A DNA stretch of 64,000 bases from positions 255,940-319,939 of the forward strand of contig CAAFUS010000013.1 in NCBI GenBank assembly GCA_900766265.1, written 5' to 3'. The translations under genes were made by a program, and so were the position numbers. The notes beneath the pieces are model-generated. The model searched no databases, had not been told where the DNA came from, and worked only from the letters and a program-made list of their open reading frames with translations. This document shows, one piece after another, positions 1 to 64,000 of the stretch (the stretch's first letter is position 1; each line of letters opens with the position of its first letter). The DNA is from Pseudomonadaceae bacterium. Its GTDB lineage: Bacteria; Pseudomonadota; Gammaproteobacteria; Pseudomonadales; Pseudomonadaceae.

Positions 1-927
1 GTCAACCAGGTGCCCGGTGGGATGATTTCCAACCTCGCCAATCAGCTCAAGGAGCAGGGCGCGCTGAACCGCATGAACGAGGTGCTGGCGGAAATCCCGC
101 GGGTGCGAGAAGACCTCGGCTTCCCGCCGCTGGTGACGCCGACCTCCCAGATCGTCGGGACCCAGGCGTTCTTCAACGTACTGGCCGGCGAGCGCTACAA
201 GACCATCACCAACGAGGTGAAACTCTACCTGCAAGGCCGCTACGGCAAAGCGCCCGGGGCGGTGAACGAGAAGCTGCGCCGCCAGGCCATCGGCGGCGAG
301 GAGCTGATCGAGTGCCGCCCTGCCGATCTGCTCAAGCCGGAGCTCGAGCGCCTGCGCGCCGAGATCGGCTCGCTGGCCAGCAGCGAGGAAGACGTGCTGA
401 CCTATGCCATGTTCCCGGACATCGGCCGCAAGTTCCTTGAGGAGCGCCAGGCCGGCACGCTGCAACCTGAGGTGTTGTTGCCAATTCCCGACGGCAACGC
501 GATCGCGGCCAGCGCCGGCGGGGTGCCCACCGAGTTCGTCATCGACGTGCACGGCGAAAGCTACCGGGTCGACATCACCGGCGTTGGCGTCAAGGGCGAG
601 GGCAAGCGCCACTTCTACCTGTCGATCGACGGCATGCCCGAAGAAGTGGTGTTCGAGCCGCTCAACAACTACGTCGGCGGAGCCGACGGCGGACGCCGCC
701 AGGCGAGCGGACCGGGGGACGTCAGCACCAACATGCCGGGCAACATCGTCGAGGTGCTGGTGGCCGAGGGCGATACGGTCAAACCGGGGCAGGCCCTGCT
801 GATCGCCGAGGCGATGAAGATGGAAACCGAAGTGCAGGCGCCAATCGCCGGCACGGTGAAGGCGATCCACGTGACCAAGGGCGACCGGGTGAACCCTGGC
901 GAGACACTGGTGGAAATCGTCGCCTGA
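1..927 (+). CDS. Pyruvate carboxylase subunit B / oxaloacetate decarboxylase alpha-type protein, C-terminal part (5' end outside window)
   Basis: The frame is open from base 1; the track entry starts at an internal GTG at 10. The C-terminal biotinyl domain carries the biotin-lysine motif EAMKMETEV. The upstream part resembles the OadA/PycB carboxyltransferase C-terminal region. A terminator hairpin follows. Confidence 0.85.
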   Translation, partial: VNQVPGGMISNLANQLKEQGALNRMNEVLAEIPRVREDLGFPPLVTPTSQIVGTQAFFNVLAGERYKTITNEVKLYLQGRYGKAPGAVNEKLRRQAIGGEELIECRPADLLKPELERLRAEIGSLASSEEDVLTYAMFPDIGRKFLEERQAGTLQPEVLLPIPDGNAIAASAGGVPTEFVIDVHGESYRVDITGVGVKGEGKRHFYLSIDGMPEEVVFEPLNNYVGGADGGRRQASGPGDVSTNMPGNIVEVLVAEGDTVKPGQALLIAEAMKMETEVQAPIAGTVKAIHVTKGDRVNPGETLVEIVA

Positions 928-942
928 CCGGGCAGTCCCCCT

Positions 943-966
943 GGGAGCCGCAAGGCTCCCTTTTTT
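943..966 (+). terminator. Rho-independent terminator
   Basis: Perfect 7-bp stem GGGAGCC/GGCTCCC (943-949 / 954-960), loop GCAA, then TTTTTT (961-966), 16 nt after the stop codon. Confidence 0.8.
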
Positions 967-1055
967 GTGCGCGACGACGAAACGCACGTGCTCTGCCGGC
1001 CGCAGGCGTCGTCTAGCCTTGCAGCTGAACGATCATCAACGAACCGGAGGTATCG

Positions 1056-1997
1056 ATGGGGCTGGACCCTGTAGTGCTGTTCTTTCTGTTCGGCCTGTTC
1101 GCCGGGCTGGTCAAGAGCGAGCTGAAATTGCCGCCCGCGCTGTACGACACCCTCTCTATCCTGCTGCTGCTCGCCATCGGCCTGCACGGGGGCGTCGAGC
1201 TCGCCGAGCAGGCCAGCGCGGCGCTGCTCGGCCAGGCGGCGCTGGTGCTGCTGCTCGGTTGCTGCCTGCCGTTGCTGGCCTTCCCGATACTCCGGGCGCT
1301 CGGCTTCTCACGGGTGGATTCGGCCAGCGTCGCAGCCCACTATGGTTCGGTCAGCGCCGGTACCTTCGCGGTGGTGGTGGCGTTCCTGCTGGCCAAGAAC
1401 ATCGCCTTCGAAAGCTACATGCCGCTGTTCGTCGCGATCCTGGAGATCCCGGCGATCCTGGTGGGCATCGTGCTGGCCAAGGGCATCAGCCGGGACACCG
1501 ACTGGCGCGAGCTGGGCCGCGAGATATTCCTCGGCAAGAGCATCATGCTGTTGCTCGGCGGGCTGATCATCGGGGCGATCGTCGGCAAGGAGGGCATCAA
1601 GCCGCTGGAGCCGTTCTACACCAGCATGTTCAAGCCGGTGCTGGCGCTCTTCCTGCTGGAGATGGGGCTTATCGCCTCGGGGCAGCTCGGCTCGCTCAAG
1701 CGCTACGGGTTGCGTCTGGCAGCGTTCGGCCTCGGCATGCCGCTGCTCGGTGCGCTGGTCGGTGCCGTGCTGGCGCGGCTGATGGGGCTGTCCCTGGGCG
1801 GCACGGCGATGCTCGCCACGCTCGCGGCGAGCGCCTCCTATATCGCTGTACCGGCCGCGCTGCGCCTGGCGCTGCCGGAAGCCAATCCGTCGCTGTCACT
1901 GACCGCGTCGCTGGGCATCACCTTTCCGTTCAACATCCTGATCGGCATTCCGCTGTACCTGGCGCTGGCCGAACAGCTGATCGCCCGGGGGTTCTGA
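1056..1997 (+). CDS. SbtA-like (DUF897) sodium-dependent bicarbonate-transporter family permease
   Basis: 313-aa polytopic membrane protein with many hydrophobic segments. Its sequence pattern matches what I remember of the SbtA-like permease family. The stop lies 1 nt before the start of a PII-like gene. Confidence 0.65.
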   Translation: MGLDPVVLFFLFGLFAGLVKSELKLPPALYDTLSILLLLAIGLHGGVELAEQASAALLGQAALVLLLGCCLPLLAFPILRALGFSRVDSASVAAHYGSVSAGTFAVVVAFLLAKNIAFESYMPLFVAILEIPAILVGIVLAKGISRDTDWRELGREIFLGKSIMLLLGGLIIGAIVGKEGIKPLEPFYTSMFKPVLALFLLEMGLIASGQLGSLKRYGLRLAAFGLGMPLLGALVGAVLARLMGLSLGGTAMLATLAASASYIAVPAALRLALPEANPSLSLTASLGITFPFNILIGIPLYLALAEQLIARGF

Positions 1998-1998
1998 C

Positions 1999-2301
1999 AT
2001 GACCGAGCACATCCGTACCCTGCTCACCGTGATTTGCGAATCGGCGCTGGAATCCAGGCTGGTCGCCGACCTCAAGCAGCTCGGCGCACCGGGCTGGACG
2101 TTGTCGGACGCGCGCGGCTCGGGCAGCCGCGGCGTGCGCAGCGCCGAATGGAACACCGAAGGCAACATCCGCCTGGAAGTGATCTGCAGTCGCGAGGTCG
2201 CCGAGCGCATCGCGCGGCACCTGCAGACCCGCTACTACGACCACTTCGCGATGGTCTGCTACCTCGCCCAGGTCGAGGTGCTGCGCCCGGCCAAGTTCTA
2301 G
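1999..2301 (+). CDS. PII-like small signalling protein (SbtB-like partner of the permease)
   Basis: 100 aa, PII-like size, with a Gly/Ser-rich T-loop-like stretch GSGSRGVRSAEW. It is tightly coupled to the upstream permease gene. Confidence 0.55.
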   Translation: MTEHIRTLLTVICESALESRLVADLKQLGAPGWTLSDARGSGSRGVRSAEWNTEGNIRLEVICSREVAERIARHLQTRYYDHFAMVCYLAQVEVLRPAKF

Positions 2302-2789
2302 GGCTGCTCGTCGCCGCTTCGGGCGAAGCGCTGCAGGTCGTCCTGGCGATACTGGACGAAGCCCGAGCGTTCGGCGATGCGCTCGTACAGGCGCATCGCC
2401 GTGGTGTTGGTCTCGTGGGTCAGCCAGTGCACCCGCGCGCAGCCGGCCCGCTGCGCCTCGGCGTAGACATGCTCGATCAGGCGTCGGCCGACCCCGCTGT
2501 CACGTACCGTCTTGGCGACGAACAGGTCCTGCAGGTAGCAGGAATCGCCAGTGGTCCAGCAGGAACGGTGGTAGATCCAGTGCACCAGGCCGATCGCCTC
2601 GCCTTCATACCAGGCGAGGGCGGCATGCATCGGCTCGCTCGCATCGAGGAACCGCTGCCAGGTGCGCTCGCTGGTTTCGGCGGGGATGCTGGTCATGTAG
2701 AAGCGCTGGTAGGCCTGCCACAGCGGCATCCAGGCCTCATGATCGGCAGCGCTGGCAGGGCGGATCTCGACGGGAATGGCAGCGGGCAT
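2298..2789 (-). CDS. GNAT family N-acetyltransferase
   Basis: 163 aa with the acetyl-CoA binding motif R-x-x-G-x-G (RDSGVGRRL). The size is typical of GNAT proteins. Confidence 0.8.
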   Translation of the reverse strand: MPAAIPVEIRPASAADHEAWMPLWQAYQRFYMTSIPAETSERTWQRFLDASEPMHAALAWYEGEAIGLVHWIYHRSCWTTGDSCYLQDLFVAKTVRDSGVGRRLIEHVYAEAQRAGCARVHWLTHETNTTAMRLYERIAERSGFVQYRQDDLQRFARSGDEQP

Positions 2790-2883
2790 GGCGGGCCTCC
2801 TCTTGGCAGACCCTCATCCTGCGTCGGTGATGCGCCTTGCGGCAAGTGCAGCGTCAGGTAAAGCGCTCGACTCGAGGCGGGGC

Positions 2884-3876
2884 TCAGTCGCGCATTTCAC
2901 CGCACAGGTCGCGGCTCATCCAATGCTCGACCTCGGACTGGGAAAGCCCCGCGCCGAGCAGGGCGAACAGCTTGCCCAGCGCCGCCTCGCGTGTCATTCC
3001 GCCGGCCGAGACCAGGCCAGTCCGCAACAGTCGGCTGCCAGCGGCATAGACGCCGAACTCGATGTGACCTTGGGGACATTGGCTGATCGCAGTCAGCACC
3101 ACGCCACGGGCATGGGCTTCTTCGAGCACGGCGAGCAGCTGCGCATCGCTGGATGGGCCGGTGCCGCTGCCGTAGCACTCCAGCAGCAGCCCCTGGACGT
3201 CGCACTCCAGCAGGGCGCGCAGGTGGGCGGCCCGCAAGCCCGGGTAGAAGGGCTGCAGCGCGATGTTCACCGGGTGGCGCGGGTGGCGGTAGACCAGCGT
3301 GGGGGGCAGCGCATCGGCCCGTTCGGCCTGGCGCCGGCGCGGCAGTACCTGGAATGCATCGAAGGCATCGCTGCGCAGCTTGGAGCAGCGCGCGCCGTGC
3401 ATCAGCTGTCCGTCGAAAAACAGGTGGACGCCCGGCGCGACGCCTCCCTGCAATGCCTGCATGGCGCCGAACAGGTTCGGCCACGCATCGCCGCCGGGTA
3501 CGCCGGCCGGCTGCATCGAGCCGGTCAGCACCACGGGTACCGGCAGGTCGAGCAGCAGAAAGCTCAAGGCCGCGGCGCTGTAGGCCAGGGTGTCGGTGCC
3601 GTGAAGCACCAGCACGGCATCGCAGCCGTCCTGCTCGACGGCCGCGACGATGGCGTCGCGCTGGGCCAGCGAATGCCGCTGGGTCAAGTCTGCGCTGTCG
3701 ATCAGCGGCAGCAGTTCGCGAAAGATCCAGGGCGGCAGGCGCAGGGCCGGCTCCTCCGCCTGGCGGGCGCGCAGCCGCGCCTCGAAGCCGGACGCAGGCG
3801 CCAGGCCGGACGCGCTCATCTGCATGCCAATGGTACCGCCGGTGTAAAGCACCAGCAGTTTTTCAGGTGCGGCCAT
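2884..3876 (-). CDS. ansA: Type I L-asparaginase
   Basis: N-terminal catalytic motif LVLYTGGTIGM and second motif VLHGTDTLAYSA; 330 aa. Confidence 0.9.
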   Translation of the reverse strand: MAAPEKLLVLYTGGTIGMQMSASGLAPASGFEARLRARQAEEPALRLPPWIFRELLPLIDSADLTQRHSLAQRDAIVAAVEQDGCDAVLVLHGTDTLAYSAAALSFLLLDLPVPVVLTGSMQPAGVPGGDAWPNLFGAMQALQGGVAPGVHLFFDGQLMHGARCSKLRSDAFDAFQVLPRRRQAERADALPPTLVYRHPRHPVNIALQPFYPGLRAAHLRALLECDVQGLLLECYGSGTGPSSDAQLLAVLEEAHARGVVLTAISQCPQGHIEFGVYAAGSRLLRTGLVSAGGMTREAALGKLFALLGAGLSQSEVEHWMSRDLCGEMRD

Positions 3877-3902
3877 ACGGAACTCCGTCGCGGTCGGGCG
3901 AG

Positions 3903-3924
3903 AAAAAGGGGGCTTGCGCCCCCC
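3903..3924 (-). terminator. Rho-independent terminator downstream of the symporter gene
   Basis: Stem GGGGGC/GCCCCC (3908-3913 / 3918-3923), loop TTGC. An A-run on the plus strand (3903-3907) gives a U-tract on the minus strand. Confidence 0.7.
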
Positions 3925-3941
3925 TCGTTACCGATGGGAGA

Positions 3942-5375
3942 TCAGCGCTGCTGCGCCTGGGCATCGAGCCCGGATGGCGGGTTGGCCTTGGCGTTGGGCC
4001 ATACCGATGCGTCGAGATCCAGGTCGGAGAAGTGGCTGGTGTCGAATACCGGCGATTTCACGCCGGCCTTGACCTGGGCGTCGTAGTCGCGCATCAGGCG
4101 CAGCCCGACCTTGAACAGCAGCGCCAGGGCGATCAGGTTGGCGATGGCCAGCAGGCCCATGGTGACGTCGGCGAAGGCGAACACCGTGCCCAGGTCCTGC
4201 ACCGAGCCCCACAGCACCAGCACAATCACCAGGACGCGGTAGACCACGACCGGGCCGCGCTTCTGGCTGAAGAAGCCCAGCGCGTTCTCGCCCAGGTAGT
4301 AGTTGTAGATCAGGGTCGTGAAGACGAACAGCAGCAGCGCCAGGCTGATGAACACGCGGCCCCATTCGCCGACCACGCTGGCCACGGCGGTCTGGGTCAG
4401 CACCACGCCGGCGACATCCATGCCCGGCTGGTAGACGCCGGCGAGCAGGATGATCAGGGCGGTACAGGTGCACAGGATGAGAGTGTCGATGAACACGCTG
4501 AGCGACTGCACGATGCCCTGTGCGACCGGGTGCTTGACCTCGGCCACGGCGGCCACGTTCGGCGCGCTGCCCAGCCCCGCCTCGTTGGAGAACAGGCCGC
4601 GCTTGACACCCATGATGATCGCCGCACCGATGCCGCCGGCGAAGGCCGGCTCCAGGCCGAAGGCGCTCTTGACGATCAATGCCAGGGTTGCAGGTACTTC
4701 GGTCAGGTTCATGCCGATCACCAGCAGCGCCAGGCCGATATAGGCGAAGGCCATCAACGGCACCAGCACGTCGGCGAAACGGGCGATGCGCTTGATGCCG
4801 CCGAAGATGATCACGCCGATCACGGCTGTCAGGACAAGGCCGCTGATCAGAGTCGGTACGCCGAAGGTGTCATGCAGCGAGCTCGCTACGGTGAAGGACT
4901 GCACGGCGTTGAAGCCGAAACCGAAGGTCACCAGCAGCAGGATCGACACCAGGATGCCCAGCCAGCGCTGGCCAAGGCCGTGCTGGATGTAGAAGGCCGG
5001 GCCGCCGCGGTAGCCACCGTCGGGCTCGCGGCGCTTGTAGAGCTGCGCCAGTGCGCATTCGAAATAGCTGGTGGCCATGCCGACAAGGGCTACCACCCAC
5101 ATCCAGAAGACCGCACCGGGGCCGCCGAGCATGATCGCCACCGAGACCCCCGCGATGTTGCCGGCACCGACGCGCCCGGCCACCGAGAGCATCAGGGCCT
5201 GGAACGAGCTCAGCTGGCCCGGCTGGCGCTGAAAGGCTTCGCCGAAGATGCGGAACATGCTGGCGAAATAGCGGAACTGGACGAAGCGCGAGGCGAGGGT
5301 GAAGAACAGGCCGAGGCCTATCAGCATCACGATCAGCAGTTTGCTCCAGATGAGGTCGTTGAGAAGATCGAGCAT
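3942..5375 (-). CDS. Alanine/glycine:cation symporter (AGCS family)
   Basis: Polytopic membrane protein with AGCS-like sequence. I place the start at the ATG at 5375 (MLDLLNDLIWSKL...), which has AAGAGA upstream. The 34-codon upstream extension in the track is Arg/Ala-rich and non-membrane. Confidence 0.85.
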   Translation of the reverse strand: MLDLLNDLIWSKLLIVMLIGLGLFFTLASRFVQFRYFASMFRIFGEAFQRQPGQLSSFQALMLSVAGRVGAGNIAGVSVAIMLGGPGAVFWMWVVALVGMATSYFECALAQLYKRREPDGGYRGGPAFYIQHGLGQRWLGILVSILLLVTFGFGFNAVQSFTVASSLHDTFGVPTLISGLVLTAVIGVIIFGGIKRIARFADVLVPLMAFAYIGLALLVIGMNLTEVPATLALIVKSAFGLEPAFAGGIGAAIIMGVKRGLFSNEAGLGSAPNVAAVAEVKHPVAQGIVQSLSVFIDTLILCTCTALIILLAGVYQPGMDVAGVVLTQTAVASVVGEWGRVFISLALLLFVFTTLIYNYYLGENALGFFSQKRGPVVVYRVLVIVLVLWGSVQDLGTVFAFADVTMGLLAIANLIALALLFKVGLRLMRDYDAQVKAGVKSPVFDTSHFSDLDLDASVWPNAKANPPSGLDAQAQQR

Positions 5376-5534
5376 GAGGTCGTTCTCTTTGTTGTTCTGG
5401 TGGATGGCGGACGCCGGCGCGCGGCGGGCCACATGGTTGGCGAAGGCGGCGGTCCGGTGCAATTTCGCAGCTCGCATCTACCTGATGCGAGTTGATGCTA
5501 GAATCGCGTCACTCGCATCATTCTGGACGACCAC

Positions 5535-6347
5535 GTGTCCGATTCGCTGGGCCCCAACCTCAAGCTCCTCTGCAGCCATTACCGCTCGATCGCCGAGGTC
5601 TGCCGCAAGCTGGCGCTCAATCGCGCCCAGTTCAACCGCTACTTGGCCGGACAGAGCAGACCCACCGCGCACAACCTCAAGCGTATCTGCGATTTCTTCG
5701 GCGTCGAGCCGCATGAGCTCGGCCTGCCGAATGAGCAGTTCGCCCGTCTGATCGGCGCGCGGGGCAGCGACCCGCAGTTGCCGTCCGGCGCGGACCCGCT
5801 GCTGGAGCTGTTCGCCCCGCTGCGCGAACACGCCAGCTCGATGGAGCGCTACTGTGGCTACTACTTCGAGTACTCCAACTGCATGTCCGTACCGGGCCAG
5901 GTCCTGCTGTCGCTGGTGCACCTGCGCGAGGAGCGCGGCGGCTACGTCTTCGAGCGGCAGGAGCGCCAGGAGCGGCCGCGCGACGGCAGCGCCGAGGACT
6001 GGGTGCGCTGCCGTTACCTGGGCGCCGCCTTCTACCTGCAGGACCGGCTGTTTCTGGTCGACTACGAGTCGCTGACCGGCAACGAAATGAGCCAGACCAT
6101 CCTCATTCCCAGCTTCAAGAGCCGCATCACCCGGCTCAACGGCCTCAAGTCCGGCGTCTCCAGCGGTGACCGCCGCACCCCGGCCTGCACCCGGGTGGTC
6201 TGGGAATACCTGGGCCGGGAGATCAACCGGGTCAACGCCTACCGCCAGGTGATGCTCTATGCTCCGGACGACCCCCGCTTGGACGACGACATTCGCCAGC
6301 GCCTCGGCGGTGCGGTCCTGCGTAACGGGCTGTTCGAAATCGAATAA
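5535..6347 (+). CDS. XRE-family helix-turn-helix transcriptional regulator with uncharacterised C-terminal domain
   Basis: N-terminal HTH-like segment (SIAEVCRKLALNRAQFNRYLAGQSRPTAHNLKRICDFFGV); GTG start; 270 aa. Confidence 0.6.
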   Translation: MSDSLGPNLKLLCSHYRSIAEVCRKLALNRAQFNRYLAGQSRPTAHNLKRICDFFGVEPHELGLPNEQFARLIGARGSDPQLPSGADPLLELFAPLREHASSMERYCGYYFEYSNCMSVPGQVLLSLVHLREERGGYVFERQERQERPRDGSAEDWVRCRYLGAAFYLQDRLFLVDYESLTGNEMSQTILIPSFKSRITRLNGLKSGVSSGDRRTPACTRVVWEYLGREINRVNAYRQVMLYAPDDPRLDDDIRQRLGGAVLRNGLFEIE

Positions 6348-6395
6348 AGCGTCAGTGATGGCGAGGGCCGAGGCCGTCCCGCCCGAAGGGCGGGT

Positions 6396-7028
6396 TCAGT
6401 CGGGCTGGCTCATCCGCGCGGCGAGTTCGCGGTCACGCGGGTTCGCGGAGGCGGCCAGCCCTTCGAGAACACCTTCGCGGTCGGCGGCGTCGCGGTTCTG
6501 GCCGAGCTTCCACTTGCCGTCCAGGCGGGCGATCGGCAGGGCGAAGCCAACGATGGCGCGCAGCATGGCATCGAGGTAATCGCGGGGCGCGTCGTCGACC
6601 GACCAGGGGGTGGCCTGCGCCGCCTCGTGGCGCTCGCTTAGGCGGCTCACCAGCTGCAGCAGGCGCTCGGGATCGGTGAACACCTCGGTCTGGCCCCGTG
6701 CATGCACGGCGATGTAGTTCCAGGTCGGCACCACCTTGCCGTGCTCGGCCTTGGACGGATACCAGCCAGGATGCACGTACGCGTCAGGGCCGCTGAACAC
6801 CGCCAGCGCCTCGCTCCCCTCGGCCAGGTCCCGCCAGTGCGGGTTGGCGCGGGCGAAGTGGCCATAGAGCGTGCCGAATTCCCCTTCATCGGGTACCAGC
6901 AGCAGCGGCAAGTGGCTGGCCATCAGCCCCTGGCTGCCGCTGCTGGTGAGTAGGGCCAGGCCGGTGCTGTCGATCAGGTTATGGAGCTGGGCGAGGTCGG
7001 TCTGGCGAAAGGCGGAGGGTAGGTACAT
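6396..7028 (-). CDS. PaiB-family FMN-binding negative transcriptional regulator
   Basis: Begins MYLPSAFRQTDLAQLHNLI, typical of PaiB-like proteins. The ATG at 7028 is preceded by AGGAGA. The upstream extension in the track was discarded. Confidence 0.8.
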   Translation of the reverse strand: MYLPSAFRQTDLAQLHNLIDSTGLALLTSSGSQGLMASHLPLLLVPDEGEFGTLYGHFARANPHWRDLAEGSEALAVFSGPDAYVHPGWYPSKAEHGKVVPTWNYIAVHARGQTEVFTDPERLLQLVSRLSERHEAAQATPWSVDDAPRDYLDAMLRAIVGFALPIARLDGKWKLGQNRDAADREGVLEGLAASANPRDRELAARMSQPD

Positions 7029-7170
7029 GGGCTTCTCCTGGGGGTGGCCCATCCTAGGCAAAGCGTCGGCTGCTTGTAAGGGCCGTCTTCAGCCAACACC
7101 CTGAGTGTGATCGAGCCCACCATTCGCTTCGGGAGCGGCCTGGGACTCGTCGCAGCCTGGCCCTGACAGC

Positions 7171-7204
7171 AAAACGCCCCGCGGACCGAGGTCGCACGGG
7201 GCGT
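7171..7204 (-). terminator. Rho-independent terminator downstream of the dicarboxylate/amino-acid symporter gene
   Basis: Stem ACGCCCCG/CGGGGCGT (7174-7181 / 7197-7204) with additional inner pairing. The plus-strand AAAA (7171-7174) gives a U-tract on the minus strand. Confidence 0.7.
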
Positions 7205-7222
7205 CGGGACAACGCTAAAGCG

Positions 7223-8482
7223 TCACGGCTTGTTGACGCTGTTGTAGATGTCGCTGTCGATTTCGTTCTCGCTGCGTCCGATCAGGGTGGCGGTCATCAG
7301 GTCGCCGGCGACGTTGACCGTAGTGCGGGCCATGTCGAGGATGCGGTCGATGCCGGCGATCAGCGCCACGCCTTCGATCGGCAGGCCGACCGAGGTCAGC
7401 ACCAGGCTCAGCATGATCAGTCCGGCGCCGGGAATGCCGGCGGTGCCCACCGAGGCGAGGGTGGCGGTGAGGATGATCATCAGGTACTGGCCGGCGTTGA
7501 GATCGACGCCGAAGGCCTGGGCGATGAACAGCGCCAGCACGCCCTGGTAGATCGCGGTGCCGTCCATGTTGATCGTGGTGCCGACCGGCAGCACGAAGCC
7601 GGCCACGCCCTGGGACACGCCGAGGTTCTTGCGCGCGCACTCGATCGAGACCGGCAGGGTGCCCGAGCTGCTCGAGGTGCTGAAGGCCACCGCCAGCGCC
7701 GGCGTGATGCCACGGAAGAAGCGCAGCGGGCTCAGCCGTGCCAGCAGGGCGAGCAGACCGCCATAGACCACGAGCACGTGAACGATGCTGGCGAGGTAGA
7801 TCACCCCGATCACGCCGGCCAGTGGCAGCAGCACTTCGGCGCCGTGGCTGCCGACGACACCGGCGGTCAGGGCAAATACGCCGAATGGCGCAAAGCGCAT
7901 CACCAGGTCCGTCAGCTTGTAGAAGGCTTCGGCCAGGCCGTCGAACAGGCGCGTCACCGGAGCGGCCTTCTCGCCGACCAGGTTCAGGCTCACGCCCAGG
8001 GCGATGGCGAAGACGATGATCTGCAGGATGTTGCCTTCGGCGAAGGCCGTCACCGGGTTGGTCGGCACCAGCCCGACCAGGATGCTGATCAGCGATGGCG
8101 CCTGTTTGGCCTCGGCCTCGCCGCTGGCGACCATGTTCATGCCCTCCCCCGGGGTGAACAGCGCGCCGAACAGCAGGCCGATGGTCACCGCGAATGCGGT
8201 GGTCACCAGATAGATGAGGATGGTCTTGACGCTGATCCGGCCGAGCTTGGCGCTGTCCTGCATGGAGGTGATGCCGGCCACCAGCGAGACGAACACCAGC
8301 GGCACGATGAGCATCTTGATCGCGTTGAGGAACAGCGTGCCGATAGGCGCGAGGACCAAAGCATCGTCTTTGAAGACGATGCCGACGCCGATGCCTAGCG
8401 CAAGGCCGATGAGGATCTGCTGCCACAGGGCCATACGCCCGAGCAGGCGCAGCGGAGCGGAAAGGGTGGTGCTCTGAGTCAT
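7223..8482 (-). CDS. Dicarboxylate/amino acid:cation symporter (DAACS family, GltP/DctA-like)
   Basis: 419-aa polytopic protein with DAACS-type sequence. It lies immediately downstream of aspA on the same strand, so aspartate/C4-dicarboxylate uptake is plausible. Confidence 0.85.
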   Translation of the reverse strand: MTQSTTLSAPLRLLGRMALWQQILIGLALGIGVGIVFKDDALVLAPIGTLFLNAIKMLIVPLVFVSLVAGITSMQDSAKLGRISVKTILIYLVTTAFAVTIGLLFGALFTPGEGMNMVASGEAEAKQAPSLISILVGLVPTNPVTAFAEGNILQIIVFAIALGVSLNLVGEKAAPVTRLFDGLAEAFYKLTDLVMRFAPFGVFALTAGVVGSHGAEVLLPLAGVIGVIYLASIVHVLVVYGGLLALLARLSPLRFFRGITPALAVAFSTSSSSGTLPVSIECARKNLGVSQGVAGFVLPVGTTINMDGTAIYQGVLALFIAQAFGVDLNAGQYLMIILTATLASVGTAGIPGAGLIMLSLVLTSVGLPIEGVALIAGIDRILDMARTTVNVAGDLMTATLIGRSENEIDSDIYNSVNKP

Positions 8483-8574
8483 GGTCGTTCCAGGTTGTTG
8501 TTTTTGTTGAAGCGGGCCGCCTTATGCAGCCCTCTTTGTCATGCGCCCGGCAGGCCGGGCGCGGTGTCGGTGCA

Positions 8575-9999
<1,425 letters not shown>

Positions 10000-10176
10000 G
10001 AGATGTCTCATCCTGAAGGAAGCGGGTAGTTCCGCGATGGGCCGCTAAAATAAGGGCTGCAGCGCATTTTCGACCAATGCCGTTGCGCGCTGGGTCATGC
10101 ACAATCGGCATAACGTCGGCGTGACGCGAAATGGGCATCAAGCGTATGTCCCGCGCTCCGAAGCAAAGGAAACGCA

Positions 10177-11097
10177 ATGAACATCGAGACCAAGTGGCTG
10201 GAGGATTTCGTCGCCCTGGCCGCCACGCGCAGCTTCTCCCAGGCGGCCGAGCGGCGTTTCGTCACCCAGCCCGCGTTCAGCCGGCGCATCCGCAGCCTGG
10301 AGAACACCCTGGGCCTGACCCTGGTGAACCGCGCGCGCACGCCGGTGGAGCTTACCGAGGCGGGGCAGCTGTTCCTGGTGACCGCGCGTAGCATGGTCGA
10401 GCAGGTGAGCGAAGTGGTGCGTTACCTGCACAACCTCGAAGGGCAGCGCGGGGAAGTGCTGCAGATCGCCGCCGCGCACTCCCTGTCGCTCGGCTTCTTC
10501 CCCGAGTGGATAGCCCGGCTGCGCCGGGACGGCCTACCGCTGAAGACGCGGCTGGTGGCCACCAACGTCGGCGAGGCGGTGCATTCGCTGCGCGAGGGCA
10601 CGTGCGACCTGATCCTCTCCTACTACGACCCGGACGCGGTGCTGCAGATGGACCCGGAGCTGTTCCCGTCGCTGGCGCTCGGGCGCACCGAGATCGTCCC
10701 GGTATGCGCGCCGGACGCCGATGGCCGCCCGCTGTTCGACCCTGACAGCGGCCGCAACGTACCCCTGCTGGCCTACAGCGCCGGGGCTTCGCTCGGGCGG
10801 TCGGTGAACCTGCTGCTGCGCCAGCGTGGCCTGCGGGCCACCACGGTTTATGAGACGGCGATGGCGGACAGCCTCAAAAGCATGGCGTTGCAGGGGCTGG
10901 GCCTGGCGTGGGTGCCGCGCCTGAGCGTGACTGCCGAACTCGCCCGTGGCGAGTTGCTGATCTGCGGCGGCGAACAGTGGCAGGTGCCGCTGGAGATTCG
11001 CCTGTACCGCTGCGCGCTGGTGCGCCGGGCGCCGGTGCGATTGCTCTGGCGCAAGCTGGAAGCCGGCACCGGCACCGGCATCGACACTGGAGAGTGA
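10177..11097 (+). CDS. LysR-family transcriptional regulator
   Basis: N-terminal wHTH (FSQAAERRFVTQPAFSRRIRSLE) plus a LysR substrate-binding-like C-terminus. It is divergent from aspA. Confidence 0.85.
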   Translation: MNIETKWLEDFVALAATRSFSQAAERRFVTQPAFSRRIRSLENTLGLTLVNRARTPVELTEAGQLFLVTARSMVEQVSEVVRYLHNLEGQRGEVLQIAAAHSLSLGFFPEWIARLRRDGLPLKTRLVATNVGEAVHSLREGTCDLILSYYDPDAVLQMDPELFPSLALGRTEIVPVCAPDADGRPLFDPDSGRNVPLLAYSAGASLGRSVNLLLRQRGLRATTVYETAMADSLKSMALQGLGLAWVPRLSVTAELARGELLICGGEQWQVPLEIRLYRCALVRRAPVRLLWRKLEAGTGTGIDTGE

Positions 11098-11135
11098 GCC
11101 CGACCCGCGCCGACGGCAAGTGGGTCGGGTAGAGG

Positions 11136-12158
11136 TTACATCTGCATGACGATGCGGCCTTCGATGCGTCCGGCGCGAAGGTCGTCGAAGATGCGGTTGA
11201 CGTTGTCCAGCGTGTCGGTGTGGACGGTCGCCTTGACCAGCCCTTCGCCGGCAAAGTCCAGCGCCTCCTGAAGGTCGGCGCGGGTGCCGACGATCGAGCC
11301 GGTGATGCTGATCGCCTTGAGCACCACATCGAAGATCGGTGTCGGGAAGTCGCCCGGCGGCAACCCGACCAGCGCCACGGTGCCGTGCCGCCGCGCCATG
11401 CCGATCGCCTGGCCGAAAGCACTGTTGGACACCGCGGTGACCAGCACACCGTGGGCACCGCCGATGTCGCGCTGGATCACCGCCACCGGATCCTCGGTGC
11501 GCGCGTTGACGGTCAGGCTGGCGCCGAGCCTGCGCGCCAGTTCCAGCTTGGCGTGGTCCACGTCCACGGCGGCCACGTGCAGGCCCATCGCCCTGGCGTA
11601 CTGCACTGCCGCATGGCCGAGACCGCCGATACCCGAGATCACCACCCACTGGCCCGGGCGCGCATTGGTCACCTTCAGGCCCTTGTAGACGGTGACGCCG
11701 GCGCAGAGGATCGGGGCGATCTCGTCGAAGGCGACTTCATTGGGCAGGATGCCGACGTAATCCGGGTCGGCCAGTACGTATTCGGCGTAGCCGCCGTTGA
11801 CGGAATAGCCGGTGTTCTGCTGGCCTGCGCAGAGCGTTTCCCAGCCGTTCAGGCAGTGCTCGCAGCAGCCGCAGGCGGTGTACAGCCAGGGCACGCCGAC
11901 GCGGTCGCCTTCCTTGACGCGGCTGACGCCGGCCCCGACCGCGGCCACATGGCCGACGCCCTCGTGACCGGGAATGAACGGCAGCGCCGGCTTGACCGGC
12001 CAGTCGCCGTCGGCGGCGTGCAGGTCGGTGTGGCAGACACCCGAGGCGGCGATCTTCACCAGGATCTGTCCGGGGCCTGGCAGGGGAACCCTGACTTCCT
12101 CCAGGCGCAGGGGTTCGCCGAAGGCATGGACTACCGCGGCTTTCATCGTCTGGGCCAT
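11136..12158 (-). CDS. adhA: Zinc-dependent alcohol dehydrogenase
   Basis: Zinc motif GHEGVGHV, structural-zinc Cys cluster CGCCEHC, and NAD-binding GIGGLGH. The position next to purEK matches P. aeruginosa adhA synteny as I remember it. Confidence 0.85.
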   Translation of the reverse strand: MAQTMKAAVVHAFGEPLRLEEVRVPLPGPGQILVKIAASGVCHTDLHAADGDWPVKPALPFIPGHEGVGHVAAVGAGVSRVKEGDRVGVPWLYTACGCCEHCLNGWETLCAGQQNTGYSVNGGYAEYVLADPDYVGILPNEVAFDEIAPILCAGVTVYKGLKVTNARPGQWVVISGIGGLGHAAVQYARAMGLHVAAVDVDHAKLELARRLGASLTVNARTEDPVAVIQRDIGGAHGVLVTAVSNSAFGQAIGMARRHGTVALVGLPPGDFPTPIFDVVLKAISITGSIVGTRADLQEALDFAGEGLVKATVHTDTLDNVNRIFDDLRAGRIEGRIVMQM

Positions 12159-12378
12159 GGTGCTTCCTCCAATGATGGTCGACGGGTCGAGTCTGCGAGC
12201 CTGAGGCAGGCGAGCCTAGACACAGGTCAACGTCATCGCCAATCCGGCGCCTGATGCGACGAGCGGTTGCGCCGCTCGTCCAGTGCGGCGCGGACGGTGC
12301 AGGTACGTGTGTCCCCGCACGGGCCATGGGCTATACTGCGCGGCCTTCGGTTGGCAGGCGCCAACCTTGATCACCACA

Positions 12379-12416
12379 CGAGCCACGCCCGGTCCACCCG
12401 GCGTGGCTCGTTTATT
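12379..12416 (+). promoter_or_regulatory. Terminator-like hairpin in the purE leader (possible attenuator or small-RNA 3' end)
   Basis: Perfect 11-bp stem CGAGCCACGCC/GGCGTGGCTCG (12379-12389 / 12400-12410), 10-nt loop, then TTTATT. It lies 38 nt upstream of the purE ATG. No plus-strand gene lies upstream. Confidence 0.35.
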
Positions 12417-12453
12417 GATGCGCCCGGCCGGGCGCCCGATGAGAGGCACGACG

Positions 12454-12945
12454 ATGAGCGCACTGGTAGGCGTGATCATGGGCTCCAAGTCCGACTGGTC
12501 CACCTTGAGCCACACCGCCGACATGCTGGAAAAGCTGGGCATTCCCCACGAAGTCACCGTGGTATCGGCGCACCGTACGCCGGACCTGCTGTTCCAGTAC
12601 GCCGAACAGGCCGAAGCGCGCGGCCTGCGCGTGATCATCGCCGGCGCCGGTGGCGCGGCGCACCTGCCGGGCATGTGCGCGGCCAAGACCCACCTGCCGG
12701 TGCTCGGCGTGCCGGTGCAGTCCTCGATGCTGTCGGGCGTCGACTCGCTGCTGTCGATCGTGCAGATGCCGGCTGGCGTACCGGTCGCCACCCTGGCCAT
12801 CGGCAAGGCCGGCGCGGTCAACGCCGCGCTGCTCGCCGCGAGCATCATCGGCCATGAATTTCCCGAGTATCACGCCGCGCTCAAGCAGTTCCGTCAGGAA
12901 CAGACCGATACCGTGCTGAGCAACCCGGACCCGCGCGAGGCCTGA
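12454..12945 (+). CDS. purE: N5-carboxyaminoimidazole ribonucleotide mutase
   Basis: [15 protein letters not shown]..., AHRTPD and GGAAHLPGM motifs. The start was set to the ATG at 12454; the 57-codon upstream extension in the track is non-homologous. Confidence 0.93.
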
Positions 12946-12948
12946 CAG

Positions 12949-14034
12949 ATGAAGATCGGTGTAATTGGGGGCGGTCAGCTGGGCCGCATGCTGGCGCTGG
13001 CGGGCACCCCGCTGGGGATGGACTTCGCCTTTCTCGACCCGGCGCCCGATGCCTGCGCGGCCGCTCTGGGCGAGCACATTCGCGCCGATTACGGCGATCA
13101 GGACCATCTGCGCCAGCTGGCCGACGAAGTGGACCTGGTGACCTTCGAGTTCGAAAGCGTGCCGGCCGAGACGGTCGCCTTCCTGTCGCAGTTCGTGCCG
13201 GTCTATCCGTCGGCCGACGCGCTGCGTATCGCCCGTGACCGCTGGTTCGAAAAGTCCATGTTCCAGGAGCTGGGCATCCCGACGCCGGAATTCGCCGACA
13301 TCCAGTCGCAGGCCGACCTGGACGCCGCGGTCGCCCGCATCGGCCTGCCGGCCGTGCTCAAGACCCGCACCCTGGGCTACGACGGCAAGGGCCAGAAGGT
13401 GCTGCGCAAGGCCGCCGACGTCAGCAACGCATTCGCCGAACTGGGCAGCGTGCCCTGCATCCTGGAAGGCTTCGTGCCTTTCACGGGCGAGGTATCGCTG
13501 ATCGCTGTGCGCGGACGCGATGGCGACACGCGCTTCTACCCGCTGGTGCACAACACCCATGAAGCCGGCATCCTGAGGTTGTCGGTGGCCAGCAGCGCGC
13601 ACCCGCTGCAGGCGCTGGCCCAGGACTACGTCGGGCGGGTGCTGGAAAAGCTCGACTACGTGGGTGTGCTCGCCTTCGAATTCTTCGAGGTCGACGGCGG
13701 GCTCAAAGCCAACGAGATCGCTCCGCGGGTCCACAACTCCGGCCACTGGACTATCGAAGGCGCCGAGTGCAGCCAGTTCGAGAACCACCTGCGGGCGATC
13801 GCTGGCCTGCCGCTGGGCCCCACCGACAAGCTGGGGGAGAGCGCTATGCTCAACTTCATCGGTGAGGTGCCGCCGGTGGCCAAGGTGGTGGCGATCGAAG
13901 ATTGCCATCTGCATCACTACGGCAAGGCCTTCAAGGTCGGCCGCAAGGTGGGTCACGCGACCCTGCGATGCCCGGACCGCGCGACCCTGGACCGGCAGAT
14001 CACCGCGGTCGAGTCGTTGATCGAGCGCAGCTGA
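12949..14034 (+). CDS. purK: 5-(carboxyamino)imidazole ribonucleotide synthase
   Basis: ATP-grasp protein starting MKIGVIGGGQLGRM, 3 nt after purE; 361 aa. Confidence 0.92.
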   Translation: MKIGVIGGGQLGRMLALAGTPLGMDFAFLDPAPDACAAALGEHIRADYGDQDHLRQLADEVDLVTFEFESVPAETVAFLSQFVPVYPSADALRIARDRWFEKSMFQELGIPTPEFADIQSQADLDAAVARIGLPAVLKTRTLGYDGKGQKVLRKAADVSNAFAELGSVPCILEGFVPFTGEVSLIAVRGRDGDTRFYPLVHNTHEAGILRLSVASSAHPLQALAQDYVGRVLEKLDYVGVLAFEFFEVDGGLKANEIAPRVHNSGHWTIEGAECSQFENHLRAIAGLPLGPTDKLGESAMLNFIGEVPPVAKVVAIEDCHLHHYGKAFKVGRKVGHATLRCPDRATLDRQITAVESLIERS

Positions 14035-14145
14035 TACCCCGTGAGCCCCGCCCGGAGGCTCGCGGTCGGCACCCTCTCAGGCGAACTGCGCCGGCACTCA
14101 TTGGTCGGATGAGGTACGCGGCTTTTCGCGCAAGACCTGGGAGTA

Positions 14146-14403
14146 ATGCCAATGGGTATCATCGGAACCATCATCATCGGCCTGATCGTCGGTCTCATCG
14201 CACGTTTCCTCAAGCCGGGCAACGACAGCATGGGCTGGATCATGACCATCCTGCTCGGTATCGGCGGCTCGCTGCTCGCGACTTACGGCGGCCAGGCGCT
14301 GGGCCTCTATCAAGCGGGCGAGGGCGCGGGCTTTATCGGCGCAGTCGTCGGTGCGATCATCCTGCTGGTGATATACAACATGGTCACCAGCCGTAAGCAC
14401 TGA
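14146..14403 (+). CDS. GlsB/YeaQ/YmgE-family stress-response membrane protein
   Basis: 85 aa, three Gly-rich hydrophobic segments, typical family pattern (GIIGTIIIGLIVGLIARFLKPG). Confidence 0.8.
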   Translation: MPMGIIGTIIIGLIVGLIARFLKPGNDSMGWIMTILLGIGGSLLATYGGQALGLYQAGEGAGFIGAVVGAIILLVIYNMVTSRKH

Positions 14404-14455
14404 CCTACCGCGCAGGGGCTGCCCTGGCGGCCCTTGCATCCTAGCCGTAACCACC

Positions 14456-14992
14456 ATGTCCCGACCGATACTGCTACTGCTTCTTCTAATCGCATCCTTC
14501 GCTCACGCCGCACCTGCCGAACTCGACTGGCTGGAGTTGATGCCGCCCGAAGACCGTGCGGCACTCGAATCCATGCCCGAGATCAGCCATGACACGCCTG
14601 AGGGCCTGGGCTTCAGCGACAAGGGTGGGCTCAGGCAGCAGGGCGACCTTCCCGAAGTGATGTATTCGGCCAAGACGGTTCCGGTGCTCGACGGCAAGGC
14701 GCTTCGCCTGGGAGGCTATCCGGTACCGCTGGAAACCGACGAGCGCGGGCGCAGCACCGAATTCTTCCTGGTGCCCTATCCCGGCGCCTGCATCCACGTG
14801 CCGCCACCGCCACCCAACCAGATCGTGCTGGTCCGCTACCCCAAAGGCCTGCAGCTCGACGACATCTACACGCCGCTCTGGGTGGACGGCACGCTGCGGA
14901 TCGAGCCGGTCAGCAACGACATGGCCGACGCCGCCTATGCGATCGATGCCGCGGCGGTGAAGGTCATCGAGGAAGACGACCTCCAGTTCTAA
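14456..14992 (+). CDS. Secreted DUF3299-like protein
   Basis: Signal peptide (LLLLLLIASFAHA) followed by sequence I associate with DUF3299; 178 aa. Confidence 0.55.
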   Translation: MSRPILLLLLLIASFAHAAPAELDWLELMPPEDRAALESMPEISHDTPEGLGFSDKGGLRQQGDLPEVMYSAKTVPVLDGKALRLGGYPVPLETDERGRSTEFFLVPYPGACIHVPPPPPNQIVLVRYPKGLQLDDIYTPLWVDGTLRIEPVSNDMADAAYAIDAAAVKVIEEDDLQF

Positions 14993-15005
14993 CCGGAGCC
15001 ACGGC

Positions 15006-15680
15006 ATGCCTCTCGCCAAACAGCAGCGCCAGGCCTTTCGCGACCTCGCCCATGACACCCGGGGTATCGACGTGGAGATCTACGCCCGCTTCGGCAAGGA
15101 CCCGCTCGAGCCGTTGGTCGGTCTGGGCCGCCGGGACGCACCGCTGGCCTTCTTCGGCCGCGATCCCGGGCGTGATGAGGTGAAACATGGCGAGCCCTTC
15201 ATCGGCAGTGGCGGGCAGATCGTGCGCAAGGTTCTCTACCGGCACCTGCACGGCGAGCCGATGCCCGACTTCGAGGCGAGTCGGACCTTGAGCCGGGACT
15301 ATTTCTGGATAAACACCGTGCCGTACAAGCCGATCGGCAACAAGGCGTGGTCCATGCAGGTGAAGCGACGCTTCCACCCGCTGATGCGACGCCTGCTGAT
15401 CGAAGGCTGGCAGGGCCGCGACATCATCACCCTCGGCCGTGAGGCTTTTCTCTGGTTCGGAATCGAACAGCCGAAGGTCGTGCGCGAGGCGCTTAAGCAG
15501 TTCTGGCAGCGCGACGATCGGTTCGACGCCAGCATCGAGGTCGACTTGCAGACTGATGGGGGTACCGCACGTCGCTTCCGCCTGCACCCGCTGCCCCATC
15601 CTTCGCCGCTCAACCAGACCTGGTTCAAGCGATTCCCCGACCTGCTCGAGGCACGCTTGAGCATCCTCGCGCCGGCATGA
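15006..15680 (+). CDS. Uracil-DNA glycosylase superfamily protein (family 4/5-like)
   Basis: Motif GRDPGRDEVKHGEPFIGSGG (the GE-x-PG...PF-x-G type) and a C-terminal HPLPHPSPLN motif. Confidence 0.7.
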   Translation: MPLAKQQRQAFRDLAHDTRGIDVEIYARFGKDPLEPLVGLGRRDAPLAFFGRDPGRDEVKHGEPFIGSGGQIVRKVLYRHLHGEPMPDFEASRTLSRDYFWINTVPYKPIGNKAWSMQVKRRFHPLMRRLLIEGWQGRDIITLGREAFLWFGIEQPKVVREALKQFWQRDDRFDASIEVDLQTDGGTARRFRLHPLPHPSPLNQTWFKRFPDLLEARLSILAPA

Positions 15681-15689
15681 CGCACGGCT

Positions 15690-16838
15690 TTATCGATCGA
15701 TCACGCCGTTGCGCTCGAGCCGATAGGCACTGACGGACTCGTAGACCGCCTTGCGCAGCCGGTTAATGCCGCCGATGGGGCGGTGTTCGGGTAGCGCATG
15801 CCAGGGGTTGAACGACAGGTTGTCGCAATCGAGGTTCTGTTCGGGGCTGTCGAAGTCCTGTGGGGGCACCCGGACGTCCGCCACCGTCTCGAACGGGGAG
15901 ATCGCCTCGTCCCACTCGATGCTGGTGTCTTCGATAGGCATGTAATGGTCGGCGTTCTGCCGTTGGACCTGCAGCGTGAAGCAGGCCGGCACGCGGTCCA
16001 GGGACAACTGCCGGTAGAGCGCGCTGCGCAGGAAGTTGGGCAGGTCGCGATTCAGCTCGGGCAACACGTAGTGGGGGCAGTTCTCCGGCGCCGGTACCAC
16101 GCGGTACTTGATGTTCAGCGGCCCCAGGGTGAAGGGCGCAACCGAATGGTAGGTGGTCGTCATCGGGCTCGGCGGCGCGGGGGAGAGCGTCTTCAGCGCG
16201 ATGATCAGGTGGCGCAGCTCCCAGCTGCGTGGGTCCCATTCAGGGAAGAACGCCAGCACCCGCTTGCCCTCTGCCTGGGCGGCGAAGTTGCTGCGGTATT
16301 CGGCCACGTCCCGTACGAAAAACGCCGAATGGTTGAACATCACGAAGTCCTGTTCCAGCGCATGGCGTGGGTTGCGCGTGAGTTTTTCGCCCGGCACGTC
16401 CAGCAGCTTCAGAGCCATGCCCCGGGCGTCGCGCACGCGGTCGAATTGCGGGTAGGCGTTGCCGTTGGACAGCCGCATCCAGGCGTCCCACTGCTTGCCT
16501 GGCTCGGCGAATACGCCATGCTTGAGCGCCGGTTCGATATCCTCGCGTACCTTTACTTCGGCTTTGACGCAGCCATGGGCCTTGGCGTGGGCGTCGCGCA
16601 GTAGGCGGGTGTTCTCGCGGTGCTGTTCGACCACCGAGATGGCGTCGGCAATGATCGCCTGGGTGTCGGACGCCTCGCTGAGCGGAACCTCTTCCTCGGT
16701 GGAGACCGGCCCCGAGTACCTCACGGCATCGAACAGGGTCTCTATCAGCCCGCCGACGAGACCGACGACCAGGACCACCAGCACGAGCCGGCCGAGCAGG
16801 CGGCCAAACCAGAGCCAACATTTCTTGAGCATGTGCAA
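15690..16838 (-). CDS. Membrane-anchored catalase-related haem protein (small catalase-core family)
   Basis: N-terminal hydrophobic anchor. Distal-His type motif RDAHAKAHG and C-terminal R-x-x-x-Y (RKAVY) resembling the catalase proximal Tyr motif. At 382 aa it is much shorter than a true catalase. Confidence 0.7.
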   Translation of the reverse strand: MHMLKKCWLWFGRLLGRLVLVVLVVGLVGGLIETLFDAVRYSGPVSTEEEVPLSEASDTQAIIADAISVVEQHRENTRLLRDAHAKAHGCVKAEVKVREDIEPALKHGVFAEPGKQWDAWMRLSNGNAYPQFDRVRDARGMALKLLDVPGEKLTRNPRHALEQDFVMFNHSAFFVRDVAEYRSNFAAQAEGKRVLAFFPEWDPRSWELRHLIIALKTLSPAPPSPMTTTYHSVAPFTLGPLNIKYRVVPAPENCPHYVLPELNRDLPNFLRSALYRQLSLDRVPACFTLQVQRQNADHYMPIEDTSIEWDEAISPFETVADVRVPPQDFDSPEQNLDCDNLSFNPWHALPEHRPIGGINRLRKAVYESVSAYRLERNGVIDR

Positions 16839-16864
16839 AATCCTTCTGCAGTAGGTTCGAAGCT

Positions 16865-18736
16865 TCAGCCGCAGCGCGGTCCCGGCGTCCAGGGTCGGGG
16901 CGTCACCTCGCTCAGTCGCGCTTCCATCTGCGGGTCGCCCAGTACTTTCAGGTACTCGACCAGCGCCCAGCGTTCATGGGGCTGCAGGGCGCGGCCAATC
17001 ACCCCGTCTTGTCGGCAACCGGCGCGAAATTCGTGGCCCTGGTTGCCGTTGCCGGTGATTGTGGTGTCGAGCAGAAAGCCGCCGGGGAACCGCTCGCTGC
17101 GAAAGCCCACGCGCACCGGATCGAACTCCGCGCTGCCCACCCAGAAGCGTGTCTGGCGCTCGGCGACCGGCGACAGCAACTCGAACAGGTTCGCCACCGA
17201 GCCGTTGTGCAGGAAGGGCGGCGTCGCCCAGACACCTTCCAGCGGCCGGGCCTTGTAACCACGGATCTCCTGCACCCCGATGGGCAGGCCGAAGCCGTCG
17301 AACTCGGCGCGCTCGGCCTCGCCGATACCGGCTTCACGATAGGCGCGCTCTTCGACATAGGCGGTGATGTAGGCCAACCCCTTGGCACTGGAGAGGCTGC
17401 TCAGGTCCAGCGGGCCGGACGCCTCGCCCTCGAGGCGCACGTCCAGCCGGTCGAGTTCTTCCTGCGTCCAGCCCAGGCGGGACAGGTCGAAGCGGTGATC
17501 GGCAATGTTGTCGGCCGTGGTCGGATCGGTACCCACTACCGAGGTGGGGATCACCGGCAGTTGCCACTCTGGATCGCGCTCCGGCGCGAAACGCTGGTCG
17601 ACGGGCTTGGGCCGGGCCCCGTGGCAATGAGCACAATTCTCGCGGAACAGGGCACGACCCAGGCTGGCCTGCTGCAGGTCGATCTTGCCGAGTACCTGTT
17701 CCGGCCAGCGTGGCGGGGCCAGACGCATGAGCGTGATTTCAAGCGTATGCATGTCACGCACCCGCACCCCGGAGGCGTAACGCTCGGCTTCGGGCAACGG
17801 CTCGCCGTTTTCCCCCAGCAGGTGCAACGTCGCCCCGACGCCAAGTGCTTCGCCGATATTGCGCGCCATCGGCTGCATGGCCGAGCCGTTCCATTGCACC
17901 CAGTCGAACTTCCAGATGTCCCACAGCTGGGGATAACTGACCGGGGCGTTGGCGACGCGGTAGTTGCCGGCATCGATAGCATCGCCGAACACGCTGTTGG
18001 CGATGCGACCGAACGCATCGGTGCGTCCGAAACCTTCCTCGGTCGGATAGAGCCCGCGATGCCAGTCGTTGTAAGCCGTGCCCAGCAGACGGTCGAGCAC
18101 CTGCTTGAAGTCCTCGCGAAGCCGATCGCGGTCGCGCTCGTAGTCGTCGCCGAGTACCTCCTGGGCGAAACGGCGAAACTTCAGCGGGTTGTAGTAGGTG
18201 AAGGCCATGCTCATGCCGAGCGCCTGCCCGAAGCCGCCGCCGCGCAACGTCGGCACGGTCGAGGCCAGCGAATGCATCGCCGCGCCGCCATCGATACGCA
18301 CGGCTTGCCCGCCATGGCGCAGCTCGCCGGTGTGGCAGGCCGCACAGGTGATATCAAGATAGGCGACGCCGGTGCTCGCGTCTTCATGACGGGCAAAACC
18401 CACCGGCAGGTTGCCGGGGTTGAGTGGGGAAGGGTGCTGCTGCGGATCGACCAAAAAACCGAACCGCGCGAGGTACTCGGGCGCAGCCAGCCGGTCGCGG
18501 CTGAACGGCCTTTCCAACGCGCCGAACCAGGCGTAGTGCAGGCCTTTCACCTGCGTACCCTGTGGCGTGTAGTAATAAGTCTGCCGATCTGCCTCGCTCC
18601 ACTGGTCGAGGTAATGCAGCGCTCGAGGCGGCTCATAGTCTGGCAGGTTGGGATAGGCGACAAAACAAAGCCCCACCCCCACCAGCAACACAGCCACAAC
18701 CAGAAGCCCGCACAGGGCACGTCGTAGTAATCGCAT
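16865..18736 (-). CDS. Di-haem cytochrome c peroxidase-like / RoxA-like oxidoreductase
   Basis: N-terminal signal/anchor and two CxxCH haem-c motifs (CAACH, CAHCH) about 235 residues apart. It is 623 aa and lies downstream of the catalase-related gene on the same strand (26-nt gap). Confidence 0.7.
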   Translation of the reverse strand: MRLLRRALCGLLVVAVLLVGVGLCFVAYPNLPDYEPPRALHYLDQWSEADRQTYYYTPQGTQVKGLHYAWFGALERPFSRDRLAAPEYLARFGFLVDPQQHPSPLNPGNLPVGFARHEDASTGVAYLDITCAACHTGELRHGGQAVRIDGGAAMHSLASTVPTLRGGGFGQALGMSMAFTYYNPLKFRRFAQEVLGDDYERDRDRLREDFKQVLDRLLGTAYNDWHRGLYPTEEGFGRTDAFGRIANSVFGDAIDAGNYRVANAPVSYPQLWDIWKFDWVQWNGSAMQPMARNIGEALGVGATLHLLGENGEPLPEAERYASGVRVRDMHTLEITLMRLAPPRWPEQVLGKIDLQQASLGRALFRENCAHCHGARPKPVDQRFAPERDPEWQLPVIPTSVVGTDPTTADNIADHRFDLSRLGWTQEELDRLDVRLEGEASGPLDLSSLSSAKGLAYITAYVEERAYREAGIGEAERAEFDGFGLPIGVQEIRGYKARPLEGVWATPPFLHNGSVANLFELLSPVAERQTRFWVGSAEFDPVRVGFRSERFPGGFLLDTTITGNGNQGHEFRAGCRQDGVIGRALQPHERWALVEYLKVLGDPQMEARLSEVTPRPWTPGPRCG

Positions 18737-18854
18737 CGGTCACGTCCTTGTAGTGCTATGGCGATGGAGCGTTTATGGCAGGGTCTGGTGGAGATGGCAA
18801 TATGATGTCGTTGGTTTCGCGGTGACGCATTAGCTTGAGTGCGGTCTCGGACAG

Positions 18855-19283
18855 TTATTCAAGGTTAAGCAAGCTTCCATCCACCGAGGCTGAAAGGCAT
18901 GAGATATAAGTTAAGTAGTTTGAATTTCTCTTAACTAATATGCCATGCCTGGGCTCTTGGATGTCAGTAACCCTGTTGGTGCTGGATATCACTGTGTACG
19001 TATATCCGCCATTACTGAAGCTAATAGAGTTAGTCAGTTCGCTGCCAGAGGCGTTGCCTATTAAGATTTCAACCTCATCTAATGTTTTTTTTAATTCTAG
19101 CTCTGGTGGATGATTACGTCGTCCAAAAGTATAAGTAATCGTATCGTCGTGCTTATGTAGTTCGATGAGCTTGTTGGATTCCGTTGTGCAGCTGAAGAGG
19201 GGTTTAGGCTCGTCGATAGGCTTTGCCGCTAGAATGGACGAGAAAGCTAAAGTCAGGGCTAGTGCAAAATGCGAGATGTTCAT
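18855..19283 (-). CDS. Hypothetical secreted protein, AT-rich (candidate orphan T6SS immunity protein)
   Basis: 142 aa with a signal peptide (MNISHFALALTLAFSSILAA) and two Cys. Codon usage is markedly AT-richer than the flanking core genes. It lies at the distal end of the vgrG cargo region. Confidence 0.55.
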   Translation of the reverse strand: MNISHFALALTLAFSSILAAKPIDEPKPLFSCTTESNKLIELHKHDDTITYTFGRRNHPPELELKKTLDEVEILIGNASGSELTNSISFSNGGYTYTVISSTNRVTDIQEPRHGILVKRNSNYLTYISCLSASVDGSLLNLE

Positions 19284-20093
19284 TTGGCGATCGCTTGGTT
19301 AGTTATTGAAGATATCTTTGTCTTTTGGTTATTTTAATATCTGTGCTTTCCACAGTCTTTCAAAACTTTCCGTCTTGCTCGATAACTATCCGTATTTAGG
19401 TTCGCTACCTTTGTTATCGAGTCCACCGTCGCTGAAAAAGCACCTTTATCTGAAAGTTCGTACAGTCTATTTTATATCCAGAGATCTGCAGCCGATCGAG
19501 TGGCGTACTTCATGGTTAGTAAGAGATCGGGCTGCTCTGTAAAGTCCAAATCTTTGTCGGCTGGCCAATGTTAGTGAGCCGATTGTTCCAAGATGTCAGC
19601 GCTTCGTAATTGTGCCCTGGCTAGCTGGGCAGATTAATGTAGAACTATTGTCGGTATTAGGCGGCAATCCATGTTTACTATCCGGATTGAGCTAGCAAAA
19701 GTTAGTAAGATAGTTTGGCTTGTCGAAAAATATGCAGCTACAAAGATGACTGCAATCACGGTACAGCGGTTGACAAGCGCGGCGACCCTAGCAGGTATTA
19801 GTTTCTCCCTTCCAGATTATTCATTTTGATTCGTATCTTTTGTAGTAAGGTTTCGCCTCCTCTTGAAGGTCTTTCCCTCAGAGAACGTCGGCTATGTTCA
19901 GTAAAAGTACGGTGCGCTCAGGCGCAATTTTTTCAACGTTTCGAAGTACTTGAAGTGCTAGATCAAAGTCGCTCGCTTCAGCTAGCGCGTAAGTGTTTAT
20001 TTATCATGCATTGTAGTTGGCGTGCTCGGCTCTAGTTCCGATAGATTCGAGAGGCTCGGCAGGCACGTTTTATTGATAAATTCGTCCCATATG

Positions 20094-20417
20094 CTATAGG
20101 CTGAGAAACATAGCCAGGCAGGGTGCGTCTTCCCTTGGCGTCAATGCCGGCTCGCTGTTGCCGCTGATCGCTTGCTTGAGCTTGAGAAACGCGCCTTCAA
20201 CTCGAGGCGCGGATCTGGGCGCCTTTTCTGCGCTTGCCTACAACCGGCCCATTTATTCGGGCTCAGATCTTACGTTGAGTTCACCGCTGCGGGTGCTGAC
20301 GGTATAGATGCCGGAGCCCCAGAAGGCCGTCCGCTCGAGCTTCTCGTCCTGACGATAATCCTCCCAGCACTTGAGGTGCATGTACAGGCTGTACAGGGTC
20401 AACACCGGCGGCTTCTT
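20094..20417 (-). pseudogene. Frameshifted remnant of a paralogous M23-like T6SS effector gene
   Basis: My translation gives three pieces in three frames. They are KKPPVLTLYSLYMHLKCWEDYRQDEKLERTAFWGSGIYTVSTRSGELNVRSEPE*, INGPVVGKRRKGAQIRASS* and VEGAFLKLKQAISGNSEPALTPREDAPCLAMFLSL*. They align colinearly with residues about 126-236 of the intact effector (PPRLTLYSLYMHLQDWAGYQ...AFWE...VRAS...EGEYSKLVSLINGTANPPLT). Confidence 0.6.
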
Positions 20418-21227
20418 TTACTTATCGATATCTAATGACTTGTTGGTGCATTCAAGAGTGTCTTTGCACTGTATCCATCCCTTAATTCTTCCTTTTTTCT
20501 TGTTGTGGAACACGGCTTCCAGCCAGCCTGCCCTTTGACCAACTATCAGCACCTCGTCGTCAGGTATTAAATATTTTGAAGTTTTGTCCGCGACGTTGGG
20601 CTGGCTGTATAAATATGTTTTATCCAATATGCGCGTAGTGATGTGTTTTTGTTCGAACCAAGCTTTGTATTGCGCGGAAGATAATCTGCTTTGAATGGCT
20701 GCTTCGGATTTGTAAGGATGTTCGTACACAAGCTTATCGCTCATGGGTGATGACAGGACGTCCCCTCCCGCACCGAAGTAAGCGCTGATTCGCTCGCTTC
20801 GTTCGTACGTCAGTGGAGCTAGGCTCTTGTATACCAGCGTTGTGAAGTAGTCTGAGCCGTAGCTGATGCCGGTATCGGAGTAAAGAGTCGTTCTATGAAT
20901 AACGAAGAGTTCTGCATTACCATCGAAGTCTGAGTCTGCCAAAAAAGCGCTCTCCACTTCCCCAGGGTCGCCAAGATAGGGGAGTTCTGCGAACTGAGTT
21001 TTGCTTTCAGAGCCGCACTCCTGCGCCACTATGACGATAGGAAAAATATCACCGTGTGGATCAACCGAAATATCTGATTTTATGAAGCGTATTACAGTGT
21101 TTTTATTCTGTGAGATAGGGCTGTATATATCATCTGCAGACCTCTGCATGCAGGTCGAGCTAGCATAGGATGTGTTCAGTGCGGCGGCAAGAATAATTGC
21201 GCATGGTAACTTGTTGGCTGCCATCAT
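20418..21227 (-). CDS. Periplasmic candidate immunity protein for the 815-aa effector
   Basis: The ATG at 21227 overlaps the effector stop (ATGA). It has a signal peptide (MMAANKLPCAIILAAALNTSYASS), is 269 aa, is AT-rich, and has an SH3-like C-terminal stretch (GWLEAVFHNKKKGRIKGWI). Confidence 0.6.
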   Translation of the reverse strand: MMAANKLPCAIILAAALNTSYASSTCMQRSADDIYSPISQNKNTVIRFIKSDISVDPHGDIFPIVIVAQECGSESKTQFAELPYLGDPGEVESAFLADSDFDGNAELFVIHRTTLYSDTGISYGSDYFTTLVYKSLAPLTYERSERISAYFGAGGDVLSSPMSDKLVYEHPYKSEAAIQSRLSSAQYKAWFEQKHITTRILDKTYLYSQPNVADKTSKYLIPDDEVLIVGQRAGWLEAVFHNKKKGRIKGWIQCKDTLECTNKSLDIDK

Positions 21228-23671
21228 TCGGAGCAACTTCCGTAAAGTTCAATGAAGGTCTTAGTGATCTCGCGTTTGAACTGCTTTCTTTCTGTGAGGC
21301 CTTTCGTTCCACCGTTAATAACTCGTGTGATTTTTTCTACGGCAGCATCTTCGGTTAGGCTGGTATCTTCGGCGTGGGCTTTTAGTCTGTTGGCTTTCCA
21401 AAACCAAAGTCCCGTCTCTACAATTGTTGCAACATCACTCTGTGCCAGTGTAGGTTCCGCGTCGATCGGCTTTCCTATTGCCAAGGCGCACGTATGATAG
21501 TTCGAGTAATGTGTGAGGTGGAGTAAGCCACGTCCTCGATAATCATTGTCTGGGTATTCGTTACTACCAAAGCAATGCCGGCCATATCCTGCGTCGTTCT
21601 TCAGTAGATGATCTTCGATATATTTAAGCTTTGCTGCATGGGTGGCAAAGGTCAATCCTTTCCGAGTGAAGCCATTGTTGATTGCCGTAGGCGCCATATC
21701 ATATAGGTCTTGTGCTGTGTAGCTAGAGTAGTAGAGCGACTCGCGAAATGCAGTAAATCTTTTTGTTTCGTGTTTGGCTTGTGCGAGTAAATGGGTTACT
21801 TGAGCGCAGGAATTTATTTCGTATTTCTCAAAAAAGCTGTCAGTGTGTAGGATAAACTCTTTGATGAAGTCGTCTGTTGTGCTGCTTGGGCATATTTCTT
21901 TCATCAGTTCATAGGTTATAGAAATGCTCTTGTTGCATTTCGAGCATTTATTTTTTCCGTTTCTCGTGAGGTTGGCGGCGAGCATGGGGGGATGTAGGTG
22001 CCAAGCTAATCCAGCTCCGTTAACCCCATGATGCCCCGCCAGTTCTTTCCACCAGCTCAGCTTTTCAATCCTCTGCTTTTCCACTTCCCATATTGGATTC
22101 GGCTTATCAGGTTCTTCCGCCAGCAATGGATCGAGTTCATCCCACTTACCCTTGTTCCAGAACCATTCGCTTTCGTACTTAGTAATCAACCGCCCGAGCA
22201 TTTGGACGTGCCAAGGCTTGGAGAGCGCCACTCGGATTTCATGGCTGGTCAGCACGCCGTTCTGGTCGGTATCGACGATGTCGTACAGGCGAGCAAGCGC
22301 GACTATGGGGCCGCCATCGGCTCTGTTTATCTGGGCGCGGTAGTTGTGCTGTTCGTCTGCACTCAGCATGCCTTTGGCATTGAATGTGTAGGCGAGTTTT
22401 TCAAAGGGCGTTCCGGTTTCCTCGATGCACTGGAAATCCTGCCATTCCCAAGGGCTGTGGCGGGTGGTTATCAACTCTTGTTCGGCCAGCCAGCCGTCGA
22501 TGGGATTTCCGTTCTCGTCAGCGAACAATCCATCGAGCCGCCACCAGTGGGTTGTGCTTGGTGAGGCGTAGCCTTCGGCTCTGACCTGAATCTTGTTCGC
22601 CGCTGGCAGGCCATCCAGGAGTGCTTGGGGAATGATCAGGTCGACCCCGATCTGGCTTCCTTCGTCGCTGAGCTTGGGCGGATTTTCGGCATTGAAATCG
22701 TCTCGATGGGCGATCAGTTTGCTCGCGCCTTTGTAGACCTTGAGCAGGGTCTTTTGATCATCCGGCAAGCGGCTTGCCCAGGCACGACTACGAGTGATAA
22801 AGCCTGGCACGTCGTCGCAGCTGAATACTTCCAGATGAATAAGCGGATGAGCGGCACCATTGTGGTTTTGATAGATGCCGGGGTGGCCAATCAGCTCACC
22901 TGCCTTGATCGGAATACCTTCACCCAAAACCACTACCTGGCCCAGCTCGTTGGGCTCACTCCGAGCTTGCAAAAACTTGGAGGAAATGTAGCCGGGAAGA
23001 TTGCCTTCGCTATCGGCCGTGAGGGGTGGATTTGCCGTGCCGTTGATGAGGCTTACAAGCTTGCTGTACTCACCCTCGGTTGCCGTCACCGTAACTTCGG
23101 CTCCCTTGGTAATTTCCGATAGATTCGCAGAGTCTTTGTTGGCACTGGCGCGAACGATCAGACCCTGGCTCTGGGTATTGACGATATGACTCTTGACCTC
23201 CCAGAAGGCAGGCCGTGGCAGATCCGCTTTCGCCTGATAGCCGGCCCAATCCTGTAAGTGCATGTACAGGCTGTAGAGAGTCAGTCTCGGAGGTGTTTGC
23301 TCATCAGCTGCGTTGCCCTCGGCTTTCTTGGGCTGTGGCGGCTGAAGAGTGTGTTTGACCAGAACGAACCCTGTGGAAAACGGCGCTCGCTTGATGCTTG
23401 GGATTTCGTCGGTGAACTCGCTGACGGGATAGCTTTCATCGATACGGTAGGCAATCACCTCGCCATCGGCGATGCAGCGCACGCTCGATTGGTCGAATAC
23501 GGCTGCCGTGCCTTCATCGAAATGCACACCTCCATGCCATAGGCCATTCTCGCCGGTCGGGTAATAACCGCTCTTGGCCTTGGCCATATGGGTGAGAAGT
23601 TGCAGCGGATTACTGCCTACTTCCTTGCTGGGGAAGGGGTAAGCCCAGTTGATCGGTTTGTGTTCGGCCAT
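21224..23671 (-). CDS. VgrG-linked multidomain peptidoglycan-hydrolase effector (M23/LytM-like domain, EF-hand, GH19 lysozyme/chitinase-like C-terminal domain)
   Basis: M23-like motifs WHGGVHFD (aa 45-52) and IHLEVF (aa 278-283). Canonical 12-residue EF-hand loop DTDQNGVLTSHE (aa 467-478). GH19-like motifs AQAKHETKRF, YRGRGLLHLTHYSNY and VINGG in aa about 600-815. The gene starts 60 nt downstream of vgrG. Confidence 0.7.
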   Translation of the reverse strand: MAEHKPINWAYPFPSKEVGSNPLQLLTHMAKAKSGYYPTGENGLWHGGVHFDEGTAAVFDQSSVRCIADGEVIAYRIDESYPVSEFTDEIPSIKRAPFSTGFVLVKHTLQPPQPKKAEGNAADEQTPPRLTLYSLYMHLQDWAGYQAKADLPRPAFWEVKSHIVNTQSQGLIVRASANKDSANLSEITKGAEVTVTATEGEYSKLVSLINGTANPPLTADSEGNLPGYISSKFLQARSEPNELGQVVVLGEGIPIKAGELIGHPGIYQNHNGAAHPLIHLEVFSCDDVPGFITRSRAWASRLPDDQKTLLKVYKGASKLIAHRDDFNAENPPKLSDEGSQIGVDLIIPQALLDGLPAANKIQVRAEGYASPSTTHWWRLDGLFADENGNPIDGWLAEQELITTRHSPWEWQDFQCIEETGTPFEKLAYTFNAKGMLSADEQHNYRAQINRADGGPIVALARLYDIVDTDQNGVLTSHEIRVALSKPWHVQMLGRLITKYESEWFWNKGKWDELDPLLAEEPDKPNPIWEVEKQRIEKLSWWKELAGHHGVNGAGLAWHLHPPMLAANLTRNGKNKCSKCNKSISITYELMKEICPSSTTDDFIKEFILHTDSFFEKYEINSCAQVTHLLAQAKHETKRFTAFRESLYYSSYTAQDLYDMAPTAINNGFTRKGLTFATHAAKLKYIEDHLLKNDAGYGRHCFGSNEYPDNDYRGRGLLHLTHYSNYHTCALAIGKPIDAEPTLAQSDVATIVETGLWFWKANRLKAHAEDTSLTEDAAVEKITRVINGGTKGLTERKQFKREITKTFIELYGSCSE

Positions 23672-23731
23672 GTTCGATACGTCCTGATCCTTGCCTTTGG
23701 AGCTGCCTGATAAGCAGCCCTCGTCCTTGCG

Positions 23732-25786
23732 TTAACCGGAAAAGTTGAGCGAGCGCTTGGGTTTGCGAGGTGGATTGAGTACCTCGCCCGGCTGAGCCTG
23801 CTCCAGCAAATTCCCCGCCTTGTCCTTATCTGCCGCGCCCGGCAGCACCGGCGGCTTGATCTTGATGCCTGAGCCCTTGCCCGGCGCCCCGCCGGCGTTG
23901 ATCTTGATCATCGGGCCGCTGACGGTGATGCCGCCGGGGTCGAGCTTGATGAAGCTGCCGCCGGCGGTGAGGGTCAGTTCGATGCCGGCTTCGATGACCA
24001 TTTTCTGGCCGGCCTTGAGGTGGATTTCGCGGCCGGCCTTGGTCAGTTGGGCGGTGCCGAGCTTGGTGTGCTGGGTTTGGCCGACGGTGAGGTGGTCGTC
24101 GGGTTTGACTTCCACCTTGCGGTCGCCGGTGACGGTCAGGTGTTCCTCGGCCCGGAGTTCGGTGAAGCTTGCGGCCTCGACGGTGTCGTGACGTTCGTGG
24201 CCGACGCGGATCTTCTGGTCGTGTTCGATGTTCTCGTCCCAGTCGCGCTGGGCGTGGAGGTATATCTGCTCGGCGCCCTTGCGGTCTTCGATGCGCAGTT
24301 CGTTGTAGCCGCCACCGCCGGGCGAGCTGAGGGTCTTGAAGACGCTTCGCGTTTTGTTCGCCGGCAGGTCGTAGGGAACCTGATGCTCCTTGTGGTACAG
24401 GCAGCCGGTCACAAGTGGCTGGTCGGGATCGCCTTCAAGGAAGGTGACCAACACTTCCATGCCGACCCGCGGGATGGCGATGCCGCCGTAGCGGTCGCCA
24501 GCCCAGCTCGCGCTGACGCGTAGCCAGCAGCTGGTCTTGTCATCGGCTTGGCCGTGACGATCCCAGAAGAACTGGACCTTTACCCGACCGTATTCGTCGC
24601 AATGGATCTCTTCCCCAGCGGGGCCGGTGACGACGGCGGTCTGGCTGCCGAGCACCTTGGGCTTGGGATGCGTCAAGGCGGGACGGTAAGGGATGTCCCA
24701 GGGCGTGGCGGTGAAGTGGTTGCGGTAGCCCTGGGTAAATGAGGTGTCTGCTAGCGCTGGAGGAGAGGTGACTGATTCTTCGAGCACCTGCGGCTGTTTG
24801 CCTTCGTGCAGCACTTCGGTCAGCAGCCAGAGATCGTTCCATTCCCGGCGCGGGTGATCGGAGATTTCCAAGAGGTGCCCGCTGACCAGCTGAGGCTGGT
24901 CACTTTGACCTTCAGCCAGGCGGTAATCGGCGCGATGGCGTTCCAGGGAGCGCTGGGACAGGTGTTTGCCGCGGGCGCGATCGGTGAAGCGGCCCGGGTA
25001 GTCATAATCTTCGAGGTCCGGCTCCGGCGTTGTTTTCCCGTCCCCGGGTTGCCCCTTCTGCGCGGCCTCCATCACCAGTCGGGGTTGTTCGAAGTCATAG
25101 TCGCGCCGGCTTACCCGGGTGGTGCGGGTCTCCAGGCGCACGGAGAAGCGTTTGATTACCGGCTCGTCGGCGACCAGACCGCTGTCCTGCAGGTACGCGG
25201 TGGGTTGCCCTAGCTTGGCAAAGCCCGTCTGGTCATCACCGAACACCAGGACATGGCCTTGCGCGCTGTGCTCGAAGTGATAGTGGATACCTTCCTCTTC
25301 GCACAGGCGCTGAACGAAGTGCAGGTCGGTCTCGTCGTACTGGGTGCAGTAGTCCCGCTCGGGATAGACCACCGGGCCGAGTTGAAAGCGATAGGCGTTT
25401 GCCTGGATGCCGTGGCCCTCCAGCACTTGCGCGATGATCTGCGGCACGGTCAGGTGCTGAAAGATGCGCTGATCGGTGCGGTGTGCGAGATAGGCCAGTT
25501 GAGGGACGATAGCCAGCCGGTAACGGGTCAGGCGCTTGCCGGACTCGCCTTGGGCGACGCGGTGGATCAGCCCGTGGATGCCGTTGCCAGCCGGCGACAG
25601 CGCCAGAAAAGCCGGCTTATGCAGCAGGCTTTGCAAATCAATATCGGGCCGCTCGCTAATCAGTTCAAGGTCGAAGCGGAAGGGCTGGCTGATGGCCTCT
25701 CGCCCGCTGAAGGCGAGCACCTGCAGGTCGTGCTCGGCGCCCTCGATGGTGAGGCTGAAGGGGGTGTCATTGGCCGCGTTGAACAT
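23732..25786 (-). CDS. vgrG: T6SS spike protein VgrG (copy a)
   Basis: Typical VgrG N-terminus (FSLTIEG...LQVLAFSGREAISQPFRFDLELISE) and gp27/gp5-like core; 684 aa. The short Lys/Pro-rich C-terminal tail differs from copy b. Confidence 0.93.
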   Translation of the reverse strand: MFNAANDTPFSLTIEGAEHDLQVLAFSGREAISQPFRFDLELISERPDIDLQSLLHKPAFLALSPAGNGIHGLIHRVAQGESGKRLTRYRLAIVPQLAYLAHRTDQRIFQHLTVPQIIAQVLEGHGIQANAYRFQLGPVVYPERDYCTQYDETDLHFVQRLCEEEGIHYHFEHSAQGHVLVFGDDQTGFAKLGQPTAYLQDSGLVADEPVIKRFSVRLETRTTRVSRRDYDFEQPRLVMEAAQKGQPGDGKTTPEPDLEDYDYPGRFTDRARGKHLSQRSLERHRADYRLAEGQSDQPQLVSGHLLEISDHPRREWNDLWLLTEVLHEGKQPQVLEESVTSPPALADTSFTQGYRNHFTATPWDIPYRPALTHPKPKVLGSQTAVVTGPAGEEIHCDEYGRVKVQFFWDRHGQADDKTSCWLRVSASWAGDRYGGIAIPRVGMEVLVTFLEGDPDQPLVTGCLYHKEHQVPYDLPANKTRSVFKTLSSPGGGGYNELRIEDRKGAEQIYLHAQRDWDENIEHDQKIRVGHERHDTVEAASFTELRAEEHLTVTGDRKVEVKPDDHLTVGQTQHTKLGTAQLTKAGREIHLKAGQKMVIEAGIELTLTAGGSFIKLDPGGITVSGPMIKINAGGAPGKGSGIKIKPPVLPGAADKDKAGNLLEQAQPGEVLNPPRKPKRSLNFSG
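23880..25786 (-). repeat. Left copy of a ~1.9-kb direct repeat (vgrG paralogue core)
   Basis: By-eye alignment of 24181-24740 with 38591-39150 shows only scattered mismatches, roughly 85-90% identity. Similarity ends near the codons for GGAPGKGSG. Confidence 0.8.
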
Positions 25787-25807
25787 GGCGCTTCCTTGTT
25801 TCTCATG

Positions 25808-26800
25808 TCATCCATGGGTGCGCCCGAACCAGCGCTGCAGGCGGCTGGGTGCGGGACGGCGGAAAAGATCGAGCAGTTGGGCGACGCTGACATCTCGCTG
25901 CTCGGGCTCGAAAGCCAGGGCGCGGCGCAGTGCTGGCCAGCAATGGGGCGGTAGCTTGACCGGCCGCTGCAATTCCCTGCCTAGCGTCAAGGCTTTGGCC
26001 TGCTTGGCGCTCAAGCGGCGGAACGGGTGGCTGCCACTGGCGAGCTCATAGAGTAGACAGCCCAGCGCATAGAGGTCGGTGGCGACGGAGAGGTCACCGC
26101 CGTCAAGCAGCTCCAGCGCGGCGTAGCGGGGCGTCCAGGCAGTGAAACGGTTGCGTGCGAGGCGGGGCAGACTGGGCAGCACCCCATCAAGGGGTTGCCC
26201 GAGGCCGTAGTCGAACAAGCGCAGGCCGTCGGCGGCGAGCATGACGTTGCTCGGTTTGAGGTCGCCATGGATCACGCCGCGGCTGTGGGAATACTCCAGC
26301 GCTTCAAGGAGCGGCAGGGCGATATCGCGTAGCTCGTCCCAGGCGATGCCGTCCGGGCGCTCGCTGAGCAACAGGTCGAGGGTCGGCCCCTTGAGCAGTT
26401 CGAGCGTGATGAAGGCACGCTGGCTGGCGGCGTCCACGTCGAAGCCGAACAGTCGCACGACGTGGCGATGGTTAAGTCGGGCGGTCAACGCGAACTCGGT
26501 GTAAAGCAGTGCATGGGCGTCGGGGTACTCGGCGAAATCATCGCTCAGGGTCTTCAGCGCGACGTAGGGTTCCGGGTCGCCAAACTGTTCACGCAACAAA
26601 TCCCGAGCGCGGTAGACCGCGCCCATGCCGCCAACGCCCAGCAGTCGTTCGATCAGATAGCGTCCGCCCAGTACGTCCGGCAGGTCCTTGGCCGCAACGG
26701 CTGCGGCGGCCGGCGTTTCGGCCCTCGGAGAGGTAGCCGTGGCGGCAAAGGCGAAGTAGGTGAGGTCGGACGCCGGTTCGGCGCGTAGCGGTTCGATCAT
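25808..26800 (-). CDS. Short Hanks-type Ser/Thr protein kinase (Stk1/PpkA-like)
   Basis: Kinase motifs GGMGAVYRA, VALK, HGDLKPSN and DYG. The ATG at 26800 overlaps the phosphatase stop (ATGA). It is about 330 aa with no TM or C-terminal sensor domain. Confidence 0.88.
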   Translation of the reverse strand: MIEPLRAEPASDLTYFAFAATATSPRAETPAAAAVAAKDLPDVLGGRYLIERLLGVGGMGAVYRARDLLREQFGDPEPYVALKTLSDDFAEYPDAHALLYTEFALTARLNHRHVVRLFGFDVDAASQRAFITLELLKGPTLDLLLSERPDGIAWDELRDIALPLLEALEYSHSRGVIHGDLKPSNVMLAADGLRLFDYGLGQPLDGVLPSLPRLARNRFTAWTPRYAALELLDGGDLSVATDLYALGCLLYELASGSHPFRRLSAKQAKALTLGRELQRPVKLPPHCWPALRRALAFEPEQRDVSVAQLLDLFRRPAPSRLQRWFGRTHG

Positions 26801-27537
26801 CGCCGTATCACCACGGCGCTGAGGTTGTCTCGGCACGGGCCGTCCATCGCCTCTTCGAACAGCCGCTGCAACGCCAGGCCTGTCGAGGGTGAATTGAGCG
26901 CTACGCCGAGGCTGTCCGGCGACAGGCTCTGGTAGAGACCGTCGCTGCACAGCAGCAGGGTGTCGCCCGGATAAACGTCGAACTCCAGGATATCCAGCAC
27001 CAGCTGTTCGCTGGCGCCGATGGCCCGGGTGAGCGCGTGCGCGGCGGGATGGCGCGCGGCTTCCTCCGGGCTGAGGTTTCCCTCGTCGATCAGCTGCTGG
27101 AGAAGCGAATGGTCACGCGAAAGCTGATACAGGCGACCGCCACGCCAGAGGTAGCAGCGACTGTCGCCGGCCCATACACAGGCGGCGCGATCACCCTCCA
27201 TCATCAGGGCGACCACGGTGCTGCCAATCACCGGGTCGGGGCGATTAGCGGTAACGGTCAGCTCCTGCCCGAGCCGACGATTAAGGTCGTGCAGGCAGCG
27301 GCGCAGGCTGACCACGCGCTCGGCCAGGCTGCCAGCGGGCAGTTCAGCCAGGCGCTCGACGATCAGCCGGCTGGCGAGCGCGCCGTTCTGATGGCCGCCC
27401 ATGCCGTCAGCGACCACCCAGAGGCCTTGCTCGGGAAAGTCGAGAAAGGCATCTTCGTTTCGCGCGCGGACCTTGCCGGTATCGGTCCGCGCGGCACTGC
27501 GCCAGCTATGAGCCAGGCTTGTGGTCCCCGTCATCAC
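26797..27537 (-). CDS. PP2C-family Ser/Thr phosphatase (Stp1/PppA-like)
   Basis: PP2C motifs RARNEDAF, VADGMGGH and LLLCSDGL; 246 aa; overlaps the tssM stop by 4 nt. Confidence 0.9.
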   Translation of the reverse strand: MMTGTTSLAHSWRSAARTDTGKVRARNEDAFLDFPEQGLWVVADGMGGHQNGALASRLIVERLAELPAGSLAERVVSLRRCLHDLNRRLGQELTVTANRPDPVIGSTVVALMMEGDRAACVWAGDSRCYLWRGGRLYQLSRDHSLLQQLIDEGNLSPEEAARHPAAHALTRAIGASEQLVLDILEFDVYPGDTLLLCSDGLYQSLSPDSLGVALNSPSTGLALQRLFEEAMDGPCRDNLSAVVIRR

Positions 27538-30500
27538 AGGGTCGCCGGCAGCTTGAAGTCCCGTAGCAGAGCGATGTCGAACGGGTTCGGCGAGCGCTGG
27601 CTGTGCAGCAGGTAGTTGGCGTGGCGGCCGCCCAGGTTGGCCTTGAGCATCAGCACGTCACGTCCGCTGTGGTAGTCGACCTGCATCAGGTCCAGCAGGC
27701 GGAACAGCGACCAGGGGCCGGTGTTCTTCTCGATGCCGACGCGGCGACCACCCAGCTCTTCCACCACCAGGCTGGTACGGCCTTCGTCGGCATCGGCAGG
27801 CCAGCTGAAGGCGGTCTGCACGATCGGGCCGTGGCGGTATTCCATCTGCTGGTTGCCGAAACGGAAGTCGGCACGACCCAGGCTCGAGTCCAGCGAGTAG
27901 GGCTCGAGCTTGAAGCGGATCTGCGGCTCGTTCGGGTTCTCGGCGAAGAAGCTGCGGCGGATCGTCTGTGCATGGCCCATCTGCGCCAGGAACTCACGCG
28001 ACAGCGGCAGGCCGCGGCCGTCTACCCGACGTAGCTGATACTGGCCAGCGCTGCCGCTGACGAAGGGCTTGAGGTAACGATCGAAGAAGCCGTCGGCAAC
28101 GCCTTGCGCCTTGAAGAACTCCCGGAAGTCGGCAATGGCGACGTCGCTTTCGCTGTGAGCGCTGAACGGATAGCGCTGGCGCAGCGAACCCTTGTAGAAG
28201 GCGTACAGCTCGCTCTGGTAGCGCTGGTTGAGGTAGTGGTAGGCGTCGTTCAGGACCAGTGTCCAGCTGTCTTCGGCGAGCAGGCCGAGCCAGTTGCCGA
28301 TCGGTTGCGGCAGGCGGGCAGCACTCGCGCGTAGCTGGTTGATGGCGTCGCGCTGGCCGCCCATGCGTGCCTTGGCCAGCTCGAACGCAGCCTGATCCGG
28401 CGCGCTGGCGTGGGCCAGGCTTGCCAGTTGCAGGTGCAAGGCGTCGATGGCCTGCAGGGTCGGGACCAGCTCGGCGCTGGCGCCCGAGTTGTCGTCGAGC
28501 AGGCGGTGCAGAGGTTCGAAACGGCGTTCCAGCGTCTTGCGTGCGGTGTCCGGCAGATTCTTGGTCAGTGCCGCCTGGGCCTGCTCGGCTGCCGCGGAAG
28601 CCAGCTTGGCGGCCTTGCCCAGCTTGCCGTTGGCGTCCTTGAGCGCGTCGGCCGCTTCCGCTGCGTTACCGGCGGCGTCCGCTGCGCCGGCAAAGCGGGT
28701 GTTGTCGCGCACTTCGGCCAGCAACTGCAGCAGCGGCGAGTTGGCAGCGCTCAACCCGCTGAGCAGCACCGCGCCCTGGGCGGCGCCGGCGATAGGCTCC
28801 AGCGTCAGTTGCGCGACGGCCTCGCCCCAGTAGTTGGCATAGTCGCGGAAGTACAGCTGTTCCATCTCCACCATCAGGCGGCCAAGGTCTTTCAGGCTCA
28901 GGCTGTCACCCTCGCCGAGCACCCAGTTGTCGCGCAAGATGTCGCGAACCAGGTCACTGCCCTGGGCGATGTAGAACTTCTGGTAGCCGTTCTGGGTGTA
29001 GAAGCCGGGAATGGCATAGTCGCTGCCGTTGAACAGCGCGCCCTGCGGACCGAGGCGCTGGCTGAAACGGTAGTCGGGCAGGCTGCGGGCCTGATCGCGC
29101 AGCATGCGGTACACCACGTTGGCCAGCGATTCGCTGCGAAGCACCTTGCGCGCTTCTGTCACCAATTGCTCGTTGAGGCGATAGGGCGCGAAGTCTTCGC
29201 TGAGCAGCCGGTCGAAGTGGGTATTCAGGCCGTTCTGCGCCACAGCGTTGCCGGCATAGCGCAGCGACCAGTCGGCCGCCAGCCACTCTTTGAGGAAGGC
29301 CGTATCGCGGCGCTCGGTCAGGTTGAGCATGAGATAGGCGCGCAGGCTGCCGAGCAGGCGCTCGCGGTCGGTCAGGTTGGCGCGGATCTGAGCTTCGAGC
29401 TGGCGGCCGACCCGAGGCAGCAGGAGCTTTTCCAGCTCGCGGCGGTAGGCCTGATGAACCGTCGGATCGATTGCCTCGCCCTGGTAGAGCCCAGCGCGCT
29501 GCAGATAGGAGACTTCAGCCTTGGGCGGAAATACCCGGGTGGCCGCGTAGCTGGTGTCCAGCGCCTTGAGGGTGCGCAGCGCATCGTCCTGAGCGGTGAT
29601 GCCCTGGTTCTCGCGACCGAGCTGGTCGGCAAGGTTGCGCAGCTGTTCGAGTCGCTGGTGGTTGCCGGAAAAGCCGGTCGCCCAGAGCACGCCGAACAAG
29701 GCCAGGCAGGCGAAGCTGGTGGCATACAGGGCGCGCTGGCCCCAGTCGATCCGGCGCACCTCCTTCTGGTCCAGCCCGGCGAGGTCGGCCTCGGGGAAGA
29801 TGACCCGGCTCAGCAGGTGGTTGATGAAACGCGACCGGCCACTGCGGAAGGTCGGCAGCGCGCTGCTCGACAGGCCCAGGTTGCGCCCGATGCCGCTGGT
29901 CAGCGGGTCCAGCGCGTCCTGCAGTTGCGGCGCGCTGGTCAGGTAGAAGCCGCGTAGCTGGCTGGCGCGCTGGTAGCGATTGCCGGAGAACGCCAGCTCG
30001 ATGAACAGGCACAGGCGCTCGCCGATCTGGCCGAGCTGGTGGGGGAAGTCGAGGATGCGGCCACGGCGCTGGGTGTCGCGCTCCTGGTGCATGCGCAGGA
30101 TCACCTGGCTGTTGAGCCGGCGCAGCAGCTCCTCGAATTCGCCGCGGACCACGTTGGCGTCGGTGCCGTCCTGCTCCTTGCGGAAGCTCGCACCGAGCAC
30201 CTGGTCGCTCTCTTCGCGGGACAGCTGATCGAAGAATTCTTCGAAGCCGAGCACCTTGTCGGCTTTGCTCAGCACCAGATAGACCGGCACGTCGGCACCC
30301 AGGCGCTGGTGGATCTCATGCAGCCGCTGGCGACTCTGACGCGCCAGCGTCTCGAGCTCCAGTTCGCTCGATTGCAGCAGGTGCTCGACCGGGATGTTGA
30401 CCAGCACGCCATTGAGCGGGCGCGCGCGGCGGCGACGCAGCAGGCCCAGCAGCGTGTCCCAGGCCCTGCCGTCAACGGAGGCGTCGGGCTGGGTCAGGTA

Positions 30501-31073
30501 GCGACCGGCGGTATCGATCAGCACTGCATGGTCGGCGAAGTACCAGTCGGCATAGCGGGTACCGGCCACATCCCTGGTCAGGCGCTGGTTTTCGCCACGG
30601 TTGAGGGGGAAATCCAGTCCGGAGAAGTCCAGCAGCGAGGTCTTGCCGCTGCCCTGGGGGCCGAGCAGCAGGTACCAGGGCAGTTCGTTGCGCCATTTCT
30701 CGCTGCGCCCGCGGTACAGGCTCGAACGCTTGAGGGTGCGCATGGCGTCCCGGTAACGGTCGCGCAGGACGCTCTGCTCCTCGGTGATCAGACCCTCACG
30801 GCGCAGGCGCTCCTGTGCTTCTTCGTCGCTGGCCTCGGCCTGCTGCCTGCGGGTGCTGCGCCAGCTGGCGAAGACGATGAACAGACCCCAGGCCAGGCAC
30901 AGGCCGGCGATGGTCAGCAGGCGGCTGGTCGAGGATTCCCAGAACTTATAGTCGTTCACCGCCAGCAACGGACCGACGAACCACACCAGCAGGGCCAGCA
31001 CCAGCAGGACACACAGGCTCCATACCCAGGTCTTGCGGAAAAACGCGGCAAGCTTGCCGAAAAAAACCTTCAT
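27534..31073 (-). CDS. tssM: T6SS membrane-complex protein TssM (IcmF)
   Basis: 1179 aa, N-terminal TM segments, Walker A LLGPQGSGKTSLL, IcmF-like remainder. Confidence 0.95.
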   Translation of the reverse strand: MKVFFGKLAAFFRKTWVWSLCVLLVLALLVWFVGPLLAVNDYKFWESSTSRLLTIAGLCLAWGLFIVFASWRSTRRQQAEASDEEAQERLRREGLITEEQSVLRDRYRDAMRTLKRSSLYRGRSEKWRNELPWYLLLGPQGSGKTSLLDFSGLDFPLNRGENQRLTRDVAGTRYADWYFADHAVLIDTAGRYLTQPDASVDGRAWDTLLGLLRRRRARPLNGVLVNIPVEHLLQSSELELETLARQSRQRLHEIHQRLGADVPVYLVLSKADKVLGFEEFFDQLSREESDQVLGASFRKEQDGTDANVVRGEFEELLRRLNSQVILRMHQERDTQRRGRILDFPHQLGQIGERLCLFIELAFSGNRYQRASQLRGFYLTSAPQLQDALDPLTSGIGRNLGLSSSALPTFRSGRSRFINHLLSRVIFPEADLAGLDQKEVRRIDWGQRALYATSFACLALFGVLWATGFSGNHQRLEQLRNLADQLGRENQGITAQDDALRTLKALDTSYAATRVFPPKAEVSYLQRAGLYQGEAIDPTVHQAYRRELEKLLLPRVGRQLEAQIRANLTDRERLLGSLRAYLMLNLTERRDTAFLKEWLAADWSLRYAGNAVAQNGLNTHFDRLLSEDFAPYRLNEQLVTEARKVLRSESLANVVYRMLRDQARSLPDYRFSQRLGPQGALFNGSDYAIPGFYTQNGYQKFYIAQGSDLVRDILRDNWVLGEGDSLSLKDLGRLMVEMEQLYFRDYANYWGEAVAQLTLEPIAGAAQGAVLLSGLSAANSPLLQLLAEVRDNTRFAGAADAAGNAAEAADALKDANGKLGKAAKLASAAAEQAQAALTKNLPDTARKTLERRFEPLHRLLDDNSGASAELVPTLQAIDALHLQLASLAHASAPDQAAFELAKARMGGQRDAINQLRASAARLPQPIGNWLGLLAEDSWTLVLNDAYHYLNQRYQSELYAFYKGSLRQRYPFSAHSESDVAIADFREFFKAQGVADGFFDRYLKPFVSGSAGQYQLRRVDGRGLPLSREFLAQMGHAQTIRRSFFAENPNEPQIRFKLEPYSLDSSLGRADFRFGNQQMEYRHGPIVQTAFSWPADADEGRTSLVVEELGGRRVGIEKNTGPWSLFRLLDLMQVDYHSGRDVLMLKANLGGRHANYLLHSQRSPNPFDIALLRDFKLPATL

Positions 31074-31088
31074 GGCATCACGTCCTTG

Positions 31089-31961
31089 TTACGGCTTGGG
31101 CTCGACCTGAACGGTCGGATCGACGGGTTGGTACGGCTGCAACACGGTGTCGCGCTGCTCGCCCAGTACCCAGGCGAAGCCTGCGTACAGCATGCCGAGG
31201 CAGATCAGGGTGAACAGCGCGACCATCCACCAGGGCACGATGCGCACCAGGCGTCTGCGGGTGTCGCGCAGGCCCTTCCAGTGCGGCGAGACCTCGCGCG
31301 GCACGTCGCCGCGCAGCTGGCGGATCTGCCGGTAGAGGCTGTCGCGTACCGCTTCGAGCTCGAGCATGCCGCGCGGCATCACCCGGTACTTGCCCTCGAA
31401 ACCCAGCGACAGGCACAGGTACATCAACTCCAGCATCGGCAGGTGCTTGACCGGGTTGCGCGAGAGGCGCTCGAGCAGCTGGAAGAACTTCTCGCCGCCG
31501 AAGGTCTCGTTGTGGAAGGAAGACAGCAGACTCATCTGCGACCATTCGCTCTCGTTACCCCAGGGCGTGGTCACCACCGCTTCGTCGATCACGGTGCACA
31601 GCACGTAGCGCGCGGCCATCACCTGGCTGCTTTCGGCGCCGTCGTGCAGGGCGCGGTGTTCGAAAAGCTTCAGTTCGCCCGACAGGCGCTGGTTCAGCGC
31701 GTGCAGGTCCTCGCCTTCGAAGCTGTGCTTGAGCCGTACCACTTCCGACAGCAGAGTCGAAGCCGCCGCGACCAGCGGGTTGAGGCTGATGTTGAAGGTT
31801 TCCGCCGGACGCAGGCGCGCGGCGTAAATCATGCGCTCCTCGAGCTGCTCGAACCGGGGTGCTGCGTTGAAGTCCGTCAACGGGCTCTGTGCCGGGGCGT
31901 CGCCGTGGCGATTGAGGATGACCGTCTTGTCGTCCTGTCCGTAGTCCATTTCTCTGATCAT
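31089..31961 (-). CDS. tssL: T6SS membrane-complex protein TssL (DotU family, no OmpA/PG-binding extension)
   Basis: DotU-like core (PMLELMYLCLSLGFEGKYR) and a single C-terminal TM (WWMVALFTLICLGMLYAGFAWVL); 290 aa. Confidence 0.9.
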   Translation of the reverse strand: MIREMDYGQDDKTVILNRHGDAPAQSPLTDFNAAPRFEQLEERMIYAARLRPAETFNISLNPLVAAASTLLSEVVRLKHSFEGEDLHALNQRLSGELKLFEHRALHDGAESSQVMAARYVLCTVIDEAVVTTPWGNESEWSQMSLLSSFHNETFGGEKFFQLLERLSRNPVKHLPMLELMYLCLSLGFEGKYRVMPRGMLELEAVRDSLYRQIRQLRGDVPREVSPHWKGLRDTRRRLVRIVPWWMVALFTLICLGMLYAGFAWVLGEQRDTVLQPYQPVDPTVQVEPKP

Positions 31962-31966
31962 GTCGG

Positions 31967-33298
31967 TCAGTTCCTGATCGCCCAGAATTTCAGCTCAAGC
32001 CCGGTGAATTCGCCGGACACGTGGAAGGCGAAGCCGCCGGAGCGCTCAAGTTGCGCCAGTTCCTCGGAGTTGAGCTCCAAGGCGAAATAGGTCTTGCCGG
32101 AGTGGAACGGGATTTGCCGCGGGGCGACCGGCAGCGGTTTGACCTTGATCCCCGGCAGGTGCAGGTTGACCAGCTGACGGATGCGTTCCACCGGGCCGAC
32201 CTTCAGATGGGCCGGCAGGCGCTGGCGCAGTTCTTCGGAGTCGCACTGGGCGCTCGCGGCCAGCACGAACGAAGCGCTGCCGAGCAGCTTGTGGTCGTGC
32301 AGCGGCGAGACCTGAATGCCGTACTGGCGTTGTTGCAGCAGCAGCTCGATGGCGTGTTGCTCGAGCACCATCGAAAGCACCTGGCGGATCGCATCCATCA
32401 GCTTGCGGAACGACAACCCCTGGTCGTTGTGCAGGTAGTGGCCTTCCAGACGCGGACGTTTGGTCTCGCTGGAGAAGGTCGCCAGTTCGCCGAGCAGGCC
32501 CAGCAGCTCGCGATAGATCTGCTCCGGATGGACGCGGTCGATGCCCAGGTAATGGCGCAGCACCGGCTCGTAGCGGTTGATCAGCTGCAGCATCATGAAG
32601 TCGCCGACTTCGGCGCCGCCCACCTTGCCGGTGGCGCGGATCCGTTCGGCGAGGATGTCACCGCGATGGCCGAGCATGCTGATCACTTCCTTCAGGCAGG
32701 ACAGCAGATAGCTGGAGGCCTGGAAGTCGATGAAAGTGGGGATGTATTCGGGGTCCAGGCTGATCACGCCATCGGGCGTGGTATCGAGGATGTCGCAGAG
32801 CTTGAGCTTCACATAGGCCTGGTCCGCCTGCTGCTCGCCGAGCAACAGGCGAAAGTCCGGCCGGCCGGTGCTGACCTGGCTGCTGCTGCTGTCACCGGCG
32901 TTGGAGTCGGCGACTTCCTCGTCGAAGGCGGTGTAGCGCGCCAGGACGTCCTTCTGCTCCGGGCGACGGCTCTCGATGTGGTTGCCGGTCACCAGTGGCA
33001 ACGCCAGGTAGACCGGGGTGTTGCCGGTGTTGGGCGGTACGTCCAGGGCCAGCGGTTCACGCTCGGCGCCGATCTCGAACAGGCTGCCGTCGGGAAGAAT
33101 CCCGCTGGCCTGGCTCAGCACCAGCTTGCCCATGTTGAGGAACTGGCGGTCGATCTCCAGCCCGAAGAAGCCCCAGGCGTAATGGCCGAGCTTCTGGGTA
33201 CGCAGCTTGAGCTGCGCGTCGTAATAACGGTCGCTCTGCTGGAAATGCTGCGGACGGAGCAACATGCCTTCCTGCCAGATCACCTTGTTCATGCTCAT
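31967..33298 (-). CDS. tssK: T6SS baseplate protein TssK
   Basis: N-terminus KVIWQEGMLLRPQHFQQSDRY is the classic TssK signature; 443 aa. Confidence 0.95.
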   Translation of the reverse strand: MSMNKVIWQEGMLLRPQHFQQSDRYYDAQLKLRTQKLGHYAWGFFGLEIDRQFLNMGKLVLSQASGILPDGSLFEIGAEREPLALDVPPNTGNTPVYLALPLVTGNHIESRRPEQKDVLARYTAFDEEVADSNAGDSSSSQVSTGRPDFRLLLGEQQADQAYVKLKLCDILDTTPDGVISLDPEYIPTFIDFQASSYLLSCLKEVISMLGHRGDILAERIRATGKVGGAEVGDFMMLQLINRYEPVLRHYLGIDRVHPEQIYRELLGLLGELATFSSETKRPRLEGHYLHNDQGLSFRKLMDAIRQVLSMVLEQHAIELLLQQRQYGIQVSPLHDHKLLGSASFVLAASAQCDSEELRQRLPAHLKVGPVERIRQLVNLHLPGIKVKPLPVAPRQIPFHSGKTYFALELNSEELAQLERSGGFAFHVSGEFTGLELKFWAIRN

Positions 33299-33301
33299 GG
33301 C

Positions 33302-33790
33302 TCAATTCCCCTTCACGAGCGGGTCGACGGCCTGGATGCCGCGCTCGTCGAGACTCAGCTCGATACGGTTCTGCGCCCTGTGCTGCAGGGGGACGACGAA
33401 ACGCCAGTTGGACTCCGGCAGGTCCCGGTAGGCGGCCAGCACGCCCACGTAGCGGCTGCCGTCCTGGACGAAGAGCTTGAGGTCGCGCTGCTCGCCGGGG
33501 CGCAGTTCCAGTTCCTCCTGGACCACCATGTCCGGCGACAGCGCTTCCTTGGGGCGCTGATAGAGCGAGAAGAAGTCGGCGTTCTCGAAGGCTACCGGGT
33601 GCTTGAGCTCGATCAGGCGGATCACGATGGGGGAGGGGCGACCGTTGAGGTCTGGGTTGAGCCGGTCGCTGCCCTGCAGCGACAGGTCGAGCTTGGTCAG
33701 CTCGGAATTGGGCGAGAGCGCCGAACAGCCGCCGAGCATGGCCAGCGCGGCGAAGACGGCCGCGGGGAAGAAGCGAGACATGGACATCAT
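33302..33790 (-). CDS. tssJ: T6SS outer-membrane lipoprotein TssJ
   Basis: Lipobox MLGGC and the motif RLNPDLNGRPSPIVIRLIELK; 162 aa. Confidence 0.92.
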   Translation of the reverse strand: MMSMSRFFPAAVFAALAMLGGCSALSPNSELTKLDLSLQGSDRLNPDLNGRPSPIVIRLIELKHPVAFENADFFSLYQRPKEALSPDMVVQEELELRPGEQRDLKLFVQDGSRYVGVLAAYRDLPESNWRFVVPLQHRAQNRIELSLDERGIQAVDPLVKGN

Positions 33791-34980
33791 CCTTGAAGGT
33801 CGGTGTTGAGGGTGGCGATGAGGCGTACCTGCTCCTCGTAAGCCTGGGCGAAGTCGCGGGCGAACAGCCGCTCGCTCCAGTCGTCGTCGCGCTGCATGGC
33901 CAGATGCATTCGGCGATAGGCGCGCCAGCGGCTGCCGGATGTGGCAATCAGCGGTTTGTTGTCGCGTTCGAAACGCAGGGCCAACTGGTCCGGCGAAAGC
34001 TGCTCGAGCATTCCCTTGAGTGCCGCGCGGCTGGCGGCCAGCATCGCCACCTGGTGCGCCTGCAGATCGCGAAAGGCGCGCCCGACGGCCTGTTCGGCGG
34101 GCAACTGACGGGGCGTGCCGCCGCGCAGCAGGAGCGCCAACGCTTCGCCACTGTCGATGCTGTGCTTGAGCGGGTTGTTGCCGGCGCTCTGGACGGTGGT
34201 CAGCGACAGGCGCATTTCGTTCTTCAGCTCGCCCCGGGTGCGCAGCGCCTGCTGCAGCCCGCCAACGCTCTGCCTGAGCAGGCTGGCGGCCTTCAGCGCC
34301 AGCGCCTGGCGGGCCTCTTCATCCAGCTCGTCCAGGTCGACGCCCAGCGCCTCGCCGAAGCGCGTCCAGAAATCAGGCGGCAGGCGCTCGGGCTCGGGCA
34401 CGGCCTTGGGTTGGGCGGCCGGCCTGGGCATGACCAGCTCGGGTACCTGCAGGTTCTCCTCATCGATCTGGGCATAGTCGCGCTGCTGGGCCTGCACCCG
34501 CGACGGCGCCAGCACGGCGGTCAGGTCGTCCACTTCGGCATAGACGCGCTCCTGCTGGTCCAGCGCGGTCAGTGGATCGAGGTCGAGAAACGCATCGTCG
34601 GGGATGATGCTGCCGGCCGGCTGCGGACGCCCGATATCTCCTTCGAACGACGCCGGGTCCTGGATCAGCCGTGCGCGAATTTCGAAATCACCCAGGCAGT
34701 AGACGCTGCCGTGCTCGATGCGCTGAGCCCGGCCCTTGTCCAGGCTGGCGCCGGTGTCCTTGAGCTGGATGCCATTGCTGCTGGTGTCGGTGAGGAAGAA
34801 TGCGCCGTCCCGGTAACTCACTTCGGCGTGGCGGCTGGACAACACGCGCTTGCGGTCCGGGATGACCCAGTCGCAATCTTCGGCCCGGCCAATGATGCCG
34901 CCGGCCTGCTTGAAGGTTTTCGTCGTCAACAACCCAGGCACGAACTGCTGTGCGCTGACCACATCGAAGACCAACTCCAT
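33787..34980 (-). CDS. fha: FHA-domain T6SS scaffold protein (Fha/TagH)
   Basis: N-terminal FHA domain (GGIIGRAEDCDWVIPDRKRVLSSRHAEVSYRDGAFFLTDTSSNG). It precedes tssJ with a 4-nt overlap and has AGGAG upstream of its ATG. Confidence 0.9.
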   Translation of the reverse strand: MELVFDVVSAQQFVPGLLTTKTFKQAGGIIGRAEDCDWVIPDRKRVLSSRHAEVSYRDGAFFLTDTSSNGIQLKDTGASLDKGRAQRIEHGSVYCLGDFEIRARLIQDPASFEGDIGRPQPAGSIIPDDAFLDLDPLTALDQQERVYAEVDDLTAVLAPSRVQAQQRDYAQIDEENLQVPELVMPRPAAQPKAVPEPERLPPDFWTRFGEALGVDLDELDEEARQALALKAASLLRQSVGGLQQALRTRGELKNEMRLSLTTVQSAGNNPLKHSIDSGEALALLLRGGTPRQLPAEQAVGRAFRDLQAHQVAMLAASRAALKGMLEQLSPDQLALRFERDNKPLIATSGSRWRAYRRMHLAMQRDDDWSERLFARDFAQAYEEQVRLIATLNTDLQG

Positions 34981-35000
34981 GGTGATACTACTCCTGGCGG

Positions 35001-35135
35001 TCAGTTACCGCGGTTTACTGCTTGCGGGTCGCCCAGCGGGCGGTAGTCGGCATCGTTGAACTTGTAGTTGCCGGAACAGCCGGCAAGGACGAAGGCGGTG
35101 ACGATCAGGGCGAATGCGAAAAAGCGCTTGAGCAC
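35001..35135 (-). CDS. 44-aa predicted lipoprotein, first gene of the fha-tssJKLM operon (not in the ORF track)
   Basis: My translation is V-LKRFFAFALIVTAFVLAGCSGNYKFNDADYRPLGDPQAVNRGN*. GTG start at 35135, with AAGGAGGA 7 nt upstream (plus strand 35143-35150 TCCTCCTT). Lipobox LAGC; TGA at 35001-35003; 20 nt upstream of fha. Confidence 0.65.
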   Translation of the reverse strand: MLKRFFAFALIVTAFVLAGCSGNYKFNDADYRPLGDPQAVNRGN

Positions 35136-35545
35136 GCGATTTCCTCCTTGAATGCGTGAGCGGGAACGGCCGCGGCCGTGGTGAAGCGGAACTTCTACGT
35201 CTATTGAAGGTCACCGCGCCCGCAAGCGGGGTGATGGGGTTCACGAACTGGGCCGTCGCCAGTCAGAGAGTGAGGCACCGCACGCTTTGGCGTGCGGGTT
35301 GACACGGTGCAGCACCAAGGCGGTTGTGTCTGTGACCCAGGCCAACCTGGCGCGGTCTTGGGCGGCTCAGAGCCGATACTCACTGCGTCATTGAGGTCCT
35401 GCTCGGGGCGTCCGGAAATGTGCATTAGCAGCCAGCACACCGTATCTAATTGATGCTTCATAAACCTAGGAACATACTGATCCAGTAGCCGGTCAGGCTG
35501 ATGCGAGCAAAAGGACCGTTTTGAGCTTGCTGAGCGAATAGCAAC

Positions 35546-35640
35546 TCAATCGAGTATATGTACACCAAGTTGACGGCCAAGAGGCCCAATAACTATTGAT
35601 TCCAAAAAAGGCTGATGCATGTAAAAAGCCAGGATGTTGC
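35546..35640 (-). pseudogene. Degenerate duplicate of the 3' end of the adjacent immunity gene
   Basis: The minus strand reads ...SWLFTCISLFWNQ*, and after a frameshift ...IVIGPLGRQLGVHILD*. This parallels the intact gene end AAWLYFTCISLIIHWVSMFIGFLGHHFGINIFA*. It starts immediately after the intact gene's stop. Confidence 0.55.
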
Positions 35641-35645
35641 TTCGT

Positions 35646-35990
35646 TCAAGCGAATATATTTATACCGAAATGATGGCCAAGAAAGCCAATAAACATGCTT
35701 ACCCAGTGAATGATAAGACTGATGCATGTGAAGTAAAGCCAGGCAGCCAGGGTGCGACCGACATTGGGCCTTTTTAAGCCAAAAGCGTATTGAAAACTAT
35801 AGCGGTGCATTCGGGAAAATCTGTCAAAAGGACTATGAGACTCCCATTCATAATTGGGAAGTCGAGAGAAATGTGGATCGAGCCGGCGTATTCCGTGGAA
35901 GCAGATGTAAATACCGTTGACGCCTCCGCTTACAAATAACAGAAACCATGCATAATAGAGGGCTTGCTTAAGCGTCAGGACGTCGCTCAT
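35646..35990 (-). CDS. Small inner-membrane candidate immunity protein for the LysM/glycine-zipper effector
   Basis: The ATG at 35990 lies 1 nt after the effector stop (TGAtATG). It is 114 aa with two strongly hydrophobic segments (ALYYAWFLLFVSGGVNGIYICF; LAAWLYFTCISLIIHWVSMFIGFLG) and is AT-rich. Confidence 0.6.
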   Translation of the reverse strand: MSDVLTLKQALYYAWFLLFVSGGVNGIYICFHGIRRLDPHFSRLPNYEWESHSPFDRFSRMHRYSFQYAFGLKRPNVGRTLAAWLYFTCISLIIHWVSMFIGFLGHHFGINIFA

Positions 35991-35991
35991 A

Positions 35992-37251
35992 TCAGTTGAC
36001 TCCCTGATAAATAATATCACCCATATATTCGCCAAAGCTGCCGCCTTCCGATCCGCCATAATAGGCACCGGCAGCAGCGCCAGCGATTGCGATCACTGCG
36101 AGGGCGGGAGCTCCAACTGTGACACCGAACGCGATTGCGACTCCTCCCGCTACGGCAGTCGCTATTTGACCGCCTGCGAAACCTCCGACTGCGCCGCCGC
36201 TTGCACTGCCTATGAAACCAGTTACCTGCATGTAGCCGGTTCGGGTGCAGGCTTGATCATTCCCGACTGTGCAAGCTTCCTGAATCTTGTTCAACCGAAC
36301 GCCACCGTCGATGGCAATTCCCAAGTAGCCCAGCCGACTCGATCCCTTGGCCCAGCTAGAAATCGTATTGATCCGTTGCCCAAGTTGCGGCACCTCGCCT
36401 CTCTCAGTAATTGCAGAAGCGTTATGCAGGATAGATTTGGTCGATAAGCCGAGGGTGGACTTAATGCTGTGGTAGTTACGAATATTGATAGATGAAAGGG
36501 TCAAGCGACCCAGAGAGTGATTCAGCTGACTAAATAGCTGCTGACGCTTCGTATAGAACTCAGGGGAAAACCTGCTGGCGTTTCCGGCGCGTCGCAGTTC
36601 TTCCACATACGCGGCGTTTATCTTCTCCAGATTGCTTCTGACGTCTCCCAGCTGTCGTCCTGCCGCTGCGCTCAGCACACCCAGCGCGGTGCTCTGGTGG
36701 GATGCAACGGTTTCCAGGGAGATGTAATCCAGTACCTCCAGATGCCGCTTGACCGTCATGGCTTCATCAGGCGTCAGTTGTTGAATGCCTTCACTTGCAA
36801 GCTTCGCCTGTTCCCTTGCCTTTTCCAGGCGCTGCCGGTCGTCGTCGGTACGCGGCATGTTGGAGACGATGACGATCTCTCCGGGCAGTACCGTCTCCTT
36901 GAGGTGTTCGTTATTACGCTGGAACAGCGAGCGATGAAGAAAGTGCATTTCATTGCCGCAGATCTCCTCGTAGATCGCCTGGCGGCGCTGCACCTTGTCG
37001 TTCCAGTAGAACGCCACGTCGAATGCAGCACCACTGCATTGACTGTCCTGAACGACTTGTCCAGCTGTACAGCCGGGCCGGGCGGGTCCGGTCGTTTCAG
37101 GCACACGCAGTGTCTGTCCGGCCTGGATCTGGTTCGGGTTTTCGATCTCTGGATTCAGACGCAGCAGATTGCTGATGGTTGTACCGTGATCGCTGGCTAT
37201 CCGGGCCAGACTATCGCCTCGCTGTATGCTGTATTCCATTGCGTTATCCAT
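35992..37251 (-). CDS. T6SS effector candidate: N-terminal LysM domain, helical middle, C-terminal glycine-zipper membrane-insertion region
   Basis: LysM at aa 6-51 (YSIQRGDSLARIASDHGTTISNLLRLNPEIENPNQIQAGQTLRVP). Gly-zipper at aa about 341-400 (GFIGSASGGAVGGFAGGQIATAVAGGVAIAFGVTVGAPALAVIAIAGAAAGAYYGG). It follows the DUF4123 adaptor gene. An alternative start is the ATG at 37239. Confidence 0.65.
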   Translation of the reverse strand: MDNAMEYSIQRGDSLARIASDHGTTISNLLRLNPEIENPNQIQAGQTLRVPETTGPARPGCTAGQVVQDSQCSGAAFDVAFYWNDKVQRRQAIYEEICGNEMHFLHRSLFQRNNEHLKETVLPGEIVIVSNMPRTDDDRQRLEKAREQAKLASEGIQQLTPDEAMTVKRHLEVLDYISLETVASHQSTALGVLSAAAGRQLGDVRSNLEKINAAYVEELRRAGNASRFSPEFYTKRQQLFSQLNHSLGRLTLSSINIRNYHSIKSTLGLSTKSILHNASAITERGEVPQLGQRINTISSWAKGSSRLGYLGIAIDGGVRLNKIQEACTVGNDQACTRTGYMQVTGFIGSASGGAVGGFAGGQIATAVAGGVAIAFGVTVGAPALAVIAIAGAAAGAYYGGSEGGSFGEYMGDIIYQGVN

Positions 37252-38071
37252 TCAGACCAAGCAGGTCGGCTTCGATTCGAGCCAGCCGGTGCTCGGCAGG
37301 TTCGTCCATGTTAGCCAGTCGCATACGAACGTCTGGTTTGTTGATAGCGTCGGGAAACTGGAGCGCCAGCTCAACGTAGGCGAACAGGTGCTGCTCAGAC
37401 TCGATGCCGAACTTTTCAGCTTCTGCCGTACGCTGATGGATGATCTCTTTCAGCTCCACATCTGGTTGCCCGTTAAAGTTGTTAACGCAAAAGTGCGATA
37501 CCAAGCGCTGAATGAATAGCTGTCGCTCTTGTTCCTGCCAGCGAGCAAGGTGCTCCGCGCGAATCGAAAACCAGCCTTCGTCGTCGGCAGGTCTGGCGGG
37601 AGAGGAATAGGGCGTGGTGAAACCTAGCCATTTGTTTTCTTCGGCAGGTACCCATATTTTGCTGACAGGACCGAGCCAGGCGCTGAGTTCGTCTTGTGTG
37701 AGGCTGTCGAAGAAACGTTCGGTCAAGGCTGGGTCATAAAACCTGCAGAAGGCCAATTCTCCAGAGTGCAGCCTGACGCTCAGCAGGCTGCGCAAATGGT
37801 TCGCCAGGCCCTCGATGTTAACGGAGCTTTCCAAAAGCAGGCCTGACGATTGCCAACGCTCCCGGTTTTCCCACAAACGATGTTGTCCGGAGAGGCGATA
37901 CAAGGCGGGGCTGACTTCCAGCATGGACTCATGGCGCGTGCCTCGGTACAGAGGCTCTACCTTGGGTGCATCATCGTGCTGATAGATGACCTGCAAGGCG
38001 GGTAACGCCGCGCCATCGAGCAGCAGGTAGAGGTCGTCCCGCTCGATCTCCGGTTCTTCTGCTCCGCGCAT
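37244..38071 (-). CDS. DUF4123-family T6SS adaptor/chaperone (Tap/Tec-like)
   Basis: Motifs LYLLLDGAALP and CRFYDPALTERFF are typical of DUF4123. The ATG at 38071 shares one base with the vgrG stop (TGATG). It lies between vgrG and the effector gene. Confidence 0.75.
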   Translation of the reverse strand: MRGAEEPEIERDDLYLLLDGAALPALQVIYQHDDAPKVEPLYRGTRHESMLEVSPALYRLSGQHRLWENRERWQSSGLLLESSVNIEGLANHLRSLLSVRLHSGELAFCRFYDPALTERFFDSLTQDELSAWLGPVSKIWVPAEENKWLGFTTPYSSPARPADDEGWFSIRAEHLARWQEQERQLFIQRLVSHFCVNNFNGQPDVELKEIIHQRTAEAEKFGIESEQHLFAYVELALQFPDAINKPDVRMRLANMDEPAEHRLARIEADLLGLNG

Positions 38072-40167
38072 CAAACCACGCTCGCGTTCTTGCCGCATGG
38101 GCAAACCTCCAATTGGCAGAAGCCATCGGGTTGCACGCCGCATTGTTTGACCAACAGCAGCTTGGCCGCCGCAGCCTGCTTGAGTTGCGGCGACATGTTG
38201 ATCAAGGCCGGCAAAGTGAGGCCGCCGGCAGCGGCGCTAGCCGCCAGCCATGGAATCACTGGTGCCAGAATATTCAATCCCGACCCTTTTCCCGGCGCAC
38301 CACCCGAATTCATCTTGATCGTCGCCCCGCTCAGGGTCACGCCGCTCGGGTCGAATTTTAGGAAGCTGCCGCCGCCTTTGGCGGTGAGCTCCATGCCTGC
38401 GTCGATGACGACTTTGCTGCCGGCGTAGTAGTGAATTTCGTTGCCCGCCTCAACGAACTGCCCGGTGCCAATCTTCGTGTGCTGGGCGTTGCCCACGGTG
38501 AGATGGTCGTTGGCGCGGATTTCGGTCTTGCGGTCGGCGTGGGTGGTGCGGTGTTCTTCGGCGCGGAATTCGCTGTAGCTGTTGGCCTCGACGGTGTCGT
38601 GGCGTTCGTGGCCGACGCGGATCTTCTGGTCGTGTTCGATGTTTTCGTCCCAGTCGCGCTGAGCGTGGACGTAGATCTGCTCGGCGCCTTTGCGGTCTTC
38701 GATGCGCAATTCGTTATAGCCGCCACCGCCCGGGCTGCTGAGGGTCTTGAAGACGCTTCGCGTCTTGTTGGCCGGCAGGTCATACGGGACGACATGCTCC
38801 TTGTGGTACAGGCATCCGGTGACCAGAGGCTGATCGGGGTCGCCTTCGAGGAAGGTCACCAGCACTTCCATGCCCACGCGGGGGATGGCTATGCCGCCGT
38901 AGCGGTCACCCGCCCAGCTTGAGCTAACGCGCAGCCAGCAGCTGGTCTTGTCGTCTGCCTGACCGTCACGGTCCCAGTGGAACTGGACCTTCACCCGGCC
39001 GTATTCGTCGCAGTGGATCTCTTCACCGGCAGGGCCGGTGACCACAGCGGTCTGGCTGCCGAGGACTTTGGGCTTGGGATGCTTCAGCGCCGGGCGGAAG
39101 GGGATGTCCCAGGGCGTGGCGGTGAAGTGGTTGCGGTAGCCTTGAGTAAAATCGTCACGGGCGAGGCTGTCGCTCGTCACCGATTCTTCCAGCACCTGCG
39201 GCTGCTTGCCGTCGTGGAGGATCTCGTTCAGCAGCCAAAGCTGGTTCCAGTCAGCGCGCGAGTGCTCGGCGAGCGAAAGAAAATGACCGGTGACCAAGAG
39301 AGGCTGATCGCTCTCGCCTTCGGCCAGCTCGAAATCGCTGCGGTGACGTTCCAGTGCACGTTGGGACAGGTGCTTGCCGCGGGCGCGCTCGGTGAAGCGG
39401 CCGGGGTAGTCGTAGTCTTCCAGGTCTGGCTGAAATTCGCTCTGGAAGGCGCCTTCCATCGTCAGACGCGGTTTCTCGAAATCGTAGTCGCGGCGGGTGA
39501 CGCGGCTGGTGCGGGTCTCGACCCGCAGGGCGAAGCGCTTGATCACCGGCTGGTCGGCGACCAAACCAGAGTCCTGCTGATAGGCCACCGGTGAGAGCTT
39601 AGGGAAACCCGTCTGGTCGTCGCCGAACACCAGCACGTGCCCCGCAGCGCTGTGCTGGAAGTGGTAGTGAATGCCTTCTTCCTCGCACAGGCGCTGGATG
39701 AAGTGCAGGTCGCTCTCGTCGTACTGCACGCAGTAGTCGCGCTCGGGGTAGACCGAACCGAGGCCGAAGCGGAAGGCGTCCGCCTGAATGCCATGCTCTT
39801 CGAGTACCTGACTGATGATCTTCTCCACCGTCAGGTGCTGGAAGATGCGCTGGTTGGTGCGGTGAGCCAGGTAGGCCAGCTGCGGGCGCAGGGTGATGTG
39901 ATAGCGGGTCAGGCGCTTGCCCGAATCACCCTGGGCGATGCGGTAAATCAGACCATGGATGCCGTTGCCGGCCGGCGAGAGGGCAAGAAAGGCCGGCTGG
40001 TGCAGCAGGCTTTCCAGGTCCAGGTCAGGGCGCTCGCTGACCAGCTCGAGCTCGAAGGCGAAGGGCTGGGAGAGCGCCTCGCGGCCCTTGAACTCAACTA
40101 CCTGCAGGTCGTGGGTGATGCCTTCGATGGCGAGGCTGAAATGGGTGTCGTTGGCCGGGTTGAACAT
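38071..40167 (-). CDS. vgrG: T6SS spike protein VgrG (copy b) with distinct hydrophobic/Cys-rich C-terminal tail
   Basis: The core is near-identical to copy a. The tail is ...NILAPVIPWLAASAAAGGLTLPALINMSPQLKQAAAAKLLLVKQCGVQPDGFCQLEVCPCGKNASVV; 698 aa. Confidence 0.93.
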   Translation of the reverse strand: MFNPANDTHFSLAIEGITHDLQVVEFKGREALSQPFAFELELVSERPDLDLESLLHQPAFLALSPAGNGIHGLIYRIAQGDSGKRLTRYHITLRPQLAYLAHRTNQRIFQHLTVEKIISQVLEEHGIQADAFRFGLGSVYPERDYCVQYDESDLHFIQRLCEEEGIHYHFQHSAAGHVLVFGDDQTGFPKLSPVAYQQDSGLVADQPVIKRFALRVETRTSRVTRRDYDFEKPRLTMEGAFQSEFQPDLEDYDYPGRFTERARGKHLSQRALERHRSDFELAEGESDQPLLVTGHFLSLAEHSRADWNQLWLLNEILHDGKQPQVLEESVTSDSLARDDFTQGYRNHFTATPWDIPFRPALKHPKPKVLGSQTAVVTGPAGEEIHCDEYGRVKVQFHWDRDGQADDKTSCWLRVSSSWAGDRYGGIAIPRVGMEVLVTFLEGDPDQPLVTGCLYHKEHVVPYDLPANKTRSVFKTLSSPGGGGYNELRIEDRKGAEQIYVHAQRDWDENIEHDQKIRVGHERHDTVEANSYSEFRAEEHRTTHADRKTEIRANDHLTVGNAQHTKIGTGQFVEAGNEIHYYAGSKVVIDAGMELTAKGGGSFLKFDPSGVTLSGATIKMNSGGAPGKGSGLNILAPVIPWLAASAAAGGLTLPALINMSPQLKQAAAAKLLLVKQCGVQPDGFCQLEVCPCGKNASVV
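38270..40167 (-). repeat. Right copy of the ~1.9-kb direct repeat (vgrG paralogue core)
   Basis: See the left copy. Same strand, about 14.4 kb apart. Confidence 0.8.
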
Positions 40168-40182
40168 GTCTTCGGTCCGTCC

Positions 40183-41691
40183 TTAGAGGTCTGCAGGGCT
40201 GATGTTCAGCCGTTCCATGCGGTACAGCAGGGTGCGCCGTGGCAGGCCCAGCTCGCGGGCGGCCTGGCTCTGGTTGCCGCCGTTCCTGCGCAGGCAGTCG
40301 ACGAGCAGGTTGCGCTCGACCCGCTCCATTCGCTCACGCAGGGTCATGCCGCTTGGCTCGCTTTCCGCCTCGATGCGCAGGTTGAAATGCTCGGGCAGAA
40401 GTTCACCGCCTTCGCACAGCAGCACGGCGCGTTCGACGAGGCCCTTCAGTTCGCGCACGTTGCCAGGGAAGCTGTAACTGGCCAGCTGCTCGAGCGCCGC
40501 ATCCGACCAGCGACAGAGGTTGCGCTGGAGAAAGGTGCAGGCCTTGTCGGCGAAATGGCGGGCCAGACGCAGGATGTCCTGGTCGCGTTCGCGCAGCGGG
40601 GGCAGCTCGATGGGAAAATGCGAGAGACGGTAGTAGAGGTCTTCGCGAAAACGACCCTCTTCGACACGCTTACGCAAGTCCTGATGCGTTGCGGCGACGA
40701 TCCGCACGTCGACCTTATGGGTGTCGGTCGAGCCTAATGGACGCACTTCGCCTTCCTGCAGAACGCGCAATAGTTTGGCCTGCAGCAGTAGCGGCATGTC
40801 GCCGATTTCGTCGAGAAACAGGGTGCCGCCGTCTGCCGCATCCAACAGGCCGGCGCGGTCGCGGTCGGCACCCGTGAAAGCGCCTTTGCGGTAGCCGAAG
40901 AGTTCGCTTTCAAGCAGGTTTTCCGGCAAAGAAGCGCAGTTCTGCACGATGAACGCTTTGCTGCGCCGGTAGCCGCAATCATGGATGGCGCGGGCGACCA
41001 GTTCCTTGCCGGTGCCGGTCTCGCCGGTCAGCAGCACACTCACCGGGCTATGCAGGACCTTGCCGATCAGTCCGTAGACTGCGCGCATGCGTGCGCTGTC
41101 CCCAATCAGACCATAACCGCTGGCGCAGGGGGCCACTGGCGCGCTCGGCGCTTCCTGTCGCGGCGCGCGCAGGCGCTGGAGCAGTTGCGCTTGAGCGATG
41201 CTGAATTTGCCGAGCTGATCAAGGGAGTCGCCAAAGGCACTCAGGTCGCGAACCTGGCGGCTCGCGGTAACCAGCAACCCGCGGACGCGGCCCTGTTCAT
41301 CCGCCAACGGCAGGCACAGCAGGCTGCGCCAAGGGCGTGAGTGCTCAGGCAAGAAGCTGCTGGCGTGCAGGCTGCTGTCGAGTTCGGCGATGAACAGCCG
41401 CTGGTTCTGACACAGGCAATACTGCAGCAGCTGCTCGCCGTCGTAATCGCTGGGCAGGCTGGCTGCTTCGCGCGGTTGCAGCACGCCGTCGAGCCATTCG
41501 GCCGAGAGGGTCAGGCGCGTATGCGTCTCATCAAGAAGATACAGCTGGCTCAGCTCGCAGCCCGCCAGCGTCGCCGCGGCGTCGACAAGGCCGCCAAGCA
41601 AGGCATCCGCGCTGGCGGTGCGTGCCAGCGCCGCGAAGTGCTCCAGCAGCGACTGCGCATAGCGCAGCGGCTGAGGGACCTGGTCGAACAT
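40183..41691 (-). CDS. Sigma-54-dependent transcriptional activator with N-terminal GAF domain (Sfa-like bEBP)
   Basis: GAF-like N-terminus. The AAA+ core has Walker A GETGTGKE and the sigma-54 contact motif GAFTGA ([15 protein letters not shown]). C-terminal Fis-type HTH ([19 protein letters not shown]). An alternative start at 41748 would overlap clpV. Confidence 0.9.
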
Positions 41692-41701
41692 CGGCGCCTG
41701 C

Positions 41702-44302
41702 TTAAGCGAACTCACAGACCACCGTTCCTTGGCTGTCCAGAGTGGCATGTACGCGTTGCAGGGCTTCGCCGCCGGCCATGGCGTCGAGCAGACGGTCGAC
41801 CACTAGCGGCTGCAGGTGTTGGTCAATCAGATGGTCGATCAGACGCGCGCCGCTGTCGCTGTGGGTGCAGCGTTCGGCGAGGTTCTCGACCAGCGCTTCG
41901 CAGTGGCTGAACTGCAGCTGGCGACGCGCCAGACGCTCACCGAAGCGCGACAGCTTGAGCGCGACCAGTTCGTTGAGCACTTCGCCCTGCACGGGGTAGT
42001 AGGGCACAACGCGCATACGGGCAAGCAGCGCAGGCTTGAAGTGCTGGGTCAGCGCCGGACGGATGGCCAGTTCCAGGTCCTCGGTTGCCGGGCGCTGGTC
42101 GCCCTGGCAGAGGCTGGCGATACGGTCGCTGGCGAGGTTGCTGGTCATCAGGATAAGGGTGTTGCGGAAGTTGATCTCGCGCCCCTCGCCGTCGTTGGCC
42201 ACACCCTTGTCGAAGATCTGATAGAAGACATTCATCACGTCCGGGTCGGCCTTTTCGACTTCATCGAGCAGGACCACCGAGTACGGCTTCTGCCGAACGG
42301 CCTCGGTCAGCATGCCGCCTTCGCCGTAACCGACGTAGCCCGGTGGCGCGCCGATCAGGCGGGAAACGGTGTGCTTTTCCTGGAACTCGGACATGTTGAT
42401 GGTGGTGAGGAAACGCTCGCCGCCATAGAGCAGGTCGGCGAGGGCCAGTGCGGTTTCGGTCTTGCCGACGCCGCTTGGGCCGACCAGCAGGAAAACGCCA
42501 ACAGGCGCGTCGGGCTTGTTCAGTCCGGCTGCGGTGGCACGCATCGAGCGGTCGAGCGCATCGATCGCTTGCTCCTGGCCCCGTACGCGCTGGCGGAGAT
42601 CGTTCGCGAAGCTGAGCACCTTGCTGTTGTGTTCACGGGCGAGCTGAGAGAGTGGCACGCCGGTCCAGTGGCTGATCACTTCCGCCACCAGGCGAGGGCA
42701 GACCTCGAAACTCACCAGCCGCTCGGTCGCTTGGGCGCTGGCGAGTTCGACCTGAAGATCACGCAGTTCGGCTTCAAGCTGCTCGAGGTTCGGGTGCGCT
42801 TCACTCTCGGATTCGGCAGACGGGGCCAGGCGCGCGGCAGCGCATTGCTTGCGAAGCTCCAGCAGGCGCTCGGCCAGCGTGCGTTGCGTGGACCAGCGTG
42901 TTTCCAGCTGCTCGAGTTCGGCGCGGGCAGCCGCCAGGCGGGTCTCGAGCGCATCCAGTATGTCGGTGTCGATGTGCAGGCCTGCGTCGAGGTCGCGGCG
43001 CAGCGCGACTCCCTGGCGCTCGCCCTCGGCGATTTCACCGCGCAGACGTTCCAGGGCTTCAGGGGCCGCGGCGAGACTGATACGTACCCGGGCGCAGGCA
43101 GTGTCGAGTACGTCCACAGCCTTGTCCGGCAGCTGGCGCCCGGCGAGGTAGCGGGCTGACAACTCGGCAGCGGCCACGACGGCGTCGTCGCGCAGGTAAA
43201 TGCCATGGCTCTTTTCGTACACAGGTGCGAGGCCGCGCAGGATGGTCACCGCTTCGTCGACGGTGGGTTCGAGCAGCTGGACAGGTTGGAAACGGCGGGC
43301 GAGGGCAGGGTCCTTCTCGAAGTACTTCTTGTACTCGCTCCAGGTGGTGGCGGCGATGGTGCGCAATTCGCCACGCGCCAGCGCCGGCTTGAGCAGGTTG
43401 GCGGCGTCGCCACTGCCGGCCTGGCCGCCAGCACCGATCAGAGTGTGGGCTTCATCGATGAACAGGATGATCGGCTTGGGTGAGGCCTTGACCTCGTCGA
43501 TCACGCCCTGCAAGCGGCGTTCGAACTCACCTTTGACGCTGGCGCCGGCCTGCAGCAAACCGAGGTCCAGGCACAACAGCTCGACGCCTTTGAGCGCTTC
43601 GGGCACTTCGCCAGTGGCGATGCGCAGGGCAAGGCCCTCGACGATGGCAGTCTTGCCCACGCCGGCTTCGCCAACCACGATCGGGTTGCTTTTGCGACGG
43701 CGCGCGAGGATGTCGATCATCTGGCGGATGGCAGCGTCGCGGCATAGTACCGGGTCGAGTTTGCCGTCCCGGGCCTGCTGAGTGAAGTTGTGCGTGAAGC
43801 GCGACAGGTTGGACTCGCCTGCTGGCGTTGCCTTGCCCGGCGCGGAAACTGGCTGCTGGGCAAGCGCGAATTCGCGCAGACGTTCGGCGTTCAGGCGCGC
43901 CAGCAGCGGCTGGTAATGGCTACCGGCGTAGCGCATCGGGTTACGCAACAGCGCCAGGATCAGTGCGGCCTGGTCGATCTGGCTCTGACCGAGCTCGAGG
44001 TTGCCGACCAGCAAGGCGTCCTGCAGCCACTGCACCAGTTCGGCGGAGAACACCGGGTTGCGTGATTCGCTGTGCTCGCCGCGCGGCTGCAGCGCCTGGG
44101 CGAGGGCTCCGGCGTCGACATCGGCGTCTTGCAGGGCGCGCATAAGCAAGCCTTCGGGCCGCTCCAGCAGGCCCAGCAGCAGGTCTTCGACGAGAATCTT
44201 GCTGCCGCCACGCACCACACAGCGCTCGGCTGCAGCTTCCAGGTCGCGCTTGGTCTCGGCATCAAGTGCCTGAACCAGTTGTTGTAGGTCTACGTTGATC
44301 AT
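41702..44302 (-). CDS. clpV: T6SS AAA+ ATPase ClpV (TssH)
   Basis: Two Walker A boxes (GEAGVGKTAIVEGLA; GPSGVGKTETALALA). The start was set to the ATG at 44302 (MINVDLQQLVQALD), 10 nt after the tssG stop. Confidence 0.95.
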   Translation of the reverse strand: MINVDLQQLVQALDAETKRDLEAAAERCVVRGGSKILVEDLLLGLLERPEGLLMRALQDADVDAGALAQALQPRGEHSESRNPVFSAELVQWLQDALLVGNLELGQSQIDQAALILALLRNPMRYAGSHYQPLLARLNAERLREFALAQQPVSAPGKATPAGESNLSRFTHNFTQQARDGKLDPVLCRDAAIRQMIDILARRRKSNPIVVGEAGVGKTAIVEGLALRIATGEVPEALKGVELLCLDLGLLQAGASVKGEFERRLQGVIDEVKASPKPIILFIDEAHTLIGAGGQAGSGDAANLLKPALARGELRTIAATTWSEYKKYFEKDPALARRFQPVQLLEPTVDEAVTILRGLAPVYEKSHGIYLRDDAVVAAAELSARYLAGRQLPDKAVDVLDTACARVRISLAAAPEALERLRGEIAEGERQGVALRRDLDAGLHIDTDILDALETRLAAARAELEQLETRWSTQRTLAERLLELRKQCAAARLAPSAESESEAHPNLEQLEAELRDLQVELASAQATERLVSFEVCPRLVAEVISHWTGVPLSQLAREHNSKVLSFANDLRQRVRGQEQAIDALDRSMRATAAGLNKPDAPVGVFLLVGPSGVGKTETALALADLLYGGERFLTTINMSEFQEKHTVSRLIGAPPGYVGYGEGGMLTEAVRQKPYSVVLLDEVEKADPDVMNVFYQIFDKGVANDGEGREINFRNTLILMTSNLASDRIASLCQGDQRPATEDLELAIRPALTQHFKPALLARMRVVPYYPVQGEVLNELVALKLSRFGERLARRQLQFSHCEALVENLAERCTHSDSGARLIDHLIDQHLQPLVVDRLLDAMAGGEALQRVHATLDSQGTVVCEFA

Positions 44303-44312
44303 TTCATCGTCC

Positions 44313-45350
44313 TTAATGAGTCTGGCTGCCCAGGGTGACCATGCCGTCGGCGCGTTCGCTCCCGAGCCAGCTGGTCCAGCCGAGGCGGCAGGAATTTTCG
44401 GCGCCGATGCGCATTTCGCGGATTTCGTCGCGACGCAGCTCCAGGCGAATGTCGTAATCGAGTGGATCGCGCAGGGTGAAGCGCACAAGCGCGCACAGCG
44501 GCTGGTAGCCGTTGCCCACGGGCAGGAATTCGTGGAACCGGTCCCAGCTCAGCTGGCGGATGTGGATACGGAATTTGCCGCCGCGATCGCGTACCCGTTC
44601 GCCGAGCACCAGGCTCTCGCCGAGTTGGCTGTTGGCTCGGCCGAGGCGATTCTGTTGCTCAGCGAGAATCTCGACCTGACGCTCCAGGCACTGCTCGATG
44701 CGCAGGTCGGCGTGCTTGAAGTAGTAGCGCAGCACCGACTCGATCAAGGCGGCCGAGTGCGCGCGCAGGCTTAGCAGGCCCAGATACGGGAGCAGGCGCT
44801 TCCAGTTGAGTTCGGAAGCGGCGCGGATCTGCTCGCCTCCGAGCCCGATCAGGGCAAAGAGCTGCTCGGAGAGCGGGTCGCGTGCACCGCTGGTGAAGCG
44901 GGCTCGGTAGCGGTATTTCTGCCAGATCGGCAGCATCAGCCGCTGCAGGCGGTTGTTGAACAGGTCGAGAAACTCGCGCGTCGGGTTCCCCTCAGCGCTG
45001 TCGCCCAGGGCTTGCTCGCCGTAGAAGGCGGGCAGGGGCGATCCTGCGCCAAACAGGCTGATCAAGTTGATGCGCAGCCGCGCACGCATCTCGCCGTGTT
45101 CCTGGAAGAACTCGACGCGATCGACGTCGCTGCCGGGAAAGCCCAGGCTCGGGTTGGCCTGAAATTCGAGATGCTCGTAGAGCGCCTCATCGTCCAGATC
45201 AGGATGCGCGGCTTTCAGACGGTCCATCACCAGCAGCACACCCTGGAACAGGCTGTATTCTCGGATGCCCCGGCTGATCCGGGTGAGACCGGGCTCAAAG
45301 CCAGCTGCGCGTCGGCCAGGCGGCGTTGAAGCCGAACTCAAAATGCTCAT
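44313..45350 (-). CDS. tssG: T6SS baseplate protein TssG
   Basis: 345 aa, TssG-like sequence, positioned between tssF and clpV. Confidence 0.88.
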   Translation of the reverse strand: MSILSSASTPPGRRAAGFEPGLTRISRGIREYSLFQGVLLVMDRLKAAHPDLDDEALYEHLEFQANPSLGFPGSDVDRVEFFQEHGEMRARLRINLISLFGAGSPLPAFYGEQALGDSAEGNPTREFLDLFNNRLQRLMLPIWQKYRYRARFTSGARDPLSEQLFALIGLGGEQIRAASELNWKRLLPYLGLLSLRAHSAALIESVLRYYFKHADLRIEQCLERQVEILAEQQNRLGRANSQLGESLVLGERVRDRGGKFRIHIRQLSWDRFHEFLPVGNGYQPLCALVRFTLRDPLDYDIRLELRRDEIREMRIGAENSCRLGWTSWLGSERADGMVTLGSQTH

Positions 45351-45426
45351 TTACACCTCGTAAACTGCGCTTCTTCGTTCGTCTTCGCCTTGCCTGGCTC
45401 TAGCTCGCATGCCTTTGCACCCGGCC

Positions 45427-47217
45427 TTAGAGCAGGGGCTGTTGCCCCATGCGCGGCGTCCATTGGTACACCTCTCCCTGTGTGCTCCTGACGCGCAGCT
45501 CGTGGTACGAGTTGAGGCTGGCGTACAGCGCAAAGAATTCATTGAGTATCGAGGCGAAGAGGAACAGGTCTCCCTCGCCCAGGTAGCCGTCGGGGTCCAT
45601 CACCAGCTCCGTACGGACGCCGCGCACCGGCAGGCCGCGGTGCAATCGGTCGACGTGCTGGTGGCCGATTTCCCTGAGCCCGCCGAGCAAACGCTTGCTG
45701 ACCTTTTCGGCGTGCTGGTCGTAATAGCGCGGCAGGTCGTAGGTCTCGAGGATCACCTTGAGCGCCTCGACGTTTGCTAGCGACAGGTAGTTGAGCGACA
45801 TGTTGCTGATCAACTTCCAGATGAAGTCGCGGTGCAGCGGCGGCGCGTAGCTCGGCGTCACGGCGCTGATGTTGCGAAAGGTCAGGAACTCCGGCGTGTC
45901 CTCGCTGGGCAGGCAGATGTCGCCCAGGCGCAGCTGGCGCGGCAGGTTCTGGTTGGTGCAGGTCAGCTCGATGGACAGCGTCTCGTGCTGGTCCAGATTG
46001 CGCAGACCGAAGCTCAGGTAGGTCTCCAGTCCGTCGCCCAGCATCGAGGGTTGCTGGCGCACGCTGTAGTGCGGGCGCGCCACCGGAACATCGAAACTGG
46101 GGTCATGCTCGAAGGACTCGAACGGTACGTATTCTTCGTAGCCCATGCCGCCGGGTTTCCAACCGGTGACGCGGTCAACCGAAAAGACGCCGCACTGGCT
46201 GCTGTCGAGCTCTGACGGCATCAACAGGTACTGATCCTGCTTGCCATCCAGGCGAATCGGGATGGCGTCGTGCTCGAACAGGTTGACCACTGGCGTGCAG
46301 TACAGGCGCACGTTGTCCAGCGTCGGGCGGATACGCTGCACCCCGGCCTTGTGAATGTCGAAGCGCAGTTCGAAGCCGCGCGCCTGCTCCAGCACCTCCT
46401 GCGGAAGACGCTTGAGGGCATCGAGGCCGAGCACGTCGACGAACAGGAATTTTTCCTGGAAGGCGAAGTATTCCTGCAGGTAGCGATAGCCCCGGAAGGT
46501 GTTGAGCGGGTAAGGGATCAGTGCCTGGTCTTCGGCGAAGCCCACCGGCTCCAGCTTCGACGGATCGAGTTGCAGAGCGGGCAGGGCGACGCCGAACCCG
46601 TCGGTGAAGGGCTTGCCATCGGCATCCAGGGCGACCAGCTGCACGCCATCGAGATGCCGCAGCAGGCTCAGGTAAAGCATCTGGCTGATGTAGCGCTCGC
46701 CGGCCAGGTGCAGACGCAACTGCTTGAGGTTCAGCTCGCCGAGATGCCCGTCGGCTGTCATCTGCAGACGCAGGCTGAGCAGAGCACCGCCGCCCTTGAC
46801 CGAGTAGTCCAGCCCTTCGAGGCCCAATGGCAGGACCTCGGTGGCATAGGCGGTGCGAAAGCGGCAGGTCACACCCTGGATTGGCTTGGATTCGACCGGT
46901 GTGTTGCGCGGCACCATCAATGCAGGGCCTGGCCGCTTGACCGGATCGAATTGCAGCATGCTGAACGCCGGCAGCGGGCGCATGTAGTTCGGCCACAACA
47001 GGTGCATCAGCGAGTGGGTCAGCTCCGGCAGCTCGTCATCAAGCTTCTGGCGCAAACGCCCGGTCAGAAAGGCGAAGCCTTCCAGCAGCCGCTCGACATC
47101 CGGATCACGCCCGGCCTGGCCGAGAAACGGCGCCAGCGCCGGGCTGCGCTCGGAAAAGCGCTTACCGAGTTGGCGCAGGGCAGTGAGTTCGCTCTGGTAG
47201 TAGTGATTGAAAGACAT
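45427..47217 (-). CDS. tssF: T6SS baseplate protein TssF
   Basis: 596 aa with a TssF-type N-terminus (MSFNHYYQSELTALRQLGKRFSERSPALAPFL). Confidence 0.92.
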   Translation of the reverse strand: MSFNHYYQSELTALRQLGKRFSERSPALAPFLGQAGRDPDVERLLEGFAFLTGRLRQKLDDELPELTHSLMHLLWPNYMRPLPAFSMLQFDPVKRPGPALMVPRNTPVESKPIQGVTCRFRTAYATEVLPLGLEGLDYSVKGGGALLSLRLQMTADGHLGELNLKQLRLHLAGERYISQMLYLSLLRHLDGVQLVALDADGKPFTDGFGVALPALQLDPSKLEPVGFAEDQALIPYPLNTFRGYRYLQEYFAFQEKFLFVDVLGLDALKRLPQEVLEQARGFELRFDIHKAGVQRIRPTLDNVRLYCTPVVNLFEHDAIPIRLDGKQDQYLLMPSELDSSQCGVFSVDRVTGWKPGGMGYEEYVPFESFEHDPSFDVPVARPHYSVRQQPSMLGDGLETYLSFGLRNLDQHETLSIELTCTNQNLPRQLRLGDICLPSEDTPEFLTFRNISAVTPSYAPPLHRDFIWKLISNMSLNYLSLANVEALKVILETYDLPRYYDQHAEKVSKRLLGGLREIGHQHVDRLHRGLPVRGVRTELVMDPDGYLGEGDLFLFASILNEFFALYASLNSYHELRVRSTQGEVYQWTPRMGQQPLL

Positions 47218-47245
47218 CAGCCAGCCATCCCTGTGAGGCCCATCA

Positions 47246-47521
47246 TCAAACGCCGATGACGATGGTGCCGGACCCGGCGATCACCGGATTGCCGTGATCA
47301 CCCGTAGTACCCACCGTAGTGGCCGGTTTGCCATTGATCAGCACTGTTGGGATGACCGCGCTGGCCAACGCGCTACCACAGGAGGTCGGGTCGCCCATGC
47401 GGGCGGCGGGCATGCCGTCGAACAGGACGTCAGGAGAGCCGGCCGCGATCGGGTTGGTGCCATGGCCCTTTTTCGGGCAATCGGTGGGGTCGCCCAGGCG
47501 GGCTGCGGGTTTACCGGACAT
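47246..47521 (-). CDS. PAAR-domain spike-sharpening protein (no extension domain)
   Basis: 91 aa with PAAR-like repeats (PAARLGDPTDC, MPAARMGDPTSCG, TTVGTTGDHG). Confidence 0.88.
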   Translation of the reverse strand: MSGKPAARLGDPTDCPKKGHGTNPIAAGSPDVLFDGMPAARMGDPTSCGSALASAVIPTVLINGKPATTVGTTGDHGNPVIAGSGTIVIGV

Positions 47522-47531
47522 CAGGCTCTCC

Positions 47532-47936
47532 TTAGTGGACCTTTACTTGTCCGCTGCCATCCAGGCTCGCGGAAAAACTCACATGACGCTTGAAGCCGTC
47601 GACTTCCAGCAGGCCTTCGATAGCGAACGACAGGCTCAGTGGATCGTGGTCGCGGGGCAGGGATATCACCCGGACCTGGCTCAAGCGGGGCTCGTACGCT
47701 TCGATGAAGCGTTCGATGGCGATACGCGCCTGTTGCAGCGAGTCGTGCAGCGACAGGCGCATATCGTTCAAATCGGGCAACCCGTAGTCGGGCAACGTTT
47801 GCACGCTGCCCGCCCGGGTGCTGAGCATTTTGGCCAAATGGGCAGCCACCGAAGCCATTGCCGCGACTTCGCGACTCCAGCCGGCGCGCTTGTCGGCGTC
47901 ACCGCCGAGGCGTTCGAAAAGGCTGCCGTAGGCCAT
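47532..47936 (-). CDS. tssE: T6SS baseplate protein TssE (gp25-like)
   Basis: 134 aa, begins MAYGSLFERLGG..., gp25/GPW-like; lies downstream of tssC. Confidence 0.9.
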   Translation of the reverse strand: MAYGSLFERLGGDADKRAGWSREVAAMASVAAHLAKMLSTRAGSVQTLPDYGLPDLNDMRLSLHDSLQQARIAIERFIEAYEPRLSQVRVISLPRDHDPLSLSFAIEGLLEVDGFKRHVSFSASLDGSGQVKVH

Positions 47937-47942
47937 GGGTGC

Positions 47943-49421
47943 TTATTCCTTATCCAGCTTGCCAACCAGCGACAGGGTGAAATCGGCACCCATGTACTTG
48001 AAGTGCGGACGCACGTTCAGGCTGACGCGGTACCAGCCCGGTTCGCCCTCGACATCGCTGACGATCACCTGGGCGGCGCGCAGCGGGCGACGGCTGCGGA
48101 CCTCGGAGCTCGGGTTCTCCTGGTCGGCCACGTACTGGCGGATCCACTTGTTCAGTTCCAACTCAAGGTCGGTACGCTCTTTCCAGGCACCGATCTGCTC
48201 GCGCTGCAGCACCTTGAGGTAGTGTGCGAGGCGGTTGACGATGAACAGGTAAGGCAGCTGAGTGCCGAGCTTGTAGTTGAGCTCGGCGTTCTTGCCTTCT
48301 TCGCTGTTGCCGAAGAACTTCGGCTTTTGCGCTGAGTTGGCCGAGAAGAACGCAGCGTTGTCGCTGCCCTTGCGCATGGTCAGGGCGATGAAACCTTCTT
48401 CGGCCAGCTCGTATTCACGACGGTCGGAGACCAGCACTTCGGTCGGGATCTTGGTTTCGATCTCGCCCATGCTCTCGAAGTGGTGCAGCGGCAGGTCTTC
48501 GACTGCGCCACCGCTCTGCGGGCCGATGATGTTCGGGCACCAGCGGAACTTGGCGAAGCTGTCGGTCAAACGGCTGGCGAAGGTGTAGGCGGTGTTGCCC
48601 CACAGGTAGTGCTCGTGGCTGTTGGCCACGTTTTCCTTGTAGACGAAGGACTTGACCGGGTTGTCTTCCGGGTCGTAGGGGTTGCGCAGCAGGAAGCGTG
48701 GCACGGTCAGACCGACGTAACGGGCGTCTTCCTGCTCGCGGAAGCTCTGCCACTTGGCGAACTGCGGGCCTTCGAAGTGATCCTTCAGGTCCTTGAGGTC
48801 CGGCAGGCCGGTGAAGCTCTCCAGGCCGAAGAATTTCGGGCCGGCGGCGGCAATGAAGGGCGCGTGGGACATGCTGGCGACGCTGGAGACGTACTGCAGG
48901 GTCTTGATGTCCGGCGCGCTCGGGTCAAAGAAGTAGTTGGCGATCAACGCGCCGACCGGCTGGCCGCCGAACTGGCCGTATTCAGCGGTGTAGATGTGCT
49001 TGTACAGGCCGGACTGGACGACTTCCGGGCTGTCCTCGAAGTCGTCGAGCAGGTCCTGCTTGGAGGCGTTGAGGATTTCGAGCTTGATGTTTTCGCGGAA
49101 GTTGGTGCGATCGACCAGCAGCTTGAGGCCGCGCCAGGAGGATTCCAATGCCTGGAACTGCTGATGATGGAGGATCTCGTCCATCTGGCGGCTGAGCTTG
49201 GCGTCGATTTCCGCGATCATGCGGTCGACCATGGCCTTCTTGACCGGCTCGTGCTCGTTCTGCGGCTTGAGGAGCTCTTCGATGAAGGCGGAGACGCCGC
49301 GTTTGGCGATGTCATAGGCCTCGTCGTCCGGAGTCAGTTTGGTTTCGGCGATGATGCGGTCGAGGATGCCGAGTTCGGCGAGGTTCTTGCCGCTTTCGAC
49401 GGCTGCTGCGCTAGTGCTCAT
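47943..49421 (-). CDS. tssC: T6SS contractile sheath large subunit TssC
   Basis: VipB/EvpB-like sequence. The start was set to the ATG at 49421 (MSTSAAAVESGKN...), 25 nt after the tssB stop. Confidence 0.95.
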   Translation of the reverse strand: MSTSAAAVESGKNLAELGILDRIIAETKLTPDDEAYDIAKRGVSAFIEELLKPQNEHEPVKKAMVDRMIAEIDAKLSRQMDEILHHQQFQALESSWRGLKLLVDRTNFRENIKLEILNASKQDLLDDFEDSPEVVQSGLYKHIYTAEYGQFGGQPVGALIANYFFDPSAPDIKTLQYVSSVASMSHAPFIAAAGPKFFGLESFTGLPDLKDLKDHFEGPQFAKWQSFREQEDARYVGLTVPRFLLRNPYDPEDNPVKSFVYKENVANSHEHYLWGNTAYTFASRLTDSFAKFRWCPNIIGPQSGGAVEDLPLHHFESMGEIETKIPTEVLVSDRREYELAEEGFIALTMRKGSDNAAFFSANSAQKPKFFGNSEEGKNAELNYKLGTQLPYLFIVNRLAHYLKVLQREQIGAWKERTDLELELNKWIRQYVADQENPSSEVRSRRPLRAAQVIVSDVEGEPGWYRVSLNVRPHFKYMGADFTLSLVGKLDKE

Positions 49422-49446
49422 GGTGTTGGCGTTCCTTGTCGAGTGT

Positions 49447-49953
49447 TCAGGCGTCCAGTTGTTCTTTCGCGGCGAGGCCCAGCTCACCGAGTACGCGGTC
49501 GCGCGAGACGTCGTCGGCGAGTACGCTTTCGATCGCCTTGCGGAAGGCCGGGGCATTGCCCAGCGGGCCTTTCAGGGCGACCAGCGCATCGCGCAGCTCC
49601 ATCAGCTTCTTCAGCTCGGGGACTTGCTCGACCAGGTTGGCCGGGTTGAAGTCCTTCATCGAGTTGATGTTCAGCTGCACGGCCAGCTCTTCGTCGGTGG
49701 GCTCGTCCTGCAGGCGATTGGGTACCGAGAAGGTGAGGTTCAGTTCCTGCTTGGCCAGGACTTCGTCGAAGCTGTTCTTGTCGATGGCGATGGGCTTGCG
49801 GTCTTCGATCTTGCGGTCGTCGGCGCGCTGGGTGAAATCGCCGAGCACCATCAGCTTGAGGGGCAGTTCCAACTCTTCCTGGGCGCCGCCGGTGGCGGGT
49901 TTGAAGGTGACGTTGATGCGTTCCTTTGGGGCTACCGAGCCTTCTTTGGCCAT
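49447..49953 (-). CDS. tssB: T6SS contractile sheath small subunit TssB
   Basis: MAKEGSVAPKERINVTFKPATGGAQEELELPLKLMVLGDF is the classic TssB/VipA N-terminus; 168 aa. Confidence 0.95.
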   Translation of the reverse strand: MAKEGSVAPKERINVTFKPATGGAQEELELPLKLMVLGDFTQRADDRKIEDRKPIAIDKNSFDEVLAKQELNLTFSVPNRLQDEPTDEELAVQLNINSMKDFNPANLVEQVPELKKLMELRDALVALKGPLGNAPAFRKAIESVLADDVSRDRVLGELGLAAKEQLDA

Positions 49954-49986
49954 GGGTCTTCTCCTTTGCGTTTACGGCCCGGGGGC

Positions 49987-51543
49987 CTAATCGAGTACCA
50001 CTTCGAGGTCGAGGTGGCACAGCCTGCGGTAAATCTCATCCTTGCTTTCACGCACGGCGTGGTTCTGCGGCAGCAGCTCACAGCAGCTATGCAGCAAACG
50101 CAGCACCTCGAGGGCGAGATCGGGTTCCCAGTCGCCGAGGCCCGTGGCCTGCAGCGTCTGATCGAGGGATTCGAGCTGGGTCTTGGCCAGGTCGTATTTC
50201 TTGGCCTGGAAGCACAGCCGAGCCAAGGTCAGCTGCCAGAAGAAGCGCTCACGCCCGCCTCGGGCCTGGTTAAGCCCAAGCTTGAGCTTCTGCACGGCGC
50301 TTTTGAGGCCGTCTTTGCGCAGCTGAGGAAGCACGTCCTGCAGGGCTTCTTCCCAGGCGGGCGTGCCGCCCTGGCTGGCAACCGGCTCGCTCGGGGCCTG
50401 GACGGGTTGCACGTGCGGCATCACCCGGGCGCTGATCCAGGCACGGGTCTCGGCATCGGCGAAAGGGGTGCCGTCGTGGAAGCGCAACTCATCGAGACCC
50501 GGCATGCGTTGCAGGAACAGTGCAAGCTGGATCTCAACCTCGCGCATCGCCTGTTCGGCGTCGAGTTCGTTCAAGCATTCCCAGGCTAGGCGCTGGCCGT
50601 CGAGCCAGAAGGGGGCTCGCGCGATGCTCGCCTCCAGATCCGCTAGCAGATCGGCATACAGTCCCTGGGTGAAGCGCTCGCGGTAGCTCGCGAGCTTGTC
50701 TGCCGGAATGCCGCGCAGGGCTGTGATTTGCTCGGCGTTGCGTTCTGGCAGGCTGTCGATAGAGAGCCAAAGCAGCGTACGAGACAAGCGTAGCGGTTTG
50801 AGGTCGGTGGCTTTCTGTTTTAGCCACCAGCTGCACAGCGGGCGGGCCTGGTCTTGAAGGCTGCGCAGGCTCTTGTGAGCGTCTTTTTCGTGCTCGACGG
50901 GGGTCGTCGCGGTGAACACCTGTGCAGCGGCCTGCTTGACCTGGGCGATCGCCGCTCCGACGGTGCCGGGCTGTGGGTGCGCGGCTCCGGCGCGCTTGAC
51001 CATGTCGTCGAGGCGACGGCACACCGGCAGCAGCAGGGGAGCGTCCTCGCCCAGGTGACCGGACAGGCAGCCCTCGAGGGCGCGAAGGTCATCGGCCAGC
51101 TTGCGAAACAGGGGAAGCTGCTCGCCGATCGGCACATGCTCGGCGAGAGCCTGCTCCAGGCGCGGCACCAGCCAGGAGATGGCGGCCGCGCGGGTGCGGG
51201 GTTTGAGCGGGTGAAGCTCGGTCCAGTGATGGATGCACAGGTACTGCAGCAGGCTCACGCCGGCCTGCAGGCCGGCAAAGGACTCGCGCTGGTAAAGGCT
51301 CCAGGTGAGCCAGGCGCAGGCACGCAGATCCTTCGACTGGGTGCTGAGCAGCGCTTCGCTGCCTTCGCGGATCTTCTGCCAGTCGATGCCGCCGGTCTCG
51401 TGAACCGCGCTGGCCTTGCCCAGCTCCGCTTCGAGAAGCTCGTACCCGGGGGTGTAGCGGCTGTCTTCGCCAGCGAAACTGCTATCGGAAATCGGCGCTT
51501 TGGCCAGTTTCAAATAATGAGAGGTCAGTGTTTCTGAATACAT
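49987..51543 (-). CDS. tssA: T6SS protein TssA (ImpA N-terminal domain)
   Basis: ImpA_N-type motif PISDSSFAGEDSRYTPGYELLEAEL; 518 aa; first gene of the tssABC operon. Confidence 0.9.
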   Translation of the reverse strand: MYSETLTSHYLKLAKAPISDSSFAGEDSRYTPGYELLEAELGKASAVHETGGIDWQKIREGSEALLSTQSKDLRACAWLTWSLYQRESFAGLQAGVSLLQYLCIHHWTELHPLKPRTRAAAISWLVPRLEQALAEHVPIGEQLPLFRKLADDLRALEGCLSGHLGEDAPLLLPVCRRLDDMVKRAGAAHPQPGTVGAAIAQVKQAAAQVFTATTPVEHEKDAHKSLRSLQDQARPLCSWWLKQKATDLKPLRLSRTLLWLSIDSLPERNAEQITALRGIPADKLASYRERFTQGLYADLLADLEASIARAPFWLDGQRLAWECLNELDAEQAMREVEIQLALFLQRMPGLDELRFHDGTPFADAETRAWISARVMPHVQPVQAPSEPVASQGGTPAWEEALQDVLPQLRKDGLKSAVQKLKLGLNQARGGRERFFWQLTLARLCFQAKKYDLAKTQLESLDQTLQATGLGDWEPDLALEVLRLLHSCCELLPQNHAVRESKDEIYRRLCHLDLEVVLD

Positions 51544-51624
51544 CGTCCCTGACTCGCAAGTTCAATCCCTGAACTTATGGGACGCTCGCCTATATAGAAG
51601 GCAAACGCCTTGTGATTCGAAGAG

Positions 51625-51667
51625 TGCGCAATATCTTGCGCACCTTACTTGCGCAGAATTTTGCGCA
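51625..51667. promoter_or_regulatory. Array of four TGCGCA palindromes upstream of tssA (candidate operator/UAS)
   Basis: TGCGCA at 51625-30, 51637-42, 51650-55 and 51662-67, with start-to-start spacing of 12, 13 and 12 bp. Three are extended to TTGCGCA. The array lies 82-124 bp upstream of the tssA ATG. Confidence 0.4.
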
Positions 51668-52038
51668 GTCCTTATGGGATGGGCATCCTAGACGCCGTGA
51701 CCGGTGGGTTCAAGTTTGAAAATGTGACCTGCCCTGCAGCGTTATACATACAGTCGAAAGCGAGGGAACTTTGCCGAGAAGTTGTTAGAAGGCGAATGAA
51801 CTTTGAATTAAATCTCGCTGAGAAATATTGCCGTGGATATGTAAGAGATTGCTTACATGAAACTTGGCGGCAAGTCACAGTATATGAGGCGCAAGTAGCT
51901 TATATGGCCGCAGGCATAGAGAAGGCTTCCTCCTTCGAGGAAGGGGTAGCTTCTGGGGCAGGGCCTTCACGGGGCCCTGGTGGGGGCAATGATGATTGCG
52001 GGCTCGCGCCGCTGGCGGCCTCCGTCGCGCCGCGATCG

Positions 52039-52935
52039 TCAGCGCAGGGGCTGGCTTTCGAGGGTCAGGCCGAGGGTGTGGCGGGCACCGGGTGCCAGGA
52101 CGATCAGGTCGTCCAGCACGTTGGCAGTCTCGATGCAGAGCATGCGCTGCCAGGCGTCGTCGGCGAAACTGCTGAGCCGCTGCGCCTTGGCGATCCAGGG
52201 GTTCCACAGTACGGCGGACGCCGAGCCCCGGCTGGTCAGGACGAGGCGCCGATTCCAGCCGGCGTCCACCAGGCTCAGCGTTGGTTCCAGGTCCAGGTAG
52301 ATGCGATCGGTCTCCCCGGTGAAGCGCAGATCGCCGTGCTGCTGGCGTTGCTGCCAGTCCTCCAGCGTCTCGATGTAGCGCCGCCCGTCCAACCCCGTGA
52401 CCGAGACCTGATGGATGTCGCTGATGGCGAAGTAGGTGTGCAGAGCCTGGCTGAGCGCCAGCGGGTCTTCGCCCAGGTTCTCGGTGGTCAGATCCAGGTG
52501 TAGCGCCTGGTCCAGGCAGATTTCCAGTTGCAGGCCCGCATGCCATGGCCATTGCGGCAATCCTGCTGCAGCCTGCGAACACGTCAGGCGAAGAGTCACG
52601 CCGTCGGCGTCGGCTACGGGATCCTCCATCCTCCAGTCGATCGCGCGCACCAGGCCGTGTGCCGGTGCGGCATCGCCCTGGTAGTGCTGCTGCACGCCCT
52701 GTGGGTTGCGGGCAAGGTCGCCGAACCAGGGCCAGCACACCGGAACGCCGCCGCGTACCGATTGACCGCTGCGCAGCGCCGCCTCTTCGCTCAGCCAAAT
52801 GATCGGTGGCGCATCCCCGCGCCGGTAGCTGAGCACCTGGGCGCCCTGTTCGGCGACGAGCAGCTCGGCATCGCCATGGCGGATGCGCCAGCAGCTCAGT
52901 TGATCGCGTTCGAGACGTTTAATATCGGCGGGCAT
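52039..52935 (-). CDS. D-hexose-6-phosphate mutarotase (aldose 1-epimerase family, YeaD-like)
   Basis: 298 aa from the ATG at 52935 (MPADIKRLERDQLSCWRIRHGDAELLVAEQGAQVLSY...). The upstream part of the 548-aa track ORF is a read-through artefact. Confidence 0.75.
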   Translation of the reverse strand: MPADIKRLERDQLSCWRIRHGDAELLVAEQGAQVLSYRRGDAPPIIWLSEEAALRSGQSVRGGVPVCWPWFGDLARNPQGVQQHYQGDAAPAHGLVRAIDWRMEDPVADADGVTLRLTCSQAAAGLPQWPWHAGLQLEICLDQALHLDLTTENLGEDPLALSQALHTYFAISDIHQVSVTGLDGRRYIETLEDWQQRQQHGDLRFTGETDRIYLDLEPTLSLVDAGWNRRLVLTSRGSASAVLWNPWIAKAQRLSSFADDAWQRMLCIETANVLDDLIVLAPGARHTLGLTLESQPLR

Positions 52936-53021
52936 GGGTACTCCCTGGTGAGGTCGTGGGGGCGAGTGATGTTGTCGCCCGGAAAAGAACAACGCCCGTC
53001 GAGGACGGGCGTTGGTTGGAC

Positions 53022-54398
53022 TTATCGGCTGTAGACCTGTTCCGGAAGCCAGGTAATGATTCCAGGCCACATGTAAGCGACGACGAGCATGCCGATCTGG
53101 ATCATGATGAAGGGAATCACACCCTTGTACATGACGCTGGTCGGTACGCTCCGGGGCGTGACGCCGCGCAGGTAGAACAGCGAGAAACCGAAGGGCGGCG
53201 TGAGGAAGGAGGTCTGCAGGTTGAGGGCGAACATCACGCCCAGCCAAACCGGGTCCAGCCCCATGGCCAGCAGGATCGGGCCGACGATGGGCACGACCAC
53301 GAAGATGATCTCGATGAAGTCGAGGATGAAACCGAGCAGGAAAATTACCAGCATCACGACCAGGAAGGCGCCGAGCACGCCGCCAGGGAGCTGATGCAGG
53401 GCGTCCTCGATCAGCGCTTCCCCACCGAAGCCGCGGAACACCAGCGAGAACAGCGAGGCTCCGATCAGGATCAGGAACACCATAGAGGTGATTTCCGTGG
53501 TGCCGAAGGCGACGTCCTTGAGTTGCTTGAAGTCGAGTTGGCGCTTGGCCAGCGACAGGATGGTGGCGCCCAGCGCACCGATTGCGGCCGCTTCGGTCGG
53601 CGTAGCGTAGCCGGCCAGGATAGAGCCGAGCACTGCCCCGATCAGCAGCAGCGGCGGCAGCAGGGCGGCAACCAGCTTGCCCCATTCGATAGGGCCCAGC
53701 TCTTCCTGGGGCAGCGCCGGCAGCTTCTTCGGCTGGAAGATTGCGGTCAGGGCCAGGTAGAGAATGTAGAGACCGACCAGCACAAGACCGGGAATCAGCG
53801 CGCCAACGAACAGGTCACCCACCGAAACGGTCTTTGGCGAAAAGATGCCCATCTTCAGTTGCGCCTGCTGGAAGGCGCTGGACATCACGTCGCCCAGCAG
53901 CACCAGGATGATCGAAGGCGGAATGATCTGGCCAAGGGTGCCGGTCGCGGCCAGCGTGCCGGTTGCGATGGCTGGGTCATAGCCCCGGCGCAGCATGGTA
54001 GGCAGCGCCATCAGGCCCATGGTCACGACGGTGGCGCCGACGATGCCGGTGCTGGCGGCCAGCAGGGCGCCGACTACGCAGACGGAAATCGCCAGGCCGC
54101 CGCGCATGGTGCCGAACAGGCGCGACATGGATTCGAGCAGGTCCTCGGCTACGCGGGACTTTTCCAGCATCACGCCCATGAAGACGAACAGCGGCACTGC
54201 CAGCATCGTCTGGTTGTTCATGATGCCGAAGATGCGGTTGGGGAGCGCGTGCAGGAAGCCGACGTCGAAGGTGCCGGTCACCACGCCGATGCCGGCGAAC
54301 AACAGGGCCATGCCGCCCAGGGTGAACGCCACGGGGTAACCCGACATCAGCGCGATGCAGATACTGACGAACAGCAGGATCGCCATGATCTCAGCCAT
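53022..54398 (-). CDS. TRAP transporter large permease subunit (DctM family)
   Basis: 458-aa polytopic protein with DctM-like sequence. It overlaps the small-subunit gene by 8 nt. Confidence 0.9.
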   Translation of the reverse strand: MAEIMAILLFVSICIALMSGYPVAFTLGGMALLFAGIGVVTGTFDVGFLHALPNRIFGIMNNQTMLAVPLFVFMGVMLEKSRVAEDLLESMSRLFGTMRGGLAISVCVVGALLAASTGIVGATVVTMGLMALPTMLRRGYDPAIATGTLAATGTLGQIIPPSIILVLLGDVMSSAFQQAQLKMGIFSPKTVSVGDLFVGALIPGLVLVGLYILYLALTAIFQPKKLPALPQEELGPIEWGKLVAALLPPLLLIGAVLGSILAGYATPTEAAAIGALGATILSLAKRQLDFKQLKDVAFGTTEITSMVFLILIGASLFSLVFRGFGGEALIEDALHQLPGGVLGAFLVVMLVIFLLGFILDFIEIIFVVVPIVGPILLAMGLDPVWLGVMFALNLQTSFLTPPFGFSLFYLRGVTPRSVPTSVMYKGVIPFIMIQIGMLVVAYMWPGIITWLPEQVYSR

Positions 54399-54936
54399 GC
54401 TTGACCTCCATTTCCGGCAAGCGACCGGCGAGACGGTAGACGACCTTGATCAGGTCCGAGAGGGCCTGCAGGCACAGGCTCACGACCAGCACGAGGATGA
54501 TCGATTTCTGCAGGTAGACGAATTTCAGCCCGCCGGACTCGTTGGAGCGTTCGCCCGTCGCCCACGAATTGCTGACGTAGTCCCAGCTGTTCCAGCCGAG
54601 GAACAGGCATACCGGCAACAGGAACAGCAGGTGGCCGAGCCCGTCGATCGTGCCTTGCCGGCGTGCGGAGAGCTTCTGATAGAAGATGTCGACGCGAACA
54701 TGCCCGCCGCGCTGAAGGGTCCAGGCCGCGGCGCCCATGAAGACCAGCGCGTGGGCGTACATCACCGCTTCCTGCAGGGCGATGGCGCCGATGCCGAAGC
54801 CATAGCGCAGGACCACGACGATGGCGGTGCCGAGAACGAGAAACAGGGTCAGCCAGGCGCAAAGCTGGCCGAGCCGCGCGTTGAGGGCATCGATGATGCC
54901 CGCCACGCGCAACGCGGCCGGAGTGGGTGCGGACAT
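54391..54936 (-). CDS. TRAP transporter small permease subunit (DctQ family)
   Basis: 181 aa with four hydrophobic segments, immediately upstream of the DctM gene. Confidence 0.8.
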   Translation of the reverse strand: MSAPTPAALRVAGIIDALNARLGQLCAWLTLFLVLGTAIVVVLRYGFGIGAIALQEAVMYAHALVFMGAAAWTLQRGGHVRVDIFYQKLSARRQGTIDGLGHLLFLLPVCLFLGWNSWDYVSNSWATGERSNESGGLKFVYLQKSIILVLVVSLCLQALSDLIKVVYRLAGRLPEMEVKHG

Positions 54937-55240
54937 GGGCGAGTCCTTCTTATAGTGAAAGGAGTGTTGAAGAGGCGGCCGATTCTATGCAGCCCGGACA
55001 ACCGCAGCAATCAGCCTACAACTTTAGTCGCGTGAGCTAGGCTTGAGGGGCGCGAGCCACTATGTTAGCCGAGCCCGAAATAGACTGTTCGTCAGGGGTT
55101 CGTGGCGCGAGCGGTGCAACGCCGCCGTGCACAGGGCGAACGGCTCGCCGTTGGCGCCGACCGGTTGTCGATGCCGCGCGATCTGGTGACAAGGGGCTCC
55201 CCCGCGCCCGCAAGAACAAACAAAAACAAGGAGAAACTCC

Positions 55241-56341
55241 ATGAAACGTCGCGACATTCTCGCCGCCGCAGGCGTGGGCCTGGCGGCCACGGCCCTGGCT
55301 GGCTGCAAGGAAAACAACGAAACGGCCGGCGACAGCCCGGCCAGCGCGCAGCAGCAAACCTTCAACTGGAAAATGGTGACGTCCTGGCCGAAGAACTTTC
55401 CCGGCGTGGGCGTCGGTGCGGAGCGCTTCGCCAAGCTGGTCGAGGAAATGAGTGGCGGCCGGCTGAAGGTCAGGGTCTATGCCGCCGGCGAGCTGGTGCC
55501 GGCGCTCGAGGTGTTCGACGCCGTTTCGCGTGGTACCGCTGAAATGGGCCACGGCGCGCCCTATTACTGGAAGGGCAAGGTGCCCGCCGCCCAGTTCTTC
55601 TGTGCGCTGCCTTTCGGCCCGAACGCCCAGGAAATGAACGCCTGGTTGCACCGTGGCGGCGGCATGGAACTCTGGGAGGAGGTCTACAGGCCTTACGGTG
55701 TACTGCCCATGGCCTGTGGTGCCACAGGCGTACAGACCGCTGGCTGGTTCAACAAGGAAATCAACTCGGTCAACGACTTCAAGGGCCTGAAGATGCGCAC
55801 CCCGGGTCTTGGCGGCGAAGTGCTGACCAAGATGGGCGGAACCGTGGTGAACATGCCCGCCGGCGAGATCTTCACCGCGCTGCAGACGGGCGCCATCGAT
55901 GCCACCGAGTGGATCGGCCCTTACAACGACCTGGCGCTCGGTCTGCATAAGGCTTCGAAGTACTACTACACGCCGGGCTGGCAGGAGCCGAACGTGACCT
56001 TCGAGCTGGACATCAACCTCAAGGCCTGGGAGACGCTGCCGGCCGACCTGCAGGCGATCGTCCGTGCTGCGGCGCGGGACGTGAACGGCGACATGCTCGA
56101 CGACTACAACGCCAAGAACATGGAAGCGCTAGAGCAGTTGCGCGAGCAGGGCGTCGAGGTGCGTCGTCTGCCCGATGACGTACTGGCCCGCCTGAAGGAG
56201 GTCGCGGCCGAGGTGGTCGACGCCTCGGCGGCTGCCGACCCGGTTGCCACCAAGGTCTGGGAGCAGCAGCGTGCCTACCTGGCCCGGTTGTACGAGTACG
56301 CCGAGCTGAACGAGCGGGACATCTACAACATCCGCGGTTGA
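55241..56341 (+). CDS. TRAP transporter substrate-binding protein (DctP family) with Tat-type signal and lipobox
   Basis: MKRRDILAAAGVGLAATALAGC then DctP-like sequence. It is divergent from the permease genes. Confidence 0.85.
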   Translation: MKRRDILAAAGVGLAATALAGCKENNETAGDSPASAQQQTFNWKMVTSWPKNFPGVGVGAERFAKLVEEMSGGRLKVRVYAAGELVPALEVFDAVSRGTAEMGHGAPYYWKGKVPAAQFFCALPFGPNAQEMNAWLHRGGGMELWEEVYRPYGVLPMACGATGVQTAGWFNKEINSVNDFKGLKMRTPGLGGEVLTKMGGTVVNMPAGEIFTALQTGAIDATEWIGPYNDLALGLHKASKYYYTPGWQEPNVTFELDINLKAWETLPADLQAIVRAAARDVNGDMLDDYNAKNMEALEQLREQGVEVRRLPDDVLARLKEVAAEVVDASAAADPVATKVWEQQRAYLARLYEYAELNERDIYNIRG

Positions 56342-56352
56342 CGCATGAAGGA

Positions 56353-56387
56353 AAGCCGCCCGGGTCAGATGGCCCGGGCGGCTTTTT
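56353..56387. terminator. Bidirectional rho-independent terminator between dctP-like and osmC
   Basis: Perfect 12-bp stem AAGCCGCCCGGG/CCCGGGCGGCTT (56353-56364 / 56373-56384), 8-nt loop, T-run 56383-56387. The A-run on the left serves the minus strand. Confidence 0.8.
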
Positions 56388-56401
56388 CATGCCCGCGAAG
56401 G

Positions 56402-56827
56402 TCAGGCCTGCAGTGTGGCAGTCAGGGTGATCTGGGCGTTGAGCACCTTGGAAACCGGGCATCCTTCCTTCGCCTGGTTGGCGATCTGTTGGAACTGGGC
56501 CTCGTCGGCGCCCGGCACCTTCGCATTCAACGTCAGCGCGATGGCAGTAATGGCGAAGCCATCGTCGGACTTGTCCAACGTGACCTCGGCTTTGGTCTCG
56601 ATACGCTCGGCGGTGAGGCCGGCCTGGCCGAGCATCATTGACAGCGCCATCGAGAAACAGCCGGCGTGGGCGGCGCCGATGAGCTCCTCGGGGTTGGTGC
56701 CGGGCGCGCCCTCGAAGCGGGTGTTGAAGCCGTACGGGTTGTCCTTCAGTGCACCGCTTTCGGTGCTGATGGTGCCCTTGCCTTCCTTAAGGTTGCCTTG
56801 CCAGACGGCGGATGCGGTCTTTTTCAT
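56402..56827 (-). CDS. osmC: OsmC-family peroxiredoxin
   Basis: 141 aa with the two conserved Cys contexts (AAHAGCF and EGCPVS). Confidence 0.85.
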   Translation of the reverse strand: MKKTASAVWQGNLKEGKGTISTESGALKDNPYGFNTRFEGAPGTNPEELIGAAHAGCFSMALSMMLGQAGLTAERIETKAEVTLDKSDDGFAITAIALTLNAKVPGADEAQFQQIANQAKEGCPVSKVLNAQITLTATLQA

Positions 56828-56882
56828 GGGGCTCTCCTCGAATGTTGGGGGTTCTGTTCAGAGGGGCGCCACACGTGCAAGT

Positions 56883-57554
56883 TCAGCGGCCGAGGTGGCC
56901 GTCTGGTGTGCTCAAGGCGTGATCGTCGTCCGGTGCCTCGAGCAGGCCGAGCCACTGCGCCAGAACTTCCTGGGCCTGTTCTACGCCCTGGCGCTTGGGC
57001 GCCGAGAACAGCTGCACGCTGATGCTTTCACCCCACTGCTGGCGGATGTCGCGCTGGATCTTCAGCACGGCGTTCTTCGCCGCGCCGAAGGCCAGCTTGT
57101 CCGACTTGGTCAGCAGGATGTGCAGCGGCATGCCGCTGGCCTGCGCCCAGCCGAGCATCATCCGGTCGAAGTCGGTCAGCGGATGGCGGATGTCCATCAT
57201 CAGGAACACGCCGGCCAGACTCTCGCGGCTGCCCAGGTAGGCTTCCAGGTGGCGTTGCCAGTGCTGCTTGAGCGGGATCGGCACCTTGGCGTAACCGTAG
57301 CCGGGCAGGTCTACCAGCCGGCGCTCGTCGTCGAGCCGGAAGAAATTGAGCAGCTGGGTACGCCCCGGTGTCTTCGAAGTGCGCGCCAGGTTGGCGTGGG
57401 TCAGGGTATTCAACGCGCTGGACTTGCCGGCGTTGGAGCGCCCCGCGAATGCCACTTCCAGGCCTTCGTCGGCCGGGCACTGATCGACCTTCGCAGCGCT
57501 GATCATGAAAGAGGCTTGCTGGCAGAGGCCGATGATGGGATTTTTCGGGAGCAT
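56883..57554 (-). CDS. engB: Ribosome-biogenesis GTPase YihA/EngB
   Basis: G1 [13 protein letters not shown]3 DLPGYGYA, G4 TKSDK. The start was set to the ATG at 57554 (MLPKNPIIG...). Confidence 0.9.
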
Positions 57555-57851
57555 CAGGAATTCCGGTAGGTACGGGGGCGGCGTGGGTGCGGCAATGCTT
57601 CGTTTCAGTTTCGGATTCACCAGTATATAATGCCGCAGATTTTGTGTGCGCTTTGGCCCGTTCAAACCCTTATCACCAGCGCCCAGACCTCTTCACCATG
57701 GCCTGCGGTCAGGCTCGTATGCGGTGAAGCCCGGGCGGTGGCCGAAGCGCGACGATGCTTGATATAAGAGCGCCGGCATCTGGGCAGGATACCCGGGTGG
57801 GGGCGCGAAAAGAGTTCCCTTACAAACCCTTAGCCGTAGTTGGATGAGCTG

Positions 57852-58484
57852 ATGAACAAAGTACTCGTGAGTCTGCTGTTGACCCTGGGCATCACCGGTA
57901 TGGCCCACGCAGCTGGCGATCCCGAAGCCGGTCAGAGCAAGGCGGCTGTGTGTGGCGCCTGCCATGGCGCGGATGGCAACAGCCCCGCTCCGAACTTCCC
58001 GAAGCTGGCCGGTCTGGGCGAGCGCTACCTGCTCAAGCAGCTGCAGGACATCAAGGCCGGTTCTGCGCCTGGCGCGCCGGAAGGCGTGGGCCGCAAGGTG
58101 CTGGAAATGACCGGCATGCTCGATCCGTTCTCCGACGAAGACCTGGCCGACCTGGCCGCCTACTTCGCCAGCCAGAAAATGACCATCGGCATGGCCGATC
58201 CGGCACTGGTCGCACGGGGCGAAGAGCTGTACCGCGGCGGTAAGCTCGACCTCGGCATGCCCGCCTGCACAGGCTGCCACGCGCCGGACGGCGTCGGCAA
58301 CGCCCAGGCGGCATTCCCGCACCTGGGTGGCCAGCATGCGCAGTACATCGCCAAGCAGCTGACTGATTTCCGTGAAGGTGACCGCACCAACGACGGCGAC
58401 GCGGCCATCATGCGCAGCATCGCGGCGAAGCTCAGCAACCGTGACATCGAAGCGCTGGCCAGCTACATCCAGGGCCTGCACTGA
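57852..58484 (+). CDS. cc4: Di-haem cytochrome c4
   Basis: Signal peptide MNKVLVSLLLTLGITGMAHA and two CxxCH motifs (CGACH, CTGCH). It is divergent from engB, as in P. aeruginosa. Confidence 0.9.
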   Translation: MNKVLVSLLLTLGITGMAHAAGDPEAGQSKAAVCGACHGADGNSPAPNFPKLAGLGERYLLKQLQDIKAGSAPGAPEGVGRKVLEMTGMLDPFSDEDLADLAAYFASQKMTIGMADPALVARGEELYRGGKLDLGMPACTGCHAPDGVGNAQAAFPHLGGQHAQYIAKQLTDFREGDRTNDGDAAIMRSIAAKLSNRDIEALASYIQGLH

Positions 58485-58509
58485 TCGTACGCCGACAGGC
58501 GCCGACGAG

Positions 58510-58544
58510 AGGGCGACCAGGTCATCGACCTGGTCGCCCTTTTT
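58510..58544 (+). terminator. Rho-independent terminator after cc4
   Basis: Perfect 14-bp stem AGGGCGACCAGGTC/GACCTGGTCGCCCT, 3-nt loop, then TTTTT (58540-58544). Confidence 0.85.
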
Positions 58545-58689
58545 GCTGTTACGCCCCGCTACACTCAGGGGCGCGCAATGTGCTGCAGCCAATGAAAAAC
58601 GCTAGCGAGCGCTGCCGATTTGCTGCAACCTGCCCATCGCCGGTGCTCCTAGACGGTGGCCGGCTGTCGTTTTCCGCCAAGGAGTCATC

Positions 58690-59319
58690 ATGCGTACACT
58701 CATTCTCAGCGCCGTATTTGCCGGTTTCAGCCTGTTCGGGCTCAGCGCCCAGGCCGCTGAATTCCAGGCCGGCAAGGAATACGTCGAGCTGTCGAGCCCC
58801 GTTCCAGTCGCCGAGCCGGAAAAGATCGAGGTGGTCGAGCTGTTCTGGTACGGCTGCCCGCACTGCTACCAGTTCGAGCCGGTGATCAATCCCTGGGTCG
58901 AACAGCTTCCAGACGACGTGGACTTCAAGCGCATTCCGGCCATGTTCGGTGGCGTCTGGAATATCCACGGTCAGTTGTTCCTAACCCTGGATAGCATGGG
59001 AGTCGAGCACGACGTGCATGACGCCGTATTCGATGCCATCCACAACAAACGCATGAAGCTGGCCACTCCCGACGAAATGGCCGCCTTCCTGACCGGGCAG
59101 GGCGTCGACAAGGAGGCCTTCCTCAAGGCCTACAATTCGTTCGGCGTGAAGGGCCGCATGGAAAAGGCCAAGAAGCTGGGTGCGGCCTACCAGATCACCG
59201 GGGTGCCGGTGATGATCGTCAACGGCAAGTACCGCTTCGATCTGGGAAGTGCCGGCGGCCCGCAGCGTACCCTGGAGGTCGCCGACTTCCTGATCGAGAA
59301 AGAACGCGCTGCGCGGTAA
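58690..59319 (+). CDS. dsbA: Thiol:disulfide interchange protein DsbA
   Basis: Signal peptide plus active site WYGCPHCYQFEP; 209 aa. Confidence 0.93.
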   Translation: MRTLILSAVFAGFSLFGLSAQAAEFQAGKEYVELSSPVPVAEPEKIEVVELFWYGCPHCYQFEPVINPWVEQLPDDVDFKRIPAMFGGVWNIHGQLFLTLDSMGVEHDVHDAVFDAIHNKRMKLATPDEMAAFLTGQGVDKEAFLKAYNSFGVKGRMEKAKKLGAAYQITGVPVMIVNGKYRFDLGSAGGPQRTLEVADFLIEKERAAR

Positions 59320-59325
59320 CTGCTC

Positions 59326-60192
59326 ATGCTTCGCCGCTGGAGTTCGCCACGCCTGGCCGGGCCTTGCCAGGCCAAGGTCAACGCGCACTGCCTGGACGCG
59401 AGCGGGCTGCCGGCCGATGGTCGGCTGCGGCTGCTCAGCTTCAACATCCAGGTGGGCATCAGCACCCAGCGCTATCACCATTACCTGACCCGCAGCTGGC
59501 AGCACCTGCTGCCCCATCCCGGGCGGGCCGGCAACCTGCAGCGCATCGGCGAGCTCCTTGGTAACTATGACCTGGTGGCGCTGCAGGAGGTCGACGGGGG
59601 TAGCATGCGTTCCGGTTACGTCAACCAGGTCGAGCATCTGGCGCAGCTGGGTGCGTTCCCCTACTGGTACCAGCAGCTCAACCGTAACCTGGGGCATTTC
59701 GCCCAGCACAGCAACGGGCTGCTTAGCCGGCTCGAGCCCAAGACGCTGGAAGACCACCCTCTGCCAGGCCCCGCCGGGCGCGGTGCGATCCTGCTCAGGT
59801 TCGGCGAAGGCAAGGACGCGCTGGTCGTGGTGATGATGCACCTGGCCCTAGGCGCTCGAACCCGAGCGCGGCAGCTGGCCTACATCCGCGAACTGCTCGG
59901 CGACTACCGGCACCACGTGCTGATGGGCGACATGAATACCCATGCCAGTGACCTGCTGGAAAAATCCCCGCTGCGTGACCTTGGCCTGCTTGCCCCCCAG
60001 GTCGAGGCGACCTTTCCCAGCTGGCGGCCGCAGCGTTGCCTCGATCACATCCTGCTGAGCCCGAGCCTCGCGCTGGAGCGCTTCGAAGTGCTTGCCCAGC
60101 CGATCTCCGATCACCTGCCGGTCGCAGTGGAAATCCGCCTGCCCGGCCAGGGCGCCGATTCGCTTCCCATGGCCGCCGAGCCCTCGCGATGA
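59326..60192 (+). CDS. Endonuclease/exonuclease/phosphatase (EEP) family protein
   Basis: EEP-type motifs (LRLLSFNIQ, VALQEVD, GDMNT, SDHLPV). Confidence 0.75.
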   Translation: MLRRWSSPRLAGPCQAKVNAHCLDASGLPADGRLRLLSFNIQVGISTQRYHHYLTRSWQHLLPHPGRAGNLQRIGELLGNYDLVALQEVDGGSMRSGYVNQVEHLAQLGAFPYWYQQLNRNLGHFAQHSNGLLSRLEPKTLEDHPLPGPAGRGAILLRFGEGKDALVVVMMHLALGARTRARQLAYIRELLGDYRHHVLMGDMNTHASDLLEKSPLRDLGLLAPQVEATFPSWRPQRCLDHILLSPSLALERFEVLAQPISDHLPVAVEIRLPGQGADSLPMAAEPSR

Positions 60193-62021
60193 ACGACGAA
60201 GCCCAGCGCTGGAGGGAGAAGTATCTGCAGAGCCTCGAGCAGCAGGATCAGGTCGAAGCGCGCTGGAGCGCGCGGGTCGATCTGCTGCGGCGCAGCCTGG
60301 TGCGCAGCAGCCTGGCGGTCGAAGGTGCCGACAAGGCGGTCGACCAGTGCATGCTGGAAATGCGTGAGCTACTGCGCCAGGGCGACCTGGATGCCGGTCT
60401 AAGCGCCCTGGTACCGCGGCTGGAAAAGGCCGTGCTGGACTCTGAAACGCGGCGTCAGGCGCGCATCGAGCAGCTGGCCGCCGCGCTCGAGCGTTTGGTG
60501 GACCAGCTGCTGGCGTTGCCACTGCCACGCGAGGTGAGCAAGCCGCTCAAGCGCTTCTCCAGAACGCTCCAGACGCGGGCGGCGCAGGCACGCGAGCTGC
60601 CGGCTCTGCTCGACGAACTCAGTGATTTGCAGCGCCAGGCGTTGAGTCAGCGGGACCAGGAGGAGGTCGATCGCGGCGGCTTCCTGCAGCGTCTGTTCGG
60701 TTCGTGGGAGGCTGCGGTCCGAAGCGTCGGCGAGACCGTCTTGTCGTCCCCGTCGCCGGATTCCGCACAAGCCGCTCCGCCGGACGGCCAGGCGCACGCG
60801 CTGGCCGCCGAGATGGCTCAGTCGCTGGTGACGCTGGCGACACAGGCGGCGCAAGACGTGGTGGACGCGCAATCGGCGCAGGCGCTGTCTCCCGAAACGG
60901 TCGCCGAGCGCCTCGAGCCCGAGCCGGTGGAGCGGGGCGATCCGGAATTCGCGCTGCCGGTTTCTCCGGAGCCGGGCTACAGCGTGATTGCCGAGCATGT
61001 CGAGGCGACGCTGCGAGGCTTGCTCGACGAACTGAAGCTGCCCGAACACCACCAGCCCCAGGCCCAGGCGCTGCGCGAGCGCATCGAGCAGGGACTGAAC
61101 TGGTACGAACTGGTGCCGGTGCTCGACGACCTGGCGGTGCTGATGCTGGCGGTCGCGGACCTTGGCCAGCGCGAATTCGAAAGTTACCTCGCGCTGCTCA
61201 ATGATCGCCTGGCGACCATGCAGGACAATCTTGAGCAGGCCCGCGAGGGGCACGTCCAGGCCCGGCGTTGTGCCGAAACCCTGGATGCCGAGCTGCGCAT
61301 GCACGTCGACGGTCTGCAGAGCAGCGTGCAGCAGGCCACCGACCTGCAAGGGCTCAAGCGGGCCATCGAGGCGCGCCTGGATGGCATTCTCGGGACTGTC
61401 GATGCCTACCGCCAGCAGCGCAGCGAACAGGAGCAGGTGCTCGGTGACCGTCTGCAGACCCTGGTCGAGCGGGTGGCGAGCCTCGAGGAGACCGCGCTCG
61501 GCTTGCGCAGCCACCTGGAGGAGCAGCGCGAGAAGGCCCTGCGCGATTCGCTCACCGGCCTCGGCAACCGCGCGGCGTGGAACGAGCGCCTGGAGTTAGA
61601 GGTGGCGCGCTGGCGCCGTTCCGGCGGCAACCTGCTGCTCGCGGTGCTGGACATCGACCATTTCAAGCGGGTCAACGATGCCTATGGCCATCTGGCCGGC
61701 GACCGGGTGCTGAAGATCATTGCGTCGGTGCTGCGCAAACGCCTGCGCAAGACCGACTTCATCGCCCGCTTCGGTGGGGAAGAGTTCGTCCTGCTGCTAC
61801 CCGACACGGAAGAGGAGGCCGGTCGCCAGTTGACCGACACCCTGCGCGCCGGTATCGAGAGTTGCCCGTTCCACTTCAAGGGCGAGCGGGTGCAGATCAC
61901 CACGTCGGTCGGCCTGAGTGCGTTTCGCAGCGGGGACAGCTCCGAGCGGGTCTTCGAGCGCGCCGACCAGGCGCTCTACCGGGCCAAGCACGGCGGGCGC
62001 AACCGCGTCGAGCTCGGCTGA
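60189..62021 (+). CDS. Diguanylate cyclase (GGDEF) with long coiled-coil N-terminal region
   Basis: The ATG at 60189 overlaps the upstream stop (ATGA). C-terminal GGDEF domain with RFGGEEFVLLL and the I-site-like RKTD. Its position matches P. aeruginosa PA5487-type synteny as I remember it. Confidence 0.85.
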   Translation: MNDEAQRWREKYLQSLEQQDQVEARWSARVDLLRRSLVRSSLAVEGADKAVDQCMLEMRELLRQGDLDAGLSALVPRLEKAVLDSETRRQARIEQLAAALERLVDQLLALPLPREVSKPLKRFSRTLQTRAAQARELPALLDELSDLQRQALSQRDQEEVDRGGFLQRLFGSWEAAVRSVGETVLSSPSPDSAQAAPPDGQAHALAAEMAQSLVTLATQAAQDVVDAQSAQALSPETVAERLEPEPVERGDPEFALPVSPEPGYSVIAEHVEATLRGLLDELKLPEHHQPQAQALRERIEQGLNWYELVPVLDDLAVLMLAVADLGQREFESYLALLNDRLATMQDNLEQAREGHVQARRCAETLDAELRMHVDGLQSSVQQATDLQGLKRAIEARLDGILGTVDAYRQQRSEQEQVLGDRLQTLVERVASLEETALGLRSHLEEQREKALRDSLTGLGNRAAWNERLELEVARWRRSGGNLLLAVLDIDHFKRVNDAYGHLAGDRVLKIIASVLRKRLRKTDFIARFGGEEFVLLLPDTEEEAGRQLTDTLRAGIESCPFHFKGERVQITTSVGLSAFRSGDSSERVFERADQALYRAKHGGRNRVELG

Positions 62022-62164
62022 GCCGCTACACATCCTGTCGTACCCACCCGACCGGCTGTCGCAACCCGGCTGGTATACTGCGCCGCTGTTTTCGCCGCAT
62101 CGGGACCACCCGCAACGGGTGCCGTCGGATCTCGAGTCATTCAGCTGTCGATCAGAGGTCGTTC

Positions 62165-62950
62165 ATGAAAATCGCCGCCATTGCCGCCCTCTTCCTGTTC
62201 CTGGCCGGATGCGCCAGCGGGCCGCGCATCGATACCCGTTACAGCTCCACCGGCCATGACAGCCGGGTGCAATACATCATCGTGCATTACACCTCCGCGG
62301 ATCTTGAGCGCTCGCTAGCGCTGCTGGGCGGCAACAACGTCAGCACCCACTACCTGATCGGAGAGTCGCCCGCCACTATCTATCGGATGGTGGACGAGGA
62401 CCGTCGTGCCTGGCATGCCGGCGAGAGCGAATGGCAGGGTCGCACCTGGCTCAACGCCACCTCGATCGGCATCGAGCTGATCAACCTGGGCTATGAGGAA
62501 GGTCCCGACGGCAGCCGGCTCTGGTATCCCTTCGGTGAGGAGCAGATCGACGCGTTGGTGGTGCTGCTCAAGGACATCATGCAGCGCCACGGACTCAAGC
62601 CTGGGGCCATCATCGGCCACAGCGACATCGCGCCCCAGCGCAAGGTCGATCCCGGTCCGATGTTCCCTTGGAAGCGCCTGGCCGACGAAGGGCTAGTCCC
62701 CTGGCCGCAGCCGGAGCGGGTGGCCGCGTACCAGGCGGCCTATGCGCTGCAGCTGCCCGATGTGGCCTGGTTCCAGGAAGCGTTGGGCGCAGAGGGCTAC
62801 AAGGTTCCGCGCCATGGCCACCTGGACCTGGAAACCCGCAACGTGATCGCCGCCTTCCAGATGAAGTACCGCCCGACCCGTTTCGACGGCGAGCCCGATG
62901 CCGAGACCGCCGCGATGTTGCAGGCGCTGGCGGACCAGCGCCGCGGCTGA
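62165..62950 (+). CDS. Lipoprotein N-acetylmuramoyl-L-alanine amidase (AmpDh2/AmiD-like) with C-terminal PG-binding repeat
   Basis: Lipobox FLAGC, amidase_2-type motifs (IIVHYTS, THYLI, AWHAG, HSDIAP...KVDPG), and a C-terminal PG_binding-like helix region. Confidence 0.85.
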   Translation: MKIAAIAALFLFLAGCASGPRIDTRYSSTGHDSRVQYIIVHYTSADLERSLALLGGNNVSTHYLIGESPATIYRMVDEDRRAWHAGESEWQGRTWLNATSIGIELINLGYEEGPDGSRLWYPFGEEQIDALVVLLKDIMQRHGLKPGAIIGHSDIAPQRKVDPGPMFPWKRLADEGLVPWPQPERVAAYQAAYALQLPDVAWFQEALGAEGYKVPRHGHLDLETRNVIAAFQMKYRPTRFDGEPDAETAAMLQALADQRRG

Positions 62951-62953
62951 GCG

Positions 62954-63358
62954 TCAGCGCCGGGTCGTCCCGATCAGGCGCGAATCGGCGAGGGCAGCGG
63001 TGCGGTGTTCGCTGGCGGCCAGGTAGTCATCGTTGGCGATCATGGAAAGGAAAGCGTCTTTCGACGGATAGCGAACCAGCAGGAGCTCATCCCACTCTTC
63101 TCCAGGCGGCGCGATCAGCGCGGCGTGCGCCTGGGCCATGACTTCCACCTCCGCGCCCACAGCACGCAGGTGCACAAGCGCCTCCCGGCTGTAGCGGGCA
63201 TATGCCTCGCGACCGCTGCACGGGCTGTGGCGGCTCCCCGGTGGGTAAGCCGCCTGCGCGTTGTAGCGCAGCAGGTTGAGCATCAAGATAGGCACGGCGG
63301 GAGGCATGGTGCGGGCGAACTGCTCCAGTTGCTCGTGGCTGGGGTTGAGATTCGGCAT
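62954..63358 (-). CDS. DUF1330-domain protein
   Basis: 134 aa from the ATG at 63358 (MPNLNPSHEQLEQF...); dimeric alpha/beta-barrel-like DUF1330 pattern as I recall it. Confidence 0.55.
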   Translation of the reverse strand: MPNLNPSHEQLEQFARTMPPAVPILMLNLLRYNAQAAYPPGSRHSPCSGREAYARYSREALVHLRAVGAEVEVMAQAHAALIAPPGEEWDELLLVRYPSKDAFLSMIANDDYLAASEHRTAALADSRLIGTTRR

Positions 63359-63378
63359 CGGTGGACTCCGGCTTGCCC

Positions 63379-64000
63379 TCAGATAGGCAGGGCGACGTAA
63401 AAGATCGTCCCATGACCGATACGCGAGTGCACGCCGATCCTGCCACCATGCAGCTGGGCGATTTCCTTGCATAAGGCAAGCCCCAGTCCGGCGCCGCCGC
63501 GACGGCGGCCGATCTGCACGAAGGGTTCGAAGATCCGCGCCTGCTGGCTGTAGGGGATGCCTTCGCCGTTGTCTTCGACACTCAGGATCACCCGCTCGCC
63601 GTGACGCCGTGCCAGCAGGCGGATCTCGCCGCCCTTGGGGGTATAGCGCAGCGCGTTGCTGAGCAGGTTGTCCAGTACCCGGTCCATCTGCGAGCGATCG
63701 AGCAACAGGCTTGGCAGGGGAGGCTGCAGCTCCAGGTTCAGCTCGATGTCCAGCGCTTGCGCCTGCATGAGGAAGCGCTCGCGGGCCTGGCCGAGCAGTT
63801 CGGCGATGTCGCAGGGCGCGCGGTCGAGCTTCTGCTGACCGCTCTGGTAGCGGGAGAAGTTGAGCAGGTCGTTGATCAGCCCGACCAGACGCTGCATCTC
63901 TTCGTAGACGGTGGTCGACAGGTCCGCCTCGCGGCTCTCCGGGGTGAATTTCATCCGTTCGCGCAGCAGACTGAAGGCCATCTGCATGCCAGTCACCGGC
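63379..64000 (-). CDS. Sensor histidine kinase, C-terminal part (N-terminus outside window)
   Basis: HATPase_c boxes: N (LDNLLSNALRYTP), G1 (VEDNGEGIP), F (IFEPF), G2 (GGAGLGLALC). The ORF runs off the window end. Confidence 0.85.
   Translation of the reverse strand, partial: PVTGMQMAFSLLRERMKFTPESREADLSTTVYEEMQRLVGLINDLLNFSRYQSGQQKLDRAPCDIAELLGQARERFLMQAQALDIELNLELQPPLPSLLLDRSQMDRVLDNLLSNALRYTPKGGEIRLLARRHGERVILSVEDNGEGIPYSQQARIFEPFVQIGRRRGGAGLGLALCKEIAQLHGGRIGVHSRIGHGTIFYVALPI

Follow-up and report, generated by a model that had tools for sequence, protein, structure and literature searches.

A probable TseP-family type VI secretion effector and its candidate immunity protein in a Stutzerimonas-like bacterium

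[quoted passage not shown] TseP is carried by VgrG2 and combines an N-terminal M23-like Zn amidase, an EF-hand and a C-terminal lysozyme, TseP-C, the structure of which is available as PDB 8XCL. Zn-dependent amidase activity has been demonstrated in vitro for TseP-N and two homologues, the tested homologues being AHA_1849 and PSPTO_5204, and histidines 19, 23, 109, 339 and 359 of TseP-N have been tested functionally (PMC11893102). By the figures of that paper, TseP-N shares about 17-22% identity with its Pseudomonas and Stutzerimonas homologues. PSPTO_5413, encoded in the HSI-II cluster of P. syringae pv. tomato DC3000, was proposed as a cell-wall-targeting effector by Chien et al. in 2020; it was not toxic upon ectopic expression, and modulation by Ca2+ was put forward in the discussion of that study (PMC7283901). 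SARI_02625 and SARI_02624 of Salmonella enterica subsp. arizonae SPI-21 were reported in 2026 as an experimental effector-immunity pair (PMC12992299).

In the window analysed here, a stretch of 64,000 nucleotides from a Pseudomonadaceae bacterium, a gene adjacent to vgrG encodes an 815-aa protein that, together with the 269-aa product of the following gene, very probably represents a TseP-family T6SS pair of Stutzerimonas (S. nosocomialis-like). A sequence-only reading of this DNA had proposed an uncharacterised, VgrG-linked, tri-modular peptidoglycan effector and had not recognised in it any named effector family. The three modules are indeed recognisable, but the architecture had already been described as that of TseP, and PSPTO_5413 and SARI_02625/02624 are similar.

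Gene order and base composition of the locus

The three genes at the centre of the locus are as follows.

23732..25786, minus strand: vgrG, 684 aa (TIGR03361, E 7.5e-207; Phage_GPD, Phage_base_V and Gp5_trimer_C)
21224..23671, minus strand: probable TseP-family effector gene, 815 aa plus stop
20418..21227, minus strand: candidate cognate immunity gene, 269 aa, with signal peptide and ATGA overlap with the effector gene

The gene order in the window is tssM-pppA-ppkA-vgrG-effector-immunity. The effector gene had been placed directly 3' of vgrG, and this holds: VgrG is identified by TIGR03361, and only 60 nt, harbouring no adaptor gene, separate the end of vgrG from the effector start. The vgrG product is presumed to be the carrier spike of the effector, which has no signal peptide of its own. 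Among 69 related loci, a VgrG gene lies at most 120 nt upstream in 34 and at most 1.3 kb upstream in 17 more. The ATG of the immunity gene at 21227 shares the ATGA with the effector TGA. The exact effector sequence is present as an NCBI entry, the cluster representative of which is named 'glycoside hydrolase family 19 protein' of Stutzerimonas nosocomialis.

Both cargo genes are AT-richer than the T6SS core, as had also been remarked: GC content is 63.5% in the window as a whole and in vgrG, 52.2% in the effector gene (54.9% over aa 1-590 and 45.0% over aa 591-815) and 46.2% in the immunity gene. The motifs quoted by the sequence-only reading were all recovered at their residues, namely DTDQNGVLTSHE at 467-478, AQAKHETKRF at 630-639, RGRGLLHLTHYSNY at 712-725, INGG at 785-788, and H46, H279 and E635.

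The candidate immunity gene and probable exchange of C-terminal cassettes

The 269-aa protein carries a Sec signal peptide (…LNTSYA/SS), with a hydrophobic segment at the N terminus, and four invariant Cys, and consists of a beta-rich domain followed by a C-terminal SH3-like domain (AF2 pLDDT 85.3). It found no match in Pfam or NCBIfam, and its matches in the PDB were partial and restricted to SH3-like structures, none of them covering the whole chain. Its family comprises 43 clusters, all annotated 'hypothetical', and accompanies the GH19 subtype of the effector in 16 of 16 loci. When pairs of loci were compared, the downstream family was common to 140 of 298 pairs with the same C-domain cluster and to 12 of 2552 pairs with different C domains. 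Burkholderia, Luteimonas and P. putida carry the module of GH19 domain and immunity gene as well, there combined with N domains of divergent sequence, and about 30 unrelated downstream families, with no domain common to them, occur beside one conserved N domain. Judged by its overlap and its co-occurrence with the GH19 subtype, the gene behaves as an immunity gene and its product as the cognate periplasmic immunity protein, in agreement with the earlier expectation for a coupled signal-peptide gene. The proteins of the 269-aa family could be inhibitors of a kind not described before, directed against GH19 peptidoglycan hydrolases. The co-variation of immunity with the C domain only gives no sign of toxicity of the N domain.

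Further downstream the window contains traces of a second system, which the sequence-only reading had passed over.

20007..20420, minus strand: remnant of a second, displaced TseP-family effector, N-domain residues about 124-272 (tblastn, family HMM)
19332..19614, minus strand: frameshifted remnant of the C-terminal end of a toxin domain of another type, found in relatives P0025, P0026 and P0049
18855..19283, minus strand: intact orphan immunity gene, 142 aa, with signal peptide

The first remnant starts directly at the stop codon of the 269-aa immunity gene; it is about 40% identical to all 120 relatives listed, down to E 1e-20 (tblastn), and matches positions 124-222 of the family HMM (E 2.4e-26). 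The second shows about 80% identity, across frames, to aa 719-813 of P0025-type proteins (HMM E 7.6e-8). The 142-aa orphan protein is 75% identical (E 3e-82) to the product of the gene directly 3' of intact P0025 in locus L001, and by this similarity the orphan gene appears to belong with the decayed effector. Across the family, the distribution of these genes indicates that the toxin domain at the C terminus and the immunity gene behind it are exchanged as a unit.

At 50% identity, the N part composed of the M23-like, SH3b and EF-hand regions falls into at least 1,015 clusters, and at least 510 species genomes contain it; its alternative wall-degrading C domains include several GH19 subtypes, pesticin-like domains, a DUF3380-type muramidase, GH108, T4-lysozyme, NlpC/P60 and unknown folds. 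It is quite conceivable, if somewhat short of probable, that the N-domain family is the chassis that delivers the toxins of a large polymorphic system akin to Rhs or CDI. If so, every C domain would carry its own immunity gene, and displaced stubs and orphan immunity genes would pile up downstream. Since immunity is linked to the C domain alone, the strictly conserved zinc site of the N domain would have no immunity protein dedicated to it, and its activity would either be harmless to kin or be met by a general protection still to be found. The 269-aa protein would then define a new structural class among inhibitors of GH19 lysozymes.

N-terminal and middle regions of the effector

The regions that precede the lysozyme domain were delimited as follows.

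23204..23584, minus strand: M23/LytM-like domain, part 1, aa 30-156 (hhalign against an M23 alignment)
22940..23203, minus strand: probable SH3b domain inside the M23-like domain, aa 157-244 (SH3_3, Foldseek)
22802..22939, minus strand: M23/LytM-like domain, part 2, aa 245-290 (hhalign)
21875..22801, minus strand: conserved Trp-rich middle region, aa 291-599, with no family match
22235..22273, minus strand: EF-hand loop DTDQNGVLTSHEI, aa 467-479 (PS00018)

An M23-like region had been claimed for aa about 40-285, and of the three modules it is the least securely supported. No M23 match to its core was returned by Pfam (PF01551, E<=1), NCBIfam, a HMMER profile against the PDB or Foldseek, the Foldseek query being a mediocre AF2 model (pLDDT 63.7, low around H46). 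Support came from hhalign after removal of the SH3b insertion: the excised alignment matched the M23 alignment with a probability of 92-93% and P of 3.6e-7 to 8e-7 over 98 columns, in a comparison accompanied by control runs, and the intact alignment gave a local match at the aa 245-290 part (P 3.1e-4). The insertion itself was overlooked in the sequence-only reading; SH3_3 (PF08239) matches aa 170-235 with E 3e-5 and 24.5 bits, just below the gathering score of 27, and is matched by 17 of 53 relatives (E 1e-3), and Foldseek places the segment with the SH3b NMR structures 2kt8, 2krs and 2kyb (probability 0.99-1.0, TM 0.68-0.75). This likely SH3b domain probably binds peptidoglycan.

Once the insertion is excised, the N domain shares with M23 peptidases (lysostaphin, LytM, NMB0315/3SLU, ShyA) the order of the motifs YP.G.NG.H.G.D, ADG.V, Y.HL, V.AG..IG..G and HLHFE; unlike in those enzymes, the SH3b domain sits between the Y.HL and V.AG motifs, HxxxD is changed to HxxxH and HxH to LxH. 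The segment WHGGVHFD carries H46, the His of HxxxD, and H50, which replaces the Asp; YMHL carries H138, IKAGELIGHPG carries H263, and PLIHLEVF carries H279, the second His of HxH, with L277 replacing the first. H46, H50 and H138 belong to a set of only 18 residues that never vary among 53 distant relatives, and the conservation of H279 reaches at least 90% among relatives down to 26% identity. From these alignments, H46, H50 and H279 are predicted to form a three-residue metal site, with H138 as one catalytic His. Because the first His of HxH has become Leu and the Asp of HxxxD has become His, the chemistry of the N domain may differ from that of M23 peptidases or be lost. PF01551 was matched by eight relatives of the effector, probably by virtue of additional N-terminal M23 domains of canonical type, which were located with a small lysostaphin/LytM model. 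The N domain of the effector itself does not match PF01551 and has both motifs changed, and the evidence supports an M23/LytM-type domain split by SH3b, with an M23-like fold outside the family's own criteria.

Its probable relation to TseP-N was drawn indirectly, via relatives, histidine spacing and the M23 profile. The window N domain matches P0174 with E 1.9e-103; P0174 corresponds to UniRef A0A246F5G2, which is entry 104 of the published TseP-N Foldseek list, where S. stutzeri GH19 proteins are also found (PMC11893102). The Stutzerimonas protein P0038 combines an N domain about 72% identical to that of the window with a C domain 48% identical to TseP-C (E 3e-60). The spacing of the TseP histidines equals that of HxxxH, YMH, GHxG and HxE in double-SH3 variants of the family.

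The loss of one M23 catalytic His at L277 would suit a toxin with a single activity, in which the GH19 domain alone is toxic and the M23-like/SH3b region, non-catalytic or non-toxic in the manner of the degenerate LytM domains of EnvC and NlpD, serves VgrG loading, T6SS assembly and peptidoglycan binding. The immunity family, which varies with the type of C domain rather than with the N domain, points in the same direction. Degenerate LytM domains typically lose metal-site residues, however, and the conservation of H46, H50, H138 and H279 described above speaks against this explanation. Data on TseP fall on both sides: its periplasmic toxicity is lost upon lysozyme inactivation and its N domain fulfils a structural function that does not depend on the amidase, yet TseP-N and two homologues are Zn-dependent amidases in vitro (PMC11893102). 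We regard a single-activity toxin as unlikely, although deserving consideration.

The EF-hand loop, claimed earlier as canonical, fits PROSITE PS00018 in full, whereas any match to this pattern arose in 0.26% of 20,000 protein shuffles, and of 250 relatives 164 carry the pattern, 105 of the 119 close ones and 59 of the 131 distant ones. Pfam EF-hand_6 scores weakly on the effector (13 bits) and reaches E 1.8e-5 in relatives, with Pfam EF-hand models significant in 5 of 53. The conserved loop, together with the profile similarity of the N domain to the endopeptidases lysostaphin and LytM, would fit a classical M23 DD-endopeptidase acting on cross-links under control of EF-hand Ca2+, a control proposed for PSPTO_5413 in 2020 (PMC7283901). 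Against this stand a site of H/H/H, with HxH changed to LxH, versus the canonical H/D/H, and the results obtained with TseP: its N domain frees tri- and tetrapeptides as an amidase and not a cross-link endopeptidase, its activity was not recovered upon addition of Ca2+, and mutants of the EF-hand showed no phenotype (PMC11893102). Such an enzyme is improbable here, and the earlier suggestions of peptide cross-link cleavage by the N domain and of possible Ca2+ dependence were not supported.

A Pfam search of the remaining middle region (aa 291-599) returned no match, and AF2 confidence over it is low. It contains invariant residues, its conservation stops near aa 575 (..KLSWWKELAG.HG..AWH), and by analogy with TseP-N it may be a VgrG-binding or structural part.

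The GH19 domain, proposed action and related systems

21227..21874, minus strand: GH19 lysozyme domain, aa 600-815, predicted catalytic pair E635/E644 (PF00182, PDB endolysins, TseP-C)

The C domain matches PF00182 with 33.0 bits against a gathering score of 25.5, covering profile positions 87-158 of 232. Alignments with GH19 endolysins of the PDB span aa 606-802 of the effector, and the closest solved relatives by sequence are the SPN1S endolysin 4OK7, 9EOI and PWe1 9MS6 (E 2e-11, reached by 9EOI, to 3e-7). TseP-C was recovered by phmmer (8xcl_A, E 7e-5) and by BLASTP (8XCL, E 2e-9, 24% identity over 186 aa). E635 and E644 pair with E654 and E663 of TseP in the BLASTP alignment and with the HES and VEN glutamates of 9EOI. 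E644, the second of the pair, did not figure in the sequence-only reading. These matches confirm the GH19 lysozyme/chitinase-like domain claimed earlier, and by homology it is a predicted GH19 lysozyme related to TseP-C with both catalytic glutamates kept. The public annotation ('glycoside hydrolase family 19 protein / predicted chitinase') and plant GH19 chitinases among the PDB matches of the C domain could suggest a secreted chitinase for fungi or nutrition, or a housekeeping or prophage lysin with an unrelated downstream gene, but this is hardly credible for a protein without signal peptide whose top matches are GH19 peptidoglycan hydrolases of phages and bacteria together with TseP-C, and whose gene directly follows vgrG within a T6SS cluster, as it also does in most relatives, and is coupled to a co-varying periplasmic partner.

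By analogy with TseP, the effector would attach directly, with no adaptor, to the tip of its cognate VgrG and be fired into the periplasm of a neighbouring cell. There the GH19 domain would hydrolyse glycan strands as the main lethal activity, and the SH3b-anchored, zinc-dependent N domain would strip stem peptides as an amidase, its expected target being the MurNAc-L-Ala amide versus the peptide cross-bridge of M23 peptidases. The N domain might also aid T6SS assembly, and the periplasmic immunity protein would block the GH19 domain, sparing sister cells. Cassettes of C-terminal toxin and immunity gene would be exchanged behind the conserved N part, leaving the decayed effector and intact immunity gene downstream.

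As an effector-immunity pair the locus adds little, since the TseP family had been reported in 2021 and again in 2025, with Pseudomonas and Stutzerimonas homologues already listed. What is new here is the co-swapping of C domain and immunity gene, the decayed second effector, the orphan immunity gene and the unmatched immunity protein. The locus offers a natural example of family diversification, with a constant N part and interchangeable lysozyme-type domains with matching immunity genes. A strain that retains orphan immunity genes should withstand toxins that it has itself ceased to produce, a point relevant to competition between Stutzerimonas strains, clinical S. nosocomialis among them. 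GH19 peptidoglycan hydrolases are of interest as enzybiotics, hence the relevance of a candidate inhibitor. The tracking of the C domain alone by immunity sharpens the question raised by the TseP work of whether the amidase part is a toxin.

The effector has a Glu pair and the motifs RGRG..T and INGG in common with the GH19 phage and bacterial hydrolases. It differs from GH19 endolysins, which are stand-alone, about 200 aa long and holin-released, without T6SS fusion or immunity proteins. Tse4 of Acinetobacter baumannii is reportedly a bifunctional T6SS effector with lytic transglycosylase and endopeptidase activities and, like the present effector, would direct a single polypeptide against glycan and peptide parts of peptidoglycan; folds and chemistry differ, and we know of no homology between Tse4 and TseP-type effectors. 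SARI_02625 likewise unites an EF-hand and an M23-type motif with a peptidoglycan glycosidase at its C terminus, and its bicistronic partner SARI_02624 (276 aa) has a Sec signal peptide like the 269-aa protein. SARI_02625 differs in its length of 1,032 aa, in the position of the annotated M23 motif after the EF-hand, and in a glycosidase that is a T4-lysozyme-type endolysin (E-D-T triad) versus GH19. The PSPTO_5413 cluster shares the order tssM(icmF)-pppA-ppkA-vgrG, followed by an EF-hand protein with a lysostaphin-like (M23) domain; unlike in the window, a gene for a TPR lipoprotein lies between vgrG and effector, and the C-terminal toxin domain, compared by description, was described otherwise (colicin/peptidase predictions).

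With TseP the effector has in common an adjacent upstream vgrG, a length of about 800-850 aa, a downstream immunity gene (a candidate here), a histidine zinc site (predicted here), a mid EF-hand, and a C-terminal lysozyme with a Glu pair nine residues apart. Both loci display the same step-down in GC from vgrG to the N part and the C part, and the window protein family is listed among the structural homologues of both TseP-N and TseP-C (PMC11893102). The effector carries one probable SH3b insertion, whereas TseP probably has two, as judged from the histidine spacing, and its GH19 subtype differs from TseP-C (about 24% identity), the TseP-C subtype being carried by P0038-like members from Stutzerimonas.

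Layout and base composition of the vgrG-linked locus

The effector gene and its partner follow vgrG in a run of genes read on the minus strand:

27534-31073, minus strand: tssM
26797-27537, minus strand: pppA (PP2C phosphatase)
25808-26950, minus strand: ppkA (Ser/Thr kinase)
23732-25786, minus strand: vgrG (TIGR03361, E 7.5e-207; the call is unambiguous)
21224-23671, minus strand: ORF of the 815-aa effector
20418-21227, minus strand: ORF of the 269-aa protein, with its ATG at 21227

The effector starts 60 nt past the vgrG stop codon, and its own stop codon overlaps the start codon of the 269-aa gene in an ATGA. A sequence-only reading had described here a tri-modular cell-wall effector with a coupled immunity gene; its observations (genes, motifs, vgrG linkage and ATGA overlap) were confirmed, each quoted motif being found at the residue assigned to it in the effector. 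The GC content decreases stepwise from 63.5% in vgrG (window mean 63.5%) to 54.9% in the part of the effector gene encoding aa 1-590, 45.0% in that encoding aa 591-815 and 46.2% in the 269-aa gene. The effector sequence is present identically in public assemblies, where its 98%-identical cluster representative is named only 'glycoside hydrolase family 19 protein [Stutzerimonas nosocomialis]' and the 269-aa protein is annotated as 'hypothetical protein'.

The T6SS cluster of the window carries, along with ppkA and pppA (25808-27537), an FHA protein with a T6SS_FHA_C domain (33787-34980), all on the minus strand, and is of the threonine-phosphorylation-regulated, P. aeruginosa H1 / P. syringae HSI-II type. 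A further cargo island of low GC (0.52-0.56) follows a second vgrG at 35646-40167 on the minus strand. It probably encodes one more cell-wall effector that depends on an adaptor, together with the matching immunity gene:

38071-40167, minus strand: second vgrG, 698 aa
37244-38143, minus strand: DUF4123 adaptor
35992-37251, minus strand: 419-aa protein with an N-terminal LysM domain, otherwise without a Pfam match
35646-36068, minus strand: 140-aa ORF overlapping the 419-aa gene

Modules of the effector

The C-terminal domain scored 33 bits against the GH19 model PF00182 (gathering score 25.5). Its closest solved sequence relatives were GH19 peptidoglycan hydrolases (9eoi, E 2e-11; PWe1, 8e-10; SPN1S endolysin, 3e-7), aligned over effector aa 606-802, and plant chitinases were poorer PDB matches. 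A further PDB match, 8xcl, titled 'EF-hand domain-containing protein', is the crystal structure of TseP-C of Aeromonas dhakensis. Most of the TseP-C chain was recovered out of an 8xcl alignment and compared directly with the effector C domain, giving 24% identity over 186 residues (E 2e-9). Because 'HETKRFTAFRES' of the effector aligned with 'HESN-FKPVSEN' of TseP-C, effector E635/E644 correspond to TseP E654/E663, and mutation of E663 abolished the lysozyme activity of TseP (PMC11893102). These alignments establish the C domain as a homologue of GH19 lysozymes and TseP-C with both glutamates kept, which upholds the GH19-like domain of the sequence-only reading.

The proposed EF-hand loop was likewise borne out. 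The segment DTDQNGVLTSHEI (aa 467-479) fits PROSITE PS00018 at all positions, a match occurring in 0.26% of shuffles of the effector, and the pattern is kept in 105/119 close and 59/131 distant relatives. Pfam EF-hand models were weak on the effector and reached E 1.8e-5 in relatives. The EF-hand of TseP is also predicted, and mutating it gave no phenotype (PMC11893102).

The N-terminal region had been proposed to be M23-like, and here the outcome was divided. The effector core had no M23 match in Pfam or NCBIfam, and a profile built with HMMER from 21 diverse N domains and searched against PDB sequences gave marginal SH3b matches only, without M23. The AlphaFold2 model of aa 1-590 (67 sequences) had a pLDDT of 63.7, with low confidence near H46 and over aa 398-503, and its Foldseek matches in PDB were to SH3b only, none to M23. 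These matches reflect a domain of the bacterial SH3 type that spans aa 170-235 (Pfam SH3_3, E 3e-5; Foldseek probability 0.99-1.0 to SH3b NMR structures), placed between the blocks of M23-motif-like sequence.

The family alignment was compared by hhalign with an M23 reference consisting of lysostaphin, LytM and five canonical M23 domains; the lysostaphin sequence is 100% identical to PDB 4lxc, LytM came from the same PDB comparison, and the five domains are N-terminal extensions of some family members. The intact alignment gave a local match on the last motif only (P 3.1e-4, probability 40%). With the SH3b insertion (aa 150-244) cut out, 98 columns were aligned with all M23 motifs in order, at a probability of 92-93% and P 3.6e-7 to 8e-7 across three excision boundaries. 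The real alignment scored 48, compared with 15.5 for a reversed template and at most 16.2 for 29/30 column shuffles; the remaining shuffle produced an aberrant 15-column match (score 138), which is regarded as a numerical artefact. This alignment places H46 at the His and H50 at the Asp position of HxxxD, H138 at the catalytic His of Y-x-H-L, and H279 at the second, zinc-binding His of HxH, in which L277 replaces the first His. Among 53 relatives 26-48% identical to the effector, H46, H50 and H138 belong to only 18 invariant positions and H279 is at least 90% conserved. Because of the hhalign alignment and these conserved histidines, we regard the N region as M23-like in fold, with an SH3b insertion and a conserved, His-based metal site that is preserved but altered. 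What stands of the M23-like claim is thus a remote fold likeness, seen by hhalign after SH3b excision, and by Pfam's criteria the region falls outside the M23 family.

Matches to PF01551 in 8/53 relatives were considered as proof of core M23 membership and rejected, as they probably stem from extra N-terminal domains. A small lysostaphin/LytM model, used to locate M23 matches within the relatives, found such domains in P0268, P0247, P0188, P0252, P0212 and P0215. In these six relatives the extra domain is canonical, with intact HxxxD and HLHFE, and forms a ~140-aa extension before the M23-like core; they therefore carry two M23-type domains and a C-terminal toxin domain.

The putative immunity partner and proposed exchange of cassettes

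An exhaustive phmmer search with effector aa 1-590 returned at least 1,015 cluster representatives, and relatives are encoded in at least 510 species genomes. Conservation covers the N-terminal ~575 residues and ends at ..KLSWWKELAG.HG...AWH, past which the sequences diverge. The C-termini of 53 representatives comprised GH19 (10), pesticin-like muramidase (7), PF11860 muramidase (3), GH108 (2), and T4-type lysozyme, Hydrolase_2 and NlpC/P60 (1 each), the rest being without a match. A vgrG lay at most 120 nt upstream in 34/69 loci with enough flank and at most 1.3 kb upstream in 17 more.

The 269-aa protein begins with a Sec signal sequence of typical form (MMAANK-LPCAIILAAALNT-SYA|SS) and has four invariant cysteines. 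Neither Pfam nor NCBIfam has a model for it, PDB gave no sequence match, and its family is small (43 clusters, every one annotated hypothetical). AlphaFold2 modelled it confidently (pLDDT 85.3, pTM 0.81) as a beta-rich domain and, C-terminal to it, an SH3-like one; Foldseek matched SH3 domains only, for the last 60 residues, and found no whole-chain match at E<1e-3.

C-terminal domains and next downstream ORFs were clustered across 88 loci (80 from a GTDB species-genome scan, 7 from look-ups, and the window). The GH19 subtype of the window had the 269-aa family directly downstream in 16/16 loci, and over the whole set a downstream family was shared by 140/298 locus pairs with the same C-domain cluster vs 12/2552 pairs with different C domains. 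The GH19 and immunity module was also found in Burkholderia, Luteimonas, P. fluorescens and P. putida behind N domains 29-42% identical to that of the effector; in these distant loci conservation is higher in the C domain (49-58%). The immunity family covaries with the C domain only, and this family context supports an immunity role for the 269-aa protein. Sequence analysis thereby shows the VgrG linkage, the conserved EF-hand loop and an ATGA-coupled periplasmic partner covarying with the C domain. The earlier effector-immunity interpretation is supported. A common N-domain-binding domain among the diverse downstream immunity families was rejected, only a few of them sharing an SH3-like C-terminal domain.

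Two variant arrangements were observed. In loci L066/L067 the downstream protein has 422 aa, and an additional N-terminal part precedes a complete immunity domain of the 269-aa type (~185-418). Since its effector belongs to another GH19 subtype cluster, this protein may represent a fusion or a double form of immunity protein. At locus L005 (Pseudomonas sp. YJ42, CP178378.1), no VgrG was detected upstream of a GH19 effector-immunity pair of the same module, which is preceded by metabolic genes across a gap of ~1 kb and may be orphan or relocated.

Remnants of another family effector were found downstream of the present pair:

20420-20007, minus strand: N-domain stub (residues ~124-272), directly after the immunity-gene stop codon
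19614-19332, minus strand: last ~95 residues of a different C-domain type, across frameshifts
18855-19283, minus strand: intact 142-aa signal-peptide ORF

The stub is ~40% identical to all 120 relatives listed (family HMM E 2.4e-26), and the C-terminal remnant is ~80% identical to the relatives P0025, P0026 and P0049. In a different Stutzerimonas genome with the same tssM-pppA-ppkA-vgrG context, intact P0025 is immediately followed by a gene whose product is 75% identical (E 3e-82) to the 142-aa protein; in S. degradans the 142-aa gene stands behind that strain's own GH19 pair. The N stub is also present in close S. nosocomialis relatives (94% DNA identity), in which another segment replaces window 19602-18804, so what lies downstream of the effector pair varies from strain to strain. 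Together, the remnants and the strain comparison indicate that an older effector was replaced by the present effector-immunity cassette and that its immunity gene was retained as an orphan. Between the two remnants lie ~400 nt of very AT-rich DNA (19614-20007, GC ~0.43) without a family-profile match, corresponding to the loss of ~500 codons of the old effector. In L007, the replacing segment of the S. nosocomialis strains (L006/L007 10068-10954) encodes a 133-aa LprI-domain protein (L007:10117-10518).

Relationship to TseP and other effectors

TseP is an 845-aa effector carried by VgrG2 (Wang et al., eLife 2025; PMC11893102). Its N part (1-603), modelled on the M23 peptidase 3SLU, is a Zn-dependent amidase that alone restores T6SS assembly, its C part (604-845) is a lysozyme, and its immunity protein TsiP binds both halves (PMC11893102). 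The window effector shows the same GC pattern (vgrG > N part > C part) as TseP, whose N part lies ~10% above its C part and ~10% below vgrG (PMC11893102). The relative P0174 (E 1.9e-103 in the aa 1-590 search) is UniRef A0A246F5G2, which is listed among the structural homologues of TseP-N along with Stutzerimonas stutzeri GH19 proteins (PMC11893102). Stutzerimonas P0038 combines an N domain ~72% identical to that of the effector with a C domain 48% identical to TseP-C (E 3e-60). P. taeanensis A0A0A1YIQ8, in the TseP-C list of PMC11893102, appears to be relative P0054, by the same species and name. The mutation-tested residues of TseP were H19, H23, H109, H339, H359 and E539 (PMC11893102); the His spacing (4, 86, 230, 20) equals that of the family HxxxH / YMH / GHxG / HxE motifs in members with two SH3 insertions and maps these histidines to effector H46, H50, H138, H263 and H279. 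The N-domain kinship to TseP suggested by P0174, P0038 and the His spacing is indirect but has multiple lines behind it. Aeromonas was absent from the 80 loci of the GTDB genome scan, a search with 221 TseP-C residues (PDB 8XCL) gave a best match of 56% identity and did not return the Aeromonas dhakensis protein, and a 107-aa query did not retrieve 8xcl.

By analogy with TseP, the effector would load on the upstream VgrG without an adaptor and be delivered into the prey periplasm, where glycan hydrolysis would be its main toxic activity and the 269-aa protein would neutralise it. Its N part may act as a Zn-dependent amidase and have a role in T6SS assembly; this part may not be toxic at all, because immunity tracks the C domain only, the downstream families have no common domain and TseP toxicity depends on the lysozyme (PMC11893102).

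The sequence-only reading had not recognised the architecture as a named effector family; this novelty did not hold, because the TseP family has been published and the effector is an additional member of it, as yet uncharacterised. Similar systems include PSPTO_5413 of P. syringae DC3000, which has the same tssM-pppA-ppkA-vgrG layout, an EF-hand and a lysostaphin-like domain (PMC7283901), and SARI_02625/02624 of S. arizonae, with an EF-hand, an M23 motif, an endolysin and a 276-aa signal-peptide immunity protein (PMC12992299). Beyond TseP, the locus offers cassette exchange, an orphaned immunity gene and an immunity fold that lacks annotation; these additions are worthwhile but incremental.

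Follow-up and report, generated by a model that had tools for sequence, protein, structure and literature searches.

Organization of the locus

The window, a stretch of 64,000 nucleotides from a Pseudomonadaceae genome (contig CAAFUS010000013.1), contains a type VI secretion system (T6SS) cluster, in which the following genes lie side by side on the reverse strand:

38071-40167, reverse strand: VgrG spike protein, 698 aa, with Phage_GPD, Gp5_trimer_C and Phage_base_V domains and a TIGR03361 match
37244-38098, reverse strand: DUF4123 (Tap/Tec-type) adaptor, PF13503 at E=1.5e-24, 284 aa in the public gene call
35992-37251, reverse strand: effector ORF, 419 aa counted from the first ATG, without a signal peptide
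35646-35990, reverse strand: putative immunity protein, 114 aa, with two hydrophobic segments and a basic 50-aa loop

The VgrG protein matches Pfam Phage_GPD at 3.6e-84 and TIGR03361 at E=2e-207. It is 77% identical to the second VgrG of the window (VgrG2) over residues 1-650, where the alignment stops, and the last ~48 residues of the two proteins are unrelated. The DUF4123 gene overlaps its neighbors at both ends, at the stop of VgrG and at the start of the effector. The true start of the effector is probably M5 (nt 37239), the second ATG of the ORF and an invariant column in the alignment, at which homologues in the databases also start, as does an independent gene call, giving a protein of 415 aa; residue numbers below nevertheless refer to the 419-aa frame throughout. 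With the VgrG and DUF4123 genes upstream of the effector and the 114-aa gene downstream, the gene order is that expected of an adaptor-dependent cargo effector of the Tap/Tec DUF4123 class, and the adjacent VgrG (38071-40167) is the presumed carrier.

These cargo genes are flanked by sigma-54 activator/ClpV genes and by TagH-TssJKLM, and TssF/G, the sheath gene and PpkA/PppA are also found there; the surrounding cluster is a complete Stutzerimonas T6SS. The GC3 values of the adaptor (0.645), effector (0.60) and immunity (0.478) genes all fall below those of the core T6SS genes (0.78-0.91), which points to a foreign composition of this module, and the presence of the effector varies among relatives. 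The best explanation is that adaptor, effector and immunity genes constitute a horizontally acquired cargo module in the vgrG slot of the Stutzerimonas T6SS cluster. Judging from the sequences, the effector and the membrane protein encoded behind it are very probably a T6SS effector and its cognate immunity protein.

Domain architecture of the effector

The following features were recognized within the effector:

37099-37233, reverse strand: canonical LysM domain (PF01476), residues 7-51
35995-37026, reverse strand: conserved modular toxin domain of an unnamed family, residues 76-419, ~344 aa
36859-37023, reverse strand: cryptic second LysM-like beta-alpha-alpha-beta module from AF2, Foldseek and hhalign, residues 77-131
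36265-36846, reverse strand: all-helical core by AF2 helices, residues 136-329
36247-36273, reverse strand: near-invariant cysteine pair C327...C335 (ACTxGxxxxC), on a helix turn just ahead of the zipper
36052-36231, reverse strand: Gly/Ala-rich hydrophobic zipper region, predicted to form a membrane-inserting helical hairpin, residues 341-400

The textbook LysM that the original prediction placed at residues 6-51 was recovered by PF01476 over the full model (residues 7-51, E=1.2e-13, 51.2 bits against a cut-off of 20.9). Its first strand begins at residue 4, with no signal peptide ahead of it, and the AF2 model shows the beta-alpha-alpha-beta fold (strands 4-8 and 47-51, helices 15-21 and 26-32), which Foldseek superposes on solved LysM domains with an rmsd of ~1 A and TM scores of 0.87-0.91; a PDB sequence search gives 40% identity to such domains. 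The canonical GD(S/T)L...N...GQ motif is retained, and is compatible with the domain being one that may bind peptidoglycan.

The toxin domain opens with a module that AF2 models with pLDDT >90 (strands 79-83 and 126-130, helices 90-98 and 104-113), and does so in the family members aligned, including PAAR-fused, VgrG-fused and stand-alone forms. Tandem-LysM structures align with the effector model across ~130 columns in Foldseek, and hhalign matches a wide-family profile to the profile of the first LysM in register (P=3e-5); on a narrow alignment the comparison of the second module with LysM is not significant (P=0.088). Pfam detects no LysM at this position, and none in 52 mostly stand-alone-size members of the family. 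The second LysM-like module is thus a prediction supported at the level of fold and profile, with no support from Pfam.

The helical core that follows contains the most conserved motif of the protein, LGLSTKS (267-273), and includes invariant alignment columns. About two-thirds of its 10-residue blocks are modeled with pLDDT >80, with dips at 181-200, 251-290 and 301-329, and conserved polar residues in the toxin domain include N114, R236, K264, K272, S273 and D315. Foldseek found no structural match for the core in PDB or BFVD: searches with two AF2 models against PDB and one against BFVD matched only LysM, and ClyA-type pore-formers appeared in weak rows (probability 0.03) that were set aside. 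Similarly, searches of PDB chain sequences with the single sequence and the toxin-domain profile brought up LysM and nothing else but a PAAR artefact caused by residual alignment columns, and Pfam/NCBIfam searches at E<=10, run with the toxin domain, with the zipper by itself and with the immunity protein, yielded nothing or one chance-level match.

A widespread family of polymorphic toxins

Profile searches (E<=1e-3) with the toxin domain recovered a family of 547 clusters at 50% identity. The original prediction had in effect placed the toxic unit in the zipper, which is too narrow a definition as the conserved domain covers the ~344 aa of residues 76-419. Its N-terminal partners among 72 extended representatives scanned are PAAR (23), VgrG (2) and LysM (4), and the domain also occurs alone; the PAAR- and VgrG-fused forms of the toxin body are found in other genera. 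All members whose annotation we examined are labeled as hypothetical or generic LysM proteins, and literature searches (LysM with glycine zipper and T6SS; T6SS effectors of stutzeri) found no description of this toxin family.

LysM and peptidoglycan-binding domains are also known in accessory proteins of T6SSs and phage baseplates, and the Foldseek matches of the effector include baseplate LysM proteins. This raises the question of whether the protein is not a toxin at all, but a cell-wall-associated accessory or structural component of the T6SS with the small membrane protein as its partner. We regard this as extremely unlikely, given the absence of a signal peptide, the foreign composition and variable presence noted above, and a behavior typical of polymorphic toxins: in addition to the PAAR and VgrG fusions, related strains carry orphan toxin tips and arrays of extra immunity copies, and members of the family occur as orphan bicistrons in housekeeping contexts.

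The glycine zipper, the cysteine pair and the immunity protein

Residues 341-400 comprise 27% Gly and 28% Ala with 8 overlapping GxxxG motifs, and are the sole strongly hydrophobic stretch of the effector. The number of small-xxx-small pairs in this region (22, against ~20 expected from composition by our estimate) is no higher than composition predicts, and counting motifs is therefore not evidence in itself. The real signal lies in the composition together with conservation: the pattern ExGxxxGxxxGGxxGG...GGxGxxxGG is retained in the consensus of 123 sequences, which are only 20-43% identical. In these terms the dense zipper originally noted at 341-400 is upheld, with its motif count being about that of chance. 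AF2 predicts zipper helices at 332-357, 363-375 and 381-397 with pLDDT ~40. A search with the zipper profile against 5.8 billion proteins brought up no named protein, all matches being short unnamed fragments; the Pfam Gly-zipper models have no match in the effector, and one weak Gly-zipper_Omp match (E=0.005) among 52 relatives. Just ahead of the zipper, the cysteine pair is invariant in 42 sequences and at least 90% conserved in 123, and C327 and C335 could possibly form a disulfide in the periplasm.

The 114-aa gene, whose length is the same in the public gene call, runs from an ATG at 35990 to 35646; it starts 1 nt past the effector stop, is preceded by GGGAG, and is translationally coupled to the effector. 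The hydrophobic segments of its product (~10-32 and 83-107) enclose the basic loop, which bears a conserved RxHRY-type motif and which hydropathy and the positive-inside rule predict to be cytoplasmic. The protein has no Pfam match at E<=10. A clear homologue is encoded downstream of the Halopseudomonas effector, and all forms of the toxin in the loci examined are followed within a few nt by an ORF of ~103-139 aa with hydrophobic segments at its N- and C-terminal ends. This two-segment architecture follows PAAR-fused, VgrG-fused and stand-alone forms as well as those with unknown N-termini; the toxin domain and the two-segment protein are thus inherited together. These observations support the earlier proposal that the small downstream protein with two transmembrane (TM) segments confers immunity.

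We favor an action on membranes, with putative pore formation and depolarization by the toxin domain, because the conserved zipper is the only hydrophobic region of the protein, the body is all-helical without an enzyme-like match, an integral membrane location is predicted for the immunity protein, and comparable toxins depolarize cells. Depolarizing glycine-zipper and helical toxins of T6SSs and T7SSs likewise have membrane immunity proteins (PMC13133200; PMC12669606; PMC12744356). A quite unlikely alternative is that the helical body (136-330) has a non-pore activity, either enzymatic or through binding to a membrane-associated target, with the zipper serving as an anchor or as a device for crossing the inner membrane. 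Three observations would suit such a body: LGLSTKS and the conserved polar residues lie outside the zipper, the glycine zipper of Agrobacterium Tde1 serves translocation and not toxicity (PMC10240207), and a cytoplasmic location is predicted for the immunity loop that bears the RxHRY-type motif. However, no enzyme family or fold was matched at any threshold tried, the immunity protein is predicted to be almost wholly membrane-embedded, and the zipper and cysteine pair are as conserved as the body. Moreover, there are stand-alone proteins of ~100-123 aa that consist of little beyond the zipper module.

The LysM domain as a probable loading handle

The N-terminal delivery slot is occupied by LysM in the effector of the window and by PAAR or VgrG in homologues. 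In 7 of 7 Stutzerimonas/Pseudomonas loci, and likewise in the Halopseudomonas locus, the genes for VgrG, DUF4123, the LysM-headed toxin and the immunity protein occur as a set in this order, so that all 8 loci with the LysM form have it. With the DUF4123 protein of the window as query, phmmer found no adaptor within ~5 kb of forms that are fused to PAAR or VgrG or that stand alone, and the upstream ORFs in the six stand-alone loci checked are unrelated genes. Conversely, each of four adaptor homologues (32-39% identity) precedes an effector that begins with a LysM but has a toxin body of another kind; the LysM in these proteins starts at residue 3 or 5 and ends at 47 or 49. LysM and this one adaptor clade thus co-vary across 12 loci in all. 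One of the four comparison cargos also has a VasX_N/MIX domain, the known DUF4123-binding surface in Tke5 (PMC13133200), and LysM may therefore not be what the adaptor binds.

Since LysM takes the place of PAAR and VgrG, and since the eight LysM-form loci and four adaptor homologues all fit, the LysM of the effector is best read as a loading handle; its exchange with PAAR and VgrG in position and its co-variation with one DUF4123 clade indirectly suggest that LysM may interact with VgrG. LysM-dependent binding of a T6SS effector to VgrG has been demonstrated experimentally (PMC10673891), and the effector of the window, with an N-terminal LysM encoded within a vgrG locus, has the locus features of the LysM-assisted loading described in that study. 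It had been suggested for this protein that LysM either holds the toxin on the sacculus or is recognized by the adaptor or VgrG; the latter fits the comparative data better and has this precedent (PMC10673891), the former fits less well. The accompanying view that a cell-wall anchor joined to a pore-forming tail is unusual does not hold up, as an N-terminal LysM defines a published T6SS effector delivery class (PMC10673891), the N-terminal domains listed for the pore-forming BTH_I2691/VasX family include LysM (PMC13133200), and an effector with LysM and VasX_N lies behind a homologous adaptor.

The sacculus could still be involved if LysM and the built-in LysM-like module bind target peptidoglycan and hold the toxin near the inner membrane, with loading left to other surfaces, an arrangement that we consider unlikely but that is able to coexist with the best explanation. 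In its favor, the first LysM is high-scoring, canonical and 40% identical to glycan-binding LysM domains, and the second LysM-like fold is present in every toxin domain aligned, even in PAAR-fused, VgrG-fused and stand-alone forms that need no extra handle. PG_binding_1 or PG_binding_3 also fills the N-terminal slot in single members, although PG_binding_1, like LysM, is among the conserved vgrG-locus families proposed for effector recruitment (PMC10673891). Against it, the parts with which LysM exchanges, PAAR and VgrG, serve delivery and do not bind the wall; LysM also tracks a single DUF4123 clade although the toxins it heads are unrelated; and most family members have no canonical LysM but would still have to work.

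A broader reading, tentative and in our view somewhat doubtful, would combine both roles. In it, the N-terminal LysM would be a recognition code for a DUF4123 clade, like MIX, FIX and RIX, and may echo the LysM-hub contacts of phage and eCIS baseplates. At the same time the toxin domain would define a large T6SS membrane toxin family that is so far unnamed and is partnered by a new two-TM immunity family, in which the cryptic LysM-like module would dock the toxin on the sacculus and the invariant cysteine pair would make it active only once oxidized in the target periplasm. If this is true, LysM could serve as a marker to mine effectors with unrelated toxin bodies.

Relationship to known effectors

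LysM-headed effectors and stand-alone LysM co-effectors have been described previously, examples being the Burkholderia LysM-NlpC/P60 protein BRPE67_05220 and Ketobacter Kalk_10460 (Wang et al. 2023, PMC10673891). The LysM-headed effectors likewise carry LysM at the extreme N-terminus and are encoded as cargo after vgrG. In those cases LysM is needed for VgrG binding, and some of the loci encode an adaptor (PMC10673891). The protein reported here differs in its unrelated, helical and membrane-directed toxin body, and in the DUF4123 adaptor clade that tracks LysM.

With Tse4, Ssp6 and the C-terminus of Tse5 it shares a Gly-rich hydrophobic C-terminus with GxxxG/AxxxG repeats, an integral-membrane immunity protein and an expected periplasmic attack on the inner membrane. 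The likeness to these toxins originally proposed stands as far as composition and motif are concerned, and does not extend to demonstrated homology with these or other validated pore-formers. Those toxins or toxin fragments are 147-216 aa in length and Hcp- or Rhs/VgrG-delivered (PMC13133200); the ~344-aa unit described here, with its LysM-like module, helical body and cysteine pair, is set apart from them by these descriptions.

The Ssp4 family of Serratia is similar in being mostly helical, ~330-340 aa long, with one small sheet and cysteines that are essential in Ssp4, often paired with a small membrane immunity gene in an orphan bicistron, and widespread in Pseudomonas and marine Gammaproteobacteria (PMC12669606). 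However, the essential cysteines of Ssp4 are C47, C123 and C165 (PMC5792426), those here lie at toxin-domain positions ~252 and ~260, and the Sip4 immunity protein has 4 TM helices (PMC12669606) against two hydrophobic segments here. The list of Ssp4 HMM matches (score >100; Dataset EV2, PMC12669606) contains no Stutzerimonas or Halopseudomonas entries. Methylocaldum marinum has three members of the toxin family, A0A250KQS1 and its cluster-mates A0A250KQI6 and A0A250KR56; a check of the list by the accession A0A250KQS1 and by the genus name gave a single Methylocaldum entry, A0A250KWE4, a different protein of M. marinum. The accessions and species of Dataset EV2, the cysteine positions and the immunity TM count thus argue, as indirect tests, against Ssp4 membership.

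Tme1 and Tme2 of Vibrio have in common with it a C-terminal membrane-disrupting domain behind PAAR, VgrG or unknown N-termini and a membrane immunity protein encoded downstream (PMC7046647). The Tme domain spans ~150 aa and is defined by a near-invariant DxxK ahead of a TM helix; the Tmi immunity proteins are DUF1240-like with 3-6 TM helices (PMC7046647). Membership was rejected, there being no DxxK-TM motif in the conserved columns and no Pfam match for the immunity protein, which has two hydrophobic segments; the family accessions searched for are absent from the Tme supplementary tables checked (PMC7046647). The depolarizing toxins VasX, Tke5 and Ptx2 (BTH_I2691 family), whose N-terminal domains include LysM (PMC13133200), share the order VgrG, DUF4123, effector and membrane immunity, and are ~1000 aa long against 415 aa for the effector; the latter shows no NF041559 or VasX_N/MIX match, either as a whole protein at E<=0.01 or with its toxin domain at E<=10. 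The toxin domain therefore lacks those hallmarks of the Ssp4, Tme and VasX/Tke5 families that could be checked, and its resemblance to Tse4, Ssp6 and Tse5 is one of composition and motif. New are the unnamed toxin and immunity family, the cryptic LysM-like module and the near-invariant cysteine pair.

Proposed mechanism and implications

Based on these observations we propose that the protein is most likely a toxin fired by a T6SS, a familiar kind of weapon whose toxin family is unstudied, and that its LysM tag probably loads it onto the spike. The effector would be synthesized in the cytoplasm without a signal peptide and mounted on the variable C-terminal tail of VgrG by its N-terminal LysM, acting as a delivery handle together with the DUF4123 adaptor. 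After being fired into a neighboring Gram-negative cell, the ~344-aa toxin domain would attack the inner membrane from the target periplasm, where the cysteine pair ahead of the zipper could probably form a disulfide formable only in that compartment; the C-terminal Gly/Ala zipper helices would insert and oligomerize, and the membrane potential would be dissipated. The 114-aa two-TM protein would neutralize the toxin inside the membrane and thereby protect sister cells. To this mechanism as a whole, a LysM-loaded membrane toxin with two-TM immunity, we assign a probability of roughly 0.55.

The combination of VgrG, adaptor, effector and immunity protein with a membrane-active toxin is well known, and these findings extend, and do not change, the understanding of T6SSs. 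If confirmed, they would lead to a widespread family, found mainly in marine Gammaproteobacteria and Stutzerimonas, being named and characterized, and a membrane-targeting example would join the LysM-headed T6SS effectors, which have so far been linked mostly to cell-wall hydrolases. They would also provide effector discovery with a testable rule, namely that this DUF4123 clade predicts a LysM-headed cargo.

Organization of the effector locus

The minus strand of the T6SS cluster carries, in order, ClpV, a sigma-54 activator (40183-41748), VgrG, a DUF4123 adaptor, the effector, a 114-aa ORF, TagH, TssJ, TssK, TssL, TssM, PppA, PpkA and a second VgrG island, with TssG, TssF and the sheath gene on the other side. 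The effector and its closest neighbors are:

38071-40167, minus strand, VgrG (VgrG1)
37244-38098, minus strand, DUF4123 adaptor
35992-37251, minus strand, effector
35646-35990, minus strand, 114-aa ORF

At one end the adaptor gene overlaps the stop of VgrG, at the other the start of the effector, and the 114-aa gene begins 1 nt past the effector stop, with GGGAG ahead of it. GC3 is 0.78-0.91 in the core genes versus 0.645, 0.60 and 0.478 in the adaptor, effector and 114-aa genes, so the three have the look of an acquired cargo module. VgrG1 and the second VgrG of the window (VgrG2) are 77% identical over residues 1-650, whereas their last ~48 residues, a region which confers effector specificity in other systems, are unrelated. 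This tail in VgrG1 (38071-38215) is Cys-rich, CGVQPDGFCQLEVCPCG, and may form a knob, stabilised by metal or disulfides, on which the adaptor-effector complex docks.

A 665-nt non-coding gap (34981-35645, GC 0.567) separates the immunity gene from tagH and contains a weak remnant (~35461-35511) similar to the immunity protein's C-terminal TM segment, with 53% identity over 17 aa (E=0.002). In Pseudomonas sp. HS-2 the equivalent place (L013 7158-8002) is taken by an orphan toxin tip along with two additional immunity genes. The PpkA-like Ser/Thr kinase, PppA-like PP2C phosphatase and FHA protein TagH (25808-27537 and 33787-34980) together constitute a threonine-phosphorylation switch like that controlling the P. 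aeruginosa H1-T6SS. The second cargo island (18855-25786, minus strand) lies at the end of the cluster, with a GC of only 0.43-0.52:

23732-25786, minus strand, VgrG2
21224-23671, minus strand, 815-aa protein with SH3_3 and GH19/lysozyme-like domains, probably a cell-wall-degrading effector
20418-21236, minus strand, 272-aa ORF, no Pfam match
18855-19283, minus strand, 142-aa ORF, no Pfam match

Domain architecture of the effector

The effector gene is a real ORF of 419 aa, whose frame is used for residue numbering throughout; homologues in public data, like a separate gene call, start at the second ATG (M5, nt 37239, 415 aa), which is an invariant column in the alignment. The window is Stutzerimonas DNA; the protein matches one metagenome-assembled sequence at 100% identity and its S. 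nosocomialis counterpart at 97%. The LysM domain originally predicted at its N-terminus was borne out: the full Pfam model matches residues 7-51 (E=1.2e-13), and the predicted fold superposes on solved LysM domains at ~1 Å, with sequence identities to them of at most 40%. The N-terminus has no hydrophobic segment, and the first strand of LysM starts at residue 4. The linker to the toxin domain (37037-37071, residues 61-72) has its own Cys pair, C61 and C72, the latter aligning with the sole invariant Cys column (C68 in alignment A9) of the LysM-headed cargos, different in toxin body, that go with four distant homologues of the adaptor.

An AF2 model based on a 123-sequence alignment (mean pLDDT 74) renders this LysM well and predicts a second beta-alpha-alpha-beta unit at residues 79-130 (pLDDT >90). 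Tandem-LysM crystal structures (4uz2, Ecp6) align over ~130 columns spanning both units, and the profile of the first LysM aligns in register with residues 104-131 of the family-wide profile (hhalign P=3e-5, probability 73%); Pfam did not detect this second unit. The model makes residues 136-329 helical, some two-thirds of the 10-residue blocks having pLDDT >80; searches of PDB and BFVD gave no significant match to this body. Residues 332-418 form four helices at pLDDT ~40.

The sole strongly hydrophobic part of the effector is residues 341-400 (27% Gly, 28% Ala, 8 overlapping GxxxG). Its count of small-xxx-small pairs is not above expectation from its composition. The zipper is all the same a conserved pattern: the consensus of the 123 sequences, with only 20-43% identity, keeps ExGxxxGxxxGGxxGG ... 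GGxGxxxGG. In the turn preceding it, C327 and C335 (ACTxGxxxxC) are conserved in at least 90% of these sequences. We infer that this pair would form a disulfide, possible only in a periplasm; Ssp2 and Ssp4 of Serratia, effectors that depend on DsbA, offer an analogy and are not homologues (PMC5792426). Most members outside the Stutzerimonas/Halopseudomonas branch have two more conserved Cys ~16 residues apart within the zipper (alignments A5 and A7), which the effector of the window lacks. Many short proteins (P0276-P0294; ~64-193 aa, mostly 90-125 aa), several from Stutzerimonas, contain little beyond the Cys pair and zipper; they may represent either orphan tips of toxins or mini-toxins in their own right.

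A probable polymorphic toxin domain paired with a predicted two-TM protein

Our first homologue search recovered residues ~76-419 after other N-termini: PAAR (P0058, P0059), VgrG (Marinomonas primoryensis), a DUF2345-like segment (M. mediterranea), or no extension (P0062). An Aeromonas salmonicida homologue (462 aa; in L004 1-8700, CP110647.1) has an unknown N-terminus and adjoins phage tail genes (tail fibre, Caudo_TAP, Phage_tail_S), not T6SS genes. A toxin-domain profile run against 1.84 billion representatives matched 547 clusters at E<=1e-3 and 340 at E<=1e-10. Among the best 148 matches 50 are of stand-alone size (300-379 aa) and 72 are N-terminally extended, with Pfam assigning PAAR to 23 of the latter, LysM to 4, VgrG to 2, and Tox-PAAR-like, PG_binding_1 and PG_binding_3 to one each. 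The forms segregate by genus in species-representative genomes.

Forms of the toxin by genus
LysM form: Stutzerimonas and Pseudomonas sp. HS-2, 7 loci
VgrG-fused: Marinomonas, 2 loci
PAAR-fused (13 loci) or split PAAR and toxin (2 loci): Marinobacter
Stand-alone, ~340 aa: Oleispira, Shewanella, Photobacterium, Colwellia and others

The six stand-alone loci with an upstream ORF have an unrelated gene there (e.g. dapB, an AraC-type regulator or a glycosyltransferase). Toxin-tip remnants and extra immunity copies occur in loci L013, L034 and L038, the last two also having immunity arrays. This is how polymorphic T6SS toxins behave.

The 114-aa protein has hydrophobic segments at ~10-32 and 83-107, and the 50-aa loop between them contains 9 K+R against 4 D+E; the loop is therefore probably cytoplasmic. 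A clearly homologous, uncalled ORF in Halopseudomonas pelagia has an ATG overlapping the effector stop. All 16 other loci examined, including PAAR-fused, VgrG-fused and stand-alone forms, have the next ORF within a few nucleotides of the toxin stop, encoding 115-139 aa (one cut by a contig end) with N- and C-terminal hydrophobic segments. The ORFs past the P0058, Aeromonas and M. mediterranea toxins (113, 103 and 132 aa) share this layout, and distant versions show pairwise similarity that is weak but in register (E=7e-5). In the loci examined, toxin domain and two-TM protein are therefore inherited as a pair irrespective of the delivery domain, which is strong comparative evidence, not proof, for the proposed effector and cognate immunity protein.

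The LysM domain as a candidate delivery handle

The original prediction allowed that LysM might be the adaptor or VgrG recognition element, and we favor such a role as a delivery handle because of three observations. LysM occupies the slot held by PAAR or VgrG in relatives. VgrG and DUF4123 lie directly upstream in all 8 LysM-form loci; a phmmer search with the DUF4123 protein of the window found no adaptor within ~5 kb of non-LysM forms. Furthermore, each adaptor homologue of only 32-39% identity (Marinobacter fonticola, Alkalilimnicola ehrlichii, Tamilnaduibacter salinus and a MAG) precedes an effector in which LysM, at residues 3/5-47/49, heads a different body, either a ~675-713 aa protein of unknown type or, in one case, a 1225-aa LysM+VasX_N protein. 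Wang et al. (PMC10673891) showed that a LysM-NlpC/P60 effector from Burkholderia needs its LysM to bind VgrG, and that a LysM protein encoded on its own can bridge VgrG and a toxin. Three caveats attach to the handle reading: the effector LysM retains its glycan-binding motif, the A. ehrlichii cargo also carries a MIX-type domain, the adaptor-binding surface in Tke5 (PMC13133200), and the LysM-like unit within the toxin domain may well be a peptidoglycan binder itself. The ~675-713 aa effectors (L048 6936-8801, L050 6877-7785, L051 3593-5442) have one or two FGE-sulfatase-domain genes downstream, which may be an immunity family for that toxin.

Relationship to known toxins and proposed mechanism

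In gene order and logic the locus matches VasX/Tke5-type modules; the effector itself has no match to NF041559 or VasX_N. The Tme motif (DxxK, then a TM helix) is absent here, as are DUF1240-like Tmi-type immunity proteins with 3-6 TM. Ssp4 resembles the toxin in size and helical content, but its essential cysteines (47, 123, 165) and 4-TM immunity protein are unlike this pair; the published Ssp4 hit list moreover omits the searched Methylocaldum member of our family and lists another Methylocaldum protein, and these three points argue indirectly against membership. The suggested likeness to Tse4, Ssp6 and Tse5-CT is one of features, confined to the zipper motif and the membrane immunity protein. 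The view that pairing LysM with a pore-forming tail is unusual found no support, LysM-headed T6SS effectors being documented, also in pore-former families. Our literature search found no paper describing this toxin family.

Taken together, the sequence features first described are confirmed, and the case for an effector with its own immunity protein is well supported. A coherent and likely, though largely inferred, scheme is that the effector would be loaded on VgrG with the help of LysM and the adaptor and act in the target periplasm, where its zipper would insert in the membrane and cause depolarisation, the immunity protein neutralising it in the membrane. What is new here is an unnamed, widespread toxin/immunity family, the cryptic LysM-like module and Cys pair within its toxin, and the link of LysM to one DUF4123 clade.
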